Source: Oceanispirochaeta sp. (GTDB lineage Bacteria > Spirochaetota > Spirochaetia > DSM-2461). From it: DNA of 64,000 nt. The notes under the pieces are model-generated. The model was not told where the DNA came from. It saw only the letters and a program-made list of their open reading frames with translations, and searched no databases. The position numbers and the translations under genes are program-made. Below are positions 1 to 64,000 of this stretch, piece by piece (within the stretch, counting starts at the first letter, position 1; each line of letters opens with the position of its first letter). The DNA is taken from positions 480,001-544,000 of the forward strand of contig CAXXXD010000001.1 of the NCBI GenBank assembly GCA_963663385.2, in the 5' to 3' direction.

Positions 1-85
1 CTTTTACCATTTGTAATATTTCGTCAGAGTAACCGCATTCCTGTGCTCTCAAGTGTATATAATCAATACTTTCCTGTTTTGTCAT
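1..85 (-). CDS. Possible 5' end of a gene running off the left window edge (MTKQESIDYIHLRAQECGYSDEILQMVK...)
   Basis: ATG at 85 with an open frame to the window edge, divergent from the next gene; no homology recognised. Confidence 0.3.
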   Translation of the reverse strand, partial: MTKQESIDYIHLRAQECGYSDEILQMVK

Positions 86-241
86 TTTCGGCTCTTAGTG
101 AATTGATTTTAAATATTGTAAGATAAAACAGAACATATGGGAATACTCGGAAATCCTTCTGGAGCTACTGTTTTCTATTTCATTTCAGGACAGCTTTCAG
201 TACAATAAACTGACAAAACATGCACTTAAAAGGAATATGAT

Positions 242-1225
242 ATGAAATATATGATGAAGGCTGTCGTTTGCAGTGCCGTCCTCCTGTTCCTGACAGGGTG
301 TTCCGGCTCTCTTTATCCTGTCTTTATTGATGAAAAAGTCGGGTACATCAATAAAAAGGGTGAAGAAGTTGTTTCTCCTCTTTTTGATAAGGGGGACCAT
401 TTTTCCGAAGGTCTTGCCATCGTATCCCTCAATGAGAAGCTGGGCTACATTAATTCCCGCGGTGAACTGGCTATCGACCATCAGTTTGATCAGGCGTCTC
501 CCTTTCATGAAGGACTGGCACTGGTTGTAGTGGATGAAAAGGTGGGTTATATCAATACCAGGGGAGAATATATTGTGGAACCGGTCTATATCAGGGGCGG
601 GAATTTCTCCGAAGGCCGGGCTTCTGTCCGGACGGAGGATGAAAAAACCTACCTGATTGATAAAAAAGGCAGACAGATTAAAGAGATCTCCTTTGAGTAT
701 CTTGGAGAATTCCATGATGGTCTGGCTTTAATAATCCGAAATGGTTTATGCGGATTTATAGATAAGAACGGTGAGGTTGCTATAGAGCCTCAATTTGAAT
801 ATGCAGGCAGTTTTTCCAATGGTCTGGCCCTGATAGTTCAGGATGGGAAGGGTGGTTATCTGGACAGGAAGGGGACAGTTCGAATTGAACCCCGATTCTT
901 CTATTCTGGAGACTTTTCAGATGACCGGGCTCTCTTCGTCGATGAGGAGAAAGCGGGTTTCATTGATTTGAAGGGGAATGTGGCTATTCCGGCACAGTAC
1001 GCTTTTGCCGGTAGCTTTTCAGAGGGGCTGGCCAAAGTTCAGGTCGGTGAGAAAATGGGCTTTATCGATAATAAAGGAGAAATGGTGATTCCGGCAGATT
1101 TCGAATACGGAGAAGATTTTCATGAGGGTCTGGCCATGATGGTTCGGGACGGCGCGATAGTTTATATCGATAGAAAAGGAAGAATTGTCTGGTCCGGCGG
1201 AACAGAGGATAAAGAGGGGGAGTGA
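242..1225 (+). CDS. WG (KWG)-repeat lipoprotein
   Basis: Lipobox LTGC; repeated GYI/GFID..G..VI.P.F....F.EGLA units. Confidence 0.85.
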   Translation: MKYMMKAVVCSAVLLFLTGCSGSLYPVFIDEKVGYINKKGEEVVSPLFDKGDHFSEGLAIVSLNEKLGYINSRGELAIDHQFDQASPFHEGLALVVVDEKVGYINTRGEYIVEPVYIRGGNFSEGRASVRTEDEKTYLIDKKGRQIKEISFEYLGEFHDGLALIIRNGLCGFIDKNGEVAIEPQFEYAGSFSNGLALIVQDGKGGYLDRKGTVRIEPRFFYSGDFSDDRALFVDEEKAGFIDLKGNVAIPAQYAFAGSFSEGLAKVQVGEKMGFIDNKGEMVIPADFEYGEDFHEGLAMMVRDGAIVYIDRKGRIVWSGGTEDKEGE

Positions 1226-2226
1226 TGGACGAAATTACTATCCGTAAACCCGATGACTTTCACCTGCACCTGAGGCAGGGGGAAAATATGGGAGAATATG
1301 TCAGGCAGAGCAGCCGCTGTTTTGAAAGAGCTCTTATTATGCCTAACATCATCCCACCTGTTTGTGATTCAGTTTCCCTTCTCCGCTATAAAAAGAGTAT
1401 TCTCACAGAGGCTGAAAATTTCAAACCCCTTATGACTTTTAAAATCCTTCCTGATATGAAGGCTGAAAATATAAAACCCCTGAAAGAAGCCGGTGCTGTT
1501 GCGGGAAAACTGTACCCGGCGGGAGCAACCACAAATGCTGAGGATGGTGTGACGTCTCTGGACCAGATAAAGGATGTTCTTTCTGCCATGGAAGAGGAGG
1601 GACTTATCCTCAGTATCCATGGAGAGGATCCGGAAGCGTCCATCCTTGAAAGGGAACAGGCGTACCTCCCGGAGCTGTCTAAGATTGCATCATCCTTCGG
1701 GTCTCTCAAAGTAGTTCTGGAACACCTCTCAAATAGGGAAAGCCTGGATTTTCTTAATGATCTGCCCGAAACCTTTGCAGGAACCATAACAGTACACCAC
1801 CTGCTATTTACACTGGACGATCTGATGGGAGGAGCCCTTAAGACTCATCTGTTCTGTAAGCCGGTCGTTAAGTCGGAGAAGGACCGGAAGGCTCTGGCTG
1901 ATGCTGTCCTGAGTGAAAACCCGCGGCTGTTCTTCGGTTCAGACAGTGCGCCTCACAGGAAGTGTGATAAAGAGAACGGAACGGCCAGCGCCGGTGTTTT
2001 TACTTCACCTGTCGCTTTGCCCCTGCTGGCGGATTTCTTTGCTAGAGAAGGCTGTCTGGATCGCCTGGAGGGATTTGTCAGTATTCGTGGAGCAGAATTC
2101 TATGATCTGCCTCTTAACAGGGATAATATAACCCTGTTAAGGGCCTCCTGGATTGTCCCGGAGCTGATAGGAGGCGCTGTACCTCTGATGGCCGGACAGG
2201 AGCTGGCCTGGAGGGTTCTCTCATAA
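1222..2226 (+). CDS. pyrC: Dihydroorotase, homodimeric (E. coli-like) type
   Basis: PDDFHLHLR, MPN, KLYPAGATTN, HGE, EH, CKP, GSDSAPH motifs; ATG at 1225 is an alternative start. Confidence 0.93.
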   Translation: MMDEITIRKPDDFHLHLRQGENMGEYVRQSSRCFERALIMPNIIPPVCDSVSLLRYKKSILTEAENFKPLMTFKILPDMKAENIKPLKEAGAVAGKLYPAGATTNAEDGVTSLDQIKDVLSAMEEEGLILSIHGEDPEASILEREQAYLPELSKIASSFGSLKVVLEHLSNRESLDFLNDLPETFAGTITVHHLLFTLDDLMGGALKTHLFCKPVVKSEKDRKALADAVLSENPRLFFGSDSAPHRKCDKENGTASAGVFTSPVALPLLADFFAREGCLDRLEGFVSIRGAEFYDLPLNRDNITLLRASWIVPELIGGAVPLMAGQELAWRVLS

Positions 2227-2253
2227 CAGGGAATTCTATAAAATGAGGATATT

Positions 2254-3000
2254 ATGATAATTATACCAGCAATAGATCTACTGGACGGCCAATGCGTCCG
2301 CCTGCTTAAAGGTGATTACAACAAGGTCAGTTCTTACGAAAAGAACCCCACGGTTATAGCTTCCCGGTTTCAGGAAATGGGCGTTCGCCGTCTGCACCTG
2401 GTAGACCTGGATGCGGCCAGGGGACAGGGGAAAAACAATAGAGAGAATATCCGGGCTATTCGCAAAGTGTTTACCGGTTTGATTGAAGTGGGCGGCGGCG
2501 TCCGGACAGAGGATGATATCAGAGAGCTTCTTGATGCCGGTGTTGATCGGCTTATTGTCGGTACCGTTCTGGCGAAAGATCCGGATCTTGTGGCATTTTG
2601 GATAAAAAAATATGGCCCCGTATTTATTGCCGGAATTGATGCGCTCAATGGAAAGGTTAAGGTTTCCGGTTGGGAAGAGGGTTCCACTCTGGGAGACGAA
2701 GTCCTTTCTGTAAAATGTGCAGAGATGGGTATCGGGAATATTATTTATACAAATATCGCCAAGGACGGGACCCTGGACGGGCCGGACCTGGAACGAACCA
2801 GCCGGATAGCCGAAGTTTCGGGGCTGGCCGTAACCCTTTCCGGAGGGATCAGTTCGGATGAAGATCTGGATTTTGTCTGCCGGGAAGGTCATGCCGGAAT
2901 CCGCGGGATTATAACAGGAAAGGCCTATTATGAAGGCCGGATAGATATAGAGGCGGTTATCGAGAAATATCAGAGTAAAGATGAGGAGATAGACTGGTGA
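2254..3000 (+). CDS. hisA: ProFAR isomerase
   Basis: IIPAIDLLDGQCVRL, HLVDLDAA, VGGGVR, YTNIAKDGTLDGPD, SGGISS. Confidence 0.95.
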   Translation: MIIIPAIDLLDGQCVRLLKGDYNKVSSYEKNPTVIASRFQEMGVRRLHLVDLDAARGQGKNNRENIRAIRKVFTGLIEVGGGVRTEDDIRELLDAGVDRLIVGTVLAKDPDLVAFWIKKYGPVFIAGIDALNGKVKVSGWEEGSTLGDEVLSVKCAEMGIGNIIYTNIAKDGTLDGPDLERTSRIAEVSGLAVTLSGGISSDEDLDFVCREGHAGIRGIITGKAYYEGRIDIEAVIEKYQSKDEEIDW

Positions 3001-3575
3001 GTCAGGGAATCGTACTGCCTCTGGTAGTAAACATTCAGGGTGGGAAAACAGGCGGTGCCCTGATGAATGACAAGAGCTATTCCAAGAGCAGAGAGAATGG
3101 AGTTCTATGGGTTTGTCACCCTGAAACAGGTCGTATCCTACCCTATAAAAAGGATCCTCATTTTATTATCCTTGAAAAAAGGACAAACTACTACTATGCA
3201 GAACTGGAAGAAGGGGCTTCGGAGGATGCCTATGATTTTGTTCTGGAATCGGTAGATGTGGAAAATCATGCTTCCGTTTCTCTCAGTACGGCAGATGATG
3301 AACATAGCGATATCCTGTCTCATTTAACAGATACGATTGCCAAACGCCACAGGGAGATGCCGGAGGGATCCTATACAACCCATCTTTTTCAGAAAGGTTC
3401 GGAAAAAATCCGGAAAAAAGCCGGAGAAGAAGCGATTGAACTGGTATTGGCTAAAACAAAGGAAGATCTTATCTATGAATCAGCCGATCTGATCTATCAT
3501 CTGATGGTTCTGCTGGAAGAGGAAGGGCTGTCTATTCAGGATGTTCTGCTGGAACTGAAAAAGCGGGACAGCTGA
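2997..3575 (+). CDS. hisE: Phosphoribosyl-ATP diphosphatase with a degenerate HisI-like N-terminal region
   Basis: C-terminal PEGSYTTHLF..KKAGEEAIE..ESADLIYHLMVLL. Confidence 0.85.
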   Translation: MSQGIVLPLVVNIQGGKTGGALMNDKSYSKSRENGVLWVCHPETGRILPYKKDPHFIILEKRTNYYYAELEEGASEDAYDFVLESVDVENHASVSLSTADDEHSDILSHLTDTIAKRHREMPEGSYTTHLFQKGSEKIRKKAGEEAIELVLAKTKEDLIYESADLIYHLMVLLEEEGLSIQDVLLELKKRDS

Positions 3576-3639
3576 GGAAACCTTCATTCCCGCCCTTTTT
3601 CTCCCAAAGGGAGAAGGGTTAAATTTTTTCTGAAAATGC

Positions 3640-3672
3640 AAAAGCCGGGTCCCCAGGGATTCCGGCTTTTTT
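3640..3672. terminator. Probable bidirectional intrinsic terminator between convergent genes
   Basis: AAAAGCCGG...CCGGCTTTTTT. Confidence 0.75.
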
Positions 3673-3766
3673 ATAGTTAAATTTATCTTGATGAATAACT
3701 CCCAAACCTGATTCAAGGTCTCACTCGACGCCTACGAAGGAGAGGTTCCTGAGCGAAGTCGAAGGA

Positions 3767-5257
3767 TTATTTTTCCGACAATACTTTATTCATGGCGGCG
3801 GCGGCTCTCCGGCCGTCACCCATTGCCAGGATTACTGTAGCAGCACCCTGAGAGATGTCTCCTCCGGCATAAACCATATCAAGAGATGTCTTCTGGTTCT
3901 CATCCACCACAACTGTTCCCCAATCTGTAAACTCCAGGCCGGGAGTTGTCTGCTGGATTAAAGGGTTGGAGGCGTTGCCGATGGCAGGGATACAGGTTTC
4001 AACCTCAATTTCAAATTCGCTCCCTTTGATGGGGACTGGCCGTCTTCTGCCGGAATCATCCGGTTCTCCCAGTTCAAATCTCTGACACTCAATGGCTCTG
4101 ACTCTGCCGGTTTCATCACCCAGAATCCTGACAGGGCTGGTAAGCATGTCAAAAATAACGCCCTCCTCCCTGGCGTGGTGAACTTCTTCCACACGGGCGG
4201 GCATCTCTTTTTCTGTCCGGCGGTAGATAATATGAACCTCTTCCGCTCCAAGACGTACTGCCGTACGGGCCGCATCCATAGCTACGTTGCCTCCGCCGAA
4301 AACCGCCACTTTTTTAGTCCTGTAGATGGGGGTTTCAGAGTTTTTTTCATCATAGGCTTTCATCAGGTTGGAACGGGTAAGGTATTCATTCGCCGAGAAT
4401 ACACCAACAAGGTTTTCTCCCTCTATGTGCATGAACTTGGGAAGACCGGCTCCTGTTGATATATATACGGCATCAAAACCGTCTTTTTCCATCAGATCTT
4501 TCAGTTTTCGGGTCCGTCCGACAAGGAAGCTGGTTTTTACCTCCACTCCCATTTCAATAAGTCCCTGAACTTCCAGTTCTACAATGCTTTTGGGCAGACG
4601 GAATTCCGGTATCCCATAGACCGTTACTCCGCCGGGTTTATGAAATGCTTCAAAAATGGTTACGCCATGTCCGGCTTTTCTGAGATCCGCTGCTGCGGTT
4701 AATCCGGAGGGGCCGCTGCCGATGATGGCAACCCTTTTACCTGTATCCGGTGCGCATTCCGGAGGCGTTACAGCATTATTCTCCCTTTCCCAGTCTGCCA
4801 GGTAGCGTTCAATACGGCCTATGGCAACGGACTGTTCCGGGTCTTTCAGGATTTTTCCCAGAGTACACTGCTCCATACACTGTTTTTCCTGAGGACAGAC
4901 ACGGCCGCAGATAGCGGGAAGCATACTGCTCTCTTTTATGACTCCGATCGCTTCTGAAAATTCACCTTTTCCCGAATGCCTGATAAAACGGGGTATATCA
5001 ATGCTGACAGGGCATCCTTTGATACAGGGGGCATTTTTGCACTGCAGACAGCGCTGGGATTCAACAATAACCTGCTCTTCCCAGTATCCCAGAGCTACCT
5101 CTTCCATATTATTCCTTCTGATGGAAGGATCCTGAGACGGCATGTCCTGCTGGGGGATCTCTCTTCTCTCTTTGGCAGTCAGGTCTTTTCCCTTCAGTCG
5201 TTCTGCAAGGACCGATGCTTCTTTATGTAATTCATCAGGTGTTTTGAATTCGCTCAT
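3767..5257 (-). CDS. nfnB: NfnB/GltA-like NADPH-dependent flavo-Fe-S subunit of an electron-bifurcating transhydrogenase
   Basis: RCLQC..PCIKGCPV, ICGRVCPQEKQC, GSGPSG, YGIPEFRLPK, GGGNVAMD; adjacent to nfnA. Confidence 0.85.
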   Translation of the reverse strand: MSEFKTPDELHKEASVLAERLKGKDLTAKERREIPQQDMPSQDPSIRRNNMEEVALGYWEEQVIVESQRCLQCKNAPCIKGCPVSIDIPRFIRHSGKGEFSEAIGVIKESSMLPAICGRVCPQEKQCMEQCTLGKILKDPEQSVAIGRIERYLADWERENNAVTPPECAPDTGKRVAIIGSGPSGLTAAADLRKAGHGVTIFEAFHKPGGVTVYGIPEFRLPKSIVELEVQGLIEMGVEVKTSFLVGRTRKLKDLMEKDGFDAVYISTGAGLPKFMHIEGENLVGVFSANEYLTRSNLMKAYDEKNSETPIYRTKKVAVFGGGNVAMDAARTAVRLGAEEVHIIYRRTEKEMPARVEEVHHAREEGVIFDMLTSPVRILGDETGRVRAIECQRFELGEPDDSGRRRPVPIKGSEFEIEVETCIPAIGNASNPLIQQTTPGLEFTDWGTVVVDENQKTSLDMVYAGGDISQGAATVILAMGDGRRAAAAMNKVLSEK

Positions 5258-6111
5258 TACTTTTGTTTCTCCATCAGTTTATCAGCCTGGGCATCAAGCC
5301 GGCAGCGGTGTTCCTCATGGGTGGTGTATGATTTCTGACGCAGCATCATGTTGTCAAAATCCACCAGATGACCATCAAATTCGGGACCGTCAACACAGAC
5401 AAATTTGGTTTTTCCTCCAACAGTTACCCGGCATCCCCCACACATGCCCGTTCCGTCTACCATAATTGTATTTAATGAAACCATGGTGGGGACCTTAAAG
5501 GGACGTGTTGTTTCTGCGCAGAATTTCATCATAATGGGAGGGCCTATGGAAAATACTTCAGCCGGAGGTGTATCGCTTTCACAGAGCTCCTTGAGGGGAA
5601 CTGTTACCAGATCTTTTCTACCGTAGGAGCCGTCGTCTGTACAGACTATCAGCCGATCAGCCTGGGCTTTCATTTCATCTTCCATAATAAGAAGATCCTT
5701 GTTACGGGCTCCCATAATAACAATTACTTCATTTCCCGCTTTTTTAAGGGCCTGTACTATCGGGTACATGGGAGCAACTCCGATTCCGCCTCCTACACAG
5801 ACAACAGGTCCTTCCCTTTTTTCAATATGTGTGGGCTGACCCAGGGGGCCCAGAACAGTTTCGACTTTTTCGCCAGCTTCCAGCCGGCTCAATTTTTTTG
5901 TTGTTGCTCCGACTGCCTGAAATATTATTTCGATAAACCCTTCCTGCGCATCCGCATTGGCGATTGTGAGGGGGATCCGTTCTCCATACTCCTTATCCAC
6001 CTGCAGAATAAGGAACTGTCCGGCCTTTCTTTCTTCTGCAATTAAAGGCGCATTGATTTTCATTCGGAAAACATCTGCTGAGAGTTGTTTCTTTTCTAGA
6101 ATAGTGTTCAT
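5257..6111 (-). CDS. nfnA: NfnA (SudB/PyrK-like FAD/NAD-binding 2Fe-2S subunit)
   Basis: GQF, ERIPLTIA, GPLG, GGGIGVAP, MVDGTGMCGGCRV, FVCVDGPEFDG; ATG at 6111 follows GGAG. Confidence 0.85.
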   Translation of the reverse strand: MNTILEKKQLSADVFRMKINAPLIAEERKAGQFLILQVDKEYGERIPLTIANADAQEGFIEIIFQAVGATTKKLSRLEAGEKVETVLGPLGQPTHIEKREGPVVCVGGGIGVAPMYPIVQALKKAGNEVIVIMGARNKDLLIMEDEMKAQADRLIVCTDDGSYGRKDLVTVPLKELCESDTPPAEVFSIGPPIMMKFCAETTRPFKVPTMVSLNTIMVDGTGMCGGCRVTVGGKTKFVCVDGPEFDGHLVDFDNMMLRQKSYTTHEEHRCRLDAQADKLMEKQK

Positions 6112-6323
6112 TTGGATCTCCAATATTTATAATAACTGAGATGCCTTTACAGGACAATTCTCTATAAAACAATCAATTTCTGAGATAGGTTCTGGATATT
6201 CTAATACTTTGAGCATGACTAATTTACCTTTTTTTAGGTAGAAAAGCAAATTTTTTAAAATCATCAGTTTATATAATGTGAATTATATTTCAATAAACCT
6301 GATTATGCGGCAGAAACGAGCTG

Positions 6324-6758
6324 TTAAACGTATTTGTTAAAGCTTTTAAGCATCAGAAAGCTTTCAGTTGATGTGACATTCTCAACGGCTGGAAGCTCTT
6401 CTGTCAGGAATCGGACCAGCCCATGGTTTGAGTCGATCAGAACCTGTATAAAGAGATCATAACGGCCCGTGGTAATGGATACATCCAGAACGTTGGGCAG
6501 GTCAGCTATCTCCTTTGCTTTGGACTCCAGGAGAGATGATTCCGATACGTTTACAGCAACTGTGGCTAACTGTTGATTTTCCAGGACTTCAGGGTTTATC
6601 AGAGCTCTGATCTTGACGATCCCGGCATCTTTCAAGCGTTTTAATCTTTGCCGGACTGTCCCCTCGGAAATGCCCAGAAGCCTTGCTATGGCATTGTTGT
6701 TCTGATGAGATTCCCTCAGGGTATTGATTATTTTCCAGTCTATTTCATCGGGTTGCAC
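6324..6758 (-). CDS. Lrp/AsnC family regulator, probably controlling ald
   Basis: [35 protein letters not shown]; overlaps the 3' end of ald. Confidence 0.88.
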   Translation of the reverse strand: MQPDEIDWKIINTLRESHQNNNAIARLLGISEGTVRQRLKRLKDAGIVKIRALINPEVLENQQLATVAVNVSESSLLESKAKEIADLPNVLDVSITTGRYDLFIQVLIDSNHGLVRFLTEELPAVENVTSTESFLMLKSFNKYV

Positions 6759-7867
6759 GGTATACTTTCCTCAATTGGAGTATACGGAAAATCCCATGCT
6801 TGGGCAACTCTCTCGCATGTCAGATGGCCGTTGTATGTATTAACTCCTTTCATTAGGGCAGAACTGCGGCAGACAGCTTCTTCTACACCAAGGTCCGCCA
6901 GCATCAGTCCATATTTCAATGTGGCTCCTGTGAGGGCCTGGGTGGATGTCAGGGCAACGGCTCCCGGCATATTGGCAACACAGTAGTGAACGATCCCATC
7001 TATGATGAAGACGGGATTATCGTGGGTTGTTGCTCTGGTTGTTTCAAAGCATCCCCCCTGATCAACCGCAACATCAACAATGACAGCTCCGGATTTCATC
7101 TCTTTCAGGTCCGTTTTGCTTATAAGATGGGGCGCTTTTGCGCCGGGTATCAGTACCGCACCGATTACAAGGTCGCTCTCTCTGATTACTTTGTGGATAT
7201 TCTCTTCCGTACTATACAGAGTCGTTACCTGGCCATGGAAAATATCATCCAGGTAAGCTAGGCGTTCAGCATTTATGTCAAGAATCGTTACTTCGGCTCC
7301 AAGGCCGACAGCCATCTTTGCAGCATTTGTGCCTACCACACCTCCCCCGAGAACGGCAACCCTGCCGCGATGGACACCGGGAACTCCGCCCAGAAGAACT
7401 CCTCTGCCTCCCTGAGGCCTTTCCAGAAACCGTGCTCCCTCCTGAACGGAAAGGCGGCCGGCAATTTCACTCATGGGGTTGAGACAGGGAAGTTTTCCAT
7501 GTTCTTCAATGGTTTCATAAGCGACGGCTTTTACTTTTTTCCTCATAAGAGCTTCGGTTTGAGCCTTGTCCGCGGCCAGATGCAGATAGGTAAAGAGGAT
7601 CTGCCCTTCATGAAAAAGATCATATTCGGAAGGTTGAGGCTCTTTTACCTTTATAACCATTTCCGCTCTGTCAAAGAGCTCTTTCTTATTGTCTACAATC
7701 TCTCCTCCGGCTTTTCTGTACTCCTCATCAGGGTATCCGGAAGAGGCTCCGGCATTTTTTTCAACCAGAACGGTGTGACCTCTTTTTGAATAGGCTTTGA
7801 CATTATCCGGAGTCAAACCTACACGGTACTCATGAGTTTTAATTTCTTTTGCTACTGCAATAATCAT
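6740..7867 (-). CDS. ald: Alanine dehydrogenase
   Basis: [56 protein letters not shown]; start re-called to 7867 after AAGGAG. Confidence 0.95.
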
Positions 7868-8010
7868 ACGAATCTCCTTTCGGGGACAATTTCTGGTTAG
7901 TGTTATCATGCTGGTATAATAAATCATAAAACGAAAATCGTAATATAACAAATAAAAAAGACGTAAAACGAATTCGGGAAGGGTTTAAAGGATTTTGTAC
8001 TTTAATAAGA

Positions 8011-8044
8011 AAAAGCCCCTGCGATTAGTATAAATGCAGGGGCT
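8011..8044 (-). terminator. Intrinsic terminator of the activase gene
   Basis: AGCCCCTGC...GCAGGGGCT hairpin followed by a U-tract on the minus strand. Confidence 0.7.
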
Positions 8045-8080
8045 GTAAATTGTTTCTATCAGGAAAACTCCGGAAGGCTG

Positions 8081-11000
8081 TCAGTCTCCGGCAACCATAA
8101 CCTCTTCTTCTTCAACTGGAGTGCTATGGTCGGATTCAATCAGATCCATGGAATCGGGATCGGATTTGAAGCGGAGTACATTCATCATAAAAATATTTAA
8201 TTTATTGATTATATTGGGAGGCAGCTGGTTGCCGTCTACCTCAATGGACATGGCTGGGTACTTCCTCTCTCTTGCCCAGGGTGTATACAGACCTTCGATT
8301 ACCCGGCCGATCAAACAGGCAAAGGGGGAAATGTTAATGACTCCCGAGTAACCCTCCTCCATGGCAGTAGCGGCCACACCGCTTGAAATGGCAATTTCAG
8401 AATTCAATTCCAGATTCAGAAAATTATCTGTTGTATTCTTCATTATCCTGTTCATATCATGGGGAGTATGGGGAATCAGGTCCGCATGACGGAGGCATTT
8501 TTTCACCTTACGTTCAATAGCATGCTTCCAGGCTTTTTCTATAGAGAGTTTTAAAAGGTCCCGCCTTTCTCTGCAGGTTGCCCGTTTATGCCAGGGCTGG
8601 AGTTTCAGTCTCTTGTTCAGATCGTAGTCCCTGACAAAATCCAGATAGTGTATCCACTCGGAAATTCCGGAAACTTTGGCAATGATGTTTTTACGGCTCA
8701 TCAGTTCCACCAGTTCATCAACCGCAAAATCATCCCGTCTCACATAGATCTCTCCCACGATCAGAACCCGTGGCACTTCGTGAATTGTCTTCTTCAGAGG
8801 GATTTTCGCAATTTCTTTAGCCACCTTTTCCAGAGCCGGATAGACGGTTTTAAAGTCCTTCTCTGCTGCGCTTGTCATTTCATGCCACAGTTCATTATAT
8901 TTCGCAATCGCCTCAGCCGGTTTCTCTGCACAGGCTCGCAGGGAGGTTTGTATATCCTTCATATAATCGGAAATAACAAGTCCCTGCCACATGTATTTAC
9001 TGAAGTTGGGACCCAGTTCCGTATAGGAGTTGTCGGCGCTCATGGTAATAACAACCACATTTTCCAGCCGCATATCCTTGAATAAGTTCTCGTAAAAGAC
9101 AAAGTACTGCCCCGTCCGGCAGGGGCCGGTTGTTATGGGTACGAAAAGAAGGTAGATCTCATCTTTTCTGTAATCCGGTGAATTGATGAATTTCAAAGCG
9201 CTTCCCAGTACCAGGTGGCTGGGAACACACTCCTTGCCGGAAGCGTGGCTTCTGGCAAGCTGCAGGGTTTTGGAATCGGCTTCCGGCATGGCTTCCGCAT
9301 TGTATCCGGAGGAACGGACGATGGACGCCATCATTTCTGTGGCCAGGTTACCCATATTGGAGAGCAGCATTTTTACACGGGGATTATTCCTGAACGGTAT
9401 TTTTTCTCCGGTGCTGGTATTCAATATATGAAGGTCTTCTTCTCCGTTATTAATAAACCGGAGGCCGTTGTCATAACGTTCCTCCTTTCCCCTGTCTTTT
9501 CGGGATCTGTACCCGTCAATAATATCGAGGAAGGCCTCGATCCGGGTATCCACTCCCGCGTCAGCTGAGTGAGAATCCAGCTCCAGAATCAGGAACGGTT
9601 TGGTTTCCATCATCCATTTCAGGTAATGGAGGATAAAAGAGTCCGGGGCACAGGAGAAGTTCGTTATATAGGTTACATAGATATTCGGCTCATCCTTCAG
9701 CATGGCTGCGGCTTTCATATCCAGCTGACCGTAATACCAGTACATATTGGAGAAAATCTTCTCCTCTCCAACAGGCAGTATATCGAAGGGGATAATGGAG
9801 TATCCCCGGCTGCTGAATTTCCGGGGAATACCCATATTGGCTTCCGGAGTAAACGCATTATAGGGTCTTCCAAGCAGAGCGATTACGGGATGATTAACCT
9901 CTCTGGCCTTGGCCAGGGCCTCTTTTCCAAGGTTTCTGGCTGCTTTCTGATAGGATTCCTGTTTGGAGAGTGCTTTTCTGAATGCCTTTTTGACATCGTC
10001 TTCAGACAGAGAAAGCTGTTCTCCCAGTTTAAGAAAGTATTCAAGGGCTTTTCCTTCTCCGAATTTAAAAGTAACGATCAGGGGCAGGAGTTTTTCTTCG
10101 GGGACATCGGGGAAGGCCTTCTGTATGTAGTAGGGCAGGCTCTGTGTAATGGGGCAGAAGTTGGCATGAACATCCTTTTCCATACTGGGCATGTCTCTGA
10201 AGTGCGGAACAAAGATATAGTCGGTTTTTTTATTGATTATGTCCTGTACCGCACCATGGGCAATTTCCGCCGGGAAACAGTAGGCACTCTCTACACGGGC
10301 TACTCCGTTGTGATCAATTTCATCGGAAAGAACGGTTTTTATACCCAATTCATGAAAGAACCAGGAGTAGAGGGGGTAGAGAGTGTGTACGGAGAAACAC
10401 TTGGGGATTCCAACAGAAAAGGGATGTTTCTGGGAGAAATCCTCGGCTTTCGGGGCATGGGTTTCAAACATCAGCTTATTCCGTTCGTCAATGTAATTAA
10501 CGACTTCCCCTTCGGGTTTAGTCTTATTGCTTGAGTTTGTATATTTGCTGCATCGTCCTCCGAACATATATCTATGTTCATTTACATTCAGTACCTGAAT
10601 GGGACAGTAGTTATCACAGCTCTTGCAGGTAAATACCTTGCCGTACTCAATCTGAGTATCCAGAACAGCTTCCAGATCAAAATTCCCCCGGTCCAGGAGT
10701 TCTTCCCGGTACTTCTGTCTGGCAAGAATACCAACTCCGAAACAGCCCATCAGTTCCGGTGCAGGGGGGACGAGAATTTCCTTATCCAGAAGCATGGCAA
10801 AAGCGAGGGGGACAGCCTTGTTTTTTGCCACACCACCCTGCAGGAAGATTTTCTTTCCGATTGTTCTGTTTCCAACAACGCGGTTCAGATAATTTGAAAC
10901 GATGGATGTTACGATTCCGGCAGTTATATCCTCCCTTCTGGCTCCCTGCTGAATGGCTTTACGGATATCGGAATTGATGAAGGCAGAACAGTGCTCGCCG

Positions 11001-12397
11001 AATTTCAGGGGATTATCTGCCTTCAGGGCAATCTCTCCGATCTCCCAGGCATGGGCAATATTTAAATCACCAGCTGCCGATTCTTCCAGAAAGGACCCTG
11101 TTCCGGCAGAGCAGGCTTCATTCATGGCGTAATCTATGGGAACTCTGTTTTCCAGGAGAACATACTTGGCATCCTGTCCGCCTATTTCGAAGATAGTGTC
11201 TACATCCTGGCTGAAAAAAGTTGTTCCGTGGGAGTGGGCGATGATTTCGTTGTATACCCCTGCGGTTTCCATGAATACACCAAGGATCTCACGGGAAGAT
11301 CCCGTTGTTGCACAGAGGGGAATCTTGATGGATGATTCGCTTCCGATATCCTTATGAATTTTTTTCCGCAGCTCAATTATACAGTTCTTAAGGGCTCTTA
11401 CAGGGTCTCCGTGTGTCCGACCGTAGTGCGCGGCTACAATTTCACTGTTCTCCATGTCGATGAGACAGGCTTTTGTTGTAGTGGAACCGCCGTCGATACC
11501 CAGGATATACTCGTGACCTTCTTTGACGGAGGCGAATTCCGTTTCCAGATAACGGACTTTTTCAGCTGCTGTTTTAAGATCTGTATAACGGTCAAAGCGT
11601 ATCCGGCTTTCTTTCAGGATGTTCTCTGTTTTCGGCAGGGGTGAACCTGCCTCTTCGGCCAGGTGAGCGGCTCCGAACGCTTCGAAGTAAGCTGCTTCTT
11701 CGGGAATAATATACTCGATATGGGGTGTCTTCTCTTTCATAAAACGGAGGATATGCTTATTCCTTGTAATCCCGCCGGTGAGCAATACAGATCCTTTCTT
11801 GATCCTTGCCCTGCTGAGAAAGTCGGCTACCTTGGTAGCCATAACATCGCTGAGGGAAAGAACAATATCGTCCTTTGTCGCCTGTTTTTTATTGAGCCTG
11901 TGGGTACAGTCGCTCTTCATAAATACGGAACAGCGGGAGGAAAGAGAGATAACCTGACTCTCTTCGGAAACGGTATTGACATTGTCCAGGGTCATATCCA
12001 TTCGGGCCAGCTGCTGTTTGAAGAACTCTCCTGTACCGGAAGCACATTTACTGCCGGAAAAGTTGTTGATGATCTTGCTGTCTTTATCAATCGTGTAAAC
12101 AACCAGATCCTCTCCGCCCATACTTACAACGGCATCCACTTTATGGCCTGTTACTTCCAGGGCTTTTTCGATACAGACTGGTTCTATAACAGAATTGGTG
12201 GCCAGAAGATAACGACCGTCAGTTCCTGTTGTCAGAGCTGAAATACCCTCTTCCGGGTTCTTCTCGTCCAATACATTTATAATGGCATTCTGAAAATCTC
12301 CCTCATGGGGGACTACCTTGTTCCAGACCTCTTTGCCATTCTCGATCAGAACAGTTTTCAGACTGGAGCTGCCTATGTTTATACCGATACATTTCAT
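8081..12397 (-). CDS. Large acyl-CoA dehydratase activase fusion (two BadF/HgdC-type ATPase domains plus DUF2229-like C-terminal domains)
   Basis: KCASGTGEF/SRCSVF, GIDGGSTTTK, EIGGQDAK, MNEACSAGTGSF, CKSCDNYC, GRPY, NFSCAPD; start re-called to 12397. Confidence 0.85.
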   Translation of the reverse strand: MKCIGINIGSSSLKTVLIENGKEVWNKVVPHEGDFQNAIINVLDEKNPEEGISALTTGTDGRYLLATNSVIEPVCIEKALEVTGHKVDAVVSMGGEDLVVYTIDKDSKIINNFSGSKCASGTGEFFKQQLARMDMTLDNVNTVSEESQVISLSSRCSVFMKSDCTHRLNKKQATKDDIVLSLSDVMATKVADFLSRARIKKGSVLLTGGITRNKHILRFMKEKTPHIEYIIPEEAAYFEAFGAAHLAEEAGSPLPKTENILKESRIRFDRYTDLKTAAEKVRYLETEFASVKEGHEYILGIDGGSTTTKACLIDMENSEIVAAHYGRTHGDPVRALKNCIIELRKKIHKDIGSESSIKIPLCATTGSSREILGVFMETAGVYNEIIAHSHGTTFFSQDVDTIFEIGGQDAKYVLLENRVPIDYAMNEACSAGTGSFLEESAAGDLNIAHAWEIGEIALKADNPLKFGEHCSAFINSDIRKAIQQGARREDITAGIVTSIVSNYLNRVVGNRTIGKKIFLQGGVAKNKAVPLAFAMLLDKEILVPPAPELMGCFGVGILARQKYREELLDRGNFDLEAVLDTQIEYGKVFTCKSCDNYCPIQVLNVNEHRYMFGGRCSKYTNSSNKTKPEGEVVNYIDERNKLMFETHAPKAEDFSQKHPFSVGIPKCFSVHTLYPLYSWFFHELGIKTVLSDEIDHNGVARVESAYCFPAEIAHGAVQDIINKKTDYIFVPHFRDMPSMEKDVHANFCPITQSLPYYIQKAFPDVPEEKLLPLIVTFKFGEGKALEYFLKLGEQLSLSEDDVKKAFRKALSKQESYQKAARNLGKEALAKAREVNHPVIALLGRPYNAFTPEANMGIPRKFSSRGYSIIPFDILPVGEEKIFSNMYWYYGQLDMKAAAMLKDEPNIYVTYITNFSCAPDSFILHYLKWMMETKPFLILELDSHSADAGVDTRIEAFLDIIDGYRSRKDRGKEERYDNGLRFINNGEEDLHILNTSTGEKIPFRNNPRVKMLLSNMGNLATEMMASIVRSSGYNAEAMPEADSKTLQLARSHASGKECVPSHLVLGSALKFINSPDYRKDEIYLLFVPITTGPCRTGQYFVFYENLFKDMRLENVVVITMSADNSYTELGPNFSKYMWQGLVISDYMKDIQTSLRACAEKPAEAIAKYNELWHEMTSAAEKDFKTVYPALEKVAKEIAKIPLKKTIHEVPRVLIVGEIYVRRDDFAVDELVELMSRKNIIAKVSGISEWIHYLDFVRDYDLNKRLKLQPWHKRATCRERRDLLKLSIEKAWKHAIERKVKKCLRHADLIPHTPHDMNRIMKNTTDNFLNLELNSEIAISSGVAATAMEEGYSGVINISPFACLIGRVIEGLYTPWARERKYPAMSIEVDGNQLPPNIINKLNIFMMNVLRFKSDPDSMDLIESDHSTPVEEEEVMVAGD

Positions 12398-12633
12398 ATT
12401 ACGACCCTCGTTCTCGATGAAAGATTCTTCCCGGAAAGAGATCTCCGGTAATGATGACAAAATTGATATGTTTGTCTTTTTCCTTTTGAATCAATGTTAT
12501 TATTGTGAAACTTTCCTGTTTTGTCTATGTTCTGAACCGGTGTTTTCTCTGTTATTCGATCCCTTTTTTTTTTTCGTTTTCCTGAACTCTCCAGCCTTGC
12601 TTTTCCCGGCATTCTCTGAAAAAATCCTTAGCC

Positions 12634-13686
12634 ATGAAGATTGCCTTACTATTATCAGGAGGAGTGGACAGTTCTGTTGCTCTCCGTCTCCTGCAGGAAC
12701 AGGGATATTCCGATATAACAGCCTATTATCTTAAAATATGGCTGGAAGATGAATTGAGTTTTCTGGGGGATTGCCCCTGGGAGGAGGATCTGGCCTATGC
12801 AAGGGCTGTCTGCGAGCAGGCGGAGGTTCCTCTCAAGGTTCTCTCTCTGCAGCAGGACTATTATGAACGGGTTGTTTCCTACACGGTTGATGAGCTGAAA
12901 AAAGGCCGGACACCCAGTCCCGACATCTTCTGCAACCAGAGAATTAAATTCGGAGCTTTTTACGACAAAGTGAATGAACAGTACGATAAGGTCGCTACCG
13001 GCCATTACGGTCTGGTAGAGGAGATTGACGGTTTATACTATCTTAGACGATCCCCCGATCCGGTAAAGGATCAGTCCTACTTTCTTTCTCACCTCTCCCA
13101 GAAACAGATTTCAAAGATTCTCTTTCCCATCGGAGGAATGATGAAGGAAGAGGTCCGGGCTCTGGCAGAGAAGTATGATCTGCCCAATAAAGACAGAAAG
13201 GACAGTCAGGGGATCTGCTTCCTCGGGAAAATTAAATACACGGATTTCATCAAACACTATCTGGGTGAAAAAGAGGGCGAAATACGGGAGAAAGAGACGG
13301 AGACTGTACTTGGAACTCATAAGGGATTCTGGTTTTATACAATAGGCCAGAGGCAGGGGCTCGGGTTGAGTAACGGCCCCTGGTATGTTACCGGGAAAGA
13401 TCTTGAAAAAAATATCATCTATGTTTCTTCCAGTATGAATGTGCTGGATCAGAAAAGGGATAAATTTACAGTTTGTGAACCTAACTGGATCTCCAGGAAA
13501 CCTTCCGTAACAGAATTGACTCTAAAACTGAGGCATGGTCCCAGACTCAATAACTGCACTATTAAGTGGCTGAGTCCCGACCGTCTGGAAGTTATTATGG
13601 ACGAAGGTGACAAAGGCGTCGCGCCGGGTCAGTTTGCCGTTTTTTATGAGGGTGATATATGCCTCGGCGGCGCTCGAATTGAATAG
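12634..13686 (+). CDS. mnmA: tRNA 2-thiouridine(34) synthase
   Basis: SGGVDS, TPSPDIFCN, ATGHY, KDQSYFL, DSQGICF, APGQ. Confidence 0.96.
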   Translation: MKIALLLSGGVDSSVALRLLQEQGYSDITAYYLKIWLEDELSFLGDCPWEEDLAYARAVCEQAEVPLKVLSLQQDYYERVVSYTVDELKKGRTPSPDIFCNQRIKFGAFYDKVNEQYDKVATGHYGLVEEIDGLYYLRRSPDPVKDQSYFLSHLSQKQISKILFPIGGMMKEEVRALAEKYDLPNKDRKDSQGICFLGKIKYTDFIKHYLGEKEGEIREKETETVLGTHKGFWFYTIGQRQGLGLSNGPWYVTGKDLEKNIIYVSSSMNVLDQKRDKFTVCEPNWISRKPSVTELTLKLRHGPRLNNCTIKWLSPDRLEVIMDEGDKGVAPGQFAVFYEGDICLGGARIE

Positions 13687-13691
13687 TTCTT

Positions 13692-14492
13692 TTAATTAAA
13701 ATCGGTTTGGCGGGCTATATCCCGAACAAGCTCTGCATTATCCGAGAAGATTCCGTCTATACCGGCTTTAAAGAGCCGTTTCATTTCGTCAGCCTCGTTT
13801 ACAGTCCAGATCTGGAGTATGAGGTTTCTCTTTTTGCACCAGCGTATAAAAGCGGGAGTGAGGATCTTCATGCCGTTATGGTATTCGGGTATTTGAATGG
13901 CCCGAACCTTTCCTTTTCTAATCACATCGAGATTCCCTCCTATCCGGTAATAGACCATGAGTTTTCTCAGTTCCAGTTTTGAAAGGGACGTTTCCGTTTC
14001 AGGAAGGATCCCTCTGAAAACCTTAAGAACATTGTGATGGAAAGATCCGATGCAGACCCGATGTTCCGCCTTTTCTGTTTCCAGAATTTTTTTCATCATA
14101 TAGGCCAGTTCGGGGATGTCCTCTTTGAGATCTACATTGAAGCGTGTCTCGGGGAATTTTCTTAGGGCATCCTGAAACAGAAAGGGGTGTATTCCTTTTC
14201 CCCTGAAGGGAAATGTTTTTCCGTCATCCCGTGTAAATCGGGCTCCCGCATCGACAGCCATCAGTTCGTCAGCTGTCAAATTGCGAATCTTCCGGGGATC
14301 TCCGGATACCCTTTCAAGGCTGTCATCGTGCCAGATGATGACCTTTTTATCGGCTGTGAGATGGACGTCCGTTTCAACCACATCCACTCCCAGTTTGACA
14401 GCTGCCTGAAAAGCCGGTTCAGTATTTTCGGGGTAGTTCCGACTGTCTCCCCTGTGAGCCAGGGAACGGGGTATGGGATCAAAGAAACTCAT
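13692..14492 (-). CDS. Glycerophosphodiester phosphodiesterase
   Basis: AHRG, PENT, ETDVHLTAD, HD, WTVN, GIFSD. Confidence 0.9.
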   Translation of the reverse strand: MSFFDPIPRSLAHRGDSRNYPENTEPAFQAAVKLGVDVVETDVHLTADKKVIIWHDDSLERVSGDPRKIRNLTADELMAVDAGARFTRDDGKTFPFRGKGIHPFLFQDALRKFPETRFNVDLKEDIPELAYMMKKILETEKAEHRVCIGSFHHNVLKVFRGILPETETSLSKLELRKLMVYYRIGGNLDVIRKGKVRAIQIPEYHNGMKILTPAFIRWCKKRNLILQIWTVNEADEMKRLFKAGIDGIFSDNAELVRDIARQTDFN

Positions 14493-15655
14493 CAGTAACA
14501 GTTTTCCAGAATCTCAAGAATTTCAGCATCGGAAAACGTATAGGGATTGTTCTTGTTTCCCGACAGTACAGCCGCCTTCTTTAAATCAGTCTTCTTGATG
14601 CCATACTCTTTTAAGGGAGGAAGTTTGGCCTGATCTGCCCAGATATCCAGTTGACTGATCAGGGCCAGAATGCTTTCCTCCAGAGATAGATCTGTGTTTC
14701 TTTTCAGATAGCGTCCCAAATCTGCAGCTTTCATCAGGGAAGGATGGGACGGGTTACGGTCCAGTAGGACACTCAGGGTCTGACGCATAACAGGAGGCAT
14801 CAGGAGACCGCAGGCCGATCCATGAGGGATGGGGAACAGCCCTCCCAGTACACCGGCGATTCCATGAACCGTTCCAAGTCCGGCATTGGCCAGGGTTAAT
14901 CCGGAAAGCGCTGCTCCCAGAGCAATATCGGCCCGTTCTGTTTTTGCTGCCTGTCCATCAAGGATCGCTGAGAAAGAGCGTAAGAAGGATTCCAGTCCGC
15001 TGCGGGCCAGGCAGTCCGTCAGGGGAGATGCCTGGGTTGACAGGTAGGATTCAAGGAGTTGGCTGAATGCATCCATCCCGCAGGATGCTCCGATTTGAGC
15101 CGGCAGTGACTCTGTCCAGTCCGGATCGATAATTGCCACATCGGGAATGTAGTTATCATGACGCAGGGATTTTTTAAACCCCTCAGGTCCGGGACTGCTT
15201 ATAACGGCGTTTTTTGTGCATTCGCTTCCCGTTCCGGAAGTGGTAGGCAGGGCATAGAAGGGGATCTTTTCTCCGGATGGATCCTTTGTTCCGATACCTT
15301 CCAGGTAATCAATAACGGAACCTTCTTCGCACAGCATGGCAGATACGGCTTTTCCCGCATCCAGAACACTCCCGCCGCCCAGAGCAAGAACTGTAGATAT
15401 GGTACAATTCCGGTAGGTATCCGTTATTCTGTCAATGATTTCAGGAGAAGGTTCTCCTTTCACAGTTTCAAAGCTTACTTGAATATCCGCATCTTTTAAT
15501 GCTTTACACAGGGATTCAAATAGGGGTGTTTCCTTTACAGAGTGACCTGTTAGAAATAGGACATTTTCTCCGGAGGTGAGCAGTGTTGTCAAAACAGATG
15601 ATTTGCCGCTTCCGAAGAGTATTTTTTTATTGGCGGCAAAGGTAAAATCTACCAT
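14492..15655 (-). CDS. Iron-containing alcohol dehydrogenase
   Basis: GGGSVLDAGK, PTTSGTGSE, DAFSQ..E, GTVHG, HG; start re-called to 15655. Confidence 0.9.
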   Translation of the reverse strand: MVDFTFAANKKILFGSGKSSVLTTLLTSGENVLFLTGHSVKETPLFESLCKALKDADIQVSFETVKGEPSPEIIDRITDTYRNCTISTVLALGGGSVLDAGKAVSAMLCEEGSVIDYLEGIGTKDPSGEKIPFYALPTTSGTGSECTKNAVISSPGPEGFKKSLRHDNYIPDVAIIDPDWTESLPAQIGASCGMDAFSQLLESYLSTQASPLTDCLARSGLESFLRSFSAILDGQAAKTERADIALGAALSGLTLANAGLGTVHGIAGVLGGLFPIPHGSACGLLMPPVMRQTLSVLLDRNPSHPSLMKAADLGRYLKRNTDLSLEESILALISQLDIWADQAKLPPLKEYGIKKTDLKKAAVLSGNKNNPYTFSDAEILEILENCY

Positions 15656-15957
15656 TCTGAAGGGTCCTCCGGAAAATGGGGGGTATGACATGTTCCCTTT
15701 CGGGGAACCGCCATCCAGGGGGCTACTGTATCCCGCCATTTTAAGTAATGAGCCGTTTGTTTATGGGTTTTTACCGCGTCTTCGGATGAATAGACTTCGT
15801 ATAGAAAAAACCGGGAAGGATCGTCCTGCTGCTGCAGCACATCAAAGCGCAGGTTTCCTTCTTCCTTTCGTGTATTCCTGTGATTCTCTTCGGTTGCATT
15901 AAGAAAATCATTTTCATGACCTTTTACAACGCTTACTTCAACACAATATACCAGCAT
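15649..15957 (-). CDS. Antibiotic biosynthesis monooxygenase-fold protein (LsrG-like)
   Basis: EEGNLRFDVLQ..F.LYEVY..HKQTAHYLKWRDTV. Confidence 0.85.
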   Translation of the reverse strand: MLVYCVEVSVVKGHENDFLNATEENHRNTRKEEGNLRFDVLQQQDDPSRFFLYEVYSSEDAVKTHKQTAHYLKWRDTVAPWMAVPRKGTCHTPHFPEDPSEW

Positions 15958-15980
15958 GCTATTTCTCCTTTGAATGTGTT

Positions 15981-17534
15981 TCAGGGAATTGTCTGTATTG
16001 TATTATAACAACTTTCTGTCAGCTGCTCATGGTTTTTCCGGTAGAATTTTATGGCATCCGGAAGAAACCGGATTAGATCCGAGGCTACAAGGCTTTCCGC
16101 CCCCAGCTCCTCGGCGGCCAGATCCCCTGCCAGTCCGTGGAGGAGCACCCCTGTTCGTACCGCATTACCCGTACCGAGCTGTTTTATCAGTCCCATGATA
16201 ATACCGGTTAGAACATCGCCGCTCCCGGCCGTTCCCATTCCGGAATTCCCCGTCATATTAATATATTCCTCTCCTCCGTGAAAGCAGATACGGCTATGGG
16301 GGCCCTTATAAACAGTAATGGCATTATAACTGTTTTCAATTGTACTATTATCGGACAGTTTTGCCAGAAGGGCTCTCTGCTCCCCCTTATGAGGGGTCAG
16401 AATTGTAGCTTCCCTGCGCTTTGAAGCCAGTGCCGGGTCTTCTGCCAGAACTGACAGGGCATCCGCATCAATCAGAAGAGGAGCCGGAATCCGGGGAATC
16501 AGTTCCTTTATAAGCTCCCGGGTTTGAGGGTTTCTCGTTATTCCCGGTCCGAGAATAACCGCATCATGACTTTTAGCCAACTCCAGAATCTTCTGAAGGT
16601 TGGAGGGATGGATGCTTCCGGCGCCGGTTGATTCAAGGGGTTCCAGAACTGCCTCGGTACAGAGCGAGGAAAAGGGAACCGCCATATAATCCGGAATGGC
16701 TGCCGTGACAAAACCGGCTCCGCTTCGAAAGATGGCATTGGCAGCCAAAGCCGGTGCTCCGAAGTAGTTAGATCCGCCCCCGATAAGCAGTATTTTACCA
16801 AACGAGTGTTTATATCCTTCGGGATCCCGTTCGGGAAGGGGAGGGGGCAGATTTATCTCTTTAGTATAGGTTTTACAGTTGTAATACTCGGGAGGAAAGG
16901 ATATATGAGAGCAGTAGAGTTTTCCCTGACGGGCAAATCCCGGATAGAGTACATTTCCCCATTTGGGATTTCCGAAAGTAATGCAGGCTTTTGCCGTAAC
17001 CGCTTCTCCGGAGATTTCACCGTTTCCTCCCTGTACACCGGAGGGTATATCTACTGACAGGACCGGTTTTCCGGATTTGTTGATAAAACGGATGATATTC
17101 CGACTGATACCTTCGACAGGCCGGTTCAGGCCGGTGCCGAATAAAGCATCTATCAGATACCCGGCCTGTCCTATCAGCTTTTCTGCCTGATCCATATCCG
17201 GGTTGACCAGCAGAGGAAGGGGTAGATTCTTCAAAATCTTCAAATTCTGTTCTGATACCGTGGAAAATCTTTCCAGGGAACCGAAGATCAGTACAGAAAG
17301 GGGTAAATTCAAAGAATGGATCTTTCTCGCCAGAGCCAGACCATCTCCGCCATTGTTCCCGGTACCGCATATAACTACGCCGCCCTGTTTCTGTAGAAAT
17401 GGATCTATTTCCTTTAACAGTACATTTAAAACGGCTGAAGCCGCATTCTCCATCAGCACCGCATCTGGAATTCCCAGTTCTTCAATGGCTGCTTGATCAA
17501 GATCCCGCATTTCTGCAGGAGACAGAATTTTCAT
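15981..17534 (-). CDS. nnr: Bifunctional NAD(P)H-hydrate epimerase/dehydratase
   Basis: LMENA, GNNGGDG, DALFGTG, DIPSG, GPG, IDADAL, TPH, AGSGDVLTG. Confidence 0.92.
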   Translation of the reverse strand: MKILSPAEMRDLDQAAIEELGIPDAVLMENAASAVLNVLLKEIDPFLQKQGGVVICGTGNNGGDGLALARKIHSLNLPLSVLIFGSLERFSTVSEQNLKILKNLPLPLLVNPDMDQAEKLIGQAGYLIDALFGTGLNRPVEGISRNIIRFINKSGKPVLSVDIPSGVQGGNGEISGEAVTAKACITFGNPKWGNVLYPGFARQGKLYCSHISFPPEYYNCKTYTKEINLPPPLPERDPEGYKHSFGKILLIGGGSNYFGAPALAANAIFRSGAGFVTAAIPDYMAVPFSSLCTEAVLEPLESTGAGSIHPSNLQKILELAKSHDAVILGPGITRNPQTRELIKELIPRIPAPLLIDADALSVLAEDPALASKRREATILTPHKGEQRALLAKLSDNSTIENSYNAITVYKGPHSRICFHGGEEYINMTGNSGMGTAGSGDVLTGIIMGLIKQLGTGNAVRTGVLLHGLAGDLAAEELGAESLVASDLIRFLPDAIKFYRKNHEQLTESCYNTIQTIP

Positions 17535-17854
17535 TTTATCAATTTTGGCTCAGTTCCCGAATACTGGAAAATTTCAGATTGTACCCACATGAAGTTTTTA
17601 TTTTCCGTAGGAACAAGAAACTGGGATGTTTCAACATTTGACTCATCTTCTGCAATAATGGTTACATCCTTAACAGCAAGAACAGGATAATCCTTGTCTG
17701 AGTGAAAATTCTTGGCAATTTTCATATACTCGGAAGATATATAGGGAAAGAAGTCTTTTCTTTGTTTTGTATAGTCTTCTCGTATTCTTACATAGAACAA
17801 ACCGGTTCTCATTTTATTGCTCCCAAAATTCTCTAATTTGCCATTATTATACAA
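17531..17854 (-). CDS. Hypothetical protein
   Basis: ORF overlaps the nnr start (ATGA-type coupling); true start may be further downstream. Confidence 0.6.
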   Translation of the reverse strand: MYNNGKLENFGSNKMRTGLFYVRIREDYTKQRKDFFPYISSEYMKIAKNFHSDKDYPVLAVKDVTIIAEDESNVETSQFLVPTENKNFMWVQSEIFQYSGTEPKLIK

Positions 17855-17889
17855 GAAGTCTAAAGTTTTAGCTTGTTTTTTTTTAAATA

Positions 17890-19689
17890 TTAACTGCTAA
17901 TTTCGGGTTTAGGTTCCGTATTTGAAGTTTCTGCCGGATTCTCCGGAGTTTCCTGACTATCTTGAACCGGTTCCGGATCGGCGGAAGCTTTCATGATCTG
18001 AATAATCTCCCTACCTGCTCTCTGCCGCAGCTTGACATAGAGAGTTTTATTAACAGAATCATAGACCCAGCCGTCAGAATACCGTTGAAAACGGGGATCG
18101 CTCTTCCAGCGGATCCCGTGCAGCAGGATACGGTCAAAGGGGTCGATACCGCTGATAATTATATGATGAATCTGCCCTTTGGGATATACGAGATCTATAC
18201 TGACAGATTCGTTATCAGAATTAATCCGGGTATCTTCCGCTGCAGTAAAAAGCCAGCTGCCGGCTCCCTCCTGATTTGAGAGATCAATTATCCGGGGATT
18301 GAAATCTCTGTTGAAAAAGCTGCTGTAAATATCTTCCGGTCTCAGGAAACCTTCTCCCTGAGATGCCCTTTCTCTTGAAAAAGTAATACGGGCAGGCAGA
18401 AATCCGTTCTCATCCGCTTTGGCCAGAACGCTTATCAGGATTTTCTGTCCAATCCGGATAAGTTGGTTACTACCGGTGATCTCCCCCGCTTTAATCAGCA
18501 TATCAGCGGCCTGGATATTCTGGGTCGAGTAGCATACGGGATTTTCCGGATGGAAGAGAAAAAGTCCCTCTTCAAGCCATACAATCAGGGGGTAGAGGTT
18601 CTCTTCAACCCAGGCTTCAATATCCAGCTCTTCTCCATTGTTTAATAAGGCGGCGAGCTCAAGAATCTCCCTATATGGGGGGGCTTCCGGATTTCCTTCC
18701 AACTGGAAGGTGTTTAACTGTCTTAGAAGCTGGATCGGGTTACCCCGCAGCAGAGGAGCTCCCCTGTTAACGATGTCCCCAGTAAAAGGAGCCGAATACC
18801 AACTGAGTCTGGAACTGTTTTTTTCTGCCGCTTTTAAGAGATCCGGCAGGAGAAGGGAGTACTCGCCCTGTTTTAAGGCTTCGCTGATTTCGCAGACAAG
18901 GATTTTTTCGTCAAAACTGGAGTTCCCGTCCGGTAGAGCCCATGTTCCCAGGTTTTTGTCAAAACGGGATTTCCATCCGTTATAAGAAGCCGCTATAAAC
19001 CGGGCAAGGAGCTCTTCGTACTCCTTCTCTGTTGATTCTTCTTTTGTGAGCCATTCCCGGACTGTTCTTCCCAGGCCGGGGGCTTCATCTTCCAGGGCCA
19101 GAGTTGCCGTTGTCCTGTCTACCATGGATATGGTAAGTATTTTACTCTTTGGATTGAATGAAAAATCCTGATTCATATTCAGAAAAAAAGAGCTGGTTCC
19201 ATCCGTCAGCATATACCGGTTTTCTTCATCTGCGGTTAATTGAAAAGGCTGCAATGTGTCTGTTTGAATTTGAAGTTCTTTAATGGGGGGGCGCGTCTTG
19301 GGAATTGTGAATTCCAGGGAGCTGTCATTGCTGACCGGATCGCTGGATATTCTGATGGATGTATCGTACTTGAAGGAGAGGAGAAGAGTGTTCTCATCCC
19401 GACTGATGTCCTGAATTTGTAGATTCCTCCTTATTCCATCTTCACTTATCATTGTGAGAGGGGCAGAGGCAGAAAAATTGACAGCCAGTCCATTGCTCAT
19501 TACGGTGAGTTTGGAAATCTGCTGCGGTTTAATACCACGGCCCTTTGTCATTGTTCCGTAGTATGAGACATTCTTCATTTGTCTGGAAAATTCTTCAAAT
19601 TGAGAAAAATGCAGAAATAAAAATACTAATATCAATAGGGCATATAGAACAGGGATGAATAATAATCCCGAACCTGTTTTTCTTTCCAT
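17890..19689 (-). CDS. Hypothetical N-terminally membrane-anchored protein
   Basis: 599 aa ORF with one N-terminal hydrophobic helix and an acidic low-complexity tail. Confidence 0.75.
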   Translation of the reverse strand: MERKTGSGLLFIPVLYALLILVFLFLHFSQFEEFSRQMKNVSYYGTMTKGRGIKPQQISKLTVMSNGLAVNFSASAPLTMISEDGIRRNLQIQDISRDENTLLLSFKYDTSIRISSDPVSNDSSLEFTIPKTRPPIKELQIQTDTLQPFQLTADEENRYMLTDGTSSFFLNMNQDFSFNPKSKILTISMVDRTTATLALEDEAPGLGRTVREWLTKEESTEKEYEELLARFIAASYNGWKSRFDKNLGTWALPDGNSSFDEKILVCEISEALKQGEYSLLLPDLLKAAEKNSSRLSWYSAPFTGDIVNRGAPLLRGNPIQLLRQLNTFQLEGNPEAPPYREILELAALLNNGEELDIEAWVEENLYPLIVWLEEGLFLFHPENPVCYSTQNIQAADMLIKAGEITGSNQLIRIGQKILISVLAKADENGFLPARITFSRERASQGEGFLRPEDIYSSFFNRDFNPRIIDLSNQEGAGSWLFTAAEDTRINSDNESVSIDLVYPKGQIHHIIISGIDPFDRILLHGIRWKSDPRFQRYSDGWVYDSVNKTLYVKLRQRAGREIIQIMKASADPEPVQDSQETPENPAETSNTEPKPEISS

Positions 19690-19807
19690 AACGCCCGAAT
19701 AGTATCAGCAGGAATCTAAAAAAGCAACCTTGTCCAAACGGAGCTCCATGGGTATATTTAACACACCGTATATTCAGTTAAGAAAGCAATCTCTTTAAGG
19801 AGACAAT

Positions 19808-21235
19808 ATGTTCGATAGTTTTTTCCGCTTCAGAAGCCTTTTGGTTTCTGCAGTCTTAATAACAATTCTGTTCGGAGGATGTTCTACGGTTTCCGAAAAA
19901 CCCGAGGGAGAGGGCATAACTCCAGAAACAGCAGGGAATCAGGTCGTGGAACAGCCGGAGGAGCAGGTTCCGGAGGAGACGATTACCCTGGCGGAAAAAC
20001 TGTCTACCGTGCAATCCGTTGATGATATTGATCAGGCGCTGGCTGTTCTTGAGGGAGCAGAGAGCCTGACAATAGAAGAGCAGATCCTCAAGGCTTCTCT
20101 GGAAATTGCAGAACAGAAACTGACGGAAGCCGGCCGGACTCTTGATTCTGTATTAAAGGAAGAGCCGGAAAATGCAGATGCCATTTATACTCTGGCCTTA
20201 CTGAGGGATGCGGAAGGTAATGGTGACGGCCGGGATCTTAATTTGAAAAAGGCCCTGTCTTTTGATCCTGCCCACAGTGATTCTCTTATTTTTCAGGGAA
20301 TGATTTTTCTTGGAAACAGGGATTATAGCCATGCTGATTCCAACTTTTCCAAAGTTCTGAAAACACAGCCGAATAATTTTCTGGCTCTTTCCGGGGCTGC
20401 CACGGTTCAGATGAACCTGGACAACCTGGATAAATCCATTGAACTGCTGGATCGGGCTATTGAGCTTGAGCCCGAATATGCCTACCTCTATGTAGACCGG
20501 GCCAGGGCATGGAAAGGATTGAAGAAGTACGGTAAAGCAGAAGATAATCTGACAGAGGCTATCAGGCTGGAGCCGGATATGGAGTGGCACTACCTTGATC
20601 GTGCCAGAATCAGAATCCAGTACTTTCATGATCTGGAGGGTGCCTGGGAGGATCTGACAGAACTGGACCGTCTGAACCCTGATAACTTTTTTGCCCATGT
20701 CTATATGGCCGGAATTCTGGATGACTGGGGCAGGTATGAGGACGCAGAGGAGTACTACCTTAAAATAATCGCTGCCCGTCCGAATTACGGATTTGCCCAT
20801 GAACCGCTGGCAAAAATAGCCTATATGGATGGCCGTTATGATGACGCCAAAAACCATTTCCTCCGGGCCTATGATTTTGAACAGAGAGACTTCTCTTACC
20901 TGCTGGCTGCTGCTATCTGTATGGAAAAGATGAATGACAGGCGGTCTGCGGAAAAAATGCTGAAAGAACTGGCCCCAAGGGTTCCCCGGGGAACTCTGGA
21001 ATATGAAATGTTCCGATACTACCTGTCTCCCGGTTCGGACTTCTTCATCATGGATAAGATCAAGAAGGAAGAGAATGAGGATCTTCAGAGCAGGATGTAT
21101 TTTTACCTGGGAGCCCGTTATGATCTGAACGGGTTGAGGCAGAGCGCTTTGGCTGCCTACGGAAATGTTATGGAAAAGAGTGATTTTTTTGAATCGGATC
21201 TGGCCGGATGGGAATTGAACCGGCCCGCTCAATAG
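19808..21235 (+). CDS. Tetratricopeptide-repeat lipoprotein
   Basis: Lipobox FGGC; multiple TPR-like units (AIELEPEYAYLYVDRA); RBS AAGGAG. Confidence 0.85.
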   Translation: MFDSFFRFRSLLVSAVLITILFGGCSTVSEKPEGEGITPETAGNQVVEQPEEQVPEETITLAEKLSTVQSVDDIDQALAVLEGAESLTIEEQILKASLEIAEQKLTEAGRTLDSVLKEEPENADAIYTLALLRDAEGNGDGRDLNLKKALSFDPAHSDSLIFQGMIFLGNRDYSHADSNFSKVLKTQPNNFLALSGAATVQMNLDNLDKSIELLDRAIELEPEYAYLYVDRARAWKGLKKYGKAEDNLTEAIRLEPDMEWHYLDRARIRIQYFHDLEGAWEDLTELDRLNPDNFFAHVYMAGILDDWGRYEDAEEYYLKIIAARPNYGFAHEPLAKIAYMDGRYDDAKNHFLRAYDFEQRDFSYLLAAAICMEKMNDRRSAEKMLKELAPRVPRGTLEYEMFRYYLSPGSDFFIMDKIKKEENEDLQSRMYFYLGARYDLNGLRQSALAAYGNVMEKSDFFESDLAGWELNRPAQ

Positions 21236-21243
21236 GGATCTCC

Positions 21244-22467
21244 ATGAGCAATACTTCAACACAGGATGTTATAATGACAGTTAGCAATGAGAGCGATACG
21301 GTTACCCGGATTCAGCTGGGTGAACGGGAAATTATATTGATGGGCACCGCCCATGTCTCCAGTGAGAGTGTGGAACAGGTTGCCGAAGCAATCCGTCAGG
21401 AAAGCCCTGATCGGGTATGCGTCGAAATCGACTCGGGACGCTATCAGTCCCTTACACAGAAAGACAACTGGCAGCAGATGAATCTGAACAAGGTTTTCAG
21501 GGAGAAAAAGGGATTTCTTCTCCTTGCAAACCTGGTTCTGTCCTCTTTTCAGAGAAAGGTCGGTATGAACTCGGGTGTGAAACCCGGGGAAGAGATGAAA
21601 AAGGCTGTAGAAGTTGCGACAGAACTGAATATCCCTTTTTCTTTCAGCGACCGGCCGGTACAGATAACCCTTCAGAGAGCCTGGGCCAGGAGCAATTTCT
21701 GGAATAAAATGAAACTGCTGGCTTCACTGATCAGTTCCGTTTTTTCAAAAGAGGAAGTGGATGCGGAAGAAGTGGAAGCGTTGAAACAGAAAGGCGCTCT
21801 GGAAGATATGATGGGAGAGTTGGCTGACTATCTGCCCACTGTTAAATCCGTTCTGATCGATGAAAGGGATCAGTTTCTGGCAACGAATATCTATAAGGCC
21901 AGGGGAAACAAGGTCCTGGCTGTAGTCGGGGCCGGTCATATGGCAGGTATGGTGGAATGGATCCGGAATCTTTCGGAAAACAGGGTCAGCGACGATCTGA
22001 GTGAGATTTCCAAACTTCCTCCAAAAAAGTTTGGCAGTAAAATTCTGCCCTGGGTTATACCAGTATTTATTCTCTGTATTATCACAGCCGGTTTTATTAC
22101 TTCAGGTGTGGATCTGGGTGTGCGGATGCTGGTTATCTGGATTCTCTCCAACGGTACCCTGGCTGCACTGGGAACTCTTCTGGCTCTTGGCCATCCTCTG
22201 ACTATACTGGGCTCTTTCCTGGCGGCGCCTATTACCAGTATGAATCCGACAATCGGTGTGGGAATGGTTTCGGGCATTATGGAGTACTTTTTCCGGAAAC
22301 CCCGGGTGGAAGATATGGAAAAACTGCAGGATGACGCTACAACATTGAAGGGCTGGTACAGAAACCGGATTTCAAGGGTTCTGCTTGTTTTCTTTTTCTC
22401 ATCCCTGGGCAGTTCCATCGGAACGTTTTACGCCCTTCCCCGGATTTCCCTGCTGCTCGGGGGCTGA
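21244..22467 (+). CDS. TraB/GumN (pheromone shutdown-like) family protein
   Basis: GTAHVS, VCVEID, PGEEM, DRP..ITL.RAW, LIDERD, VVGAGH plus C-terminal TM helices; start uncertain. Confidence 0.88.
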   Translation: MSNTSTQDVIMTVSNESDTVTRIQLGEREIILMGTAHVSSESVEQVAEAIRQESPDRVCVEIDSGRYQSLTQKDNWQQMNLNKVFREKKGFLLLANLVLSSFQRKVGMNSGVKPGEEMKKAVEVATELNIPFSFSDRPVQITLQRAWARSNFWNKMKLLASLISSVFSKEEVDAEEVEALKQKGALEDMMGELADYLPTVKSVLIDERDQFLATNIYKARGNKVLAVVGAGHMAGMVEWIRNLSENRVSDDLSEISKLPPKKFGSKILPWVIPVFILCIITAGFITSGVDLGVRMLVIWILSNGTLAALGTLLALGHPLTILGSFLAAPITSMNPTIGVGMVSGIMEYFFRKPRVEDMEKLQDDATTLKGWYRNRISRVLLVFFFSSLGSSIGTFYALPRISLLLGG

Positions 22468-22532
22468 AGCCAGTCCCTTGACCTCCCTCTAACCCTCTCC
22501 AGAAGAGGGGGCCACGGGGAGGCCCTGAATCT

Positions 22533-23906
22533 TTATCCTTTGGAGGGAGTAAACACCTTCCGGATACTCTCTTTAATATCTGTTGCGATAATGGGGGCTT
22601 GACCTTTCCATTCCTCACCTTCGGGGGGGAGTTTGGGAAGGAGTATTCTTTTGAAGCCCATCTCTCCTGCTGCGTTCATCCGTTTTTTCAGGTGGGATAC
22701 CGGACGAATTTCACCGGTCAGGCTCATCTCCCCCAGGGCTATCAGATCGGCGGGCAGGGAAATCCCTGTACGGGCGGAGTAAATTGCCAGAGCTAAAGGA
22801 AGTTCCATCCCTATTTCGGCAATCTTCATGCCTCCGGCCACATTAATATAGATATCCTGATCGGAAAAGCGGATCCCGGCGTGTTTTTCCATAATGGCAG
22901 CCAGACGGGAGATCCTTCCCGATTCAATTCTGTCTGAAAAAATCCGTGATACAGCGCCCTTGGCCGGAACTGTTAGAGCCTGAATTTCTACAAGAAGAAC
23001 ACGGGATCCTTCAAAAACCGGAGCTACAGCTATACCGGGAGGAAAAATACCGTCCCGGTCTTCCAGGAACAGTCCTTCCGGGTTCCCCACCTGTTTCAAC
23101 CCGTCCGATTCCATTCGGAAGAGGCCTATCTCATCAACCGAACCAAAACGGTTTTTAGTGGACCTCAGTACCCGCAGGTCATTTCCTGTATGATCGAAAT
23201 AGAGAACAGTGTCCACCATATGCTCAATGACTTTTGGACCGGCTATGGAGCCTTCCTTGGTGACATGAGCTACCAGGAAAAGCACGGACCCGCTCTCCCG
23301 GGCCCAGTTGATCAGTTCAAAGCAGCCGTACTTCAATTGATTCACCGTACCGGGGACCAGTCCCTGAGTGGGAGAGTGAAGGGTTTGAATGGAATCAATT
23401 ATAACCATAGCCGGTTTTCGGTCTTTCAGAACATTCAGTATCTCCTCAATGCCTGATTCGCAGAATACGGTCAGATTTTCATCATTAACATTCAGCCTGT
23501 CTGCCCGGATTTTGATCTGCCCGGGGGACTCCTCTCCTGATATATAGAGAACTTCTCCGTTACGGCAGGACTCCCGGGCAATCTGAAGCATCATGGTGGA
23601 TTTTCCGATTCCCGGTTCCCCTCCAAGGAGAATCGAGGATCCGGACACGAGACCGCCTCCCAGCACCTGATCGGCCTCCTGTATTCCGCAGGTGACCCGG
23701 GCAGCCGAGTCAGCTTCAATTTTCTGTATGGATTGAGGTTCTGTCGTCTTTCTGACCTGTCCGGCAGGGGAGACAGAAGGAGCGTGAATGGTCTGTTCCC
23801 GGAAGGTATTCCACTCTCCGCAACCGGGACAGTGCCCCAGCCACTTTGGTTCCTCATGGCCGCATCCGGTGCAGAAAAATACGGTTTTACTCTTTGATTT
23901 GGCCAT
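22533..23906 (-). CDS. radA: DNA repair protein RadA/Sms
   Basis: C4 zinc finger, GEPGIGKST, KNRFG, Lon-like C-terminus. Confidence 0.96.
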   Translation of the reverse strand: MAKSKSKTVFFCTGCGHEEPKWLGHCPGCGEWNTFREQTIHAPSVSPAGQVRKTTEPQSIQKIEADSAARVTCGIQEADQVLGGGLVSGSSILLGGEPGIGKSTMMLQIARESCRNGEVLYISGEESPGQIKIRADRLNVNDENLTVFCESGIEEILNVLKDRKPAMVIIDSIQTLHSPTQGLVPGTVNQLKYGCFELINWARESGSVLFLVAHVTKEGSIAGPKVIEHMVDTVLYFDHTGNDLRVLRSTKNRFGSVDEIGLFRMESDGLKQVGNPEGLFLEDRDGIFPPGIAVAPVFEGSRVLLVEIQALTVPAKGAVSRIFSDRIESGRISRLAAIMEKHAGIRFSDQDIYINVAGGMKIAEIGMELPLALAIYSARTGISLPADLIALGEMSLTGEIRPVSHLKKRMNAAGEMGFKRILLPKLPPEGEEWKGQAPIIATDIKESIRKVFTPSKG

Positions 23907-23914
23907 GAATCAGT

Positions 23915-24919
23915 TTATTGAAAGTCGATCAGTTCGATATCGAATATCAGCCAGGCATCGGGAGGGATGGGGCCGTAACCTTTGGATCCGTAGGCCAGCT
24001 CAGGGGGAAGCAGGATGGTTCTCTGTTCACCCGGCTGCATGCTGAGGGCCGTTTCCACCCAGCCCGGAATCACTCCGTCCTCTCCCAGAGTAAAAGAGAA
24101 GGGTTCGCCTCTCAGGTAGGAATTATCAAACTCCTGTCCGGAAAGAAGGCGCCCTGAGTAGTGCATCTGAACGGTATTTCCGGGGCGGGGATTTCCGCCC
24201 TTTCCTTCCTTGTGCACCTTGTAATAGATTCCGGTTTCACTCTTTTGTACCCCTTCGCCGAGAGAGACCAGTATTTCGGCGACAACCGGGTATTTGCGGG
24301 CGAACTCCTCCCGGCTTTTTTCTCTGGCATCTTCTATCAGGGCTGCTACGCTGTTTCTGTCGGGCTGAAAAGCCTCCGCTTCTGCTCCGATTCTGAGAAT
24401 TTCAATTTTTGCTTTACTATTTTCCCTGATTTTACCCAGGACTTCCTGACCCTGGATAATTTTGGCAAAAGCAGTATATTTACTGTCCAGAAAAGCATCC
24501 CCCCCAATGAGAATCATAAACCGGCTGCCATGGTCTTCTCCCTGGCGGGAGGCCATGGTAATCGCACCCGGAGTCCCATTGGAATACTGTCCCCCGTTTT
24601 CCCGGGGAAAGGTATAATCTCCTTTTCCGTTGTCTTCCGCTTCTCCGGAGAAGAGAGCGTAACCGGGTATGACTTTATAGAATGAGAGATCCTCATAGGA
24701 GGACGTTTCCGTTTTATCTTCCGCATTGGCTACGAAGTTTGAAACGGTTAAAGGCAGATTTTCATAATCCAGCTGGAAAAGCAGATCGCCCTTGGCAGTG
24801 GATATTTTTGCATAAACCCCGTCGCTTAAAGCAGCCGTTTCTTCAGATGCCAGCATAAACATACCGGCAGTCAGAGTGATGAGGGTTAAAAGGATTCGTT
24901 TCATATAGGGTCTCTCCAT
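23915..24919 (-). CDS. Secreted cyclophilin-FKBP dual-domain PPIase with a divergent cyclophilin domain
   Basis: Signal peptide; FKBP motifs HYSG..FDNS..VIPGW..LAYG. Confidence 0.85.
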   Translation of the reverse strand: MERPYMKRILLTLITLTAGMFMLASEETAALSDGVYAKISTAKGDLLFQLDYENLPLTVSNFVANAEDKTETSSYEDLSFYKVIPGYALFSGEAEDNGKGDYTFPRENGGQYSNGTPGAITMASRQGEDHGSRFMILIGGDAFLDSKYTAFAKIIQGQEVLGKIRENSKAKIEILRIGAEAEAFQPDRNSVAALIEDAREKSREEFARKYPVVAEILVSLGEGVQKSETGIYYKVHKEGKGGNPRPGNTVQMHYSGRLLSGQEFDNSYLRGEPFSFTLGEDGVIPGWVETALSMQPGEQRTILLPPELAYGSKGYGPIPPDAWLIFDIELIDFQ

Positions 24920-24927
24920 ATCTCGTA

Positions 24928-25959
24928 TTAGAAATCCAGCAGTTCTATCTCAAAAACCAGCCAGGCATTGGGAGGAATCACGCCGCCGGCTCCGCGGCTG
25001 CCGTATGCCAGCTCGGGAGGAAGGATGATCGTTCTCTTTTCGCCTTTTTTCATATCCAGGAGGGTTTCGTCCCAACCGGAAATAACCTGTCCGACACCAA
25101 CCTGCACATCAAAGGGCTGCCCTCTCTGAACGGAGCTGTCAAAAACCTTTCCGTCCATAAACATACCAGTGTAGTGGGCTGTTACCTTTGTTCCGACAGA
25201 GGGTTTGTTTCCGGAGCCTTCCTTCTCGATTATATAGCGGATTCCGGAATCACTTACCTGAGCATCGGGCCATTTAACTTTGATCTCATCCAGAACGGTT
25301 TTCTGAGCCTCTTCCATAGCTGTTCTCGCTGCGGCTGCCTGTTCGGCCTGAAAGGTGTCAAAAGCATCCTGATCATTCCGGAAGGCTTCCGCCCTGGCGC
25401 CGACACGGATAATTTCTACGGTCTTTATGGTATCGTTCTGTTTGATCTTGTCTACCACATCCTGACCTTCCACAACCGTGCCGAAGATGGTGTGTTTTCC
25501 CTGCAGCCAGGGAGTTTCCACATGGGTGATAAAAAACTGACTGCCGTTGGTACCGGGTCCGGCATTGGCCATGGCCAGCTTGCCGGGACCGTCGAACACG
25601 AGGGAATCGGCGATTTCATCACCGAATTTGTACCCGGGACCGCCTGTTCCGTTCCCCTGGGGATCTCCGCCCTGGATCATGAAATTGTCGATAACACGGT
25701 GAAATTTCAGACCATCGTAGAAGGGACCCTCTTTTACGGGGGTGTCCATTTTCCCTTCGGCCAGCCCGGTAAAGTTAATTACTGTCATGGGGGTTTTTTC
25801 ATATTCCAGAGAGATCAGAATCTCACCCCTGTTTGTATCGATCAGAGCGTATAGGCCATCGCTCAAGTTGCTTCTGTCTGCTGCGCAAGCACTCATAATA
25901 GTTGATATGAGCAGCATTCCTGATATGAGATTTTTTTTCCCGAATAAGGGCTTACTCAT
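24928..25959 (-). CDS. Cyclophilin-FKBP dual-domain PPIase, probable lipoprotein
   Basis: [51 protein letters not shown]; lipobox-like MSAC. Confidence 0.92.
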
Positions 25960-26087
25960 ACTTCCTCCTGTGTTTGGTATTCTGTTAAGGTAAACACCCC
26001 GGCAGGTAAAATGTTACATGTACCGGACTGTCTATCAGAGCATAACACTAATAGAAGGTTGAATCAATTCTGAAGATTCAGACAGAT

Positions 26088-27080
26088 ATGTATAGAAAAC
26101 AGAGGGAGCTAATAATGAAAACACAGCAGATAAAACAAAATCCCGGTTATCTAATTGCCATGCTCAGTGCACTGATTCTGTCAACAACAGGAATCTTTAT
26201 CGCATATCTGTCAAATGAGTTCTCCCTGCCTCCCATTGTTCTCTCTTTCTGGCGGGAGCTCCTGGTTTTCCTGGTTCTGCTGATTTATCTGCTGATCAGA
26301 AATCCCCGTGCTGTTGATCCTAAAGGAAAAAACTTTTCCCTGCTTATCCCTTATGGTGTGATTCTGGCGGTTTTCAATGCTTTATGGACCTTCTCGGTTG
26401 TTCTGAACGGAGCCGCTCTTGGAACATTCCTTGTTTATACCAGTCCGATTTTCACAGCGCTTCTCAGCCGCCTGCTGTTCAGGGATAAAATGAGTGCTCT
26501 CCATCTGATCTGCATTCTCCTGAGCCTTACGGGCTGTCTGTTTATTTCCGGGATTCTATCCGAATCGGGCGGGTCTGTTTCTCTATTGGGTCTGGTTATC
26601 GGCCTACTGGCAGGATTGGCCTATAGCGGGTATACCATTATGGGGAAACAGGCAGGTAACGGGGCCGCGGCGGACGATATCTGGGGAACCCTGTGCTGGA
26701 TCTTCGGGATTGCGGCGGTGTGCATGTTTTTTATGAACCGGCTGACTGCTTTTCTACCGTCCTCGGCCTACCCGCTGGGAGGAAGACTTCTGTATCTGGG
26801 CTCCTCTTACAAGGGGTGGCTTATTCTGTTTCTTCTGGCAGCCGTTCCGACTCTTACAGGATTCGGCTTCTATAACTTAAGCCTTAAGTACCTGCCGCCG
26901 CTAACTGTCAGCCTGATTGCTTCTTCAGAGCCGGCTTTCACAGCAGTTCTGGCCTATTTCCTCCTTAAGGAGAGGATGGATTCGTTTTCAGCACTCGGAT
27001 GCTGTTTGATCCTTCTATCGGTTATTCTGATTCAAACCGGGATTCCCGTATTCCGCCGGGCCGATTCCTTGACAGGATAA
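26088..27080 (+). CDS. EamA/DMT family transporter
   Basis: About 10 hydrophobic helices, YTSPIFT and SEPAFT motifs. Confidence 0.85.
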   Translation: MYRKQRELIMKTQQIKQNPGYLIAMLSALILSTTGIFIAYLSNEFSLPPIVLSFWRELLVFLVLLIYLLIRNPRAVDPKGKNFSLLIPYGVILAVFNALWTFSVVLNGAALGTFLVYTSPIFTALLSRLLFRDKMSALHLICILLSLTGCLFISGILSESGGSVSLLGLVIGLLAGLAYSGYTIMGKQAGNGAAADDIWGTLCWIFGIAAVCMFFMNRLTAFLPSSAYPLGGRLLYLGSSYKGWLILFLLAAVPTLTGFGFYNLSLKYLPPLTVSLIASSEPAFTAVLAYFLLKERMDSFSALGCCLILLSVILIQTGIPVFRRADSLTG

Positions 27081-27097
27081 TTGGCTGACGATACAAT
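27069..27097 (+). promoter_or_regulatory. Sigma70 promoter of the pheST leader
   Basis: TTGACA (27069-74), 17 bp spacer, TACAAT (27092-97). Confidence 0.8.
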
Positions 27098-27107
27098 ATC
27101 TCCCAAT

Positions 27108-27194
27108 ATGACAAAGCCCTTTTTCTTTTTTAATTTTTTTACTCACTTTTTCTTTTTCAGCTTTATAAGCGGGAAGAGGCCGGGGCTTTCATAA
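27108..27194 (+). CDS. Phe-rich attenuator leader peptide MTKPFFFFNFFTHFFFFSFISGKRPGLS (PheM-like)
   Basis: Manual translation gives 11 Phe in 28 codons, directly upstream of a terminator and pheS. Confidence 0.85.
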   Translation: MTKPFFFFNFFTHFFFFSFISGKRPGLS

Positions 27195-27211
27195 AGAACG
27201 TTTGTTCAAAT

Positions 27212-27269
27212 GAGCCGCAGAGGGTTTCTTCCCATAATGAGGATGGAAACCTGCTGCGGCTCTTTTTTT
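27212..27269 (+). terminator. Attenuator terminator of pheST
   Basis: GAGCCGCAG...CTGCGGCTC followed by T7; inner GGTTTC/GAAACC pairing. Confidence 0.85.
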
Positions 27270-27320
27270 GTCTGGTGTATTAAATGGAATCTAATATAAA
27301 TAAGGAATGAGAGGTCCAGG

Positions 27321-28364
27321 ATGGAACAGAATCTGGAAAATCTGAAAAATGAATTTGCCGAAGCCCTTGAAGCGGTGCAAGACCGTCCGGCGCTGGTAAA
27401 CCTGAAGGCGGATTTCCTGGGAAAGAAGGGAAAGTTGAATTCAATCCTTAAATCCCTGAAAGACGCTTCCCCCGAAGTAAAAAAATCTTTGGGAATGAAA
27501 TCCAATCAGCTGAAAGAGACAATACTGGCGGGAGTCGAAAAAAAAATGACCCAGCTGGAATTGTCTGAGATTAATGAGCGCCTGATGAAGAACTGGCAGG
27601 ATGTAACCCTCCGCGGATCAATTCGAGATAATGGTTTGAATGCAGCCGGCTATCATCCGGTAAGCATCATTCAGAGAGAGATAGAGGATATTTTTCTGTC
27701 CATGGGGTTTGAGATTCTGGACGGTCCCCATATTGAGGATGATTACCATAATTTTGAAGCCTTGAATATCCCCGAAACCCATCCGGCCCGTGATATGCAG
27801 GATACTTTCTGGTTTGCGGATATGCAGCACCTGCTGAGAACCCACACATCCTGTATTCAGGCCAGGGGAATGGAAACCCGGCAGCCACCCTTTAAATTCA
27901 TCGGTCCCGGTAAGGTCTTTCGCTGCGAAGCAACCGATGCATCCCATGAGGCGGCCTTTCATCAGCTGGAAGGGATGATGGTCGGAAAAGACATTTCCGT
28001 TGCCAACCTGATCTACTTTATGAAAACACTGTTGAGCGAGATTTTTCAGAAGGATGTCAATGTACGCCTTCGTCCGGGATTCTTTCCCTTTGTGGAACCG
28101 GGATTCGAACTGGATATCGAGTGCCTGATCTGCGGCGGCAAAGGCTGCTCTGTCTGTAAGCAGTCCGGTTGGGTGGAACTGCTTCCCTGTGGAATGGTTC
28201 ACCCCAATGTTCTGAAAGCCGGCGGAGTAGATCCGGAGGAGTATAATGGTTTCGCCTTTGGCCTCGGACTGGACCGCCTTGTTATGATGCGATACGGGAT
28301 TGATGATATCCGCCATCTGCACAGCGGAAATCTCTCATTCGTCTCACAATTTAAAGCGTACTGA
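27321..28364 (+). CDS. pheS: Phenylalanine-tRNA ligase alpha subunit (bacterial type)
   Basis: NFEALNIP..HPARDMQDTF, LLRTHTS, FHQLEG, FPFVEP, GFAFGLGLDR. Confidence 0.97.
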   Translation: MEQNLENLKNEFAEALEAVQDRPALVNLKADFLGKKGKLNSILKSLKDASPEVKKSLGMKSNQLKETILAGVEKKMTQLELSEINERLMKNWQDVTLRGSIRDNGLNAAGYHPVSIIQREIEDIFLSMGFEILDGPHIEDDYHNFEALNIPETHPARDMQDTFWFADMQHLLRTHTSCIQARGMETRQPPFKFIGPGKVFRCEATDASHEAAFHQLEGMMVGKDISVANLIYFMKTLLSEIFQKDVNVRLRPGFFPFVEPGFELDIECLICGGKGCSVCKQSGWVELLPCGMVHPNVLKAGGVDPEEYNGFAFGLGLDRLVMMRYGIDDIRHLHSGNLSFVSQFKAY

Positions 28365-28379
28365 TCGGGGGAATAAACA

Positions 28380-30797
28380 ATGTATATATCAATAGACTGG
28401 ATTAAAGATTATGTGGAACTGCCGGATCTTTCTCCGGAAGAGCTGGCAGTCCGCTTTACCATGGCCACCTGCGAGGTGGAGGAAGTTAAAACCACTGGAG
28501 CGCTGCTGGAAAAGGTCAGGATCGTACAAATTACTGAAATACAGAATCATCCCGATTCCGATCACCTTCACCTGGTGAAGTTTACAGATGGGAAAGGCAG
28601 CTGGGAAGTTGTCTGCGGAGCTCCCAATGTGGCTGTGGGAAAGAAAGTTCCCTATGCCCCACTGGGAACGACCTTTGCCGGAGGGTTTACCCTGGTTCCG
28701 AAAAAGATCCGCGGAATCATGTCCGAGGGCATGCTCTGCAGTGAGACCGAACTGGAAATCGGTAACGATGATTCGGGTCTGAAGATCTTCCCGGATGATG
28801 CACCTCTTGGGATTTCCGTTGCAGAATACCTGGGTGTCAAGGGCGATATCCTCTTTGATATTGATAATAAATCCATTACTCATCGCCCCGATCTCTGGGG
28901 GCACTATGGAATGGCCAGAGAGTTCGCTGCGGTTTTCCGGAATGAGCTTAAAAATCCTTTTAGTTTGGAGTGGGAGAAGAAAATTCAGGGATGGTTCAGC
29001 AGCGATAAACCTCCCGTGACGATTGAAGTGGATAAAGACTCTGCCAACCTGGGATTCAAAGGGCTTTCCATGGACAATATCACCATCAAGGACAGCCCCC
29101 AATGGATGCAGGAAAGGCTGAATGCCTGTGGGATGCGGCCCATTAATAATATAGTTGATATCTCCAACTATGTTATGCTGGAGCTGGGTATGCCCAACCA
29201 TATTTTTGACCGGGATACAAACCGCGGCGGCAGGATCGTTGTAAGAAGAGCCGGTGAGAACATGAAATTCACCACTCTTGATGAGGTTGAGCGGGATATA
29301 GTGCCTACTGACACTATGGTCTGCGATGCGGAAGGACCTGCCAGCATAGCCGGGATCATGGGTGGTCTGGATAGCGGTATTGCTGATACAACAAGCCGGA
29401 TTTTTCTGGAAGCGGCCAACTGGGTGGATGCGGAAGTCCGCCGTACTTCAACTCGTCTGGGGCTGAGGACCGATGCCCTGCAGCGCTATGAAAAATCTCT
29501 GGACAGCCAGATGCTGGATAATACCATCTACCGTCTGGTTGAGCTGATTAAGGAAAGCTGCCCGGAGGCTACTGTAGTAGGCGGTATTGTAGAAGATAAT
29601 ATGCCTGAATATACTCCGTTGGTTATTAAAATTTCTGCCAGCCGGGTTTGTCAGGTACTGGGTAAGGAAATTCCGGCAGAAGAGATTATCCGCATTCTGG
29701 AATCCCTTGATTTTGGGATTGCCCGGGAGGGAGACTCTCTGACAGTTACTGTTCCTTCCTATCGTTCTACCAAAGACATTGAGTGTGAGGCAGATATTAT
29801 TGAGGAGATCGGGCGGGTTATCGGTTACGATAATATTACCCCGGCTTCTCCCATGAATGCCATTACATCGGTTCGCCTTTCAGAGGCTCTCCAGATGTCC
29901 AGGAAAATCAAGGACTACCTTGTCTTAAACGGGAAATCCCTGGAAATCATGACCTACCCCATGGTAGGAGAAAAGCTTCTGGATCAGGCTTTCTGGCCGG
30001 AAAAAAATGAGAATCTGGTTCTGGTCAATGCTATGAGTCCGGAACATGACCGGATGCGTCCATCCATGATCCCCAGTCTTTTGAATACGGCGTCTCTTAA
30101 CCAGAAAACATGGAGCTCCTTCCGTATGTTTGAGATGGGACGCTCCTATATTCAGGATGATAAGGAATTCTCTAAAGAGCGGTATCAGCTTGGCGTGGTT
30201 TTTTTTGATAGGAAAAGGTCTCCCTTTATTGAGGTTGCTGATACCATGGAAGGTCTGATGAACAGCCTGAATCTTCCTTTCCGGATAACCACCGGTTACA
30301 ATAAGCAGAACCCCCTTTTACCGGAAGAGTGGCCCGGACGCCATCCCTCAGATTACCTGGATATTCAGGTAATGGGCGGAAGCTGCGGATTCATTACATC
30401 TGTTCATCCTCTGGTTTGCCGAAACTTCAAGATTAAGGGGCAGCTGGTTATGGCTGTTCTGGATTTGACAGACTTTCAGGATAAAAAGATGAAGGATAAG
30501 ACAAAGTATAAACCTCTGGCTAAATTCCCCTCATCAACCTTTGACTGTACCGTTGTTACAGACTCCCGGACTCCCGCTGAGGATGTGGTTAAGGCCATGG
30601 GAAGGATGAAGATGAAAGAGCTGGACTGGGTTCGAATCGTGGATATATTCCAGCTATCTGAGGAACAGAAGACAATAACAGTCCGAACCTCATTCAGCGA
30701 TGCGGAAAAGACCCTTTCGGGTGACTTTATCCGGGAAGCTGAAGACAAGGTTGTGGAAACCCTGAAAAAAGCAGGATTCCCCCTGAAAATGGGCTGA
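28380..30797 (+). CDS. pheT: Phenylalanine-tRNA ligase beta subunit (bacterial type, with tRNA-binding and C-terminal anticodon-binding domains)
   Basis: VVCGAPNV, RGIMSEGMLCS, RPINNIVDISNYVMLE, IEEIGRVIGYD; 805 aa. Confidence 0.96.
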   Translation: MYISIDWIKDYVELPDLSPEELAVRFTMATCEVEEVKTTGALLEKVRIVQITEIQNHPDSDHLHLVKFTDGKGSWEVVCGAPNVAVGKKVPYAPLGTTFAGGFTLVPKKIRGIMSEGMLCSETELEIGNDDSGLKIFPDDAPLGISVAEYLGVKGDILFDIDNKSITHRPDLWGHYGMAREFAAVFRNELKNPFSLEWEKKIQGWFSSDKPPVTIEVDKDSANLGFKGLSMDNITIKDSPQWMQERLNACGMRPINNIVDISNYVMLELGMPNHIFDRDTNRGGRIVVRRAGENMKFTTLDEVERDIVPTDTMVCDAEGPASIAGIMGGLDSGIADTTSRIFLEAANWVDAEVRRTSTRLGLRTDALQRYEKSLDSQMLDNTIYRLVELIKESCPEATVVGGIVEDNMPEYTPLVIKISASRVCQVLGKEIPAEEIIRILESLDFGIAREGDSLTVTVPSYRSTKDIECEADIIEEIGRVIGYDNITPASPMNAITSVRLSEALQMSRKIKDYLVLNGKSLEIMTYPMVGEKLLDQAFWPEKNENLVLVNAMSPEHDRMRPSMIPSLLNTASLNQKTWSSFRMFEMGRSYIQDDKEFSKERYQLGVVFFDRKRSPFIEVADTMEGLMNSLNLPFRITTGYNKQNPLLPEEWPGRHPSDYLDIQVMGGSCGFITSVHPLVCRNFKIKGQLVMAVLDLTDFQDKKMKDKTKYKPLAKFPSSTFDCTVVTDSRTPAEDVVKAMGRMKMKELDWVRIVDIFQLSEEQKTITVRTSFSDAEKTLSGDFIREAEDKVVETLKKAGFPLKMG

Positions 30798-30821
30798 TGA
30801 AAAAAGTTGAATAATTGATCG

Positions 30822-30847
30822 GGCCGGGAGAATATCCCGGCCTTATT
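30822..30847 (+). terminator. Probable pheST terminator
   Basis: GGCCGGGA-gaata-TCCCGGCC followed by TTATT. Confidence 0.6.
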
Positions 30848-30895
30848 TATTATAAAAAGCTGTTCCATTTGTTATGATTAAAAGATAACGAATTT

Positions 30896-31468
30896 TCAGC
30901 CTTTTTTTGTTTTGGCGTCTATACTCCCCATTATAACAAACCCATCGATGTGGATAAGGGGGCCGCTGCTTTCGGACTGTACTCTATTCTCAATAGATCC
31001 CAGGATGGGGACTCCCTTGGATGTTACCCGTACACCGGGAGGGAATTTCATCTCTATGCTGCCCATGAAGGCAAAGGCTTTTATGATGGTTGTTTCCGGG
31101 TAGAACCGGGCATCCCTGAAATCCAGGACCTGACTACCCAGTACGGCCGAGACATCCAGCTGTCTGGGTACATCCCACTGTCCTCGTCTGGTATTACTGC
31201 CCAGGAGTGTAAAAAAAGAGTCGCTCTCTATTTCACTCACCTGGAAATCTGCGGTTGTATGAGGCTGCTCATTCCCTTCAGGAAGAGGCAGGTCTTCCAT
31301 CAGAGAGAGGATTCCTGTTTTACCCTCTGTTCTGTTGAGAATATCCAGGCGCCTTTCCAGCTCTGTAATGGAAATATGGTTGTGCGCATAGGCCCACTGA
31401 AGCTGTTTCTCCGCCTCCTTCCGCAGTTCTTCAGTGCTGATATTCTGAAAATGGTGTAAAATGGGCAT
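30896..31468 (-). CDS. DUF1707/LiaF-like protein
   Basis: N-terminal LQWAYA..ISITELERRL; C-terminal beta-rich RRGQW..LDFRDA..FMGSIE..PPG. Confidence 0.7.
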   Translation of the reverse strand: MPILHHFQNISTEELRKEAEKQLQWAYAHNHISITELERRLDILNRTEGKTGILSLMEDLPLPEGNEQPHTTADFQVSEIESDSFFTLLGSNTRRGQWDVPRQLDVSAVLGSQVLDFRDARFYPETTIIKAFAFMGSIEMKFPPGVRVTSKGVPILGSIENRVQSESSGPLIHIDGFVIMGSIDAKTKKG

Positions 31469-31479
31469 TGTTAGCTCCT

Positions 31480-33405
31480 CTATTCGACGGGGAAATCAAT
31501 TAGAAATCCCAGGCCGCTTTCCATTTGCGTGTTTATCGTGATATTGCCTTTCAGTTTCTGATTAACAAGATTGTATACGATATGGAGTCCCAAACCGGTT
31601 CCTCCTTCTCCCCGGGCTGTGGTGTAGAAGGGTTCGAATAACTTGCCGGCCGATTCCTCATTAACGCCCTGTCCGTTATCGCTATAGTTCATAAGAATGT
31701 GATTTCCCTTCCGTTTACAATCGATACTGATAGTTCCCGAATCTCTGTTTTTAAATCCGTGTTTGATGGAATTCATAATCAGGTTGGATATTATCTGGGA
31801 AATGGTTCCCGGATAAGTTGTAATCTCAAGCTCTTCGGGACAGTTTACATTTATCAGACAGGGTTTCTTTTTCAGTTCCGGATGCAGGCTCTTTATCACT
31901 TCCTGAATATAACTCTTGAGGATAAAACGTCTGATCCCCTCATCCGATTGATCTACAGCAACCTGCTTAAAAACTTTGATCTGGCTGGCTGCTCTCTCCA
32001 GATTTGTCAGAATCATCGCAGATGATTCAACTGTGGTTTCCAGATAGCTATTGAATTCCTCTTCTGTGAGATTGTCCTCCTGAAGCATTTTCTGAATCCT
32101 TCTGGTTCTATCATCCAGATAGGAGGCGGCTGTTACGGATATACCAAGAGGGGTGTTGATTTCATGGGCAACACCCGCTACCAGGCGGCCCAGGGCGGCC
32201 ATTTTTTCGGATTGTATCAACTGCTGCTGAGTTCCTTCCAGATTTACAAGGAATTCTTCCATTTTTCCGGAGCGTTCCTCCACCTGTTTTTCCAGTTCCA
32301 GGTTTATTCTCTTCAGTTCCTTTTCTGCTGCCTTCAGCTTTGTAATATCCCGCCCTTCGGGCAGAATATAGAGTATTGCGCCTTTTTCATCCAGAATGGG
32401 AGTTATAGAGAAATCTACCTGAACCAGAGCTCCATCTGCATTGTTGTGAAAAGTGTTAAAGCGGACCGTTTCGCCTCTGTTGGCCTTCTGGATGGCTGTT
32501 TTCACCTTTTCCATCTCTTCCGTTGATTGAGACCACCAGGGCGTCTCCCAGAACTTCTTTCCAATTACATCCCTTTCGTTTTTTCCAATAAGGTCAAGAG
32601 ATTTGCTGTTTGCCTGAAGAACTGTTCCAGAGGGGTCCAGAATGCCCATAAACTGGAATGTATTATTGAAAATTCCTCTGAAGAGGAATTTCGTCTTCTT
32701 TTCTTCAGACTGAATGGAGAATCTTTCTTCCTCCAGTTTCAGTGTTTTTACAGAAGTGAAACCAAGAAGAAGAATCATTATGAAAAGGATAATAGCCGTT
32801 ATGTAGAGTATTTTATCTTTTATCTCTTCATTGGCGATCTCGAATTCATCCAGATAGATTCCTGTTCCAATTATCCAATCCCATGGTTCGAAAAGAGCAA
32901 CATAGGAAATCTTTTCAAAGGATTCGCCAGTGAGCTCTCTCTTCTGCCACATATACCGGACAAACCCCTGTCCATCTGTCTTTGCAATGGTAGTCATTTC
33001 ATTGAAAAGGCGTTTCCCTGAAGGGTCTTCGTATTCTCCGACATACATACCATTGAGATTCTTCTGGTAGGGGTGATAAATCATATCCGGCCTTGTTGTC
33101 GTAATCCAGAAATATTCGTCATGGTTTTCTCCATATCGAATATTGCCAATTACCTCTATTGCCATTCCTTTGGCTTCTTCTCTTGTATATTCACCGGATT
33201 GAACCTGTTTTTCATAGTTTTCAAGAATAGAGAGTGCCGACTGGACCATTTGCTTAACATGGCTCTTCTGTTTTTCCAGCATTACAGACTGCATTGTCGG
33301 AAGGAAAATTTTAAAAAAAATCAGGAACAGGAGCAGAATGCTGATTAAAATCGGGAGGAAGAAATGGATAAACCAGGTGGTTCTATGATCTCTCATAATA
33401 TACAA
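31480..33405 (-). CDS. Membrane sensor histidine kinase (single Cache + PAS + HisKA + HATPase)
   Basis: EYFWI..HP..FVRYMW..KISY..W.WIIGTG; GVAHEINTPLG; NLIMNS..H, DNGQG, FEPFYTT, GTGLGL. Confidence 0.92.
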   Translation of the reverse strand: MYIMRDHRTTWFIHFFLPILISILLLFLIFFKIFLPTMQSVMLEKQKSHVKQMVQSALSILENYEKQVQSGEYTREEAKGMAIEVIGNIRYGENHDEYFWITTTRPDMIYHPYQKNLNGMYVGEYEDPSGKRLFNEMTTIAKTDGQGFVRYMWQKRELTGESFEKISYVALFEPWDWIIGTGIYLDEFEIANEEIKDKILYITAIILFIMILLLGFTSVKTLKLEEERFSIQSEEKKTKFLFRGIFNNTFQFMGILDPSGTVLQANSKSLDLIGKNERDVIGKKFWETPWWSQSTEEMEKVKTAIQKANRGETVRFNTFHNNADGALVQVDFSITPILDEKGAILYILPEGRDITKLKAAEKELKRINLELEKQVEERSGKMEEFLVNLEGTQQQLIQSEKMAALGRLVAGVAHEINTPLGISVTAASYLDDRTRRIQKMLQEDNLTEEEFNSYLETTVESSAMILTNLERAASQIKVFKQVAVDQSDEGIRRFILKSYIQEVIKSLHPELKKKPCLINVNCPEELEITTYPGTISQIISNLIMNSIKHGFKNRDSGTISIDCKRKGNHILMNYSDNGQGVNEESAGKLFEPFYTTARGEGGTGLGLHIVYNLVNQKLKGNITINTQMESGLGFLIDFPVE

Positions 33406-33448
33406 TTTTCCAACATGAAATCTTCCCGGTCAATCAGGAAATTATAAA

Positions 33449-34102
33449 TCAGGCGATATCCTGTCTGGAGAACTCTCCGGCATGCAGAAAAAGGGTTGCG
33501 ATTGTTTCTTTATGATCCGTATCGATTTTTAATGCATCAGAATCGAATCCCAGGCCCTGCAGGAGCTGAATAATCATCACCAGTCCCAATCCGGCTCCCT
33601 CGGTTGAATCCTCAACAATCTTATAGGCATCGGGAATGGTCTTATGATCCTTCATGGTTTCGAACTTCCTGTTGATCCGGACTTTTTCCTCTTCTGTCAG
33701 TAGGGCGTTATTACGGACCCGGATCCGCAGTTTTTCATCCTGAAGATGGAAATCTATTTTTATATAGAGCCCGGCTTTCTTCTGAATGGACTGGAACTTC
33801 TCAATTTCCTCAAAGGTATCGGCACGGAATGTTTCAAGGCCGACCTTGTACTCTTCCGGATTGTTGATATTCAGTCCCTTCTCCATAAAGTAGATCCTTT
33901 TGGCATTGGCCCTGTTGGCATTTCCCGCCAGTTCATGGAGGCAGTAGGAAACCTGGTTTACAAGGTAGGGCCTTTCAATCTCATCCAGGTAGAGTTTCAG
34001 GATGTTGTCGATATAATTTCTTTCCCTCGAAAGGTATGATACCGTTTTGATGGTGAGGGTCTTGGATTCATGAATCGCATATTCGACCAGATTGAAATTC
34101 AT
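33449..34102 (-). CDS. Stand-alone GHKL/HATPase-like protein
   Basis: ELAGNANRAN (N-box-like) and EGAGLGL (G2-box-like). Confidence 0.65.
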   Translation of the reverse strand: MNFNLVEYAIHESKTLTIKTVSYLSRERNYIDNILKLYLDEIERPYLVNQVSYCLHELAGNANRANAKRIYFMEKGLNINNPEEYKVGLETFRADTFEEIEKFQSIQKKAGLYIKIDFHLQDEKLRIRVRNNALLTEEEKVRINRKFETMKDHKTIPDAYKIVEDSTEGAGLGLVMIIQLLQGLGFDSDALKIDTDHKETIATLFLHAGEFSRQDIA

Positions 34103-34259
34103 TTTTTTGAAGATTCCTGTTAAATGGGATTTTTTTATAGTATCATCTATACCCGGAATTTCAATTGTTTTTTTTCGGGATTAATGTTTTTTAATGGAGT
34201 TAGCTTCCTATTCGGTTGTTACCGGATCAGGAGTATTTTGGATGCAGAGGAGTTCAGGG

Positions 34260-34613
34260 ATGACACTGAATGAGGTAAAGGAATATTGCCTGTCCAAACC
34301 GGGAGTCAGACCGGATTTTCCTTTCGATGAGGAAACACTTGTTTTAAAATCGGGAAGCAAAATGTTCGCTCTGGTGAATATCAACAGGACTCCGGTCAAG
34401 GTGAATTTGAAGTGTGATCCTCTTTTGTCCCAGGATTTGAGGCAGCAGTATGAAGAGGTTGAACCGGGGTACCATATGAATAAAACCCACTGGAATACTG
34501 TCCGGGTGGACGGGGCTCTTGAGGATACACTGGTCAAACAGTTGATTGATATGTCTTATGAGTTGGTGGTGAAGTCGCTGCCGAGGAAGGAGAAAGCCGG
34601 TTTATCAATATAG
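34260..34613 (+). CDS. MmcQ/YjbR family DNA-binding protein
   Basis: YCLSKPG..FPF..KMFAL..NLKCDP..PGYHMNKTHWNTV..SYELV; start re-called. Confidence 0.9.
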   Translation: MTLNEVKEYCLSKPGVRPDFPFDEETLVLKSGSKMFALVNINRTPVKVNLKCDPLLSQDLRQQYEEVEPGYHMNKTHWNTVRVDGALEDTLVKQLIDMSYELVVKSLPRKEKAGLSI

Positions 34614-34793
34614 AGTTTCCGGCTATCAGTCTTTTGCAAATTAACACAAGTATATTGGTCCAGCAGAACAGCCCTGTCATTCCGCAATGTCGATGATAAC
34701 AAGTCAACTGTCCCCCGGTTTCAGAATTGATCAATAAGACTTTGATGCCTCATATGAAACCAGGGGGAGTTGTCCCATTCTGAAAAAACGAAT

Positions 34794-37700
34794 CTAGATA
34801 AATTCCATTTTCAATGTTTTAATCTCAAATCTGTCAAACCTCAGGGATAGTGTATTTTCCTGACAGGAAAGAGGTTGTCCCGCTCTTTCAAGCATATTCG
34901 TCTCTTCAGCCTTATGAATCGGTCTATTGAACGTTATGGCAGCCAGCTGCTCCATACCTTCCGCTTCGTAAAGCCTGAAAATGAAGCTTTTATTATCCTC
35001 GGATTTTTTAATGCTTTCAACAATTACGGCAGGGTTATCCACCTCCGCCAGAGAAAACCCCTGTTCCGGAATTTCGTTCGATGATGTTTCTGTTACCGTC
35101 AGGGGCTGATTCAGATCATAGGCCGGCCGGATGACCGTCTCCGCGGAGAAGCCGTCGCAGAAGGGCAGAATAGAATAGCAGAATGTATGCTGCCCCATAT
35201 CGGATTCGGGATCCGGAGCTTTGGATGATTTCAGCAGAGTCAGGTTAAGAGAATTCTCAGAGATATCATGGCCGTATTTGCAGTCATTCAGCAGAGCCGC
35301 CCCGTAATTGCCCTCTTCAAGACAGACCCACTTATGGGCGCAGACTTCAAATTGCGCCCGATCTGATGGCAGGTTCTCATGGGTATTCCGTGTTACGTAA
35401 CCGTACTGGATTTCACATTTCGCGGTTTGGGAATGGATGTTGAGAGGAAAGGATACTTTCAGCAATTTATGACTCTCTTTCCATTCAACCCGTGTCTCGA
35501 AATCTATCCTTCTATGATGGCTGTAGAGAATCATGTCCTGAAGTAGTTCCGAATTCTGCCCTATCTCAAATCGGCTTCGGATTTTTATTAAACAGGGCCC
35601 TGTCGAAACCACACTCCATTCGAGAAGCCGCTCTTCTTTGCTCATCTTCAGCCGATAATCCTCATCTATGTCCCATGCATCCCAGTAGACGGGAACATCT
35701 TCGGCGGATAGCAACGTATTAAGGGCTTGCCCGGGAGAGACAAACTCCTTCTCCCCGGCTTTATCCTTCAAACTGATAATTCTCCCCAGCCGGTCAAGTT
35801 TGATATGGTAGTAAGGAGTTTCCAGATCGCGGTTGTCAAGGTGAAAAGGGATTTCTGCAGGTTTAGGGAGAGGGTTTATCGAATAGGCAATCCCCCCGAG
35901 AGACGGGGCTTTCGGAAATCCGCATAACAGAACGTCCCTGTCAAAAGAGATATCCCGTTGCAAAGGATAAACATTCTCACCATCGGACAAAGCCAAAGGT
36001 TCTGAATGATTTTCCAGTTCCGGAAGAGCGATTCTGGAGTTCCTGGACCAGGAGAGAGTATTATAGACCTCAATAGAACTTACTTTGACTTCGGAGGATT
36101 CCAGTTCCCTGTAACAGTTCAAAATCCGGGCTTCAAGACGGTTAAGGTCCTGTTCCAGTCCCCAGTACTCCTCTTCCGCTTCAAGATTGACTTTCCGAAT
36201 TGAAGAACCGGGTATGATATCGTGGAATTGGTTTGTCAACAGGATTTTCCAGGCATCTTCCAGAGGCTTGAATGGATAGTTAAAGGTTTCTTTCGCGTTT
36301 TTTTCAAGGAGTTTCATCACCGCAAGGGCTTCAAGTTCCCGGAGTTTGAATTCCAGTCTCCTGTTATACCTTTTCAATCTGCTCTGGTTCGTATAAGTTC
36401 CCCGATGGAGTTCAAGGTACAGTTCCCCCTGCCAGTGAGGCAGTTCGTCAGGAGTCGTAAAAATCTCTTTAAGCCCATCACTGACCTTTGACCAACTCAC
36501 CCGGGGGCATCCCTCCAGATTCGCCATTCTTCGTGCCATTTCGAGGTCGGAACGGTGAGTCCCGCCGCCTCCGTCTCCTTCTCCTACAGACATGAGAACA
36601 CTATCCTGAATCTCTTTATGCTGAACGGCTTTCCAGGTTTTATCCAGGCGTTCCGGCTCCATAATGCCATTATAGCTGATATGCAGATAGGTGGTTTTTA
36701 TTCCTGTTCCATTTATTCCCTTCCAGAGAAATGTGTCATAGGGAAACCGGGTTGTATCATTCCAGTTTATTTTACTGGTTACAAAATACTCAATTTCACA
36801 TTTTTTTAAAATCTGCGGTAACGCGGCGGAATAACCGAAAACATCGGGAAGCCATAGAGTGTCTCCCTCATAGTTCAATAATTTTCGACTGGCCTTCTTG
36901 CCAACTAAAAACTGACGAACCAGCGCCTCTCCGCCGGGGATATTGCAATCGGCCTCTACCCACATTCCTCCATTTGGTTCCCACTGTCCTTTTGCATAGG
37001 CTTTTTGAATCTTCCTGAAGATGGTCGGATACTCATTGGCAATCAATTCAAGTTGACAGGGTTGGGATTGAAGAAAAACGAATTCCGGAAACTCTTCCAT
37101 ATAACGGCACATGTTTGAAAATGTTCTGGCAGCTTTCCGAATGGTTTCGGATTTAGGCCAGAGCCAGGCATGATCGAGATGGGCATGGCCTACAGCATGA
37201 ACCCTTGGGCTTGTCGAACCGTTAATACAGGATAAGAGCGGTTGAATTCCCGAGGAAGCCTCTCTGATTTGAGAAAAAAACTCATCATCACCGGCTGTAA
37301 AGTGAATTTTCATAAGGTTTTTATAAAGCTGCGACAGGATCCTGTTTCGGCGCAGAGAATCGTCCTCAAGAGTTAATGCCAGGTTGAATAACGTACGGAC
37401 GTCATAATAAAGCCTATAGACCTCTTCATTTTTTATACAAATTCGCGAATCAGAAAATGTATTGGGATATTCGGGGACGGAATCCTTGATGGCAAGGAAA
37501 ACACGGTCTTTTTCAAATGGATGGCATCCGGGGAATTTATGCCCCCCATAGGCCTCGATATGAATTATATACTCCCGTCCCGACTGACCGCATCCGGAAA
37601 GACGAATCTTGTTATGATGAGTATTCAGGGCTCCAACGGGCTCCCGATTGATAAAAACCAGACAATCCGAATGAGGACGCGCTTCAAAAAAGACCTGCGC

Positions 37701-37934
37701 CCCTTCCGCCTCCGGAGGAAGTTGCAGGGATGTCTCGAACCAGAATGAGGACCATTCCTGTCCGTATCGATAGGGCAGTTCAATGGATTTCCACTCCAGA
37801 TCCTCAGGGACTGTCCGGTACTCCCTATCCGTTTCGGCAACACTAAAGAACGGATACCCGATCGTTTGATATTTTCTATCATCAAGAAATTCCAGATATT
37901 TCCTGATTCTACTTTCAACTTTTCGTAAAAGCAT
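34794..37934 (-). CDS. GH38 alpha-mannosidase, cytoplasmic
   Basis: GHAHLDHAWLW, GGMWVEAD, WLPDVFGYS, GDGGGG, ELYLELHRGTYT, NQFHDIIPGS; no signal peptide. Confidence 0.93.
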   Translation of the reverse strand: MLLRKVESRIRKYLEFLDDRKYQTIGYPFFSVAETDREYRTVPEDLEWKSIELPYRYGQEWSSFWFETSLQLPPEAEGAQVFFEARPHSDCLVFINREPVGALNTHHNKIRLSGCGQSGREYIIHIEAYGGHKFPGCHPFEKDRVFLAIKDSVPEYPNTFSDSRICIKNEEVYRLYYDVRTLFNLALTLEDDSLRRNRILSQLYKNLMKIHFTAGDDEFFSQIREASSGIQPLLSCINGSTSPRVHAVGHAHLDHAWLWPKSETIRKAARTFSNMCRYMEEFPEFVFLQSQPCQLELIANEYPTIFRKIQKAYAKGQWEPNGGMWVEADCNIPGGEALVRQFLVGKKASRKLLNYEGDTLWLPDVFGYSAALPQILKKCEIEYFVTSKINWNDTTRFPYDTFLWKGINGTGIKTTYLHISYNGIMEPERLDKTWKAVQHKEIQDSVLMSVGEGDGGGGTHRSDLEMARRMANLEGCPRVSWSKVSDGLKEIFTTPDELPHWQGELYLELHRGTYTNQSRLKRYNRRLEFKLRELEALAVMKLLEKNAKETFNYPFKPLEDAWKILLTNQFHDIIPGSSIRKVNLEAEEEYWGLEQDLNRLEARILNCYRELESSEVKVSSIEVYNTLSWSRNSRIALPELENHSEPLALSDGENVYPLQRDISFDRDVLLCGFPKAPSLGGIAYSINPLPKPAEIPFHLDNRDLETPYYHIKLDRLGRIISLKDKAGEKEFVSPGQALNTLLSAEDVPVYWDAWDIDEDYRLKMSKEERLLEWSVVSTGPCLIKIRSRFEIGQNSELLQDMILYSHHRRIDFETRVEWKESHKLLKVSFPLNIHSQTAKCEIQYGYVTRNTHENLPSDRAQFEVCAHKWVCLEEGNYGAALLNDCKYGHDISENSLNLTLLKSSKAPDPESDMGQHTFCYSILPFCDGFSAETVIRPAYDLNQPLTVTETSSNEIPEQGFSLAEVDNPAVIVESIKKSEDNKSFIFRLYEAEGMEQLAAITFNRPIHKAEETNMLERAGQPLSCQENTLSLRFDRFEIKTLKMEFI

Positions 37935-37969
37935 AACTTACCTCTTCCGGCACAATCTGCCTATTCGTA

Positions 37970-38014
37970 CCTGTACGTACAGGATATGATAGCTAAAAGC
38001 CTCATCCTTGTCAA
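37970..38014 (-). promoter_or_regulatory. GH38 promoter with an AraR-type operator palindrome
   Basis: TTGACA (38014-09), 17 bp, TATCAT (37991-86); perfect palindrome CCTGTACGTACAGG at 37970-83. Confidence 0.75.
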
Positions 38015-38036
38015 GAAATTCCGGGAGCTGTTAGCC

Positions 38037-39161
38037 TTATAAACTTTTTCTACGAACCGATTCGCGAATAACCATCTCCACCGGGACTTTGATGGTCTTG
38101 CTTTCCGAAGGACCCAGTTTTATACGATTCAGTATCAGGCGGGCTGCCTCGATTCCAATACGGAAGGCATCCTGCTTCACAGTTGTCAGAGGAATGTAAT
38201 AGGATGCTCCGATTTCCCTGTTATCGAATCCGAATACTGATAATTTCTCAGGTATGGCAATTCCCTCAGCTCTGGCAATTTCCATCACAACCAGAGCCAT
38301 TACATCATTCATGGCTATAACGGCTTTCTGTTCGGGACCGGAACTCAGGAATTCGGCAATAGCACGGTATTCATCAGAATTGCCTGGAAGGGGGAAATCA
38401 CCGAAAGAAAGCTCACGATTCTTTTCTCCCACAAGAATCGGATCATGGGGAGAATAGCCGTAATCCTGCATAGCCTGTTTGTATCCTCTGAATCTCTCAA
38501 AGATTGATGTTATTGATAAAATGGGTCTGCCGAGGAAATAGATATCTCTAAAGTCCTGTTTGATAAGAAATTCAACGGCATTATAGGAACCGGAAAAATT
38601 ATCGCTTAGTACAGCATCAAAATCCATACCGGGAATCATCCTGTCAAGTAAGACAATCGGGATTCCACCTTTTTGAATATTCATCAGGAATTCCGGATCA
38701 TAAATATCCTGAATGGCAGGCCATAGTAGAATTCCTTTGACTCCAAGATCCCTGAATTGCTCAATAAGTTTCTGCTCTTCCAGAACATCCTGACGGGAGT
38801 TTCCAAATACAATATTGAACCCGCTTTCTCGAGCCTCGTTCTCCACGCCGAGGAGGATTTGCTGTTGATAGGAACGTTCAAAGGTTGAGGCAATAATACC
38901 GAGGAGGTTGGAATCTTTTGCATTTCTGGCTTGAACAAAACTACCCTTACCGACGATTTTTTCTATGAGCCCCTCATTCATGGCGGCCTGAAGGGCCTGT
39001 CTGACTGTGCTCCTGCTGACCCCCAACTCTTCCTGGAATTGATTTTCCGAAGGCAGTCTATACCCTTCAATCCATCGATTTGTTTTTATAAGCCTTTCAA
39101 TCTGCTCAAACAACTGAGTATGTTTCGGAATTTTACTATTGTGATCTATCTTGATATCCAT
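38037..39161 (-). CDS. GntR-HTH/LacI-sensor regulator (AraR-like)
   Basis: LPSE..LGVSRSTVRQAL..GKGSFV plus LacI-type C-terminus (ND..A, GFDN, LTTVKQ). Confidence 0.9.
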   Translation of the reverse strand: MDIKIDHNSKIPKHTQLFEQIERLIKTNRWIEGYRLPSENQFQEELGVSRSTVRQALQAAMNEGLIEKIVGKGSFVQARNAKDSNLLGIIASTFERSYQQQILLGVENEARESGFNIVFGNSRQDVLEEQKLIEQFRDLGVKGILLWPAIQDIYDPEFLMNIQKGGIPIVLLDRMIPGMDFDAVLSDNFSGSYNAVEFLIKQDFRDIYFLGRPILSITSIFERFRGYKQAMQDYGYSPHDPILVGEKNRELSFGDFPLPGNSDEYRAIAEFLSSGPEQKAVIAMNDVMALVVMEIARAEGIAIPEKLSVFGFDNREIGASYYIPLTTVKQDAFRIGIEAARLILNRIKLGPSESKTIKVPVEMVIRESVRRKSL

Positions 39162-39433
39162 ATTCTACCTATACCTACTACTACCTACAAGAGAGTAAAA
39201 TTGTAACTAGAAAGCCTGCAATACGCAAGTAATGTTCTGTTCCTTATCCCAGATAGCTGACCGGTATGTTTTTTGAGCCGGTGGTTGAATCTCTATCAAT
39301 TTGCTAACCAGCAGACAGGTTTTCCGGCTTTACATATTAACCATACAACTTCCGTCTGTTTGAATGCCGATTTGTATTGCAAGATTCTTTATCGGTGCTA
39401 GACTGGGACAAAACAAACAAATTGGAGGATTTT

Positions 39434-40399
39434 ATGAAGAAAGTTGTTTTGTCTATGCTGATCGGAATGTTCCTGAGCATGGGAGTCTACGCAAACGGAC
39501 AGAGCGAGAGCACGGATGTTGAAGCATGGCCCGAAGGTCCCGTTACCATCGTATGCCCCTGGGCGGTCGGAGGAGTTGCCGACATGGTCAACAGAAAAGC
39601 CGCAAGCTTCGGACCTGATTATCTGGGTGTTCCCGTACTGGCGACCAACGAACTGGGAGCCGGAGGAAATGTCGCTTTGACCAACTATCTGAAGAATCAG
39701 CCCAATTCAGATACCCTGATCTTCGGAGCAGAAGGAGCTTTCTCCATCGCCCCCAACATCGACGGTTCCGATGCTCTGCACTTCAGCTATGACGATTATG
39801 AACCTATTATCAACTTGTACTCATCTATCTTTGTTATGACGGCCGATGCCAAACTGGGTATCACAGATCTTGAATCTCTGAAAGCATACGGACAGAACAG
39901 GAAGGTAAAAGTAGCAGTAAACGGTATGGCCGGATCTGAAGCCTTCCTTGCCAAAGCACTGTTCGCTGAGCTGGGACTGGATCTGGAGCTTGTCAGCTAC
40001 AACGGTGCCAACCTGGCCCTGGATGCCGCTGCCAAGGGAGAAACAGCCTTTGCCATATCTCATCAGTCCCAGGCCAAGGGAAGCGTTGAGGGAGGAATCC
40101 TCAATCCCGTAGTTATGTTTGATGAAACCGGTGTAAACAACGAAGTTTTCCATAACGTTAAGGGAGTGGGAGAGTACGGTTACTCCGGATATTTCAGAAA
40201 CAGATGTTTTATCCTGGCACGTAAAGGAACCGATCCCCAGGTTATCTCCAAGGTAAAGAATGCCTACCTGGCTATTCTCAACGAGCCTGAAATGGTGGAT
40301 TTCTACAACTCACTGATGATAGAAGTGGATCCTCTGAACACCGAGAAGATCAACAAGCACATCAGCGATGTAACTGCCATCGTTAAGAACAATCAGTAA
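39434..40399 (+). CDS. tctC: Tripartite tricarboxylate transporter substrate-binding protein (TctC/Bug)
   Basis: WPEGPVTIVCPWAVGGVAD, N..GAGG, Y.G; signal peptide; start re-called to 39434. Confidence 0.85.
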   Translation: MKKVVLSMLIGMFLSMGVYANGQSESTDVEAWPEGPVTIVCPWAVGGVADMVNRKAASFGPDYLGVPVLATNELGAGGNVALTNYLKNQPNSDTLIFGAEGAFSIAPNIDGSDALHFSYDDYEPIINLYSSIFVMTADAKLGITDLESLKAYGQNRKVKVAVNGMAGSEAFLAKALFAELGLDLELVSYNGANLALDAAAKGETAFAISHQSQAKGSVEGGILNPVVMFDETGVNNEVFHNVKGVGEYGYSGYFRNRCFILARKGTDPQVISKVKNAYLAILNEPEMVDFYNSLMIEVDPLNTEKINKHISDVTAIVKNNQ

Positions 40400-40463
40400 T
40401 GTCTTGAGGTTCCGGGGCACCCCGCTTCCGGGACTGATTATCAGACTTAAAGGTAAATGTTTT

Positions 40464-41012
40464 ATGGATAAAAAAAAGTATAGCGCAGCGGCCCGGCTTG
40501 AGGATCTGCTCGATGTTATAGAAACAAAACTGGACTGCTGGGGAGATGCCCTGAAGAAGAAAAGACTCCGCCTCTATCCCGGTATAGCTGGTTCTATTCT
40601 GTTTTTGGCCCTATCGCTTCTTATCCTTCTGCTTATGCCGTCACAGGTTAAAATCAGGGAGGATCAGAACATTACGGCCCGGACTTTCCCCTCCATGATG
40701 GCTTCTATCATGCTGGGCGGCACGCTATTGAATCTGACTAAGGATGGTCTGAAACTGCTTCGGAAAGAAAATCTTCCCTCAATCGAACTGCAGCTGCATA
40801 CGGAACTTAAAGCCCTGATTCTTCTTGTAATGCTGATCATCTACGCCCTTCTGATACCCCTTATCGGTTTCAGTGCCGCTTCGGTAGTCTACGGGATTCT
40901 TATGTTGTTCTACTTCCGTATAAGAAACTGGAGATACTACCTTCTGGTTACGGCCCTTGCCTTGACCATAGGATTTCTATTCAAGAACCTGCTCCATGTC
41001 CGACTGCCCTAG
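40464..41012 (+). CDS. tctB: TTT small membrane subunit TctB
   Basis: About 4-5 TM helices, RTFP, GF..AS, C-terminal F..LL.VRLP. Confidence 0.8.
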   Translation: MDKKKYSAAARLEDLLDVIETKLDCWGDALKKKRLRLYPGIAGSILFLALSLLILLLMPSQVKIREDQNITARTFPSMMASIMLGGTLLNLTKDGLKLLRKENLPSIELQLHTELKALILLVMLIIYALLIPLIGFSAASVVYGILMLFYFRIRNWRYYLLVTALALTIGFLFKNLLHVRLP

Positions 41013-41036
41013 TGACTTTCCAATAAGGATTATGAA

Positions 41037-42536
41037 ATGAATTTGTTAATTGAAGGTTTTCAGCAGCTTTTTCAGTTGTCTAACTTTATAGCCATGAATA
41101 TTGGACTTCTTCTGGGTATGATTTTCGGAGCCATTCCAGGGCTGACAGTCATACTCTGTATCGTACTTTTTCTTCCCTTCACCTACTCCATGGGAGCCAT
41201 TCAGTCTTTTATGTTTCTTCTGGGGATGTACTGTGCCGGAAGCTACGGCGGTTCCATTTCTGCCATACTGATAAAAACGCCGGGAACACCCCACGCCACA
41301 GCCACCATGTTGGACGGATACCCCCTCTCCCAGAGAGGCCAGACTCACAAGGCCCTGAATCTGGCTCTTCAGGCCTCCACCTTCGGAGGGTGTGTCAGTG
41401 CATTGGTTCTTCTCTTCCTGGCTCCCCAGGTCAGTCTTTTCGCCCAGAAGATGGGAACCCCCGAGTATTTCCTGGTCTGCGCCTTTGGTCTTACCATCAT
41501 TGCCGGCGTATCGGGAAAGACCCTGACCAACGGTATCATAGCCGGAGCCCTGGGCCTTTTTGTGGCAACCATCGGACTTGATCCCATGACCAGCAACACC
41601 CGATTTATCTTTGATAACATCAACCTCTACTCCGGATTTGATCTTGTTATCTGCCTGATCGGTCTCTTTGCCCTGAGCGAAGTTCTGAACAAGAGCAAAA
41701 AAATAAAAAAGGTAAAGGAAGTGAATCTCCATAAAGAGGAGAAAGAGCTGAACGCCATCACAAAGGCGGATTATAAAAAAATGGCCCGTCCGGCCATACT
41801 CTCCTCCCTGATTGGCGTACTCATCGGTATCGTTCCCGGAACAGGTGCTTCTATGGCCTCCTTTGTCAGCTACGACCGGGCTAAAAGAATGAGCAAGACA
41901 CCCGAAGAGTTCGGAAATGGTTCCATCGAGGGCATTGCAGCCACCGAAACAGCCAATAATGCGGTAACGGGGGCCACCCTGATTCCCCTTTTGACCCTGG
42001 GGATCCCCGGCGACGCCTCGGTCGCCATTATGCTGGGAGCCTTGATGATCAACGGTCTGACTCCGGGGCCCAAGCTCTTCGCCGATCATGGGGTGACCAT
42101 GTACGCCATCATGCTGGGGCTGATCTTCGTTAATATCTTTATGTTTCTGCAGGGTAAGTTTCTGACCCGGCTCTTCGCAAGAATTATAAAGATACCCATT
42201 GCCGTACTGACACCGGTTATCGTTATTTTCTGCTTTGCTGGAGCCTACTCGGTCAAGTCTTCCCTGTTCGATATCCAGGTGGCTATCGTCTTCGCCGTCC
42301 TGGCCTATATTCTGAATAAGCTGCAAATGCCGGTTATCCCGGTACTCCTGGGGCTGGTTCTGGGGCCCATCACCGAAGAGAACTTCCGGCGGGCCCTGGT
42401 CCTTTCGGACGGAAGCTGGAAGATTTTCGCCTCCTCTCCTATCAGCATAGTCCTGCTGGCGGTTATCGCCCTCTCCCTGTTTGTCATTATCAAGGGAAAG
42501 ATCAGTGAGGAGACAGCAGAGCCGGAAGTCCCTTGA
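41037..42536 (+). CDS. tctA: TTT large permease TctA
   Basis: GAIPGL, YGGSISAIL..PGTP, DGYP, ETANNA, P.LTLGIPG. Confidence 0.93.
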   Translation: MNLLIEGFQQLFQLSNFIAMNIGLLLGMIFGAIPGLTVILCIVLFLPFTYSMGAIQSFMFLLGMYCAGSYGGSISAILIKTPGTPHATATMLDGYPLSQRGQTHKALNLALQASTFGGCVSALVLLFLAPQVSLFAQKMGTPEYFLVCAFGLTIIAGVSGKTLTNGIIAGALGLFVATIGLDPMTSNTRFIFDNINLYSGFDLVICLIGLFALSEVLNKSKKIKKVKEVNLHKEEKELNAITKADYKKMARPAILSSLIGVLIGIVPGTGASMASFVSYDRAKRMSKTPEEFGNGSIEGIAATETANNAVTGATLIPLLTLGIPGDASVAIMLGALMINGLTPGPKLFADHGVTMYAIMLGLIFVNIFMFLQGKFLTRLFARIIKIPIAVLTPVIVIFCFAGAYSVKSSLFDIQVAIVFAVLAYILNKLQMPVIPVLLGLVLGPITEENFRRALVLSDGSWKIFASSPISIVLLAVIALSLFVIIKGKISEETAEPEVP

Positions 42537-42587
42537 AGTTTGCAGCATCACATAAAGATATAAACTATATAGATAAGGATCAACAAA

Positions 42588-43979
42588 ATGCATAAGCCTA
42601 ACATAATATTTTACTTCTCCGATCAGCAGAGAGCCGATACCTGCGGCTGCTATGGTCAGGAGCTGGAAATCACCCCCAATCTGGACCGCTTTGCCGACGA
42701 GGGGATACGATTCGAACATGCCTTTACAGCCCAGCCTGTCTGCGGCCCCTGCCGCGCTCTTTTTCAAACGGGGCTTTATCCCACCTCTACAGGCTGTTTC
42801 CGGAATAATGTGGCCCTTCCTCTCGATGCGAAAACTCTGGGTCACTATTTTACCGATGCCGGCTATGAGACCGCCTATGTGGGTAAATGGCATCTTGCTT
42901 CAGACGGAGATCTGGAATCAAAGCCAACGGTAGATTATCACCACTCCGCCATCCCTCCCGAACGGCGGGGCGGATACACCGGTTACTGGCGTGTGTCGGA
43001 TGTCCTGGAATTCACCTCCAACGGATACGGAGGCTACCTCTTTGATGAGAATATGGAACGTCACGAGTTTTCGGGCTATAGAGTGGACTGCATCACCAGC
43101 TACGCCCTGGATTTTCTGAAAGGAAGAGCAAAGGACAAACCCTTCTTTCTGACAGTATCCCATATTGAGCCTCATCACCAGAATGATGCCGGACACTACC
43201 AGGGTCCTGAAGGTTCTAAGGAAAAGTTCAAAAACTATAAAGCGCCCGGAGATCTTCAGGGTCTGGAGGGAGATTATCAGGAAGAATACCCTGACTACCT
43301 GGGAGCCTGTGAAAGTGTGGACCGGAATTTCGGACGCATGATTAAATACCTGAAGGACGAAGGGATCTATGAGGACACGGTGATCATCTTCAGTTCCGAT
43401 CATGGTTCCCACTTTCGCACCCGCAACCAGGATGAGCATCTGTCCGGCTATGATGACTATAAACGGACCGGCCACGACTCGGCTCTCCGGGTTCCTCTGG
43501 TCATCAGAGGCGGAGCTTTTAAGGGCGGAAAGGTCGTTCGGGATCTGGTCAGTACGGCGGGCATACCCAAAACTCTTCTCTCCATAGCAGGGATACCGGA
43601 AGACGATAACAGGCCCATGGTGGGAGAAGATCTTCAGGAAGTAGCCGAAGGTCGTATCCCTGACAGGAAGAACGAAGTCTTCGCACAGATCTCAGAAAGC
43701 CGGGTGGGAAGGGTAATCCGAACCCCCGAATACACTTACGGTGTCTATGCCCCCGGAAAACATGGCGGAAAGGAGCAGAAGAGCGATGAATATGCCGATG
43801 ACTACCTCTATAATCTGAAGGCTGATCCGCACCAGAAGAAGAACCTTGCTGCGGATCCGGACTACCGGGAGGCAAAGGCAGAACTGAGAGAACGCCTTTT
43901 AAACTGGATCGCAGAGACCGAATACGGCGGAGACAGAACGCAGGTCAGAATCATAGATGATATTTCCGTCAGGAGCTGA
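42588..43979 (+). CDS. Cys-type formylglycine-dependent (S1) sulfatase, cytoplasmic
   Basis: KPNII..SDQQR, CGPCR (CxPxR) followed by TG, GKWHL, PH, SDHG; no signal peptide. Confidence 0.92.
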   Translation: MHKPNIIFYFSDQQRADTCGCYGQELEITPNLDRFADEGIRFEHAFTAQPVCGPCRALFQTGLYPTSTGCFRNNVALPLDAKTLGHYFTDAGYETAYVGKWHLASDGDLESKPTVDYHHSAIPPERRGGYTGYWRVSDVLEFTSNGYGGYLFDENMERHEFSGYRVDCITSYALDFLKGRAKDKPFFLTVSHIEPHHQNDAGHYQGPEGSKEKFKNYKAPGDLQGLEGDYQEEYPDYLGACESVDRNFGRMIKYLKDEGIYEDTVIIFSSDHGSHFRTRNQDEHLSGYDDYKRTGHDSALRVPLVIRGGAFKGGKVVRDLVSTAGIPKTLLSIAGIPEDDNRPMVGEDLQEVAEGRIPDRKNEVFAQISESRVGRVIRTPEYTYGVYAPGKHGGKEQKSDEYADDYLYNLKADPHQKKNLAADPDYREAKAELRERLLNWIAETEYGGDRTQVRIIDDISVRS

Positions 43980-44117
43980 CGTTGATTCCGGCCCCATATT
44001 ACCCGGCCTGGTTATATGGGGGCGGAGTTGAAGCTCCCCGAAGCAGGACCAAAGGCGCAAATGATCGGATTTGACATATGCTCCATTCCCCTGTAGCTTT
44101 GTAGTAAGGATCAGAAC

Positions 44118-45257
44118 TTGGCTGAAGTTGATGAATTGAAAGAGTTTCTCCCCCCACAGAAAAAATACCTCAAAGTTTACGAGTATCTGCTGGTCTATAT
44201 TGATCAGAATAAATTCTCAGAGAACAACAAGCTTCCCTCAGAGAATTTTCTCTGCCGAAAATTTTCAGTCAGCAGAGAGACCGTCCGCAATGCCGTAAGG
44301 CTCCTGAATGAGGAAGGACGGATTTCCTCGGTCAGGGGAAGCGGAAGCTATTTTGACAGGAACTTCGCCCTCAAGAAAAAGATGCAACATGACATAAGCA
44401 AAACACGCATAGGTTTTATAACACAGGGGCATGACTACAACACAAGTTCCAATCTGGCCAGGGGGATAAAGCATGCTTTGAATAAAGAGACAGTGGATTT
44501 GAAGATCTTTATGACAGATAACAAACTGAGCAACGAAAGGCTTTGCCTTGAATCCTGCTCCACCGGTTTCGACGGCCTGATCATAGACGGGGTAAAGGCC
44601 AGTATAATGAATCCCAACCTCGACTGTTATCAGAAGATAGACCGTCACGAAACCCGTCTTCTATTCTTCAATAACTACTATATGGGAACCTCCTATCCCC
44701 GGGTCATCATAGATGATGCTCTCTGTGCGGATGAACTTGTTCGCAGACTGACTGAAAAGGGTCATCGGCATATTGCCGGGATTTTCATGTACGATAACTA
44801 TCAGGGGCAGGAAAAGTATAACGGATTTATGAGATCCCTTTTAAAATACGGTGCGGTATTCAAGGATGAATATGTAAAGTGGTGTATTTCCGATGAAAGT
44901 TACGGAAAAAAGGCCTTTCCCCGCAGCCTCTGGAAGTTCATACATAATCTTCCCAAGGTTACAGCCGTGGTGTGCTGTAACTATATGATTCTCAAAATGA
45001 TTCAGGAGGTTTTCAGGGAAAGGAGTATTCGGGTACCGGAGGACTACTCGATTGTCTGTTTTGACTACTCAAGCACGGACTGGCAGAAAAGCCGGATCAC
45101 TGCTTCTGTCCATCCGGGCTTCGATATGGGGGTAAAAGTGGGACAGACTATTCTGCAAATGGTAGAGGACCCCGATTTCAGGAAGAGGGATTACTCCTAT
45201 ACGTTTCAACCGCGGATTCATGAAGGGTGTTCCATTATAGATATTGGTAAATATTAA
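44118..45257 (+). CDS. GntR-HTH/LacI-sensor regulator (AraR-like)
   Basis: KLPSENFL..VSRETVRNA..GSGS; VPEDYSIVCFD. Confidence 0.88.
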   Translation: MAEVDELKEFLPPQKKYLKVYEYLLVYIDQNKFSENNKLPSENFLCRKFSVSRETVRNAVRLLNEEGRISSVRGSGSYFDRNFALKKKMQHDISKTRIGFITQGHDYNTSSNLARGIKHALNKETVDLKIFMTDNKLSNERLCLESCSTGFDGLIIDGVKASIMNPNLDCYQKIDRHETRLLFFNNYYMGTSYPRVIIDDALCADELVRRLTEKGHRHIAGIFMYDNYQGQEKYNGFMRSLLKYGAVFKDEYVKWCISDESYGKKAFPRSLWKFIHNLPKVTAVVCCNYMILKMIQEVFRERSIRVPEDYSIVCFDYSSTDWQKSRITASVHPGFDMGVKVGQTILQMVEDPDFRKRDYSYTFQPRIHEGCSIIDIGKY

Positions 45258-45349
45258 AACAATTAGTATTCTAATAAAATACATGAGTATAAAATCTTTA
45301 CTTCCTTTTGCCTGGCCAATATGATAGAAATTATCAACCATGTTAGCTA

Positions 45350-45377
45350 TTGACATTTGTTTTGTGCACGATATAAT
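45350..45377 (+). promoter_or_regulatory. Sigma70 promoter of rpsU
   Basis: TTGACA, 16 bp, TATAAT. Confidence 0.7.
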
Positions 45378-45405
45378 TTCTACATTGTAAAGTAAGGAGT
45401 ATTTT

Positions 45406-45615
45406 TTGGCACATATAGAAATTTATGATGATGAACCTCTTGAAAAAGCACTTAAAAGGTTTAAGAGAAAAGTTGAAAAAGAAGGTATCATTAGGGAATT
45501 TAAAAAAAGACAGTATTATCAGAAACCCTCAGCCAAACGCCATGAACAGGAGAAGTCAAGGCAAAGGAAAGAGTTAAAAAAGCTTAGAAAGCTTGACCGG
45601 CGTAAGTTGTATTAA
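45406..45615 (+). CDS. rpsU: 30S ribosomal protein S21
   Basis: EKALKRFKRKVEKEGII.E.KKR.YY.KPS; TTG start after AAGGAG. Confidence 0.95.
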   Translation: MAHIEIYDDEPLEKALKRFKRKVEKEGIIREFKKRQYYQKPSAKRHEQEKSRQRKELKKLRKLDRRKLY

Positions 45616-45826
45616 GAATAATATTGGTTAAGTATCTCATCTTTTGCCAGTTTGGGGCTGTCTTGTGAGCTGTTGGGTAGACAGCCCTAATGTGTGTCAT
45701 TATTTCTTGTTGACATCAATTCCAGGTGTTTTTCTCCATTTCACCTGCTTATTCTGAAACAAACTGTCAACAGCGGTGAAAAAGTTCCTCATTTCAACGG
45801 TTTAAAAGTTCCGCTTCTGGGTAAAA

Positions 45827-46591
45827 TTAAACAGGATCAACGATCCCTATTTTCAACCGGTCTTTCATCCGGTATGAATCCCCTTTAAGACTCAGGACAT
45901 GTGCATGGTGAAGGAGCCTGTCTATAGTCGCTGTCGCAATGGCTTCATCATCCAGAATCTCAGCCCAACGACCGAAAGACTTGTTTGTGGTGATGATCAT
46001 ACTGCCTTGTTCATAGCGGGTGTTTACAATCTGAAAAAACAAGTTGGCCTGTTCTTTCGTCAGGTTCTCGTAGCCAACTTCATCGATAAGGATGAGATGA
46101 GGCTTTCTAAGCCAGGTAAGCCGTCGCTTCAACCGCCCCTGCTCCCGGGCATGGGTCAGATTCTCCATCAGATCGATGCAGCTTGTATACCATACAGTAT
46201 AACCATTCTGACAGGCTTTATGAGCCAGAGCTAGCATCAAATGGGTTTTACCCAATCCACTTGGCCCCATCAGTACTAGATTTTCCTTTCTTTCAATGAA
46301 AGCCAGACTAGAAAACTCTGCCAGTTGAGCAGCGGTCAATCCTCCCTTCAACCAGGATAGGTCGAAGTCCTCTAATAGCTTGATCGATGGCATTCCAGAG
46401 AGCTTCAGACGGCTTTTTGCAGCTCTCTCCTTACGGGGAACGTACTCCAGTTCCAATAGGTCTGCAATTGACTGAGAGAGAGTGTTTTCTGTGTGAGATT
46501 GAGCTTCAAGGAAGCTCTCCAACCCCGCCGCCATAAACTCCAGCCCTAAGTCGTTCATCCTGATCTCTATGGTCTCCTGCAGTACATTCAT
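45827..46591 (-). CDS. istB: IS21 helper ATPase
   Basis: GPSGLGKTH, LIDEVGY, TTN, A..DRLLHH, GDSYR. Confidence 0.95.
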   Translation of the reverse strand: MNVLQETIEIRMNDLGLEFMAAGLESFLEAQSHTENTLSQSIADLLELEYVPRKERAAKSRLKLSGMPSIKLLEDFDLSWLKGGLTAAQLAEFSSLAFIERKENLVLMGPSGLGKTHLMLALAHKACQNGYTVWYTSCIDLMENLTHAREQGRLKRRLTWLRKPHLILIDEVGYENLTKEQANLFFQIVNTRYEQGSMIITTNKSFGRWAEILDDEAIATATIDRLLHHAHVLSLKGDSYRMKDRLKIGIVDPV

Positions 46592-47871
46592 GCTGTTACC
46601 CCCATAAGCTTGTCGTAGCTTTCAGGATGGCGTGTATCAACCTCTGTATGCATCAATGATGACCTGGGAGTATTCTTTATTTCCGGGACACTGGCAACGA
46701 CATTCCTTTTTGTCATGCGATTCTCTTTCTTCCAGCGTTTAACCAGTGAGTCGGTATCAATCTTTCGGATAGATTCTAATTTCGCACCTTTTGTCAGAAG
46801 CTTGAAGGTTCTAACAGGGGCCCCATCAATGAAGATAGCGGCAGTTCTTGCCAGCGTATCTACTTTCAGTGTCGCAACTTGTCCTATGAAGTCCGCGGGA
46901 ATGCTGTACTTGTTTGATTCAAAACGAATAAACCCTTCTCTGGAGACAAGCAGTTCTTTAACCAGCCTTACATCTGGAGCTGCCTCAGGGTTCCAAGGGT
47001 TCATAAACTGCCTTTCGTACTCAAATCTCTCTTTTCGAGTCTGTTTAAATTGGCTCATCTGCTGTTCCACTACTGTTTTGATCCATTTGGAGACAGTCAG
47101 GTTTAAATCGTTTATTGAGCGGCTCTTCATTGCTTCTTCACGGATCAAGAAGTTGTGGCCCAGGTAACCGATAAAACGCTCTACCTTTCCCTTAGTTTGC
47201 GGTCTACGAACTTGGCAGCGAAGAGGAGTGAAACCACAGGCTGAAGCAAAGGCCAGGAGCTTTGAGTTCACGTGCCAGACACCGCCGTTGTTGTACCAGG
47301 CTGTTCTCATGTTGTCGTAAAGAATTTCCTTCGGAACAGCACCGAAGAACCGGAATGCCATCAGATGGGCTTGGAGCAATGTCGGCGAGGTCATATCCAA
47401 GGAGAAAAGGACAAACGGGATCCTACTATATCCCAGCAGCATGACAAATGCATATACTTTCTGAAGTTTGCCATCAATCTCCATTTTTCCGCATTCTTTC
47501 CAGTCAACTTGGGCCTGTCTTCCCGGCTCTGTTTCAAAGCGGATTACTGCTTTCTCAATCAGTTTCTTCCTGTACTTCCGGGCATAGTCACGTAGGATTG
47601 TCATTTTTCCAGAATAACCGGAGTTTTGTAGTCTCTCATGAAGATAAACGAGGTTGAAGTATGGATCATTTTCCAAGGTATCTTCTATTATGGGGTAGAA
47701 TGGTTTAAGGATGCTTTCCCGGGATTTCCTGGGACGGGTTCTGAAGTCCGGATTCAGGTATTTCCTTACCATCCGGTCGCTGACACCAAGATACTCAGCG
47801 ATATACTTTTGAGTATGGCCTTCGTTGGCCATGATGCGTGCTACATGCATGCGATCTTCCTTTTGACACAT
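46588..47871 (-). CDS. istA: IS21 DDE transposase
   Basis: RFETEPGRQAQVDW, LGYSR, YDN, PQTKGKVER. Confidence 0.95.
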   Translation of the reverse strand: MCQKEDRMHVARIMANEGHTQKYIAEYLGVSDRMVRKYLNPDFRTRPRKSRESILKPFYPIIEDTLENDPYFNLVYLHERLQNSGYSGKMTILRDYARKYRKKLIEKAVIRFETEPGRQAQVDWKECGKMEIDGKLQKVYAFVMLLGYSRIPFVLFSLDMTSPTLLQAHLMAFRFFGAVPKEILYDNMRTAWYNNGGVWHVNSKLLAFASACGFTPLRCQVRRPQTKGKVERFIGYLGHNFLIREEAMKSRSINDLNLTVSKWIKTVVEQQMSQFKQTRKERFEYERQFMNPWNPEAAPDVRLVKELLVSREGFIRFESNKYSIPADFIGQVATLKVDTLARTAAIFIDGAPVRTFKLLTKGAKLESIRKIDTDSLVKRWKKENRMTKRNVVASVPEIKNTPRSSLMHTEVDTRHPESYDKLMGVTA

Positions 47872-48101
47872 AGGGGCAGGTTCCTTTTGTAGTAGGTGTG
47901 GTAATCTCTACTTTAGGATATTTGCCCCTTTTTATGTCAGTAAAAGCGGAACTTTTTCGCCGCTGAATGTAGGAACTCTAGCACCGTTGCTCACACAAAC
48001 CTGTTTGAAGCGAAAATATACCTTTCGGGCTATCGGGTTTTTCTGTATCCGGGACTATCAGTGGATAGTTAAGAGGATGTGTATTTAAGGACATAAAATT
48101 C

Positions 48102-48155
48102 TTGAAAGATAACAAATCAAGTGTTATATTCTTCAATATGCGAAAAAATATTCGT
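48102..48155 (+). promoter_or_regulatory. Promoter with a possible operator (CGAA-N6-TTCG) for the wHTH-permease operon
   Basis: TTGAAA, 17 bp, TATATT with TG extension; short dyad downstream. Confidence 0.45.
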
Positions 48156-48169
48156 GAAAAGAGCTTCTT

Positions 48170-48475
48170 GTGAAAGAGGAGAAATGGACATTCTTTACAA
48201 ACTACTCACATATTCTGTTCTATGTTTACACTCATCCTGAGCTTCCCATGAGGGAGATAGCCTTGAAGGTGGGGATAACGGAGAGAGCCGTACAGAATAT
48301 TATCAGGGATTTAATCCAGGCCGGTATTCTGTCCATTGAAAAAGTGGGAAGAAACAACCGGTACAACGTGAACAAGGATATCCCGTTACGCCACCCGATA
48401 GAATCTCACAGAAGTATTTCAGATTTGCTTGAATTCATAAATAACAGGAAAGGAGGGGCAGATGGCTCATCTTAA
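48170..48475 (+). CDS. Small winged-helix regulator
   Basis: WTFFTN.SH..MREIA..VGITERAVQ.II.DL..G..K.GR.NRY..PLRHP. Confidence 0.85.
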   Translation: MKEEKWTFFTNYSHILFYVYTHPELPMREIALKVGITERAVQNIIRDLIQAGILSIEKVGRNNRYNVNKDIPLRHPIESHRSISDLLEFINNRKGGADGSS

Positions 48476-50300
48476 GAGAGAAATCAGTGCCTTTGGTGTT
48501 TTCAGTATAGCAGGAGGAGCCATGATCAGCTCCGGGATTTTTATCCTGCCCGGATTGGCTTATTCCATGGTGGGGCCGGGACTGTTTATCTCCTATCTTA
48601 TCGCCGGGTTTCTGGGATTAATCGGTATATTGAGCATGATTGAACTGGCTACAGCTATGCCCAAGGCCGGAGGGGATTATTACTATATCAATAAATCCTT
48701 CGGTCCCATGCTGGGGTCAGTATCAGGCTTTCTGGGATGGTTCGCCCTATCGCTGAAGAGCGCTTTCGCTATCTTCGGTATAACGGAAATCCTGTACCTG
48801 TCAACAGGTTTTCCGCCTCTGTTAAGCGGGGTTATCCTCTGTATCCTGTTTGTTGTTCTTAACATTATAGGTGCGAAAGAAGCCGCCGTATTTCAGATAG
48901 GCATGGTTCTTATGCTGCTGGGGTTGATGATCTTATACATTATAACGGGTCTTCCTCACCTGAACAGAGCGTATTTCGATCTGTCTCAGGGGGGCGATTT
49001 TAATACCCTTTTTATAACATCAGGTTTTATCTTCATTTCCTTTGGAGGATTGCTGAAGGTTGCCAATATTTCAGAAGAGGTGAAAAATCCTAAAAGGAAT
49101 CTCCCCCTGGGTATGATAAGCGCTATTATAGTTGTGACGGTTCTCTATGTTCTCATGATTATCGTTATGACTGGAACGCTGTCTCCCGAACTGTTTAAAA
49201 CCAGTACGACACCTGTAGCGGACTCGGCCAGGATTACTTTGGGGAACCCCGGTTACCTGATTATCCTGGCGGCGTCCACTCTGGCTTTTTTTTCCACAGC
49301 CAATGCGGGAATTATGGCGGCTTCGCGCTATCCCCTGGCCTTGAGCGCAGACAAACTCATACCGCCTTTTATGGGACGCATCAGTTCCCGGACGAAAACC
49401 CCGGTGCCGGCTATCATTATTACAGGAATATTGATTTTTATCGCTCTGCGGCTTCCTCTTGAGAGTCTGGTTAAAGCAGCCTCCACCGTTATTCTAAGTT
49501 CCTATGTGTTAACGAATCTGTCAGTGATTATCTTCAGAGAGAGCAAACTGACTAATTACTCTCCCAGCTACAAAGCCCCTTTATATCCCTGGCTTCAGAT
49601 TTTTTCCGTTTTACTTTTTTCTTTTTTCATAGTTGATATGGGGCTTTCTGCCGTTGAAATCAGTATGTCTCTCTTACTGATCGGTTTCGGCTCTTATGTT
49701 TTCTACGGTAGACATCGTGCCGATAAAGAGTCGGCTTTGATCCACCTCATGAGGCGGATTGCGGATGATCAGCTGGTAAAGGAAAGTTTCGAAGACGACT
49801 TCAGGGAGATTATTATCGACAGGGATAATATCGAACAGGATAATTTTGATCATCTGCTGAAAAAAGCGAAGATTATTGATCTTGAGGGTCATTATGACTA
49901 TCCAACCATGCTTAAGATTGTAGTGAAGGATATAGCCGATGAAGCGGGGATGCCGAAAGAGGAGCTGATAAAGAGGTTTGAGGAAAAACAGAAACGGGAC
50001 AATACGGCGCTGACCCCCTTTCTGGCCGTACCGCATATCATTATTGACGGAAAGGAAAAAATGTTTATGACCGTCGTAAGGGCGAAGGAAGGTGTATGCT
50101 TTACAAAAGAGGAAGACTCGGTAAAGGCTATTTTCCTTATGGGCGGTTCCTCAGATGTCAGAATGCTTCATCTGAAGACGATTGCAGCTATTGCGTCTCT
50201 GGTCATTCAGCCGGATTTTGAAAAGAAATGGCTTGAGATAAAGAATCAGGTGAAGCTGAAAAACCTCCTCCTGATTAACGAAAGGAGAAGGTATTATTGA
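48462..50300 (+). CDS. APC-superfamily permease fused to a C-terminal PTS EIIA (Fru/Ntr-type) domain
   Basis: GAMISSGIFILPG, ELATAMPKAGG, SEEVKNPKRNLP; C-terminal TA....AVPH and HLKTIAAIA. Confidence 0.85.
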   Translation: MAHLKREISAFGVFSIAGGAMISSGIFILPGLAYSMVGPGLFISYLIAGFLGLIGILSMIELATAMPKAGGDYYYINKSFGPMLGSVSGFLGWFALSLKSAFAIFGITEILYLSTGFPPLLSGVILCILFVVLNIIGAKEAAVFQIGMVLMLLGLMILYIITGLPHLNRAYFDLSQGGDFNTLFITSGFIFISFGGLLKVANISEEVKNPKRNLPLGMISAIIVVTVLYVLMIIVMTGTLSPELFKTSTTPVADSARITLGNPGYLIILAASTLAFFSTANAGIMAASRYPLALSADKLIPPFMGRISSRTKTPVPAIIITGILIFIALRLPLESLVKAASTVILSSYVLTNLSVIIFRESKLTNYSPSYKAPLYPWLQIFSVLLFSFFIVDMGLSAVEISMSLLLIGFGSYVFYGRHRADKESALIHLMRRIADDQLVKESFEDDFREIIIDRDNIEQDNFDHLLKKAKIIDLEGHYDYPTMLKIVVKDIADEAGMPKEELIKRFEEKQKRDNTALTPFLAVPHIIIDGKEKMFMTVVRAKEGVCFTKEEDSVKAIFLMGGSSDVRMLHLKTIAAIASLVIQPDFEKKWLEIKNQVKLKNLLLINERRRYY

Positions 50301-50344
50301 TGATATTCTACTTGAATGGGATATAGGTTATCAGACAGAGGATA

Positions 50345-50392
50345 AAAAATCGGAACTCAGATTTTTCATTATGAATCATAGGAGTTCCGATT
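50345..50392. terminator. Hairpin/terminator between convergent genes
   Basis: AATCGGAACTC...GAGTTCCGATT; U-tract on the minus strand. Confidence 0.55.
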
Positions 50393-50415
50393 GGAGGTGG
50401 ACGTATGAACTTTTA

Positions 50416-51273
50416 TTACTGAGTAGATAATTCAGTATTTGTCCCGTTCTGAACTTTCGGGATATGACTGCTTATATTCGTCAGGGCATGCCCATTCTCC
50501 AGTAATGCTGTGGTGATATCCGGATTTGCTGCTTCCAGTCTCCCGACAGCTTTTTTAGCATCAAAAATATAATCCTTTTCTCCGCAAACATATGTCAGAG
50601 GGACTTTGAGGTTTTTCAGTTCCCTGTCAGTAAAAAGGGCCGGATTGTCCATCCGGTACCTGAAATGCCTGGTTAAAAGGACCTGGAATTGAACGACTTC
50701 TTCCGGAACCGGAGCTCCGTCAAACATAATAGACAATAATTTTCTTATTCCCTTTTCCCCCTGTATGGAATAGAAGATGGTTTTTATCAGGAATGATATT
50801 TTCGGCTTTACAATCCCGGTTGGAGCCAGAGCGATGACGCCGGCTGTTTTTTCCGGATAAGTCAGTGCATAGCGGATGACCGCCCACCCCCCAAGGGACA
50901 ACCCTCCCAGTAAAGGTTTATCCAGAGCCAGTCTATTAATGACTTCATCGAGCCATAGACTGAAAGTATCGCCTTTTGTATCAAATCTTACAGCTTCGCT
51001 TTTTCCCGGTTCTCCCGGAATATCTAAACTGTATACCCTGTAGCTCTGACTGAGTTTTTCCATATCTCCCATCCACGCCAGTGAATTGGATCCTGAACCA
51101 TGCAGCAACAGAAGGGGGGGATTTTTTTCCTCTCCTGCCGAAACAATGAATGTAGTGCCGTATTTTGTTTCTATGAAGAAATGCTCAACCAGGGGGAATT
51201 GCTCCAGCATGTTATTGTAAAACCGGAGAATGCAGTCTTTTCCCTTTTCTGTTCTGAAAATCTCTTTGTTCAT
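50416..51273 (-). CDS. Alpha/beta hydrolase
   Basis: LLHG, GLSLGG nucleophile elbow, GEKD, GH. Confidence 0.9.
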   Translation of the reverse strand: MNKEIFRTEKGKDCILRFYNNMLEQFPLVEHFFIETKYGTTFIVSAGEEKNPPLLLLHGSGSNSLAWMGDMEKLSQSYRVYSLDIPGEPGKSEAVRFDTKGDTFSLWLDEVINRLALDKPLLGGLSLGGWAVIRYALTYPEKTAGVIALAPTGIVKPKISFLIKTIFYSIQGEKGIRKLLSIMFDGAPVPEEVVQFQVLLTRHFRYRMDNPALFTDRELKNLKVPLTYVCGEKDYIFDAKKAVGRLEAANPDITTALLENGHALTNISSHIPKVQNGTNTELSTQ

Positions 51274-51332
51274 ATTTCTCTCCTATAAAAAGTCAATCAT
51301 AAGCCTATTAACAAGCTTACAATTGAACCGGA

Positions 51333-52445
51333 TTACCCAGTTTTTACGGCATTGAATGCAGCCGCCTGCATCTTCAAGTACTTATCATCCGGAACCATCT
51401 TCAACGGATCAAAGGGTTCACGGGTTTTCAATATGGAGTACACTACCGTACTCATCTTTCTTGCAGAGGCGATAATACTCGTGCCGCTGCCCTTGTTCTT
51501 CTTCATCGCTCTGTACTTCGTCATGATACGGTAATTGCCAGTCGTTTTCCGAGTTCTAACCATTCCCATAACACACTGAACAAATGCCGTTCTCAGTTCT
51601 ACAGCCCCTCTCTTTGTTATATGCCCATGATGAATCGTCTCATTGGAGTTCTGCACCCATGGTACAAGACCGGCATAAGCCGAATACTTCTTGGCACTGG
51701 CGTACCGCTTGATATCATCCGTATAGGCCCTAATAGTCGATGCCGTTATCAATCCGACTCCCGGGATCGTCTGCAATAACTGTACATCCTCATCTTCCTT
51801 TACAAGTTCCAGCAGGACTTTCTCTAACTGCTTGACCTGGTTCGAAACCTGATCTATCGTAGAAAGCAGCGGTTCTATCGCTTTGGCAGCGCTTCCGAAA
51901 CTCCTATGGTCCACGAGACCGATGAGGATGCGCTGCCTTTCTTTTTTACTCTGCAGCGCAGCTCTTTTTGTTTCAATTCCATACCCTAGAAGCAGTCCGT
52001 GAACCTGATTCTTCAAAGATACGACTGATTTAACAAGGATAGTTCTGGATTTAAGAACTCTACGGATATCCTCACTCTCCTGAGAACAAAGCTGTGATTC
52101 GGGAAGCATATCTTTTTCCAAGAACTCTGCTAGAGTTCTGGCATCATGCTTATCCGTCTTTTTCACTGATTCATTTACAACTTTGAATTTCAGTGTATTC
52201 ACAACCACCACCTCAATCCCTGCTAGCAATAGCTTGTTACGGAAGAACCGGGCATTTCCTGTTGATTCCACTGCAGCCCTAACATCAAGGCCCTCTTCTG
52301 TATAGGACACTGCTTTCTCAAGAAATGCTCTGTAACCGTCCTCAGAGGTCGGATACATTCCTGATTCACAAATGCTTCTATCATCACTCAGGAAACAGAC
52401 TGTTAACTGGGATTTGTGCAGATCCACTCCGATACTCATCTTCAT
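51333..52445 (-). CDS. IS110 recombinase/transposase
   Basis: GVDLHK, VEST, KTDKHDA (DEDD), IPGVG, AYAGLVP..NS..GHITKRG; start re-called to 52445 (or 52439) after ATAGGAG. Confidence 0.95.
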   Translation of the reverse strand: MKMSIGVDLHKSQLTVCFLSDDRSICESGMYPTSEDGYRAFLEKAVSYTEEGLDVRAAVESTGNARFFRNKLLLAGIEVVVVNTLKFKVVNESVKKTDKHDARTLAEFLEKDMLPESQLCSQESEDIRRVLKSRTILVKSVVSLKNQVHGLLLGYGIETKRAALQSKKERQRILIGLVDHRSFGSAAKAIEPLLSTIDQVSNQVKQLEKVLLELVKEDEDVQLLQTIPGVGLITASTIRAYTDDIKRYASAKKYSAYAGLVPWVQNSNETIHHGHITKRGAVELRTAFVQCVMGMVRTRKTTGNYRIMTKYRAMKKNKGSGTSIIASARKMSTVVYSILKTREPFDPLKMVPDDKYLKMQAAAFNAVKTG

Positions 52446-52459
52446 ACCTTCGCTCCTAT

Positions 52460-52645
52460 TGCCTAAAACAGCGCCTGTACGGTGAATTGATTCCATTCTC
52501 CTATCCGGTCTCGAAGACCATTGAATGTTTCGGTCACGGCTCTTCATTCTCCTGTACGGTCTCGGAGACCAGTAAAAATGGCGAACAGTAACCTGGCTGT
52601 TCTAAACGATGTTTAGAACATTGTATCAATCCACAAGCCTATGAA
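52460..52645 (-). ncRNA. Putative IS110 bridge RNA
   Basis: Perfect 10-bp 5' hairpin, then two duplicated stem-loops carrying target- and donor-matching 7-mers; RNA ends are approximate. Confidence 0.7.
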
Positions 52646-52699
52646 GACTTTTTATCATTCCTCCTGTTAATGCCGAATAATTCTGGTAGGGGGCATTTC

Positions 52700-53155
52700 C
52701 TATTCATTGGAATTGTCCTGCTTCAATAGCTGATCAATTATCAGCAGCAATCTGCTTACCAGCTGGGGAGATCCGTGAAATATAATTTTCCCCTTCAGCT
52801 CTTCTTCAAAATACATAAAATCAAATCTGCCTTGACCGTCTTCCGGGAGTTTAGAGTTCATTACTGCATTTATAGTATTGGAAATTCTCATAGCCTGATC
52901 CTTTCCTCCAATAAAACAATCAATAACCGCTGTTGTAAGAGGGGACTCCCTGATTTCAGAACTCTCCGGTGTATATTGTGGTGATTCCCTGATCTCTTCA
53001 CCTGTATACACGCTTAAATCGTGTCCGCTTATCCTGTAACTTCTACCGACTTTTGTTGCCGTTAATTTGCCCTCCCGTATAAAACGCTGGACTGTTTTTT
53101 CATGAAGTTGCAGCAGTTCTGCTGCCTGTGCAACTGTATACCAGACTTCTTTCAT
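52700..53155 (-). CDS. Excisionase-like (HTH_17) DNA-binding protein
   Basis: YTVAQAAELLQLHEKTVQRFIREGKL.A.KVGRSYRI. Confidence 0.85.
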   Translation of the reverse strand: MKEVWYTVAQAAELLQLHEKTVQRFIREGKLTATKVGRSYRISGHDLSVYTGEEIRESPQYTPESSEIRESPLTTAVIDCFIGGKDQAMRISNTINAVMNSKLPEDGQGRFDFMYFEEELKGKIIFHGSPQLVSRLLLIIDQLLKQDNSNE

Positions 53156-53188
53156 TCCTTAAAACTCCTTAATGAGTTGCGATAAGTA

Positions 53189-53217
53189 ACATTAGGATGC
53201 ATTAGCCTTCTTGTCAA
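53189..53217 (-). promoter_or_regulatory. Sigma70 promoter of the HTH gene
   Basis: TTGACA, 17 bp, TAATGT. Confidence 0.6.
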
Positions 53218-53355
53218 GAAGTTTTGGGGAATCTTTTGGGGGAAATGAAAAATAATACCTGTTGTTTGTATCAAATCATTTGATCGGGTTTATTGATCAT
53301 CTGAGGGGTTAGGCAAACAACGGATCTGAGGTATTTCTTATGTGAGGAATTCGGA

Positions 53356-54021
53356 CTATCGTATCAGATGCCGGGTATATCCGGCATCAATAAGCAGCTT
53401 ATAGGCATTAAATACCCTGTCCGGAACATCCTGGACGGTCTGAAAACCAAGGGACGGGTATTCAATTATCCTCTGTAAATCTCCTGTCATTAAATGGATC
53501 AGTTCATCCCGGCTTATTTCATCATTCGGATACTCATCGAAGCTCAGGGGAGGGGATGTAACAATCAGCTCCTTCTCCGGCCAGTGTATTTTAATGGTGG
53601 CATAGGCCCGACGTTCCATATAGGGTTTCTGAACGGCCAGTATTCTGTGATGGGGAATTCCCCTCTCTTTCAGGATCTTTTCGGAAAGCAGAACATTCTC
53701 TCCTGTATTCTGAGCGTGGCATTCAAGGATCATCTTCTTCCGGGGAACTCCTGCGGCTGCGGCCCTGTCCGCAAACATCTCCGCTTCACTTTTCCTCCAG
53801 CCTGTCTCCAGTAAATCTCCGTGATGGGCCTCTCCCCCGGAAAACAGTATCCGGGGAGCCAGCCCGTTCAGGAACAGGGAGGCCCCATAATCCGCGACTC
53901 TCAGGTCATGGCTGCACAGTACAAAAATCAGGTCGGCATTTTCTATCGTATGATTTATATGGTGGTAATCCCAGAGAGTCCAGGCGGCTGCTTCAATTTT
54001 CATATCTTGTCTTTCTTTCAT
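53356..54021 (-). CDS. YdcF/DUF218 family protein
   Basis: SGG, SEAE.FA, E..AQNTGEN, VQKPYMERRAYAT. Confidence 0.88.
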   Translation of the reverse strand: MKERQDMKIEAAAWTLWDYHHINHTIENADLIFVLCSHDLRVADYGASLFLNGLAPRILFSGGEAHHGDLLETGWRKSEAEMFADRAAAAGVPRKKMILECHAQNTGENVLLSEKILKERGIPHHRILAVQKPYMERRAYATIKIHWPEKELIVTSPPLSFDEYPNDEISRDELIHLMTGDLQRIIEYPSLGFQTVQDVPDRVFNAYKLLIDAGYTRHLIR

Positions 54022-54259
54022 AGGTAAATCTTATTGTAAAATCGTTTTTTTTGCATCATTTCGGTTTGACTATCCATTGGATTTGTCATCAGGCCTTATA
54101 TATTCTGAAGAAGATAGGAATCATTCCAATGGTGTTTTTTCTAATCTTGTCTGCCGGCGGCAGGATGCCAGGTTCAGGGAATCCATATTGTGGTATCTTT
54201 CAATAATTTTCGATACATCTGTCTGTTGTTCTTCTCAGGTCGGAATAAATGTTTTAAGC

Positions 54260-54600
54260 GGAATCAGTTTTGCATTTTACCGGTTAATATCGACAGTCGG
54301 TCCAGAAGGCTGTTCCAATAATGTTTATGCAGATCACAGGCTGAAGAAGGATAAAGTAGCGCAAGCCTTTGACGGCTGTGGGGATAGTTGGCGTGGATGA
54401 ATGGATAAACATGGAGATAAAGAAAACAGGGAAGCTCTGCAGGACAATAAATACGATCATAGCAAAGCTTATGGATACCCTCGTTTCCATCACCAGGGAG
54501 TACTATTCTCATGTAGTTTTCGGTCAGACCCAGTACCTCGCTGTTGGCTCCAAAAAGGGTAAGAATACTAACTATAAGCAAGCAGGATAGTGATAAATCT
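54260..54600 (-). pseudogene. Probable degraded MATE efflux transporter remnant
   Basis: Fragments in different frames (ILTLFGANSEVLGLTENYMRIV; GLRYFILLQPVICINIIGTAF) resemble MATE helices; no full ORF. Confidence 0.45.
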
Positions 54601-54834
54601 TACCAATATCAAGAGATTTGAAATCTAACTAATAATAACATCAGATTTATCCAATTGAACATTGTATTTCAGTTGAAAATGACTTGAGGAAGTATATATG
54701 ACTGTTTTAATAATAAACAAATATTCCATATTATTCCTGGTTTTTTTATATACGGAGAGTTTTTTCCCCGGTAATCTGCCTACAGAAAGAAGTTACAATT
54801 TTATCCTTTCAATAGGATCCGTATGGATATTTTA

Positions 54835-54972
54835 ATAAGTGATGTAAGGGAAACAGGTTGGAATCCTGTACAGCAGCCACTGCCGTAATTGCTTACGATG
54901 ATACGTTATAACATTGGGAAACCGAGAAGTCGTGTCGGAGAAAAAAGCATAAGTCGGAAGACCTATCACGTT
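54835..54972 (+). ncRNA. Cobalamin riboswitch aptamer
   Basis: AGGGAA-ACAGG..AATCCTGT..GCCACTGCCGTA..CATTGGGAAACCGAGAAG..AAGTCGGAAGACCT (B12 box); upstream of ABC uptake and cbiK; ends approximate. Confidence 0.88.
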
Positions 54973-55020
54973 TTGGTAATTTTTCGGGCAGTGGAAAATT
55001 TATTACCAAATCAAAAGAGT

Positions 55021-55045
55021 AATGCCCGAGAGGGCATTTTTTTTT
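55021..55045 (+). terminator. Riboswitch-controlled intrinsic terminator
   Basis: AATGCCC-GAGA-GGGCATT followed by a T run. Confidence 0.85.
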
Positions 55046-55112
55046 AGTGCATATCATCAATATGGCTTAATTCCGCCATATCGGTTGAAAAATGTTTTAT
55101 AAGGAGTTTTAA

Positions 55113-56624
55113 ATGAGAAAACTGACATTAATTCTATTATGTCTGTTTGTTTCAGGCGGTATGCTTATTGCCGGAGGACAGAAAGATGTCCCCGTAGCGG
55201 ATACGGAGATAATTGCAGGGACTTATGAGGGCCTCAGCCATGGTTTTCACGGAGACCTTCCCGTAAGTGTTGACGTTGACAGTACGGGAAAAATTGTATC
55301 TGTTTCGGTTGGAAAAAACAGCGAAACAAAAAACATTGGAACTTTGGCCATAGACAGGATCCCCGGGCAAATTGTTGAAAATCAGTCCTTTGATGTTGAC
55401 TCCATCTCCGGGGCGACAGTAACAACCAAAGCCATTCTTGCGGCAACGGCGCAGGCTGTTGAGCAGGCCGGGATGAATCCAGCAGATCTGGGGTATGTGG
55501 CCCCTAAAGCACCTGCATTTGAAATGGTCAGATTTGATGCCGCTGCACTCCCTGTAAAGTCAGAAAAAACCGGGACGGTTACTGTTACCGATGCCAGAGG
55601 GCGGGAAGTTACCATCGAAACCCCCATTTCCTCCTATGGAATAAGTACTATGGATGTCATCGACTTTATTATCCCTTTTATGGGAGAAGAGGCATTTAAA
55701 ATGCTTGTAGCTGCCGGTCAGGACGGAGGGGGTGGTATTCAGCGCTATGCCCGTCTGTATTCACCCATAGTAGGAAATTACAACGAACATGTGGGACAGA
55801 TCTCCGAGCATAACGCCCCCTTTGATCTCGAGATGATACTGGCAACCGATCCGGATGTAATATTTATCAATGCCGCCATGGGCGCCCACGGGCATGCCAT
55901 GGATATTGAAGATCAGCTGGATGCGGCCGGAATCCCTTTTGTCTGTATCAGTATTCCCGGTAAGGATGTCAGCACAGCCTCTCAAAAGGCAATCGGTCTG
56001 ATTGCAAAGGTTTTTCAGAAAGAAGAGGAAGCACAGGACGTTATCGGTTTTATTGATGATCAGTTTGCCGTCATCAATGAGAAAGATCTCCAGAACCGGG
56101 ACGATAAACCTCTGGTTTACTATGAAAAGGGGGGGCATGAAGAGATTTTCGGCAGAACAAGTACCAGCGCTCCCGGCGGGTGGGGGCATCTTGTGACCTA
56201 TTCCGGAGGGTTCAATATTGCCGATCCCCTGCTGTTTGATACCATAGCCTGTAAAGCAACGGGAAATACACTTGATCCTGAATATGTTCTTGAAACCAAT
56301 CCGGATTATGTTGTGATGTCCGCGGCAGGAGATGCCTGGATGACAAACTTTTCTGATGACCCCACTCCTGATATCAGTTTCGACATTGTTAAACGTATCG
56401 GATGGAATGAGCTTAAGGCGGTACAGAATGATCAGGTGTATGACCTGTCTCATGCCATGTGGCGTTCTGTTTACAGTTTCAATGCCTGTCAGTTTATGGC
56501 CAAAAAATTCTATCCGGATCTGTTTACGGATCTTGATCCCGACGCTGTCATGGATGAGTTCTTTGAACGGTTTATGCTTACCGACAGCAGTATTACGCGA
56601 TGGACTTTCAGTATTGACGAATGA
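55113..56624 (+). CDS. ABC solute-binding protein (BtuF/Fe-siderophore class) with an N-terminal FMN-binding domain
   Basis: Signal peptide; GTYEG..GFHG..VDSISGATVTT; then VTDARGREV, E.IL..DPDV, PEYVL..NPD, AVQNDQVY. Confidence 0.85.
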   Translation: MRKLTLILLCLFVSGGMLIAGGQKDVPVADTEIIAGTYEGLSHGFHGDLPVSVDVDSTGKIVSVSVGKNSETKNIGTLAIDRIPGQIVENQSFDVDSISGATVTTKAILAATAQAVEQAGMNPADLGYVAPKAPAFEMVRFDAAALPVKSEKTGTVTVTDARGREVTIETPISSYGISTMDVIDFIIPFMGEEAFKMLVAAGQDGGGGIQRYARLYSPIVGNYNEHVGQISEHNAPFDLEMILATDPDVIFINAAMGAHGHAMDIEDQLDAAGIPFVCISIPGKDVSTASQKAIGLIAKVFQKEEEAQDVIGFIDDQFAVINEKDLQNRDDKPLVYYEKGGHEEIFGRTSTSAPGGWGHLVTYSGGFNIADPLLFDTIACKATGNTLDPEYVLETNPDYVVMSAAGDAWMTNFSDDPTPDISFDIVKRIGWNELKAVQNDQVYDLSHAMWRSVYSFNACQFMAKKFYPDLFTDLDPDAVMDEFFERFMLTDSSITRWTFSIDE

Positions 56625-57655
56625 ATGAAAATCGACTGATTTATAGTAAAATGATCAGCAGAAGGATCACTATGATAGTGGTCCTTCTTGTTGCAGTCTT
56701 CCTGCTTTTTCTGGTGAATATTTCCATAGGTTCATCCCGAATCCCGATGATGGAAATTTTACAGATTCTGTTTACCGGAGAAGGATCAGGTCATAAAGAT
56801 ATGATTGTTATTAATGTACGGCTTCCCATGGCGTTGATGACCATTGCCGTGGGGATCTGTCTGGGAATCGGAGGGTGTGAAATACAGACCATACTGCGCA
56901 ATCCTATAGCCAGTCCCTATACACTGGGTATTACCAATGCTGCAACATTTGGAGCAGCCCTCGGACTGATAAACAATACAACGCTGCCCTGGATTCCGGA
57001 AAAACTGATGGTAACCGGGAATGCCTTCCTTTGTGCCGTTTTCGCCTCTGTCTGCATTTTTGCATTTTCCAGAAAGCGGGGAGCCAACAAGAATGCCATT
57101 ATCCTTTTTGGAATGGCCATGAATTTTATGTTCAGCGCCCTGACAATGATTATGCAGTATATTGCGGATGATGAAGACCTGAAGAGTCTTGTCTTCTGGA
57201 GTATGGGAAGTATGCTGAAATCAACATGGGGTAAATTCTGGGTTGTTTTTGCTGTTCTTATTTTCAGTATCATTATTCTTGTTAAAAACAGCTGGAAGCT
57301 GACCGCCATGACCCTTGATGATACAAAGGCAAAGAGTCTTGGCGTAGATACGAATGTTCTGCGGCGAATGGTAATACTGATCTGCTCCCTGATTACAGCT
57401 GTTGCGGTTAGCTTTGTGGGAACTATAGGGTTTGTGGGAATCATAGCGCCCCATATAGCCAGGCAGCTTGCGGGAGAAGATCAGCGTTTTTTCATGCCCC
57501 TGGCGGCACTTATCGGTGCACTTGTTCTGTCTGTGTCTTTCGCTGTGAGTAAAGTGATTATTCGGGGAGTTATCTTTCCGATCGGACTTGTAACGGCGGT
57601 AATAGGTATTCCTGTCTTTATGTTTATAGTGTTTAAAAAGGCAAGGTCATTCTGA
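56621..57655 (+). CDS. FecCD/BtuC-type ABC permease
   Basis: VRLP, Q..LRNPIASPYTLG, AKSLGV, GTIGFVGIIAPHIAR. Confidence 0.92.
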   Translation: MNENRLIYSKMISRRITMIVVLLVAVFLLFLVNISIGSSRIPMMEILQILFTGEGSGHKDMIVINVRLPMALMTIAVGICLGIGGCEIQTILRNPIASPYTLGITNAATFGAALGLINNTTLPWIPEKLMVTGNAFLCAVFASVCIFAFSRKRGANKNAIILFGMAMNFMFSALTMIMQYIADDEDLKSLVFWSMGSMLKSTWGKFWVVFAVLIFSIIILVKNSWKLTAMTLDDTKAKSLGVDTNVLRRMVILICSLITAVAVSFVGTIGFVGIIAPHIARQLAGEDQRFFMPLAALIGALVLSVSFAVSKVIIRGVIFPIGLVTAVIGIPVFMFIVFKKARSF

Positions 57656-58503
57656 TGATTAAGGTCGAAAAGCTTACATTTTCCTATACAGGTATAAAGA
57701 GTTCCCAGCCCGTATTCAATAATCTCAGTTTCAGTTTCAAAAGCGGGTTTAATACCATTCTCGGACCAAACGGAGCGGGGAAATCCACCCTTCTGATGTC
57801 TCTGTTCGGCTTGTTGAATTACGAAGGAGAGATCTTTTACGGCAAGCGGAATCTTTCGGAAATGGGATCGGAAGAGAGGATCAGACAGATGTCCTATCTT
57901 CCGCAGATGGATATCGATACGTCCATGCTTTCGGTTCTGGAGATGGTTCTTCTGGGTCGTCTGCCCGAGCTGAAAAGAAAAATCTCAGACAGAGATCTGG
58001 ATATTGTTATGCGTATTATGAGACAGCTGAATATAGACTCTCTTGCTCAAAGAACATTCAGTGAGCTCAGCGGGGGACAGCAGAAGCTGGTCTTTATTGC
58101 CCAGACTCTTGTACGGGAACCAGGACTGATTCTTCTGGACGAGCCGATTAATTCACTTGACCTGCAAAAGCAGCTGGAACTCTGCCACCTGTTAAAACAG
58201 ATTGTAAGAAATGATTCTGTGGATATTATAACTGTATTGCATGATATTAATCTTGCTTCCAGATACTCGGATCACATTGTTATAATTGACAGAAACGGAG
58301 AGTATTACAACAGCGGGACTCCCGGAGAAACAATAACGGAAACAATGCTGCGGGATGTTTACGGGGTCATTGCATCGGTAAATTATGATGAGCATCAGAT
58401 CCCGATTGTGTCGCCCCTCCGGTCTGTCCGTATTGATGAGGAGGAAGTCCGGAAAAAAGAGATGGCCCGTGTTCCCGTGTTATTTTCAGGCCGTTCAATT
58501 TAA
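57655..58503 (+). CDS. ABC ATPase (FecE/BtuD-type)
   Basis: GPNGAGKST, LSGGQ, LLDEP, LHDINLA. Confidence 0.93.
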   Translation: MIKVEKLTFSYTGIKSSQPVFNNLSFSFKSGFNTILGPNGAGKSTLLMSLFGLLNYEGEIFYGKRNLSEMGSEERIRQMSYLPQMDIDTSMLSVLEMVLLGRLPELKRKISDRDLDIVMRIMRQLNIDSLAQRTFSELSGGQQKLVFIAQTLVREPGLILLDEPINSLDLQKQLELCHLLKQIVRNDSVDIITVLHDINLASRYSDHIVIIDRNGEYYNSGTPGETITETMLRDVYGVIASVNYDEHQIPIVSPLRSVRIDEEEVRKKEMARVPVLFSGRSI

Positions 58504-58538
58504 CAGATAAATCAGAAAATATTCAGGAGATAAATAAC

Positions 58539-59318
58539 ATGATTAAGAAAGGAATACTGCTGGCCGCTTTCGGAACTACCTACAATGCGACGGAAGAGAA
58601 GTGTATTACCCCTATGATAAGACTTACGGAAAAAATGTTTCCGGACTATAAGGTTTCAATTGCCTACACCTCGACCATTGTTATTAAAAAACTGGTCCAA
58701 AGGAACCGGAATATCTCCCTTCCTCTGGAGGAAGCGGAGAAAATGCTGGCTGCCGGTATTAAAGAACTTATTGTCCAGCCTCTGCATTTTATGAAAGGCC
58801 ATGAGTTTGATAAAAAGATTGTAGAACCACTTGAATCAGTCAGAACCCGATTTGAGAAATTTTCCATTGGGAATCCCCTGCTTTCGGAAGAGCAGGATTT
58901 TTTGGAGACAGCAGAAGTCATCAGGAAACTTTCCCTGTCTGTGAACAATGAAAAGATACTTCTTATGGGGCATGGAACGGATCACCCGGAAGACCGGGTA
59001 TACGGTTTGATGCAGGAGTCTCTGTACCGGAAAAAGGTTAATGCGGAAATTGCCACGGTGGAGGGGGGAATCACCTTTGAAGATGCTCTTGAACGAATAA
59101 AAAAAACCGGAACAGAAAAGGTGCACCTTTTTCCCTTTATGCTGGTTGCTGGTGATCATGCCAGTAATGATATGGCGGGAGATGACGATGACAGCTGGAG
59201 GAACAGACTTCTTCAGGAAGGTATTCAAGGGGTTCCCCATCTTCAGGGTCTGGGTGAGTCCGAACAAATCCGTGAGATGTTTATCTGCCATATCAAGGCT
59301 TGTATGAAACAGCAGTAG
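58539..59318 (+). CDS. cbiK: Sirohydrochlorin cobaltochelatase
   Basis: FGTT, AYTS, VQPLH..G.E, MGHGT, PFMLVAGDHASNDM, GLGE; no signal peptide. Confidence 0.9.
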   Translation: MIKKGILLAAFGTTYNATEEKCITPMIRLTEKMFPDYKVSIAYTSTIVIKKLVQRNRNISLPLEEAEKMLAAGIKELIVQPLHFMKGHEFDKKIVEPLESVRTRFEKFSIGNPLLSEEQDFLETAEVIRKLSLSVNNEKILLMGHGTDHPEDRVYGLMQESLYRKKVNAEIATVEGGITFEDALERIKKTGTEKVHLFPFMLVAGDHASNDMAGDDDDSWRNRLLQEGIQGVPHLQGLGESEQIREMFICHIKACMKQQ

Positions 59319-59329
59319 GGAGATGTAAT

Positions 59330-59743
59330 ATGGAAATAGTGTTCAAACCAATTGGCTTTATCCGGTCCCCTTATAAAGACAGGGCGGAAATCCCCAAACA
59401 GGGCGCACATACCGAAACGGAGGGAGAAGTGATTCTGCAGGATGAGCTTATCCGGGGATTGAAGGATCTCGACTCTTTTGAACATATTGTCATTCTCTTT
59501 AATTTTCATGGATCAGAAGGGTATGAACTGCTTCAGCACCGCAGGGGGGACAGAACAACAGAACCGGTAGGAGTCTTTGCGACCCGTTCTCCCTTCAGGC
59601 CTAATGGCATCGGAATGTCCATTGTTAAAGTTGTGGATATTGCTGAAAACAGAATCCGCTTTAAAGGTGTGGATATGCTGGATGGCACCCCTGTTCTGGA
59701 TATCAAGCCGTATATAGAGGGGCTTAATCCGGGCAATGAATAG
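59330..59743 (+). CDS. TsaA/TrmO-like SAM-binding protein (short, single-domain form)
   Basis: PIG.I.SP, GVFATRSP.RPN.IG, GVDMLDGTPVLDIKPY; start re-called. Confidence 0.85.
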   Translation: MEIVFKPIGFIRSPYKDRAEIPKQGAHTETEGEVILQDELIRGLKDLDSFEHIVILFNFHGSEGYELLQHRRGDRTTEPVGVFATRSPFRPNGIGMSIVKVVDIAENRIRFKGVDMLDGTPVLDIKPYIEGLNPGNE

Positions 59744-59977
59744 GGCGGGACTTGTTATAGCTGCCGTGTTATAATACAGCTGTGATTCTGCAACCCCCGG
59801 GGTGTAACGTAACCCGGATTATTATCCTTATTCCTTTTCTCCTGATTCTGAGTCTCCAACTGACTGCCCAGAGCGGCACAGATCATTCAGTATGGGTCTT
59901 AGTATTTCCCCCTATTACGATCAGTGATGTGTATCTGAAAAAAATGGGAACCTTGAAGGGTGAGAGGATTCCAGATC

Positions 59978-60445
59978 TTAACTGACAAATTCGGCCCCAA
60001 AGGCCTTAAAGCGATCTTCATCGGCCCGGGACAGGGACTTTCCCTTCGTTACGCTTGCAGGTGTTCCTGCCCTGCCTATAGGGCCATCCTTGTAATTATC
60101 GCATCCTTTGCTGCTCAAAAGTCTTCTGATATGATCCAGGGTGTTTTTTCCACCCGCAAAAGCATGAACGGCAAATCCTCCACATTTCTTATGCTTGAGA
60201 CATTCTTCGGGCAGTTCCTGAAGCACATTGACAATAGGCTTGGCCGCTGCGTCCTTGGCAATGACACCGGCCCAGCAGGGACTTCCAACAATAAAAGCAT
60301 CGCAGTCTTCAATCATAGAGTCTTTGAAATCTTCTGTGGTAACGACTGTAACTTCCGCTCCTGAGGATTTCAGTCCTTCGGCCATGGAAGTCACTGCTTC
60401 GAGGGTATGTCCTGTTTTTGAATAATAGAGTACGAGTACTTTCAT
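59978..60445 (-). CDS. Flavodoxin-like protein
   Basis: LYYSKTGHT, IVGSPCW. Confidence 0.8.
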   Translation of the reverse strand: MKVLVLYYSKTGHTLEAVTSMAEGLKSSGAEVTVVTTEDFKDSMIEDCDAFIVGSPCWAGVIAKDAAAKPIVNVLQELPEECLKHKKCGGFAVHAFAGGKNTLDHIRRLLSSKGCDNYKDGPIGRAGTPASVTKGKSLSRADEDRFKAFGAEFVS

Positions 60446-60519
60446 AATTTTATTCCTTTTCTGTATATAATTGTGTATGATTTAATAGAAACATAGTAAG
60501 TTATAAGTGTTTTGAATTT

Positions 60520-61626
60520 CTAACTTTTAAGTAAAACCCGTTCCGCCAGCACCGCAGCTCCCACCAGATTGGGGTTCATATTCTTTTCATCCAGTATGGA
60601 GGGCCGGAGGTAACTCATAATCCCCATCTTTCCCAGCAGCCGCTGGCAGGAGGGACCAAAGTAGGGTAGGGCATAACTCGGCTTTCCTCCCAGAAAAATC
60701 GGGATGCCTTCAGGGATGTCGTCCCTGGCCGCGGCTTTCAGCATATGCTTTGTCGCCTCCGCCAGGATCTTTCCATAGAGCCTGTCAGTTAAAATAGCCG
60801 ACTCTACACGCATGTTGGAAAGCTTGCTGATATGCTGCCCTGCTACAGAGGGGTCGTTGATCTGCTTTACCTCATGTATATCCAGAAAGCGTTCGTAGAA
60901 GGTATCATCCCCTACGATCGCCCGGAAAAGACGGCAGCGGCCGGGTCCGGACAGAATGACCTCCGCCCTCAGGGTGTCCGGGTTGCCTCCCGGTCCCAGA
61001 ATAACCGATTCCGGAAGGTCGGGATCGTCCTTCAGGTACTCTTCAAACAGATCGTAGGAGGCTCCCACTTCCAGAAACAGCAGGCGCAGCCGGTGCTTCT
61101 GCAGGGGAATGGCATAGCCCGGTTCATTGGTGTAATGCAGGCTGGAATCCCGGCCGTCCCAGTCATGGGCGGGGAAACGGACCTCTCCCTCCCGGCTGAT
61201 CCAGGCGCCGCCCCATCCGCCGCCGAAAACCCAGAAGAGGAGCTCCGTCTTCAGGATGCTCCACTCTGCCAGAGCGCCCGTATTGGCATCGTTATCGATG
61301 GCCGCGGGAACCTGGAACGCTTCCTCTAGAGCCTTGCGTATATTATGCCCGTTATACCGGGCGCAGTTGGCAAAGAGCTGAAAACCGCCGTCGGAACTGA
61401 GTATCCCCGCAGAGGAGATCCCTATGGAAAGCACTTTGCCGTGCGGAGGCAGGGCCTTCCGGATGGTATCTGCCATATGAGAACTGAAGTCCTCGAAATC
61501 CAGAGAGTACTCCTCAATGCCCAGCAGCTCTTCAGATACCTTCTCCTGGTTTTTATTGAAACAGGCAATTTTGGCGCCCCGTCCGGCTCCTATATCCACC
61601 GCAGCATAGTAGTGATCATGACTCAT
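60520..61626 (-). CDS. Divergent ROK family protein
   Basis: AVDIG, IGISSAG, DNDANTGALAE, GGGWGG, LVGAA. Confidence 0.75.
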   Translation of the reverse strand: MSHDHYYAAVDIGAGRGAKIACFNKNQEKVSEELLGIEEYSLDFEDFSSHMADTIRKALPPHGKVLSIGISSAGILSSDGGFQLFANCARYNGHNIRKALEEAFQVPAAIDNDANTGALAEWSILKTELLFWVFGGGWGGAWISREGEVRFPAHDWDGRDSSLHYTNEPGYAIPLQKHRLRLLFLEVGASYDLFEEYLKDDPDLPESVILGPGGNPDTLRAEVILSGPGRCRLFRAIVGDDTFYERFLDIHEVKQINDPSVAGQHISKLSNMRVESAILTDRLYGKILAEATKHMLKAAARDDIPEGIPIFLGGKPSYALPYFGPSCQRLLGKMGIMSYLRPSILDEKNMNPNLVGAAVLAERVLLKS

Positions 61627-61659
61627 GGCAGTCTCCTTCCTGTAAGTATATCATGCTGA

Positions 61660-62376
61660 TTAGAATTGTATTTCCCTGAGTACCCTGTCCAGTTCGTCTG
61701 CCAGAAGAGCGGCTCCGTTTCTATTCAAATGAACCCCGTCTGTTGTAAGGTGCAGCCCCCTGGACTCGGATACTTCCTCCGGAGCTGCTGCAGCCATATC
61801 AGCGGGAGAACTGAAAAGCCAGTCCGATCCGGGCTGCAGGGGAAGAAGCGCCGCTTCTGTGGCCTTTCCCATATCGGCCAGGTGGATGTGCAATTCATCT
61901 CCTCCCGAGTTCTGCAAACTCCGGATCTCCCGGTTCAGATGGTGTCGTTGTCTGTTCAGAGGATGAGTCAGATTTTCTGTAAGGTTTGGAATTGTCATCA
62001 GAATCAGATGTTTTATTCCGGCTTCCCTAATCAGATTCAGAATCTCCTCGAGACAGGCTCGGAATTCCTGCCTGTTTTCTACCGGGATACTCCCATGCCG
62101 GGCCAGTTTGCGGAAAAAGGGTCCCCACTCCTTTTGGTGGTGTCTGGTCATATAGGGGATCAGCAGATCATTCCCGCCTCCGTCAAGGATCAGAATATCC
62201 GGAGTAGACTGTGATTCCAGATAGCTTTTCAGATTACGGAGGATTCCCTTCAGGGGTGCTCCGTCCTGCCCATGGTTGATCAGTTTGAACCTTTGGATTT
62301 CCCGGGAGTATTCCAGAAAGGATTCTCCAATATTTCCGGCAATCAGGCTGTCCCCCAGGGCCAGTACTTTTTTCAT
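61660..62376 (-). CDS. SGNH/GDSL hydrolase
   Basis: GDSL, GGND, DGVHLN. Confidence 0.88.
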   Translation of the reverse strand: MKKVLALGDSLIAGNIGESFLEYSREIQRFKLINHGQDGAPLKGILRNLKSYLESQSTPDILILDGGGNDLLIPYMTRHHQKEWGPFFRKLARHGSIPVENRQEFRACLEEILNLIREAGIKHLILMTIPNLTENLTHPLNRQRHHLNREIRSLQNSGGDELHIHLADMGKATEAALLPLQPGSDWLFSSPADMAAAAPEEVSESRGLHLTTDGVHLNRNGAALLADELDRVLREIQF

Positions 62377-64000
62377 CTAACTTACTCCTCCCTCTTTCCA
62401 GCTGCAGTGGATCCGGCTGCCTTTCTCGGGCTGACGGCTGATTCCAAGCCATACATCCAGGTCCTGTCTCATCTCTTCCACATGGGATATAAGGCCTATG
62501 ATGCGGCCTTCCCGGCTGATCTGCCTGAGGGTCTCCATAACGGTCTCCAGGGTGTCCTTATCAAGGGTTCCAAAGCCTTCATCCAGAAAGAAGAAGTGAT
62601 CTTTTCCCTTCCCGGTCTGTTCTGCCAGAGCCAGGGCCAGAGAGAGGGCCGCCTGAAAAGTCTGTCCCCCCGAGAGGGTTTTGACAAACCGGGTTTTCCC
62701 CTCATTCAGATAGTCTCTTACCAGTATGACATTCTCTTCAAATACCAGTTCAAGGGTTCTTCCGCTGAGGGGGAAGAACCTTTCGTTGGCCCGGTGACAA
62801 ATTTCCTGAAGATAGATGGCGGCAATATACTCTGTAAATTTCTTCCCTTTAAACAAGCCGGTCAGCTCCTTGAGGTTCTCTTCCCGGATCAGTGTTTTCT
62901 TCAGGGCCTCTCCGGACCTGGCTTTTTCTTTCAGCCCAGAATTCAGATCCTCTCTCTGTTTTTCCATGGCTCCGCGGGAGGCTGTCAGCCTGTTTCTTTC
63001 AGCTTCTGCTTCTCCGATCAGGTTCCTGAGGGATAGAAGTTCCTCTTCCTTAAAAGGGCGGTCAGCCAGAAGAATCTCCAGCTGATTCAGACGATTCTCC
63101 AGGATAGTGCGTTCCTTTGTAAAATGCTCAATGGCTTTCTCTTCCTGTTCTATATTCAGATTCATGGTAAGGATCTGTTCAGCTTTCTGCAGCTCTTTCA
63201 ATCCGCTTTTCTCCAGGGCTTTCCGGATGGATTCAGTCTGTTCGGCTCCTCTCCGATTCAGATCTTCCAGCAAAGCCTCTATGGTATTCAGTTCATTCTC
63301 CGTTTTCCCAAGGGCTTTTTCCCTGATATCTTTCAGTTCAAGGGCCCGGGGATACTCCCGTTCGAGCCGGTTCAGATGATCCCGGAGTCGCTGCTGCTCC
63401 ATTCCGGCATTTTCGGGAAGGATTGTTTTATGCTCTTTGGATAACTGTTCCCGCCAGGTTGCTTCTGCTGCGCTCAGCTTTCCCAGCTCCAGATTGATCT
63501 CCTGTTCTCTTTTTTTGACAGATTCAGATGCTTCATGAAAATCTTTTAATTTCCCGTCAAGAATCTTGAGCTTCTGATAGTCCTCCCTGAGGTTTGCCTG
63601 AAGGGATTGGGCTTTTCTCTTATAGCGTTGAAATTCTTCCGGTTCATCAGCCTTATGGCCCTCCCAGAGAAAGGCGTTCAACTGCCCATTCAGGCGCTCT
63701 TCCATTTCTGCCAGCTGCTTTTCACAGTCAGGGAGCTTCCGGTTTATCCTGTCTCTGCCGTCGGTATAGCGGTTCCATATTTTCTGCAGGGCGGATAGTT
63801 TCTGTTCTATTTCAAGGAGCTCCCGGTCTGATGAGGCAAGAGCCTCCTCCTGTTTATCGAACGCTCCCGCGGAAAGCGGCTGGGGATGATCCAGAGACCC
63901 GCAGACAGGGCAGGCTTGTCCCTCTTTCAGTTCTCCTGACAGGGCAATCAGTCTCTTTTCAGTTTGCAGGCGAACCTCTTTTTCGTTCTGTTCCTGCTTC
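62377..64000 (-). CDS. sbcC: SbcC/Rad50-like SMC ATPase, 5' part outside the window
   Basis: Frame is open to the window edge and includes the zinc hook CPVCG upstream of the listed ORF; LSGGQ, FLDEGFGTLD, ISHV. Confidence 0.88.
   Translation of the reverse strand, partial: KQEQNEKEVRLQTEKRLIALSGELKEGQACPVCGSLDHPQPLSAGAFDKQEEALASSDRELLEIEQKLSALQKIWNRYTDGRDRINRKLPDCEKQLAEMEERLNGQLNAFLWEGHKADEPEEFQRYKRKAQSLQANLREDYQKLKILDGKLKDFHEASESVKKREQEINLELGKLSAAEATWREQLSKEHKTILPENAGMEQQRLRDHLNRLEREYPRALELKDIREKALGKTENELNTIEALLEDLNRRGAEQTESIRKALEKSGLKELQKAEQILTMNLNIEQEEKAIEHFTKERTILENRLNQLEILLADRPFKEEELLSLRNLIGEAEAERNRLTASRGAMEKQREDLNSGLKEKARSGEALKKTLIREENLKELTGLFKGKKFTEYIAAIYLQEICHRANERFFPLSGRTLELVFEENVILVRDYLNEGKTRFVKTLSGGQTFQAALSLALALAEQTGKGKDHFFFLDEGFGTLDKDTLETVMETLRQISREGRIIGLISHVEEMRQDLDVWLGISRQPEKGSRIHCSWKEGGVS

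Follow-up and report, generated by a model that had tools for sequence, protein, structure and literature searches.

The solute-binding proteins that serve ABC importers count as passive receptors. FMN_bind domains flavinylated by ApbE are either fused to extracytosolic reductases or serve them, with the urocanate and fumarate reductases, PplA and RnfG/NqrC as examples, and carry the flavinylation motif, defined as [S/T]GA[S/T] (PMC8238504). In these proteins the domain is N-terminal and lies behind an export signal, the electron donor is encoded elsewhere, and N-terminal FMN_bind domains are thought to pass electrons to the periplasmic reductases fused to them (PMC8238504). Extracytosolic FMN-binding proteins are also encoded together with metal importers, in P19/FTR1 clusters (PMC8238504) and in the bfeUO-sifABCDE locus of Bifidobacterium breve, where SifE is the FMN-binding protein (PMC5449479), with reduction of the metal ahead of transport as their proposed role. 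PduS and CobR bind a corrinoid and reduce its cobalt with a protein-bound flavin (PMC2982820). Among importers, BtuFCD consists of a Peripla_BP_2 binding protein, a FecCD-type permease and an ATPase under riboswitch control, and the binding-protein-dependent ABC importer CbtJKL of Sinorhizobium meliloti is described in a review as controlled by an adenosylcobalamin riboswitch and as carrying Co(II), not B12 (PMC7689651). YiuA from Yersinia and the 'FepB' protein 4MO9 from Veillonella parvula belong to the cluster A-2 metal-chelate binders.

The window, by which we mean the whole stretch of 64,000 nucleotides analyzed here, contains an operon whose first gene encodes a fusion of an FMN_bind domain to an ABC solute-binding domain. 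The fusion has the Pfam domain, the motif, the N-terminal position behind a predicted export signal and, presumably, the remotely encoded electron donor of the flavinylated reductases; the partner of its FMN domain, however, is non-enzymatic and not an oxidoreductase, a combination that we found in no paper. With CbtJKL the locus shares the type of importer and the riboswitch control, although no flavin domain is reported for CbtJKL, and the comparison is one of description, not of sequence. The likeness to BtuFCD extends to the permease, whose best match is BtuC, but not to the binding domain, which spans about 350 aa, has no BtuF match at E<=0.01, has chelate binders as its closest fold matches and is accompanied by the additional FMN domain. 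YiuA and 4MO9 provide the best sequence and fold matches, yet at an identity of 23-25%, and YiuA has neither an FMN domain nor B12 control. In the flavinylation-linked iron clusters, unlike here, the flavoprotein is separate, the transporters are others (FTR1, FtsX-type ABC) and the response is to iron, not to B12. PduS and CobR, for their part, have unrelated folds, are cytoplasmic and NADH-driven, hold their flavin non-covalently and act outside any transporter.

Literature searches returned no published description of the fusion-type architecture and no characterized example, consistent with the preliminary description, which knew of none; the large cluster table behind PMC8238504 may list the architecture. 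Papers on corrinoid starvation in Dehalobacter and on cobalt starvation in Desulfofundulus do not mention an FMN-binding transporter.

Organization of the riboswitch-led operon

The features of the locus are the following.

54798..54984, + strand: cobalamin riboswitch aptamer (RF00174), 57.2 bits against a gathering score of 31.5, full model 1-189
55021..55047, + strand: intrinsic-terminator-like stem-loop and T-run, a 7-pair stem at 55021-55038 followed by TTTTTTTT
55113..56624, + strand: fusion gene, 503 aa, with predicted signal peptide, FMN_bind, linker and class III (Peripla_BP_2) solute-binding domain
55113..55199, + strand: predicted export signal and disordered tether, to about aa 29 (sequence, alignment, AlphaFold2 model)
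55242..55463, + strand: FMN_bind domain, aa 44-117 (Pfam PF04205, E 5.8e-14)
55407..55418, + strand: SGAT flavinylation motif, aa 99-102, with Thr102 as predicted FMN phosphoester site
55560..56621, + strand: solute-binding (c-clamp) domain, about aa 150-503 (Pfam Peripla_BP_2, Foldseek, PDB profile search)
56621..57655, + strand: FecCD-family ABC permease (Pfam FecCD E 1.1e-82), its start overlapping the fusion stop
57655..58503, + strand: ABC ATPase (Pfam ABC_tran E 2.5e-25)
58539..59318, + strand: CbiK-type class II chelatase, sirohydrochlorin cobaltochelatase family (Pfam CbiK E 1e-68, full length)
59300..59743, + strand: TrmO_N-only protein, 147 aa, UPF0066/YaeB fold (Pfam TrmO_N E 5e-35)

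The riboswitch at 54798-54984 is the sole Rfam match at the gathering score in the 64 kb of the window and one of 7 in the genome. The terminator-like stem-loop downstream is the likely expression platform and would attenuate transcription upon B12 binding. The fusion gene is the longest frame at its place (ORF 55113-56624, +), and AGGAG lies immediately 5' of its ATG. The preliminary description had made the fusion the first gene under a cobalamin riboswitch, which Rfam confirms; the domain order that it gave, FMN_bind before the binding domain, is borne out by Pfam, and the intact SGAT that it placed at 55407-18 was found there by counting on the translation.

In Pfam, FMN_bind (PF04205) scores 52.9 bits against a cut-off of 22 and is matched over profile positions 1-77 of 77, with the same coordinates in a genome-wide search, and Peripla_BP_2 (PF01497) is matched at aa 238-445 (E 3.1e-18, 66.5 bits against a cut-off of 27.5). 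The AlphaFold2 model of the protein has a mean pLDDT of 87.4 and a pTM of 0.79. The N-terminus begins with MRK and continues into a hydrophobic stretch, modeled as a helix at aa 2-16 followed by disorder at aa 17-29; the lipobox Cys present in most Firmicute homologues of the alignment is missing from the window protein. A lipoprotein signal at Cys10 was considered and rejected, the hydrophobic stretch before this residue being too short and I-L-L at -3 to -1 being unlike a lipobox. A complex prediction of the FMN domain (aa 30-128) with the binding domain (aa 146-503), with alignments for both, scored 0.00 against a mark of 0.32, from which nothing is concluded.

The best NCBIfam matches of the permease are BtuC (E 6e-56) and FhuB, both under the cut-off. 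The CbiK-type protein has no evident signal peptide and scores 213.9 bits with the NCBIfam model SiroCoChCbiK, under the 400-bit cut-off. The G+C and GC3 values of the operon (0.45 and 0.45-0.49) are not distinct from the genome value (0.465) and thus provide no compositional evidence of recent transfer.

The fusion family and its flavinylation motif

The fusion forms a conserved, compact family. FMN_bind and Peripla_BP_2 occur together in 96 of the 120 protein clusters listed, a recurrence that makes the architecture more than a product of chance. The members with a named source are all Firmicutes and anaerobes. None of 60 relatives of the source genome carries the fusion, and among 401 genomes from the phylum of G061 it was found in a single one, G453; a scan of genome contigs with a single fusion protein produced three partial matches only. 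In a quick tree, unfused homologues are nested among the fused ones, which suggests that at least one loss of the FMN domain has occurred and that some lineages can do without it.

The flavinylation motif is present in all 37 aligned family members, whose overall identity to the window protein is 46-56%. Gly100 and Ala101 never vary, Thr stands at position 102 in 36 members and Ser in one, and position 99 is S, T or A; the constancy of positions 100-102 argues that the flavinylation site is under selection. The nearest solved FMN domain is 8p2b, a domain of a Clostridiaceae multi-FMN protein (E 6.6e-18), and RnfG is the best NCBIfam match on the FMN side of the fusion.

A single ApbE is encoded by the source genome (300.7 bits, G000:C3:1589862-1590689), a protein whose absence would, according to the preliminary description, have spoken against its reading. 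This ApbE has a lipoprotein-type N-terminus with a lipobox-like LAVSC, an NQR-like gene cluster lies close by, and the genome also contains an EetB-like gene; PF07456/EetB is the FAD-export subunit supplying ApbE (PMC9973259). Within the window, Pfam searches covering 8 plus 44 of the 53 ORFs, the exception being a 107-aa ORF at 54077-54400, found neither ApbE nor a membrane redox protein, as had been reported from the sequence earlier.

In G453, by contrast with the window, ApbE belongs to the fusion locus itself. A single cobalamin riboswitch is followed there, on one strand and without long gaps, by genes for an FMN_bind lipoprotein, a class I methyltransferase, the fusion, the FecCD permease, the ATPase, ApbE, NusG_II and PF07456 (EetB). 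The preliminary description had proposed a redox-coupled uptake in which a tethered flavin reduces Co(III) corrinoids or cobalt chelates before import. The grouping of fusion, permease, ATPase, ApbE and EetB behind one riboswitch supports the part of this proposal that assigns flavinylation to the uptake system; flavinylation itself and the direction of electron flow are what we infer, and the reduction of the cargo keeps the standing of a proposal. ApbE lies beside the fusion in this one case only and was not detected in the available DNA of any of the 38 metagenome loci. In a tblastn search of these 38 loci, ApbE, the small FMN_bind protein, the class I methyltransferase, NusG_II and EetB were not found beside the fusion, the sole matches being to its own FMN domain.

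Proposed cargo and chemistry of the importer

Permease and ATPase follow the fusion in the same order in the homologous loci. Cobalamin riboswitches lead the fusion gene in 5 of 21 metagenome fusion loci as well as in G453 and the window, which with lineages defined at 80% identity amounts to 7 of 12; counting either a riboswitch or cbi genes, a link to B12 or cobalt is found in 8 of the 12 sequence lineages. Three fusion loci (L027, L028 and L030) lie in cbi clusters (CbiK, CbiMNQO, CbiB, CobD). CbiK is adjacent to the fusion system in these three, in the window and in L025, and on the opposite strand in L047. CbiC and CbiB, the sole cobalamin-pathway markers searched, are present in both whole genomes that carry the fusion. 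In two sets of metagenome fusion loci, no riboswitch was detected in 14 of 19 and in 2 of 2; five riboswitch-free loci of the 19-locus set were searched again at E<=1, again with none found, and 11 riboswitch-free loci represent one 80% lineage.

The binding domain resembles the YiuA/FepB metal-chelate binders, and the BtuF class named in the preliminary description is not supported. The top Foldseek matches are 4MO9 and YiuA (probability 1.00, target-normalized TM 0.78-0.83), and a profile search of the PDB returned 4mo9 at E 2e-42 across profile positions 154-501. BtuF is absent among the 8 NCBIfam matches of the fusion at E<=0.01; the same genome encodes three further binding proteins behind riboswitches that do match BtuF, at E 1e-13 to 5e-16 and under the cut-off. 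According to HMM alignments, the site-1 residues Arg64, Arg165 and Arg223 of Y. pestis YiuA correspond to Asp181, Pro282 and Lys339 of the fusion, leaving one basic residue; the equivalence of Arg64 and Asp181 was taken from the Y. ruckeri YiuA row and our own assignment. His331 of YiuA is retained as His447.

The best explanation of the locus is a B12-repressed, binding-protein-dependent ABC importer whose periplasmic binding protein bears, by way of a short linker, an FMN domain presumably flavinylated by ApbE. Under B12 scarcity, no terminator would form behind the riboswitch and the operon would be transcribed. The fusion protein would be exported and ApbE would attach FMN to Thr102, the tethered flavin being charged by a separately encoded extracytosolic electron supply common to the other FMN_bind reductases of the genome. 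The binding domain would then catch a cobalt complex, most likely a non-corrin cobalt chelate, and the flavin may reduce Co(III) to labile Co(II) in the pocket of this domain or close to it. Permease and ATPase would import the cargo, the CbiK-type protein in its putative role would load sirohydrochlorin with Co(II) to supply de novo synthesis of B12, and the cytoplasmic, presumably SAM-binding TrmO-like protein may process either the cargo or the ligand.

Reductive capture and import of a cobalt chelate feeding CbiK is a reading that we hold tentatively, with somewhat less than even confidence. A flavin attachment site built into the capture protein suggests that the cargo is reduced during capture, and CbtJKL, as described in the review, offers the precedent of a riboswitch-controlled ABC importer for Co(II) and not B12 (PMC7689651). 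Against it count the riboswitch-free loci, the rarity of ApbE next to the fusion, the unfused homologues and the presence of other cobalt-transport genes. By our own reasoning, moreover, free Co(III) chelates should be rare in the anaerobic habitats of the carriers. The source genome also has a CbiM-family gene and a NicO-like gene and therefore does not depend on the fusion importer for cobalt. The claim that the genome has no other cobalt transporter was dropped when a Pfam CbiM search found one, which also identifies the tblastn miss with CbiM, CbiN and CbiQ of L030 against this genome as a false negative.

It is possible, if rather doubtful, that the solute-binding protein is itself a redox catalyst, the covalently tethered flavin reducing the cargo metal inside the cleft and turning an inert Co(III) chelate, or a Co(III) corrinoid with its upper ligand, into transportable Co(II) at the transporter. 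In some genomes such a system would come with genes of its own for flavinylation and FAD export, and it would include a cytoplasmic SAM-dependent enzyme devoted to processing. If true, ABC import would gain a new mechanistic class, and cobalt and B12 acquisition a new step outside the cytosol. More generally, electron-transfer chemistry would enter the capture step through a conserved family whose flavinylation site is obligatory, and extracytosolic flavinylation, recently recognized, would be linked to cobalt and B12 economy. This economy shapes anaerobic communities, including organohalide respirers, acetogens and gut Firmicutes.

The main rival to cobalt-chelate uptake is corrinoid salvage, unlikely but deserving serious weight, in which the binding domain would catch cobalamin, cobinamide or another corrinoid and the tethered FMN would reduce its cob(III) to cob(II) and expel the upper ligand (CN, OH etc.) before import, and the SAM-dependent partner would trap or process the corrinoid. 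Riboswitch-led Peripla_BP_2/FecCD operons are classically taken as corrinoid importers, the sub-threshold BtuC match is the permease's top one, and in L028 and L030 the transporter is directly followed by CbiB and CobD, which act late in the pathway, at the cobinamide stage. The FMN flavoproteins PduS and CobR reduce cob(III)alamin (PMC2982820). Two unrelated SAM-methyltransferase folds occupy one position beside the fusion, and a partner of methyltransferase type would suit a corrinoid cargo no less than a cobalt chelate; the top NCBIfam match of the class I enzymes is even 'corrinoid protein-associated methyltransferase' (CpaM), but this match is weak, sub-threshold and spans the SAM-binding core only. 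Against a corrinoid cargo, the binding domain has no BtuF signal, unlike the three binding proteins encoded behind other riboswitches of the genome, and its nearest folds are metal-chelate binders. Also against it, the candidate pocket residues are retained in basal unfused homologues (compared by eye in P0116) that lie behind a TonB-dependent receptor and have a cobalamin riboswitch at 0 of 8 loci, which apparently represent few lineages, as judged from equal identities and geometry.

Reductive uptake of another metal chelate such as Fe(III), B12 control being secondary in some lineages, appears improbable. The YiuA/FepB fold class binds iron chelates (PMC5683015), flavinylated proteins have been linked to iron reduction and uptake (PMC8238504), and sifE (FMN-binding) and apbE mutants of Bifidobacterium breve are chelator-sensitive (PMC5449479). 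The riboswitch is, moreover, absent at most metagenome loci. Yet the riboswitch or cbi context of 8 of 12 lineages points elsewhere, the conserved neighbors include neither an iron regulator nor an iron gene, a DtxR-type gene in L029 being the sole case, and the basic triad of YiuA is not kept (D181, P282, K339). Still less probable is an ordinary binding protein whose FMN domain leaves the cargo untouched and serves as relay, redox sensor, protector of oxygen- or oxidation-sensitive cargo or is an inactive remnant, since the close unfused homologues of the quick tree and a cluster lacking an electron donor gene, which would suit it, are set against a motif strictly kept in 37 of 37 members at 46-56% identity and an operon in G453 that holds ApbE, EetB and a second FMN_bind lipoprotein.

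The methyltransferase-type partner

A gene of SAM-methyltransferase type is a near-constant neighbor of the fusion, with either of the two folds, TrmO-like or class I, in that position. The TrmO-like gene adjoins the fusion in 20 of the 21 metagenome loci with enough upstream sequence. This conserved partner was absent from the preliminary description. Such a neighbor points to a second step besides capture, and the association may provide a candidate function for the many UPF0066 proteins that have a single domain and do not act as tRNA methyltransferases.

The NCBIfam TrmO model scores the window protein at 133 bits against a cut-off of 93, so the NCBI rule would name it TrmO. Full-length TrmO has a C-terminal domain besides TrmO_N. 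In the partner, TrmO_N covers aa 30-140 of 147 and no other Pfam domain is matched, so that it does not show the layout of the full-length tRNA m6t6A methyltransferase TrmO. The nearest structure is AF_0241 (2nv4, E 4.9e-26), a single-domain protein of the same length (147 aa), the other solved relatives measuring 169-247 aa.

The fusion family and its operon

The gene encodes a protein in which Pfam matches both domains of the architecture proposed in the preliminary description, and the SGAT motif lies exactly where it had been placed. A cobalamin riboswitch upstream, the window's sole Rfam hit to reach gathering score, bears out the description of the fusion gene as the first under such control. 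From the layout of the aptamer and the stem with its T-run, we infer a transcription-attenuating OFF switch; an AGGAG sequence stands just 5' of the fusion ATG. The four genes 3' of the fusion lie on the same strand and overlap or are separated by short gaps. A flavodoxin-like gene (59978-60445) is convergent to the operon and was not counted in the unit.

Features of the fusion operon and its surroundings (window coordinates)
45827-47871, IS21-type transposase genes (integrase and IstB), upstream of the riboswitch operon
51333-52547, IS110-type transposase gene, upstream of the riboswitch operon
54798-54984, + strand, full-length cobalamin riboswitch (Rfam, 57.2 bits)
55021-55038 plus tail, 7-pair stem followed by a T-run, 37 bases 3' of the aptamer
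55113-56624, + strand, fusion ORF, 503 aa
aa 44-117 of the fusion, FMN_bind domain (Pfam, E 5.8e-14)
aa 238-445 of the fusion, Peripla_BP_2 domain (Pfam, E 3.1e-18)
residues 99-102 of the fusion (nt 55407-55418), SGAT motif
56621-57655, + strand, FecCD permease
57655-58503, + strand, ABC ATPase
58539-59318, + strand, CbiK-type chelatase
59300-59743, + strand, TrmO_N-only protein, 147 aa

The fusion is a real, conserved family. PF04205 and PF01497 occur together in 96 of the 120 protein clusters listed by a homologue search, the window's own included; the listed fusion clusters measure about 480-550 aa and are 46-56% identical to the window protein. In a set of 1.84 billion representatives clustered at 50% identity, two full-length clusters (P0051 and P0122) and fragments make up the family. 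Other high-scoring proteins either contain several FMN_bind domains or are binding proteins without a fusion, and no second kind of fusion between FMN_bind and a binding protein was seen among them; six were scanned with Pfam, including P0143, P0218 and P0259 with tandem binding-domain repeats and P0131 and P0177 with a single unfused domain. P0117 and these three tandem proteins range from 723 to 1134 aa, lack FMN_bind and consist of two or three Peripla_BP_2 domains, all belonging to one YiuA-like subclass. The full-length fusion P0051, from Oxobacter pfennigii, bears the source name 'urocanate reductase precursor', evidently a mis-transfer via the FMN_bind domain.

Source-named fusion members are Firmicutes without exception and include Desulfitobacterium, Desulfosporosinus, Desulfotomaculum, Desulfocucumis, Oxobacter, Fusibacter, Alkalibaculum and Maledivibacter, along with metagenome-assembled genomes labelled Clostridiales, Peptococcaceae, Eubacteriaceae and Tissierellia. 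None of 60 relatives of the present genome (10 sharing its genus, 26 its family and 24 its class) yielded a full-length match, the best matches spanning one half of the fusion only. A quick tree puts the window protein on a long branch within the Firmicute clade, and the base composition of the operon gives no signal of recent transfer. Given also the lack of the fusion in the relatives and the presence, 2.5-9 kb upstream, of transposase genes of the IS110 and IS21 types, we take the operon to have been acquired by horizontal transfer, though not in the recent past. A lipobox Cys is present in most Firmicute homologues, at a position where the window protein has Gly. As the genome also looks diderm, to judge by an OmpA domain and the Plug domain of a TonB-dependent receptor, the protein is probably soluble and periplasmic.

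Term look-ups in the main text of two flavinylation surveys (PMC8238504, PMC11334425) returned no description of this fusion, and none was met in a 2025 ApbE review (PMC12052999). Full-text literature searches on flavinylation, ApbE, FMN-binding domain and ABC transporter, or on cobalamin riboswitch, Desulfitobacterium hafniense and FMN-binding, found none either, and no paper was retrieved with both domains together by Pfam names or accessions. Public records give the proteins generic names. Both building blocks are known; the combination, to judge by these main texts and searches, is not, and it is of clear interest, being directly testable.

Flavinylation motif and machinery

An alignment of 37 fusion members shows no variation at G100 and A101; at position 102, 36 of them have Thr and one has Ser, and S, T or A occurs at position 99. 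At the level of sequence, this conserved stretch is the ApbE motif, given as [S/T]GA[S/T] (PMC8238504). The closest solved FMN domain (8p2b, E 6.6e-18) is domain 1 of a Clostridiaceae four-FMN protein, which a review reports to be multiflavinylated on co-expression with ApbE (PMC12052999).

Neither ApbE nor a membrane electron carrier was found among the 52 of 53 picked window ORFs scanned with Pfam, as the preliminary description had noted. It had named a lack of ApbE in the whole genome as refuting its reading; one ApbE is present (300.7 bits), its N-terminus ending in LAVSC, about 6.5 kb from an NQR-like cluster of NqrB-like, FMN_bind, two Rnf-Nqr and NqrF-like genes. FMN_bind matches number six in this genome, two of them within open frames of 634 and 612 aa. 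Relatives such as G001, G002, G007 and G019 have up to 15 matches per genome, mostly to the FMN_bind part and inside open frames of about 600-670 aa, which are probably flavinylated periplasmic reductases and suggest an extensive set of flavin-based redox proteins outside the cytosol in this lineage. These FMN_bind complements indicate that electrons are already supplied to such domains extracytosolically in these organisms.

The strongest new evidence for a link to flavinylation, a single case, comes from G453, the only fusion carrier among 401 genomes sampled from the phylum of genome G061. On one strand and without long gaps, a cobalamin riboswitch (105 bits) is followed by genes for a 136-aa FMN_bind lipoprotein, a class I SAM methyltransferase, the fusion (508 aa), a FecCD permease, an ABC ATPase, ApbE, a NusG_II protein and a protein of PF07456, the EetB family. 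Listeria EetB is the substrate-binding subunit of a FAD exporter supplying ApbE/FmnB, and EetB often colocalizes with apbE (PMC9973259). Since a single riboswitch-led string holds all these genes, binding protein, importer, putative flavinylating ApbE and flavin supply appear to form one B12-controlled unit in G453. ApbE was not found in any of the 38 metagenome loci within their available DNA.

The binding domain and the partner gene

A confident AlphaFold2 model of the fusion (mean pLDDT 87.4, pTM 0.79) was matched by Foldseek first to Veillonella parvula 'FepB' (4MO9) and next to YiuA of Yersinia ruckeri and Y. pestis, the Y. ruckeri structures covering the apo form and complexes with iron, Fe-NTA or Fe plus a catecholate fragment. 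These matches have a target-normalized TM of about 0.8 at 23-25% identity; MolA, HtsA and CeuE rank lower, and a sequence profile search concurs. The BtuF class assigned earlier finds no support, the NCBIfam BtuF model giving no match at E<=0.01 and PRK14048 being the top model. The 'basic triad' of YiuA site 1, Arg64, Arg165 and Arg223 (PMC5683015), aligns with Asp181, Pro282 and Lys339 of the fusion, the Arg64 match being our reading of the Y. ruckeri row, and YiuA His331 aligns with His447, kept in at least 90% of members. Met180, Asp181, His233, Met256, His259, Tyr336, Tyr337, Glu338, Lys339 and Trp357 are among the family-invariant residues. This set looks better suited to a metal, or to a metal complex that is cationic or neutral, than to an anionic catecholate. 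By eye, the same residues are kept in the basal unfused homologue P0116, whose relatives (L049 and others) lie behind a TonB-dependent receptor without a riboswitch.

A TrmO_N-only gene directly precedes the fusion gene at 20 of the 21 metagenome loci whose upstream DNA extends far enough, all but L036 (L038 and L040 fall short of this), unlike in the window, where it lies downstream. At four riboswitch loci, a unit composed of a MarR gene and the TrmO-like gene precedes the riboswitch. The L029 MarR gene (3725-4180), with equivalents in L025, L026 and L041, has as its best NCBIfam match the bilirubin-utilization regulator BilQ, below threshold (68.8 bits, cut-off 125) and from L029 alone. Motifs such as GVF.xRSPxRPN and D.K are conserved across eleven aligned partners, none of which has the C-terminal domain of tRNA TrmO.

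In G453 the partner position is held by the unrelated class I SAM methyltransferase. Its homologue (30% identity, E 3e-33) occurs in a second, unfused paralogous system of the present genome without a riboswitch (G000:C2:487000-499000, ORFs 5325-9653), which also comprises a 370-aa Peripla_BP_2 binding protein, FecCD, an ATPase and an FmdE bearing a zinc ribbon. FmdE-family genes mostly adjoin metal-ion transporter genes, and an FmdE N-domain-UPF0066 (TrmO_N) fusion exists, according to a structural-genomics paper (PMC2954224). That one position is occupied by two different methyltransferase folds speaks for a SAM-dependent step as part of the transporter system. Unfused, TonB-receptor-linked versions (L049, L052, L054, L058) also adjoin single-domain TrmO_N (UPF0066) genes; this near-constant adjacency to the transporter family, fused and unfused, suggests for the subgroup a function other than tRNA methylation.

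Cobalt, corrinoids and the candidate cargo

Rfam places a riboswitch at five of 19 fusion loci in the first metagenome set; in L025, L026, L029 and L041 it immediately precedes the fusion gene, and in L039 it stands upstream of an ArsR-TrmO-fusion string. None was found at two further fusion loci, at eight unfused loci or at five loci re-searched at E<=1. With the window and G453, the tally is seven of the 23 fusion loci searched; these are redundant, the 24 loci (those 23 plus L040, which lay outside the Rfam search) reducing at 80% identity to 12 lineages, one of which takes in 11 loci, and seven of the 12 have the riboswitch. Cbi clusters surround the fusion in L027/L028 and in L030 (CbiK-CbiM-CbiN-CbiQ-CbiO-TrmO-fusion-permease-ATPase-CbiB-CobD), and CbiK also adjoins the system in the window and L025. 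CbiC and CbiB, the two cobalamin-pathway markers searched, are present in both fusion-bearing whole genomes, in keeping with B12 synthesis de novo.

If it works like the FMN_bind domains of periplasmic reductase fusions, the tethered flavin would relay electrons, from a donor encoded elsewhere, to cargo in the binding cleft. We tentatively favour a cobalt complex, feeding CbiK, as this cargo, on the basis of the CbiK and CbiMNQO contexts, a chelate-binder fold without BtuF signal, pocket residues common to non-B12-regulated homologues, the other BtuF-like systems of the genome and the precedent of CbtJKL, a riboswitch-led ABC cobalt importer (PMC7689651). The main rival, corrinoid uptake with reductive removal of the upper ligand, is chemically sound, FMN enzymes being known to reduce cob(III)alamin (PMC2982820), and better explains the methyltransferase. 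Three of the seven cobalamin riboswitches in this genome head Peripla_BP_2 proteins matching the BtuF model (E 1e-13 to 5e-16) and one a TonB-dependent receptor gene, so that the genome is well supplied with ordinary-looking corrinoid importers and the fusion system probably does something different; we regard the corrinoid alternative as rather unlikely. Another metal chelate, for example of Fe(III), is an improbable cargo, and a flavin without action on the cargo is the least probable reading.

Two further riboswitch-led loci of this genome stand out. At G000:C4:34500-42500, outside the window, a cobalamin riboswitch (92 bits) heads genes for a 451-aa protein with no Pfam or NCBIfam match, a FecCD permease, an ABC ATPase, a NifH-like ATPase and two nitrogenase-component-1-like (Oxidored_nitro) proteins, an unusual joining of a B12-controlled nitrogenase-like reductase to an ABC importer. 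At G000:C4:1026800-1034800 (ORFs 373-4276), the first gene of the operon encodes a CbiK homologue with about 35 extra N-terminal residues, possibly exported, followed by a BtuF-like binding protein and a 583-aa protein ending in an ABC ATPase domain.
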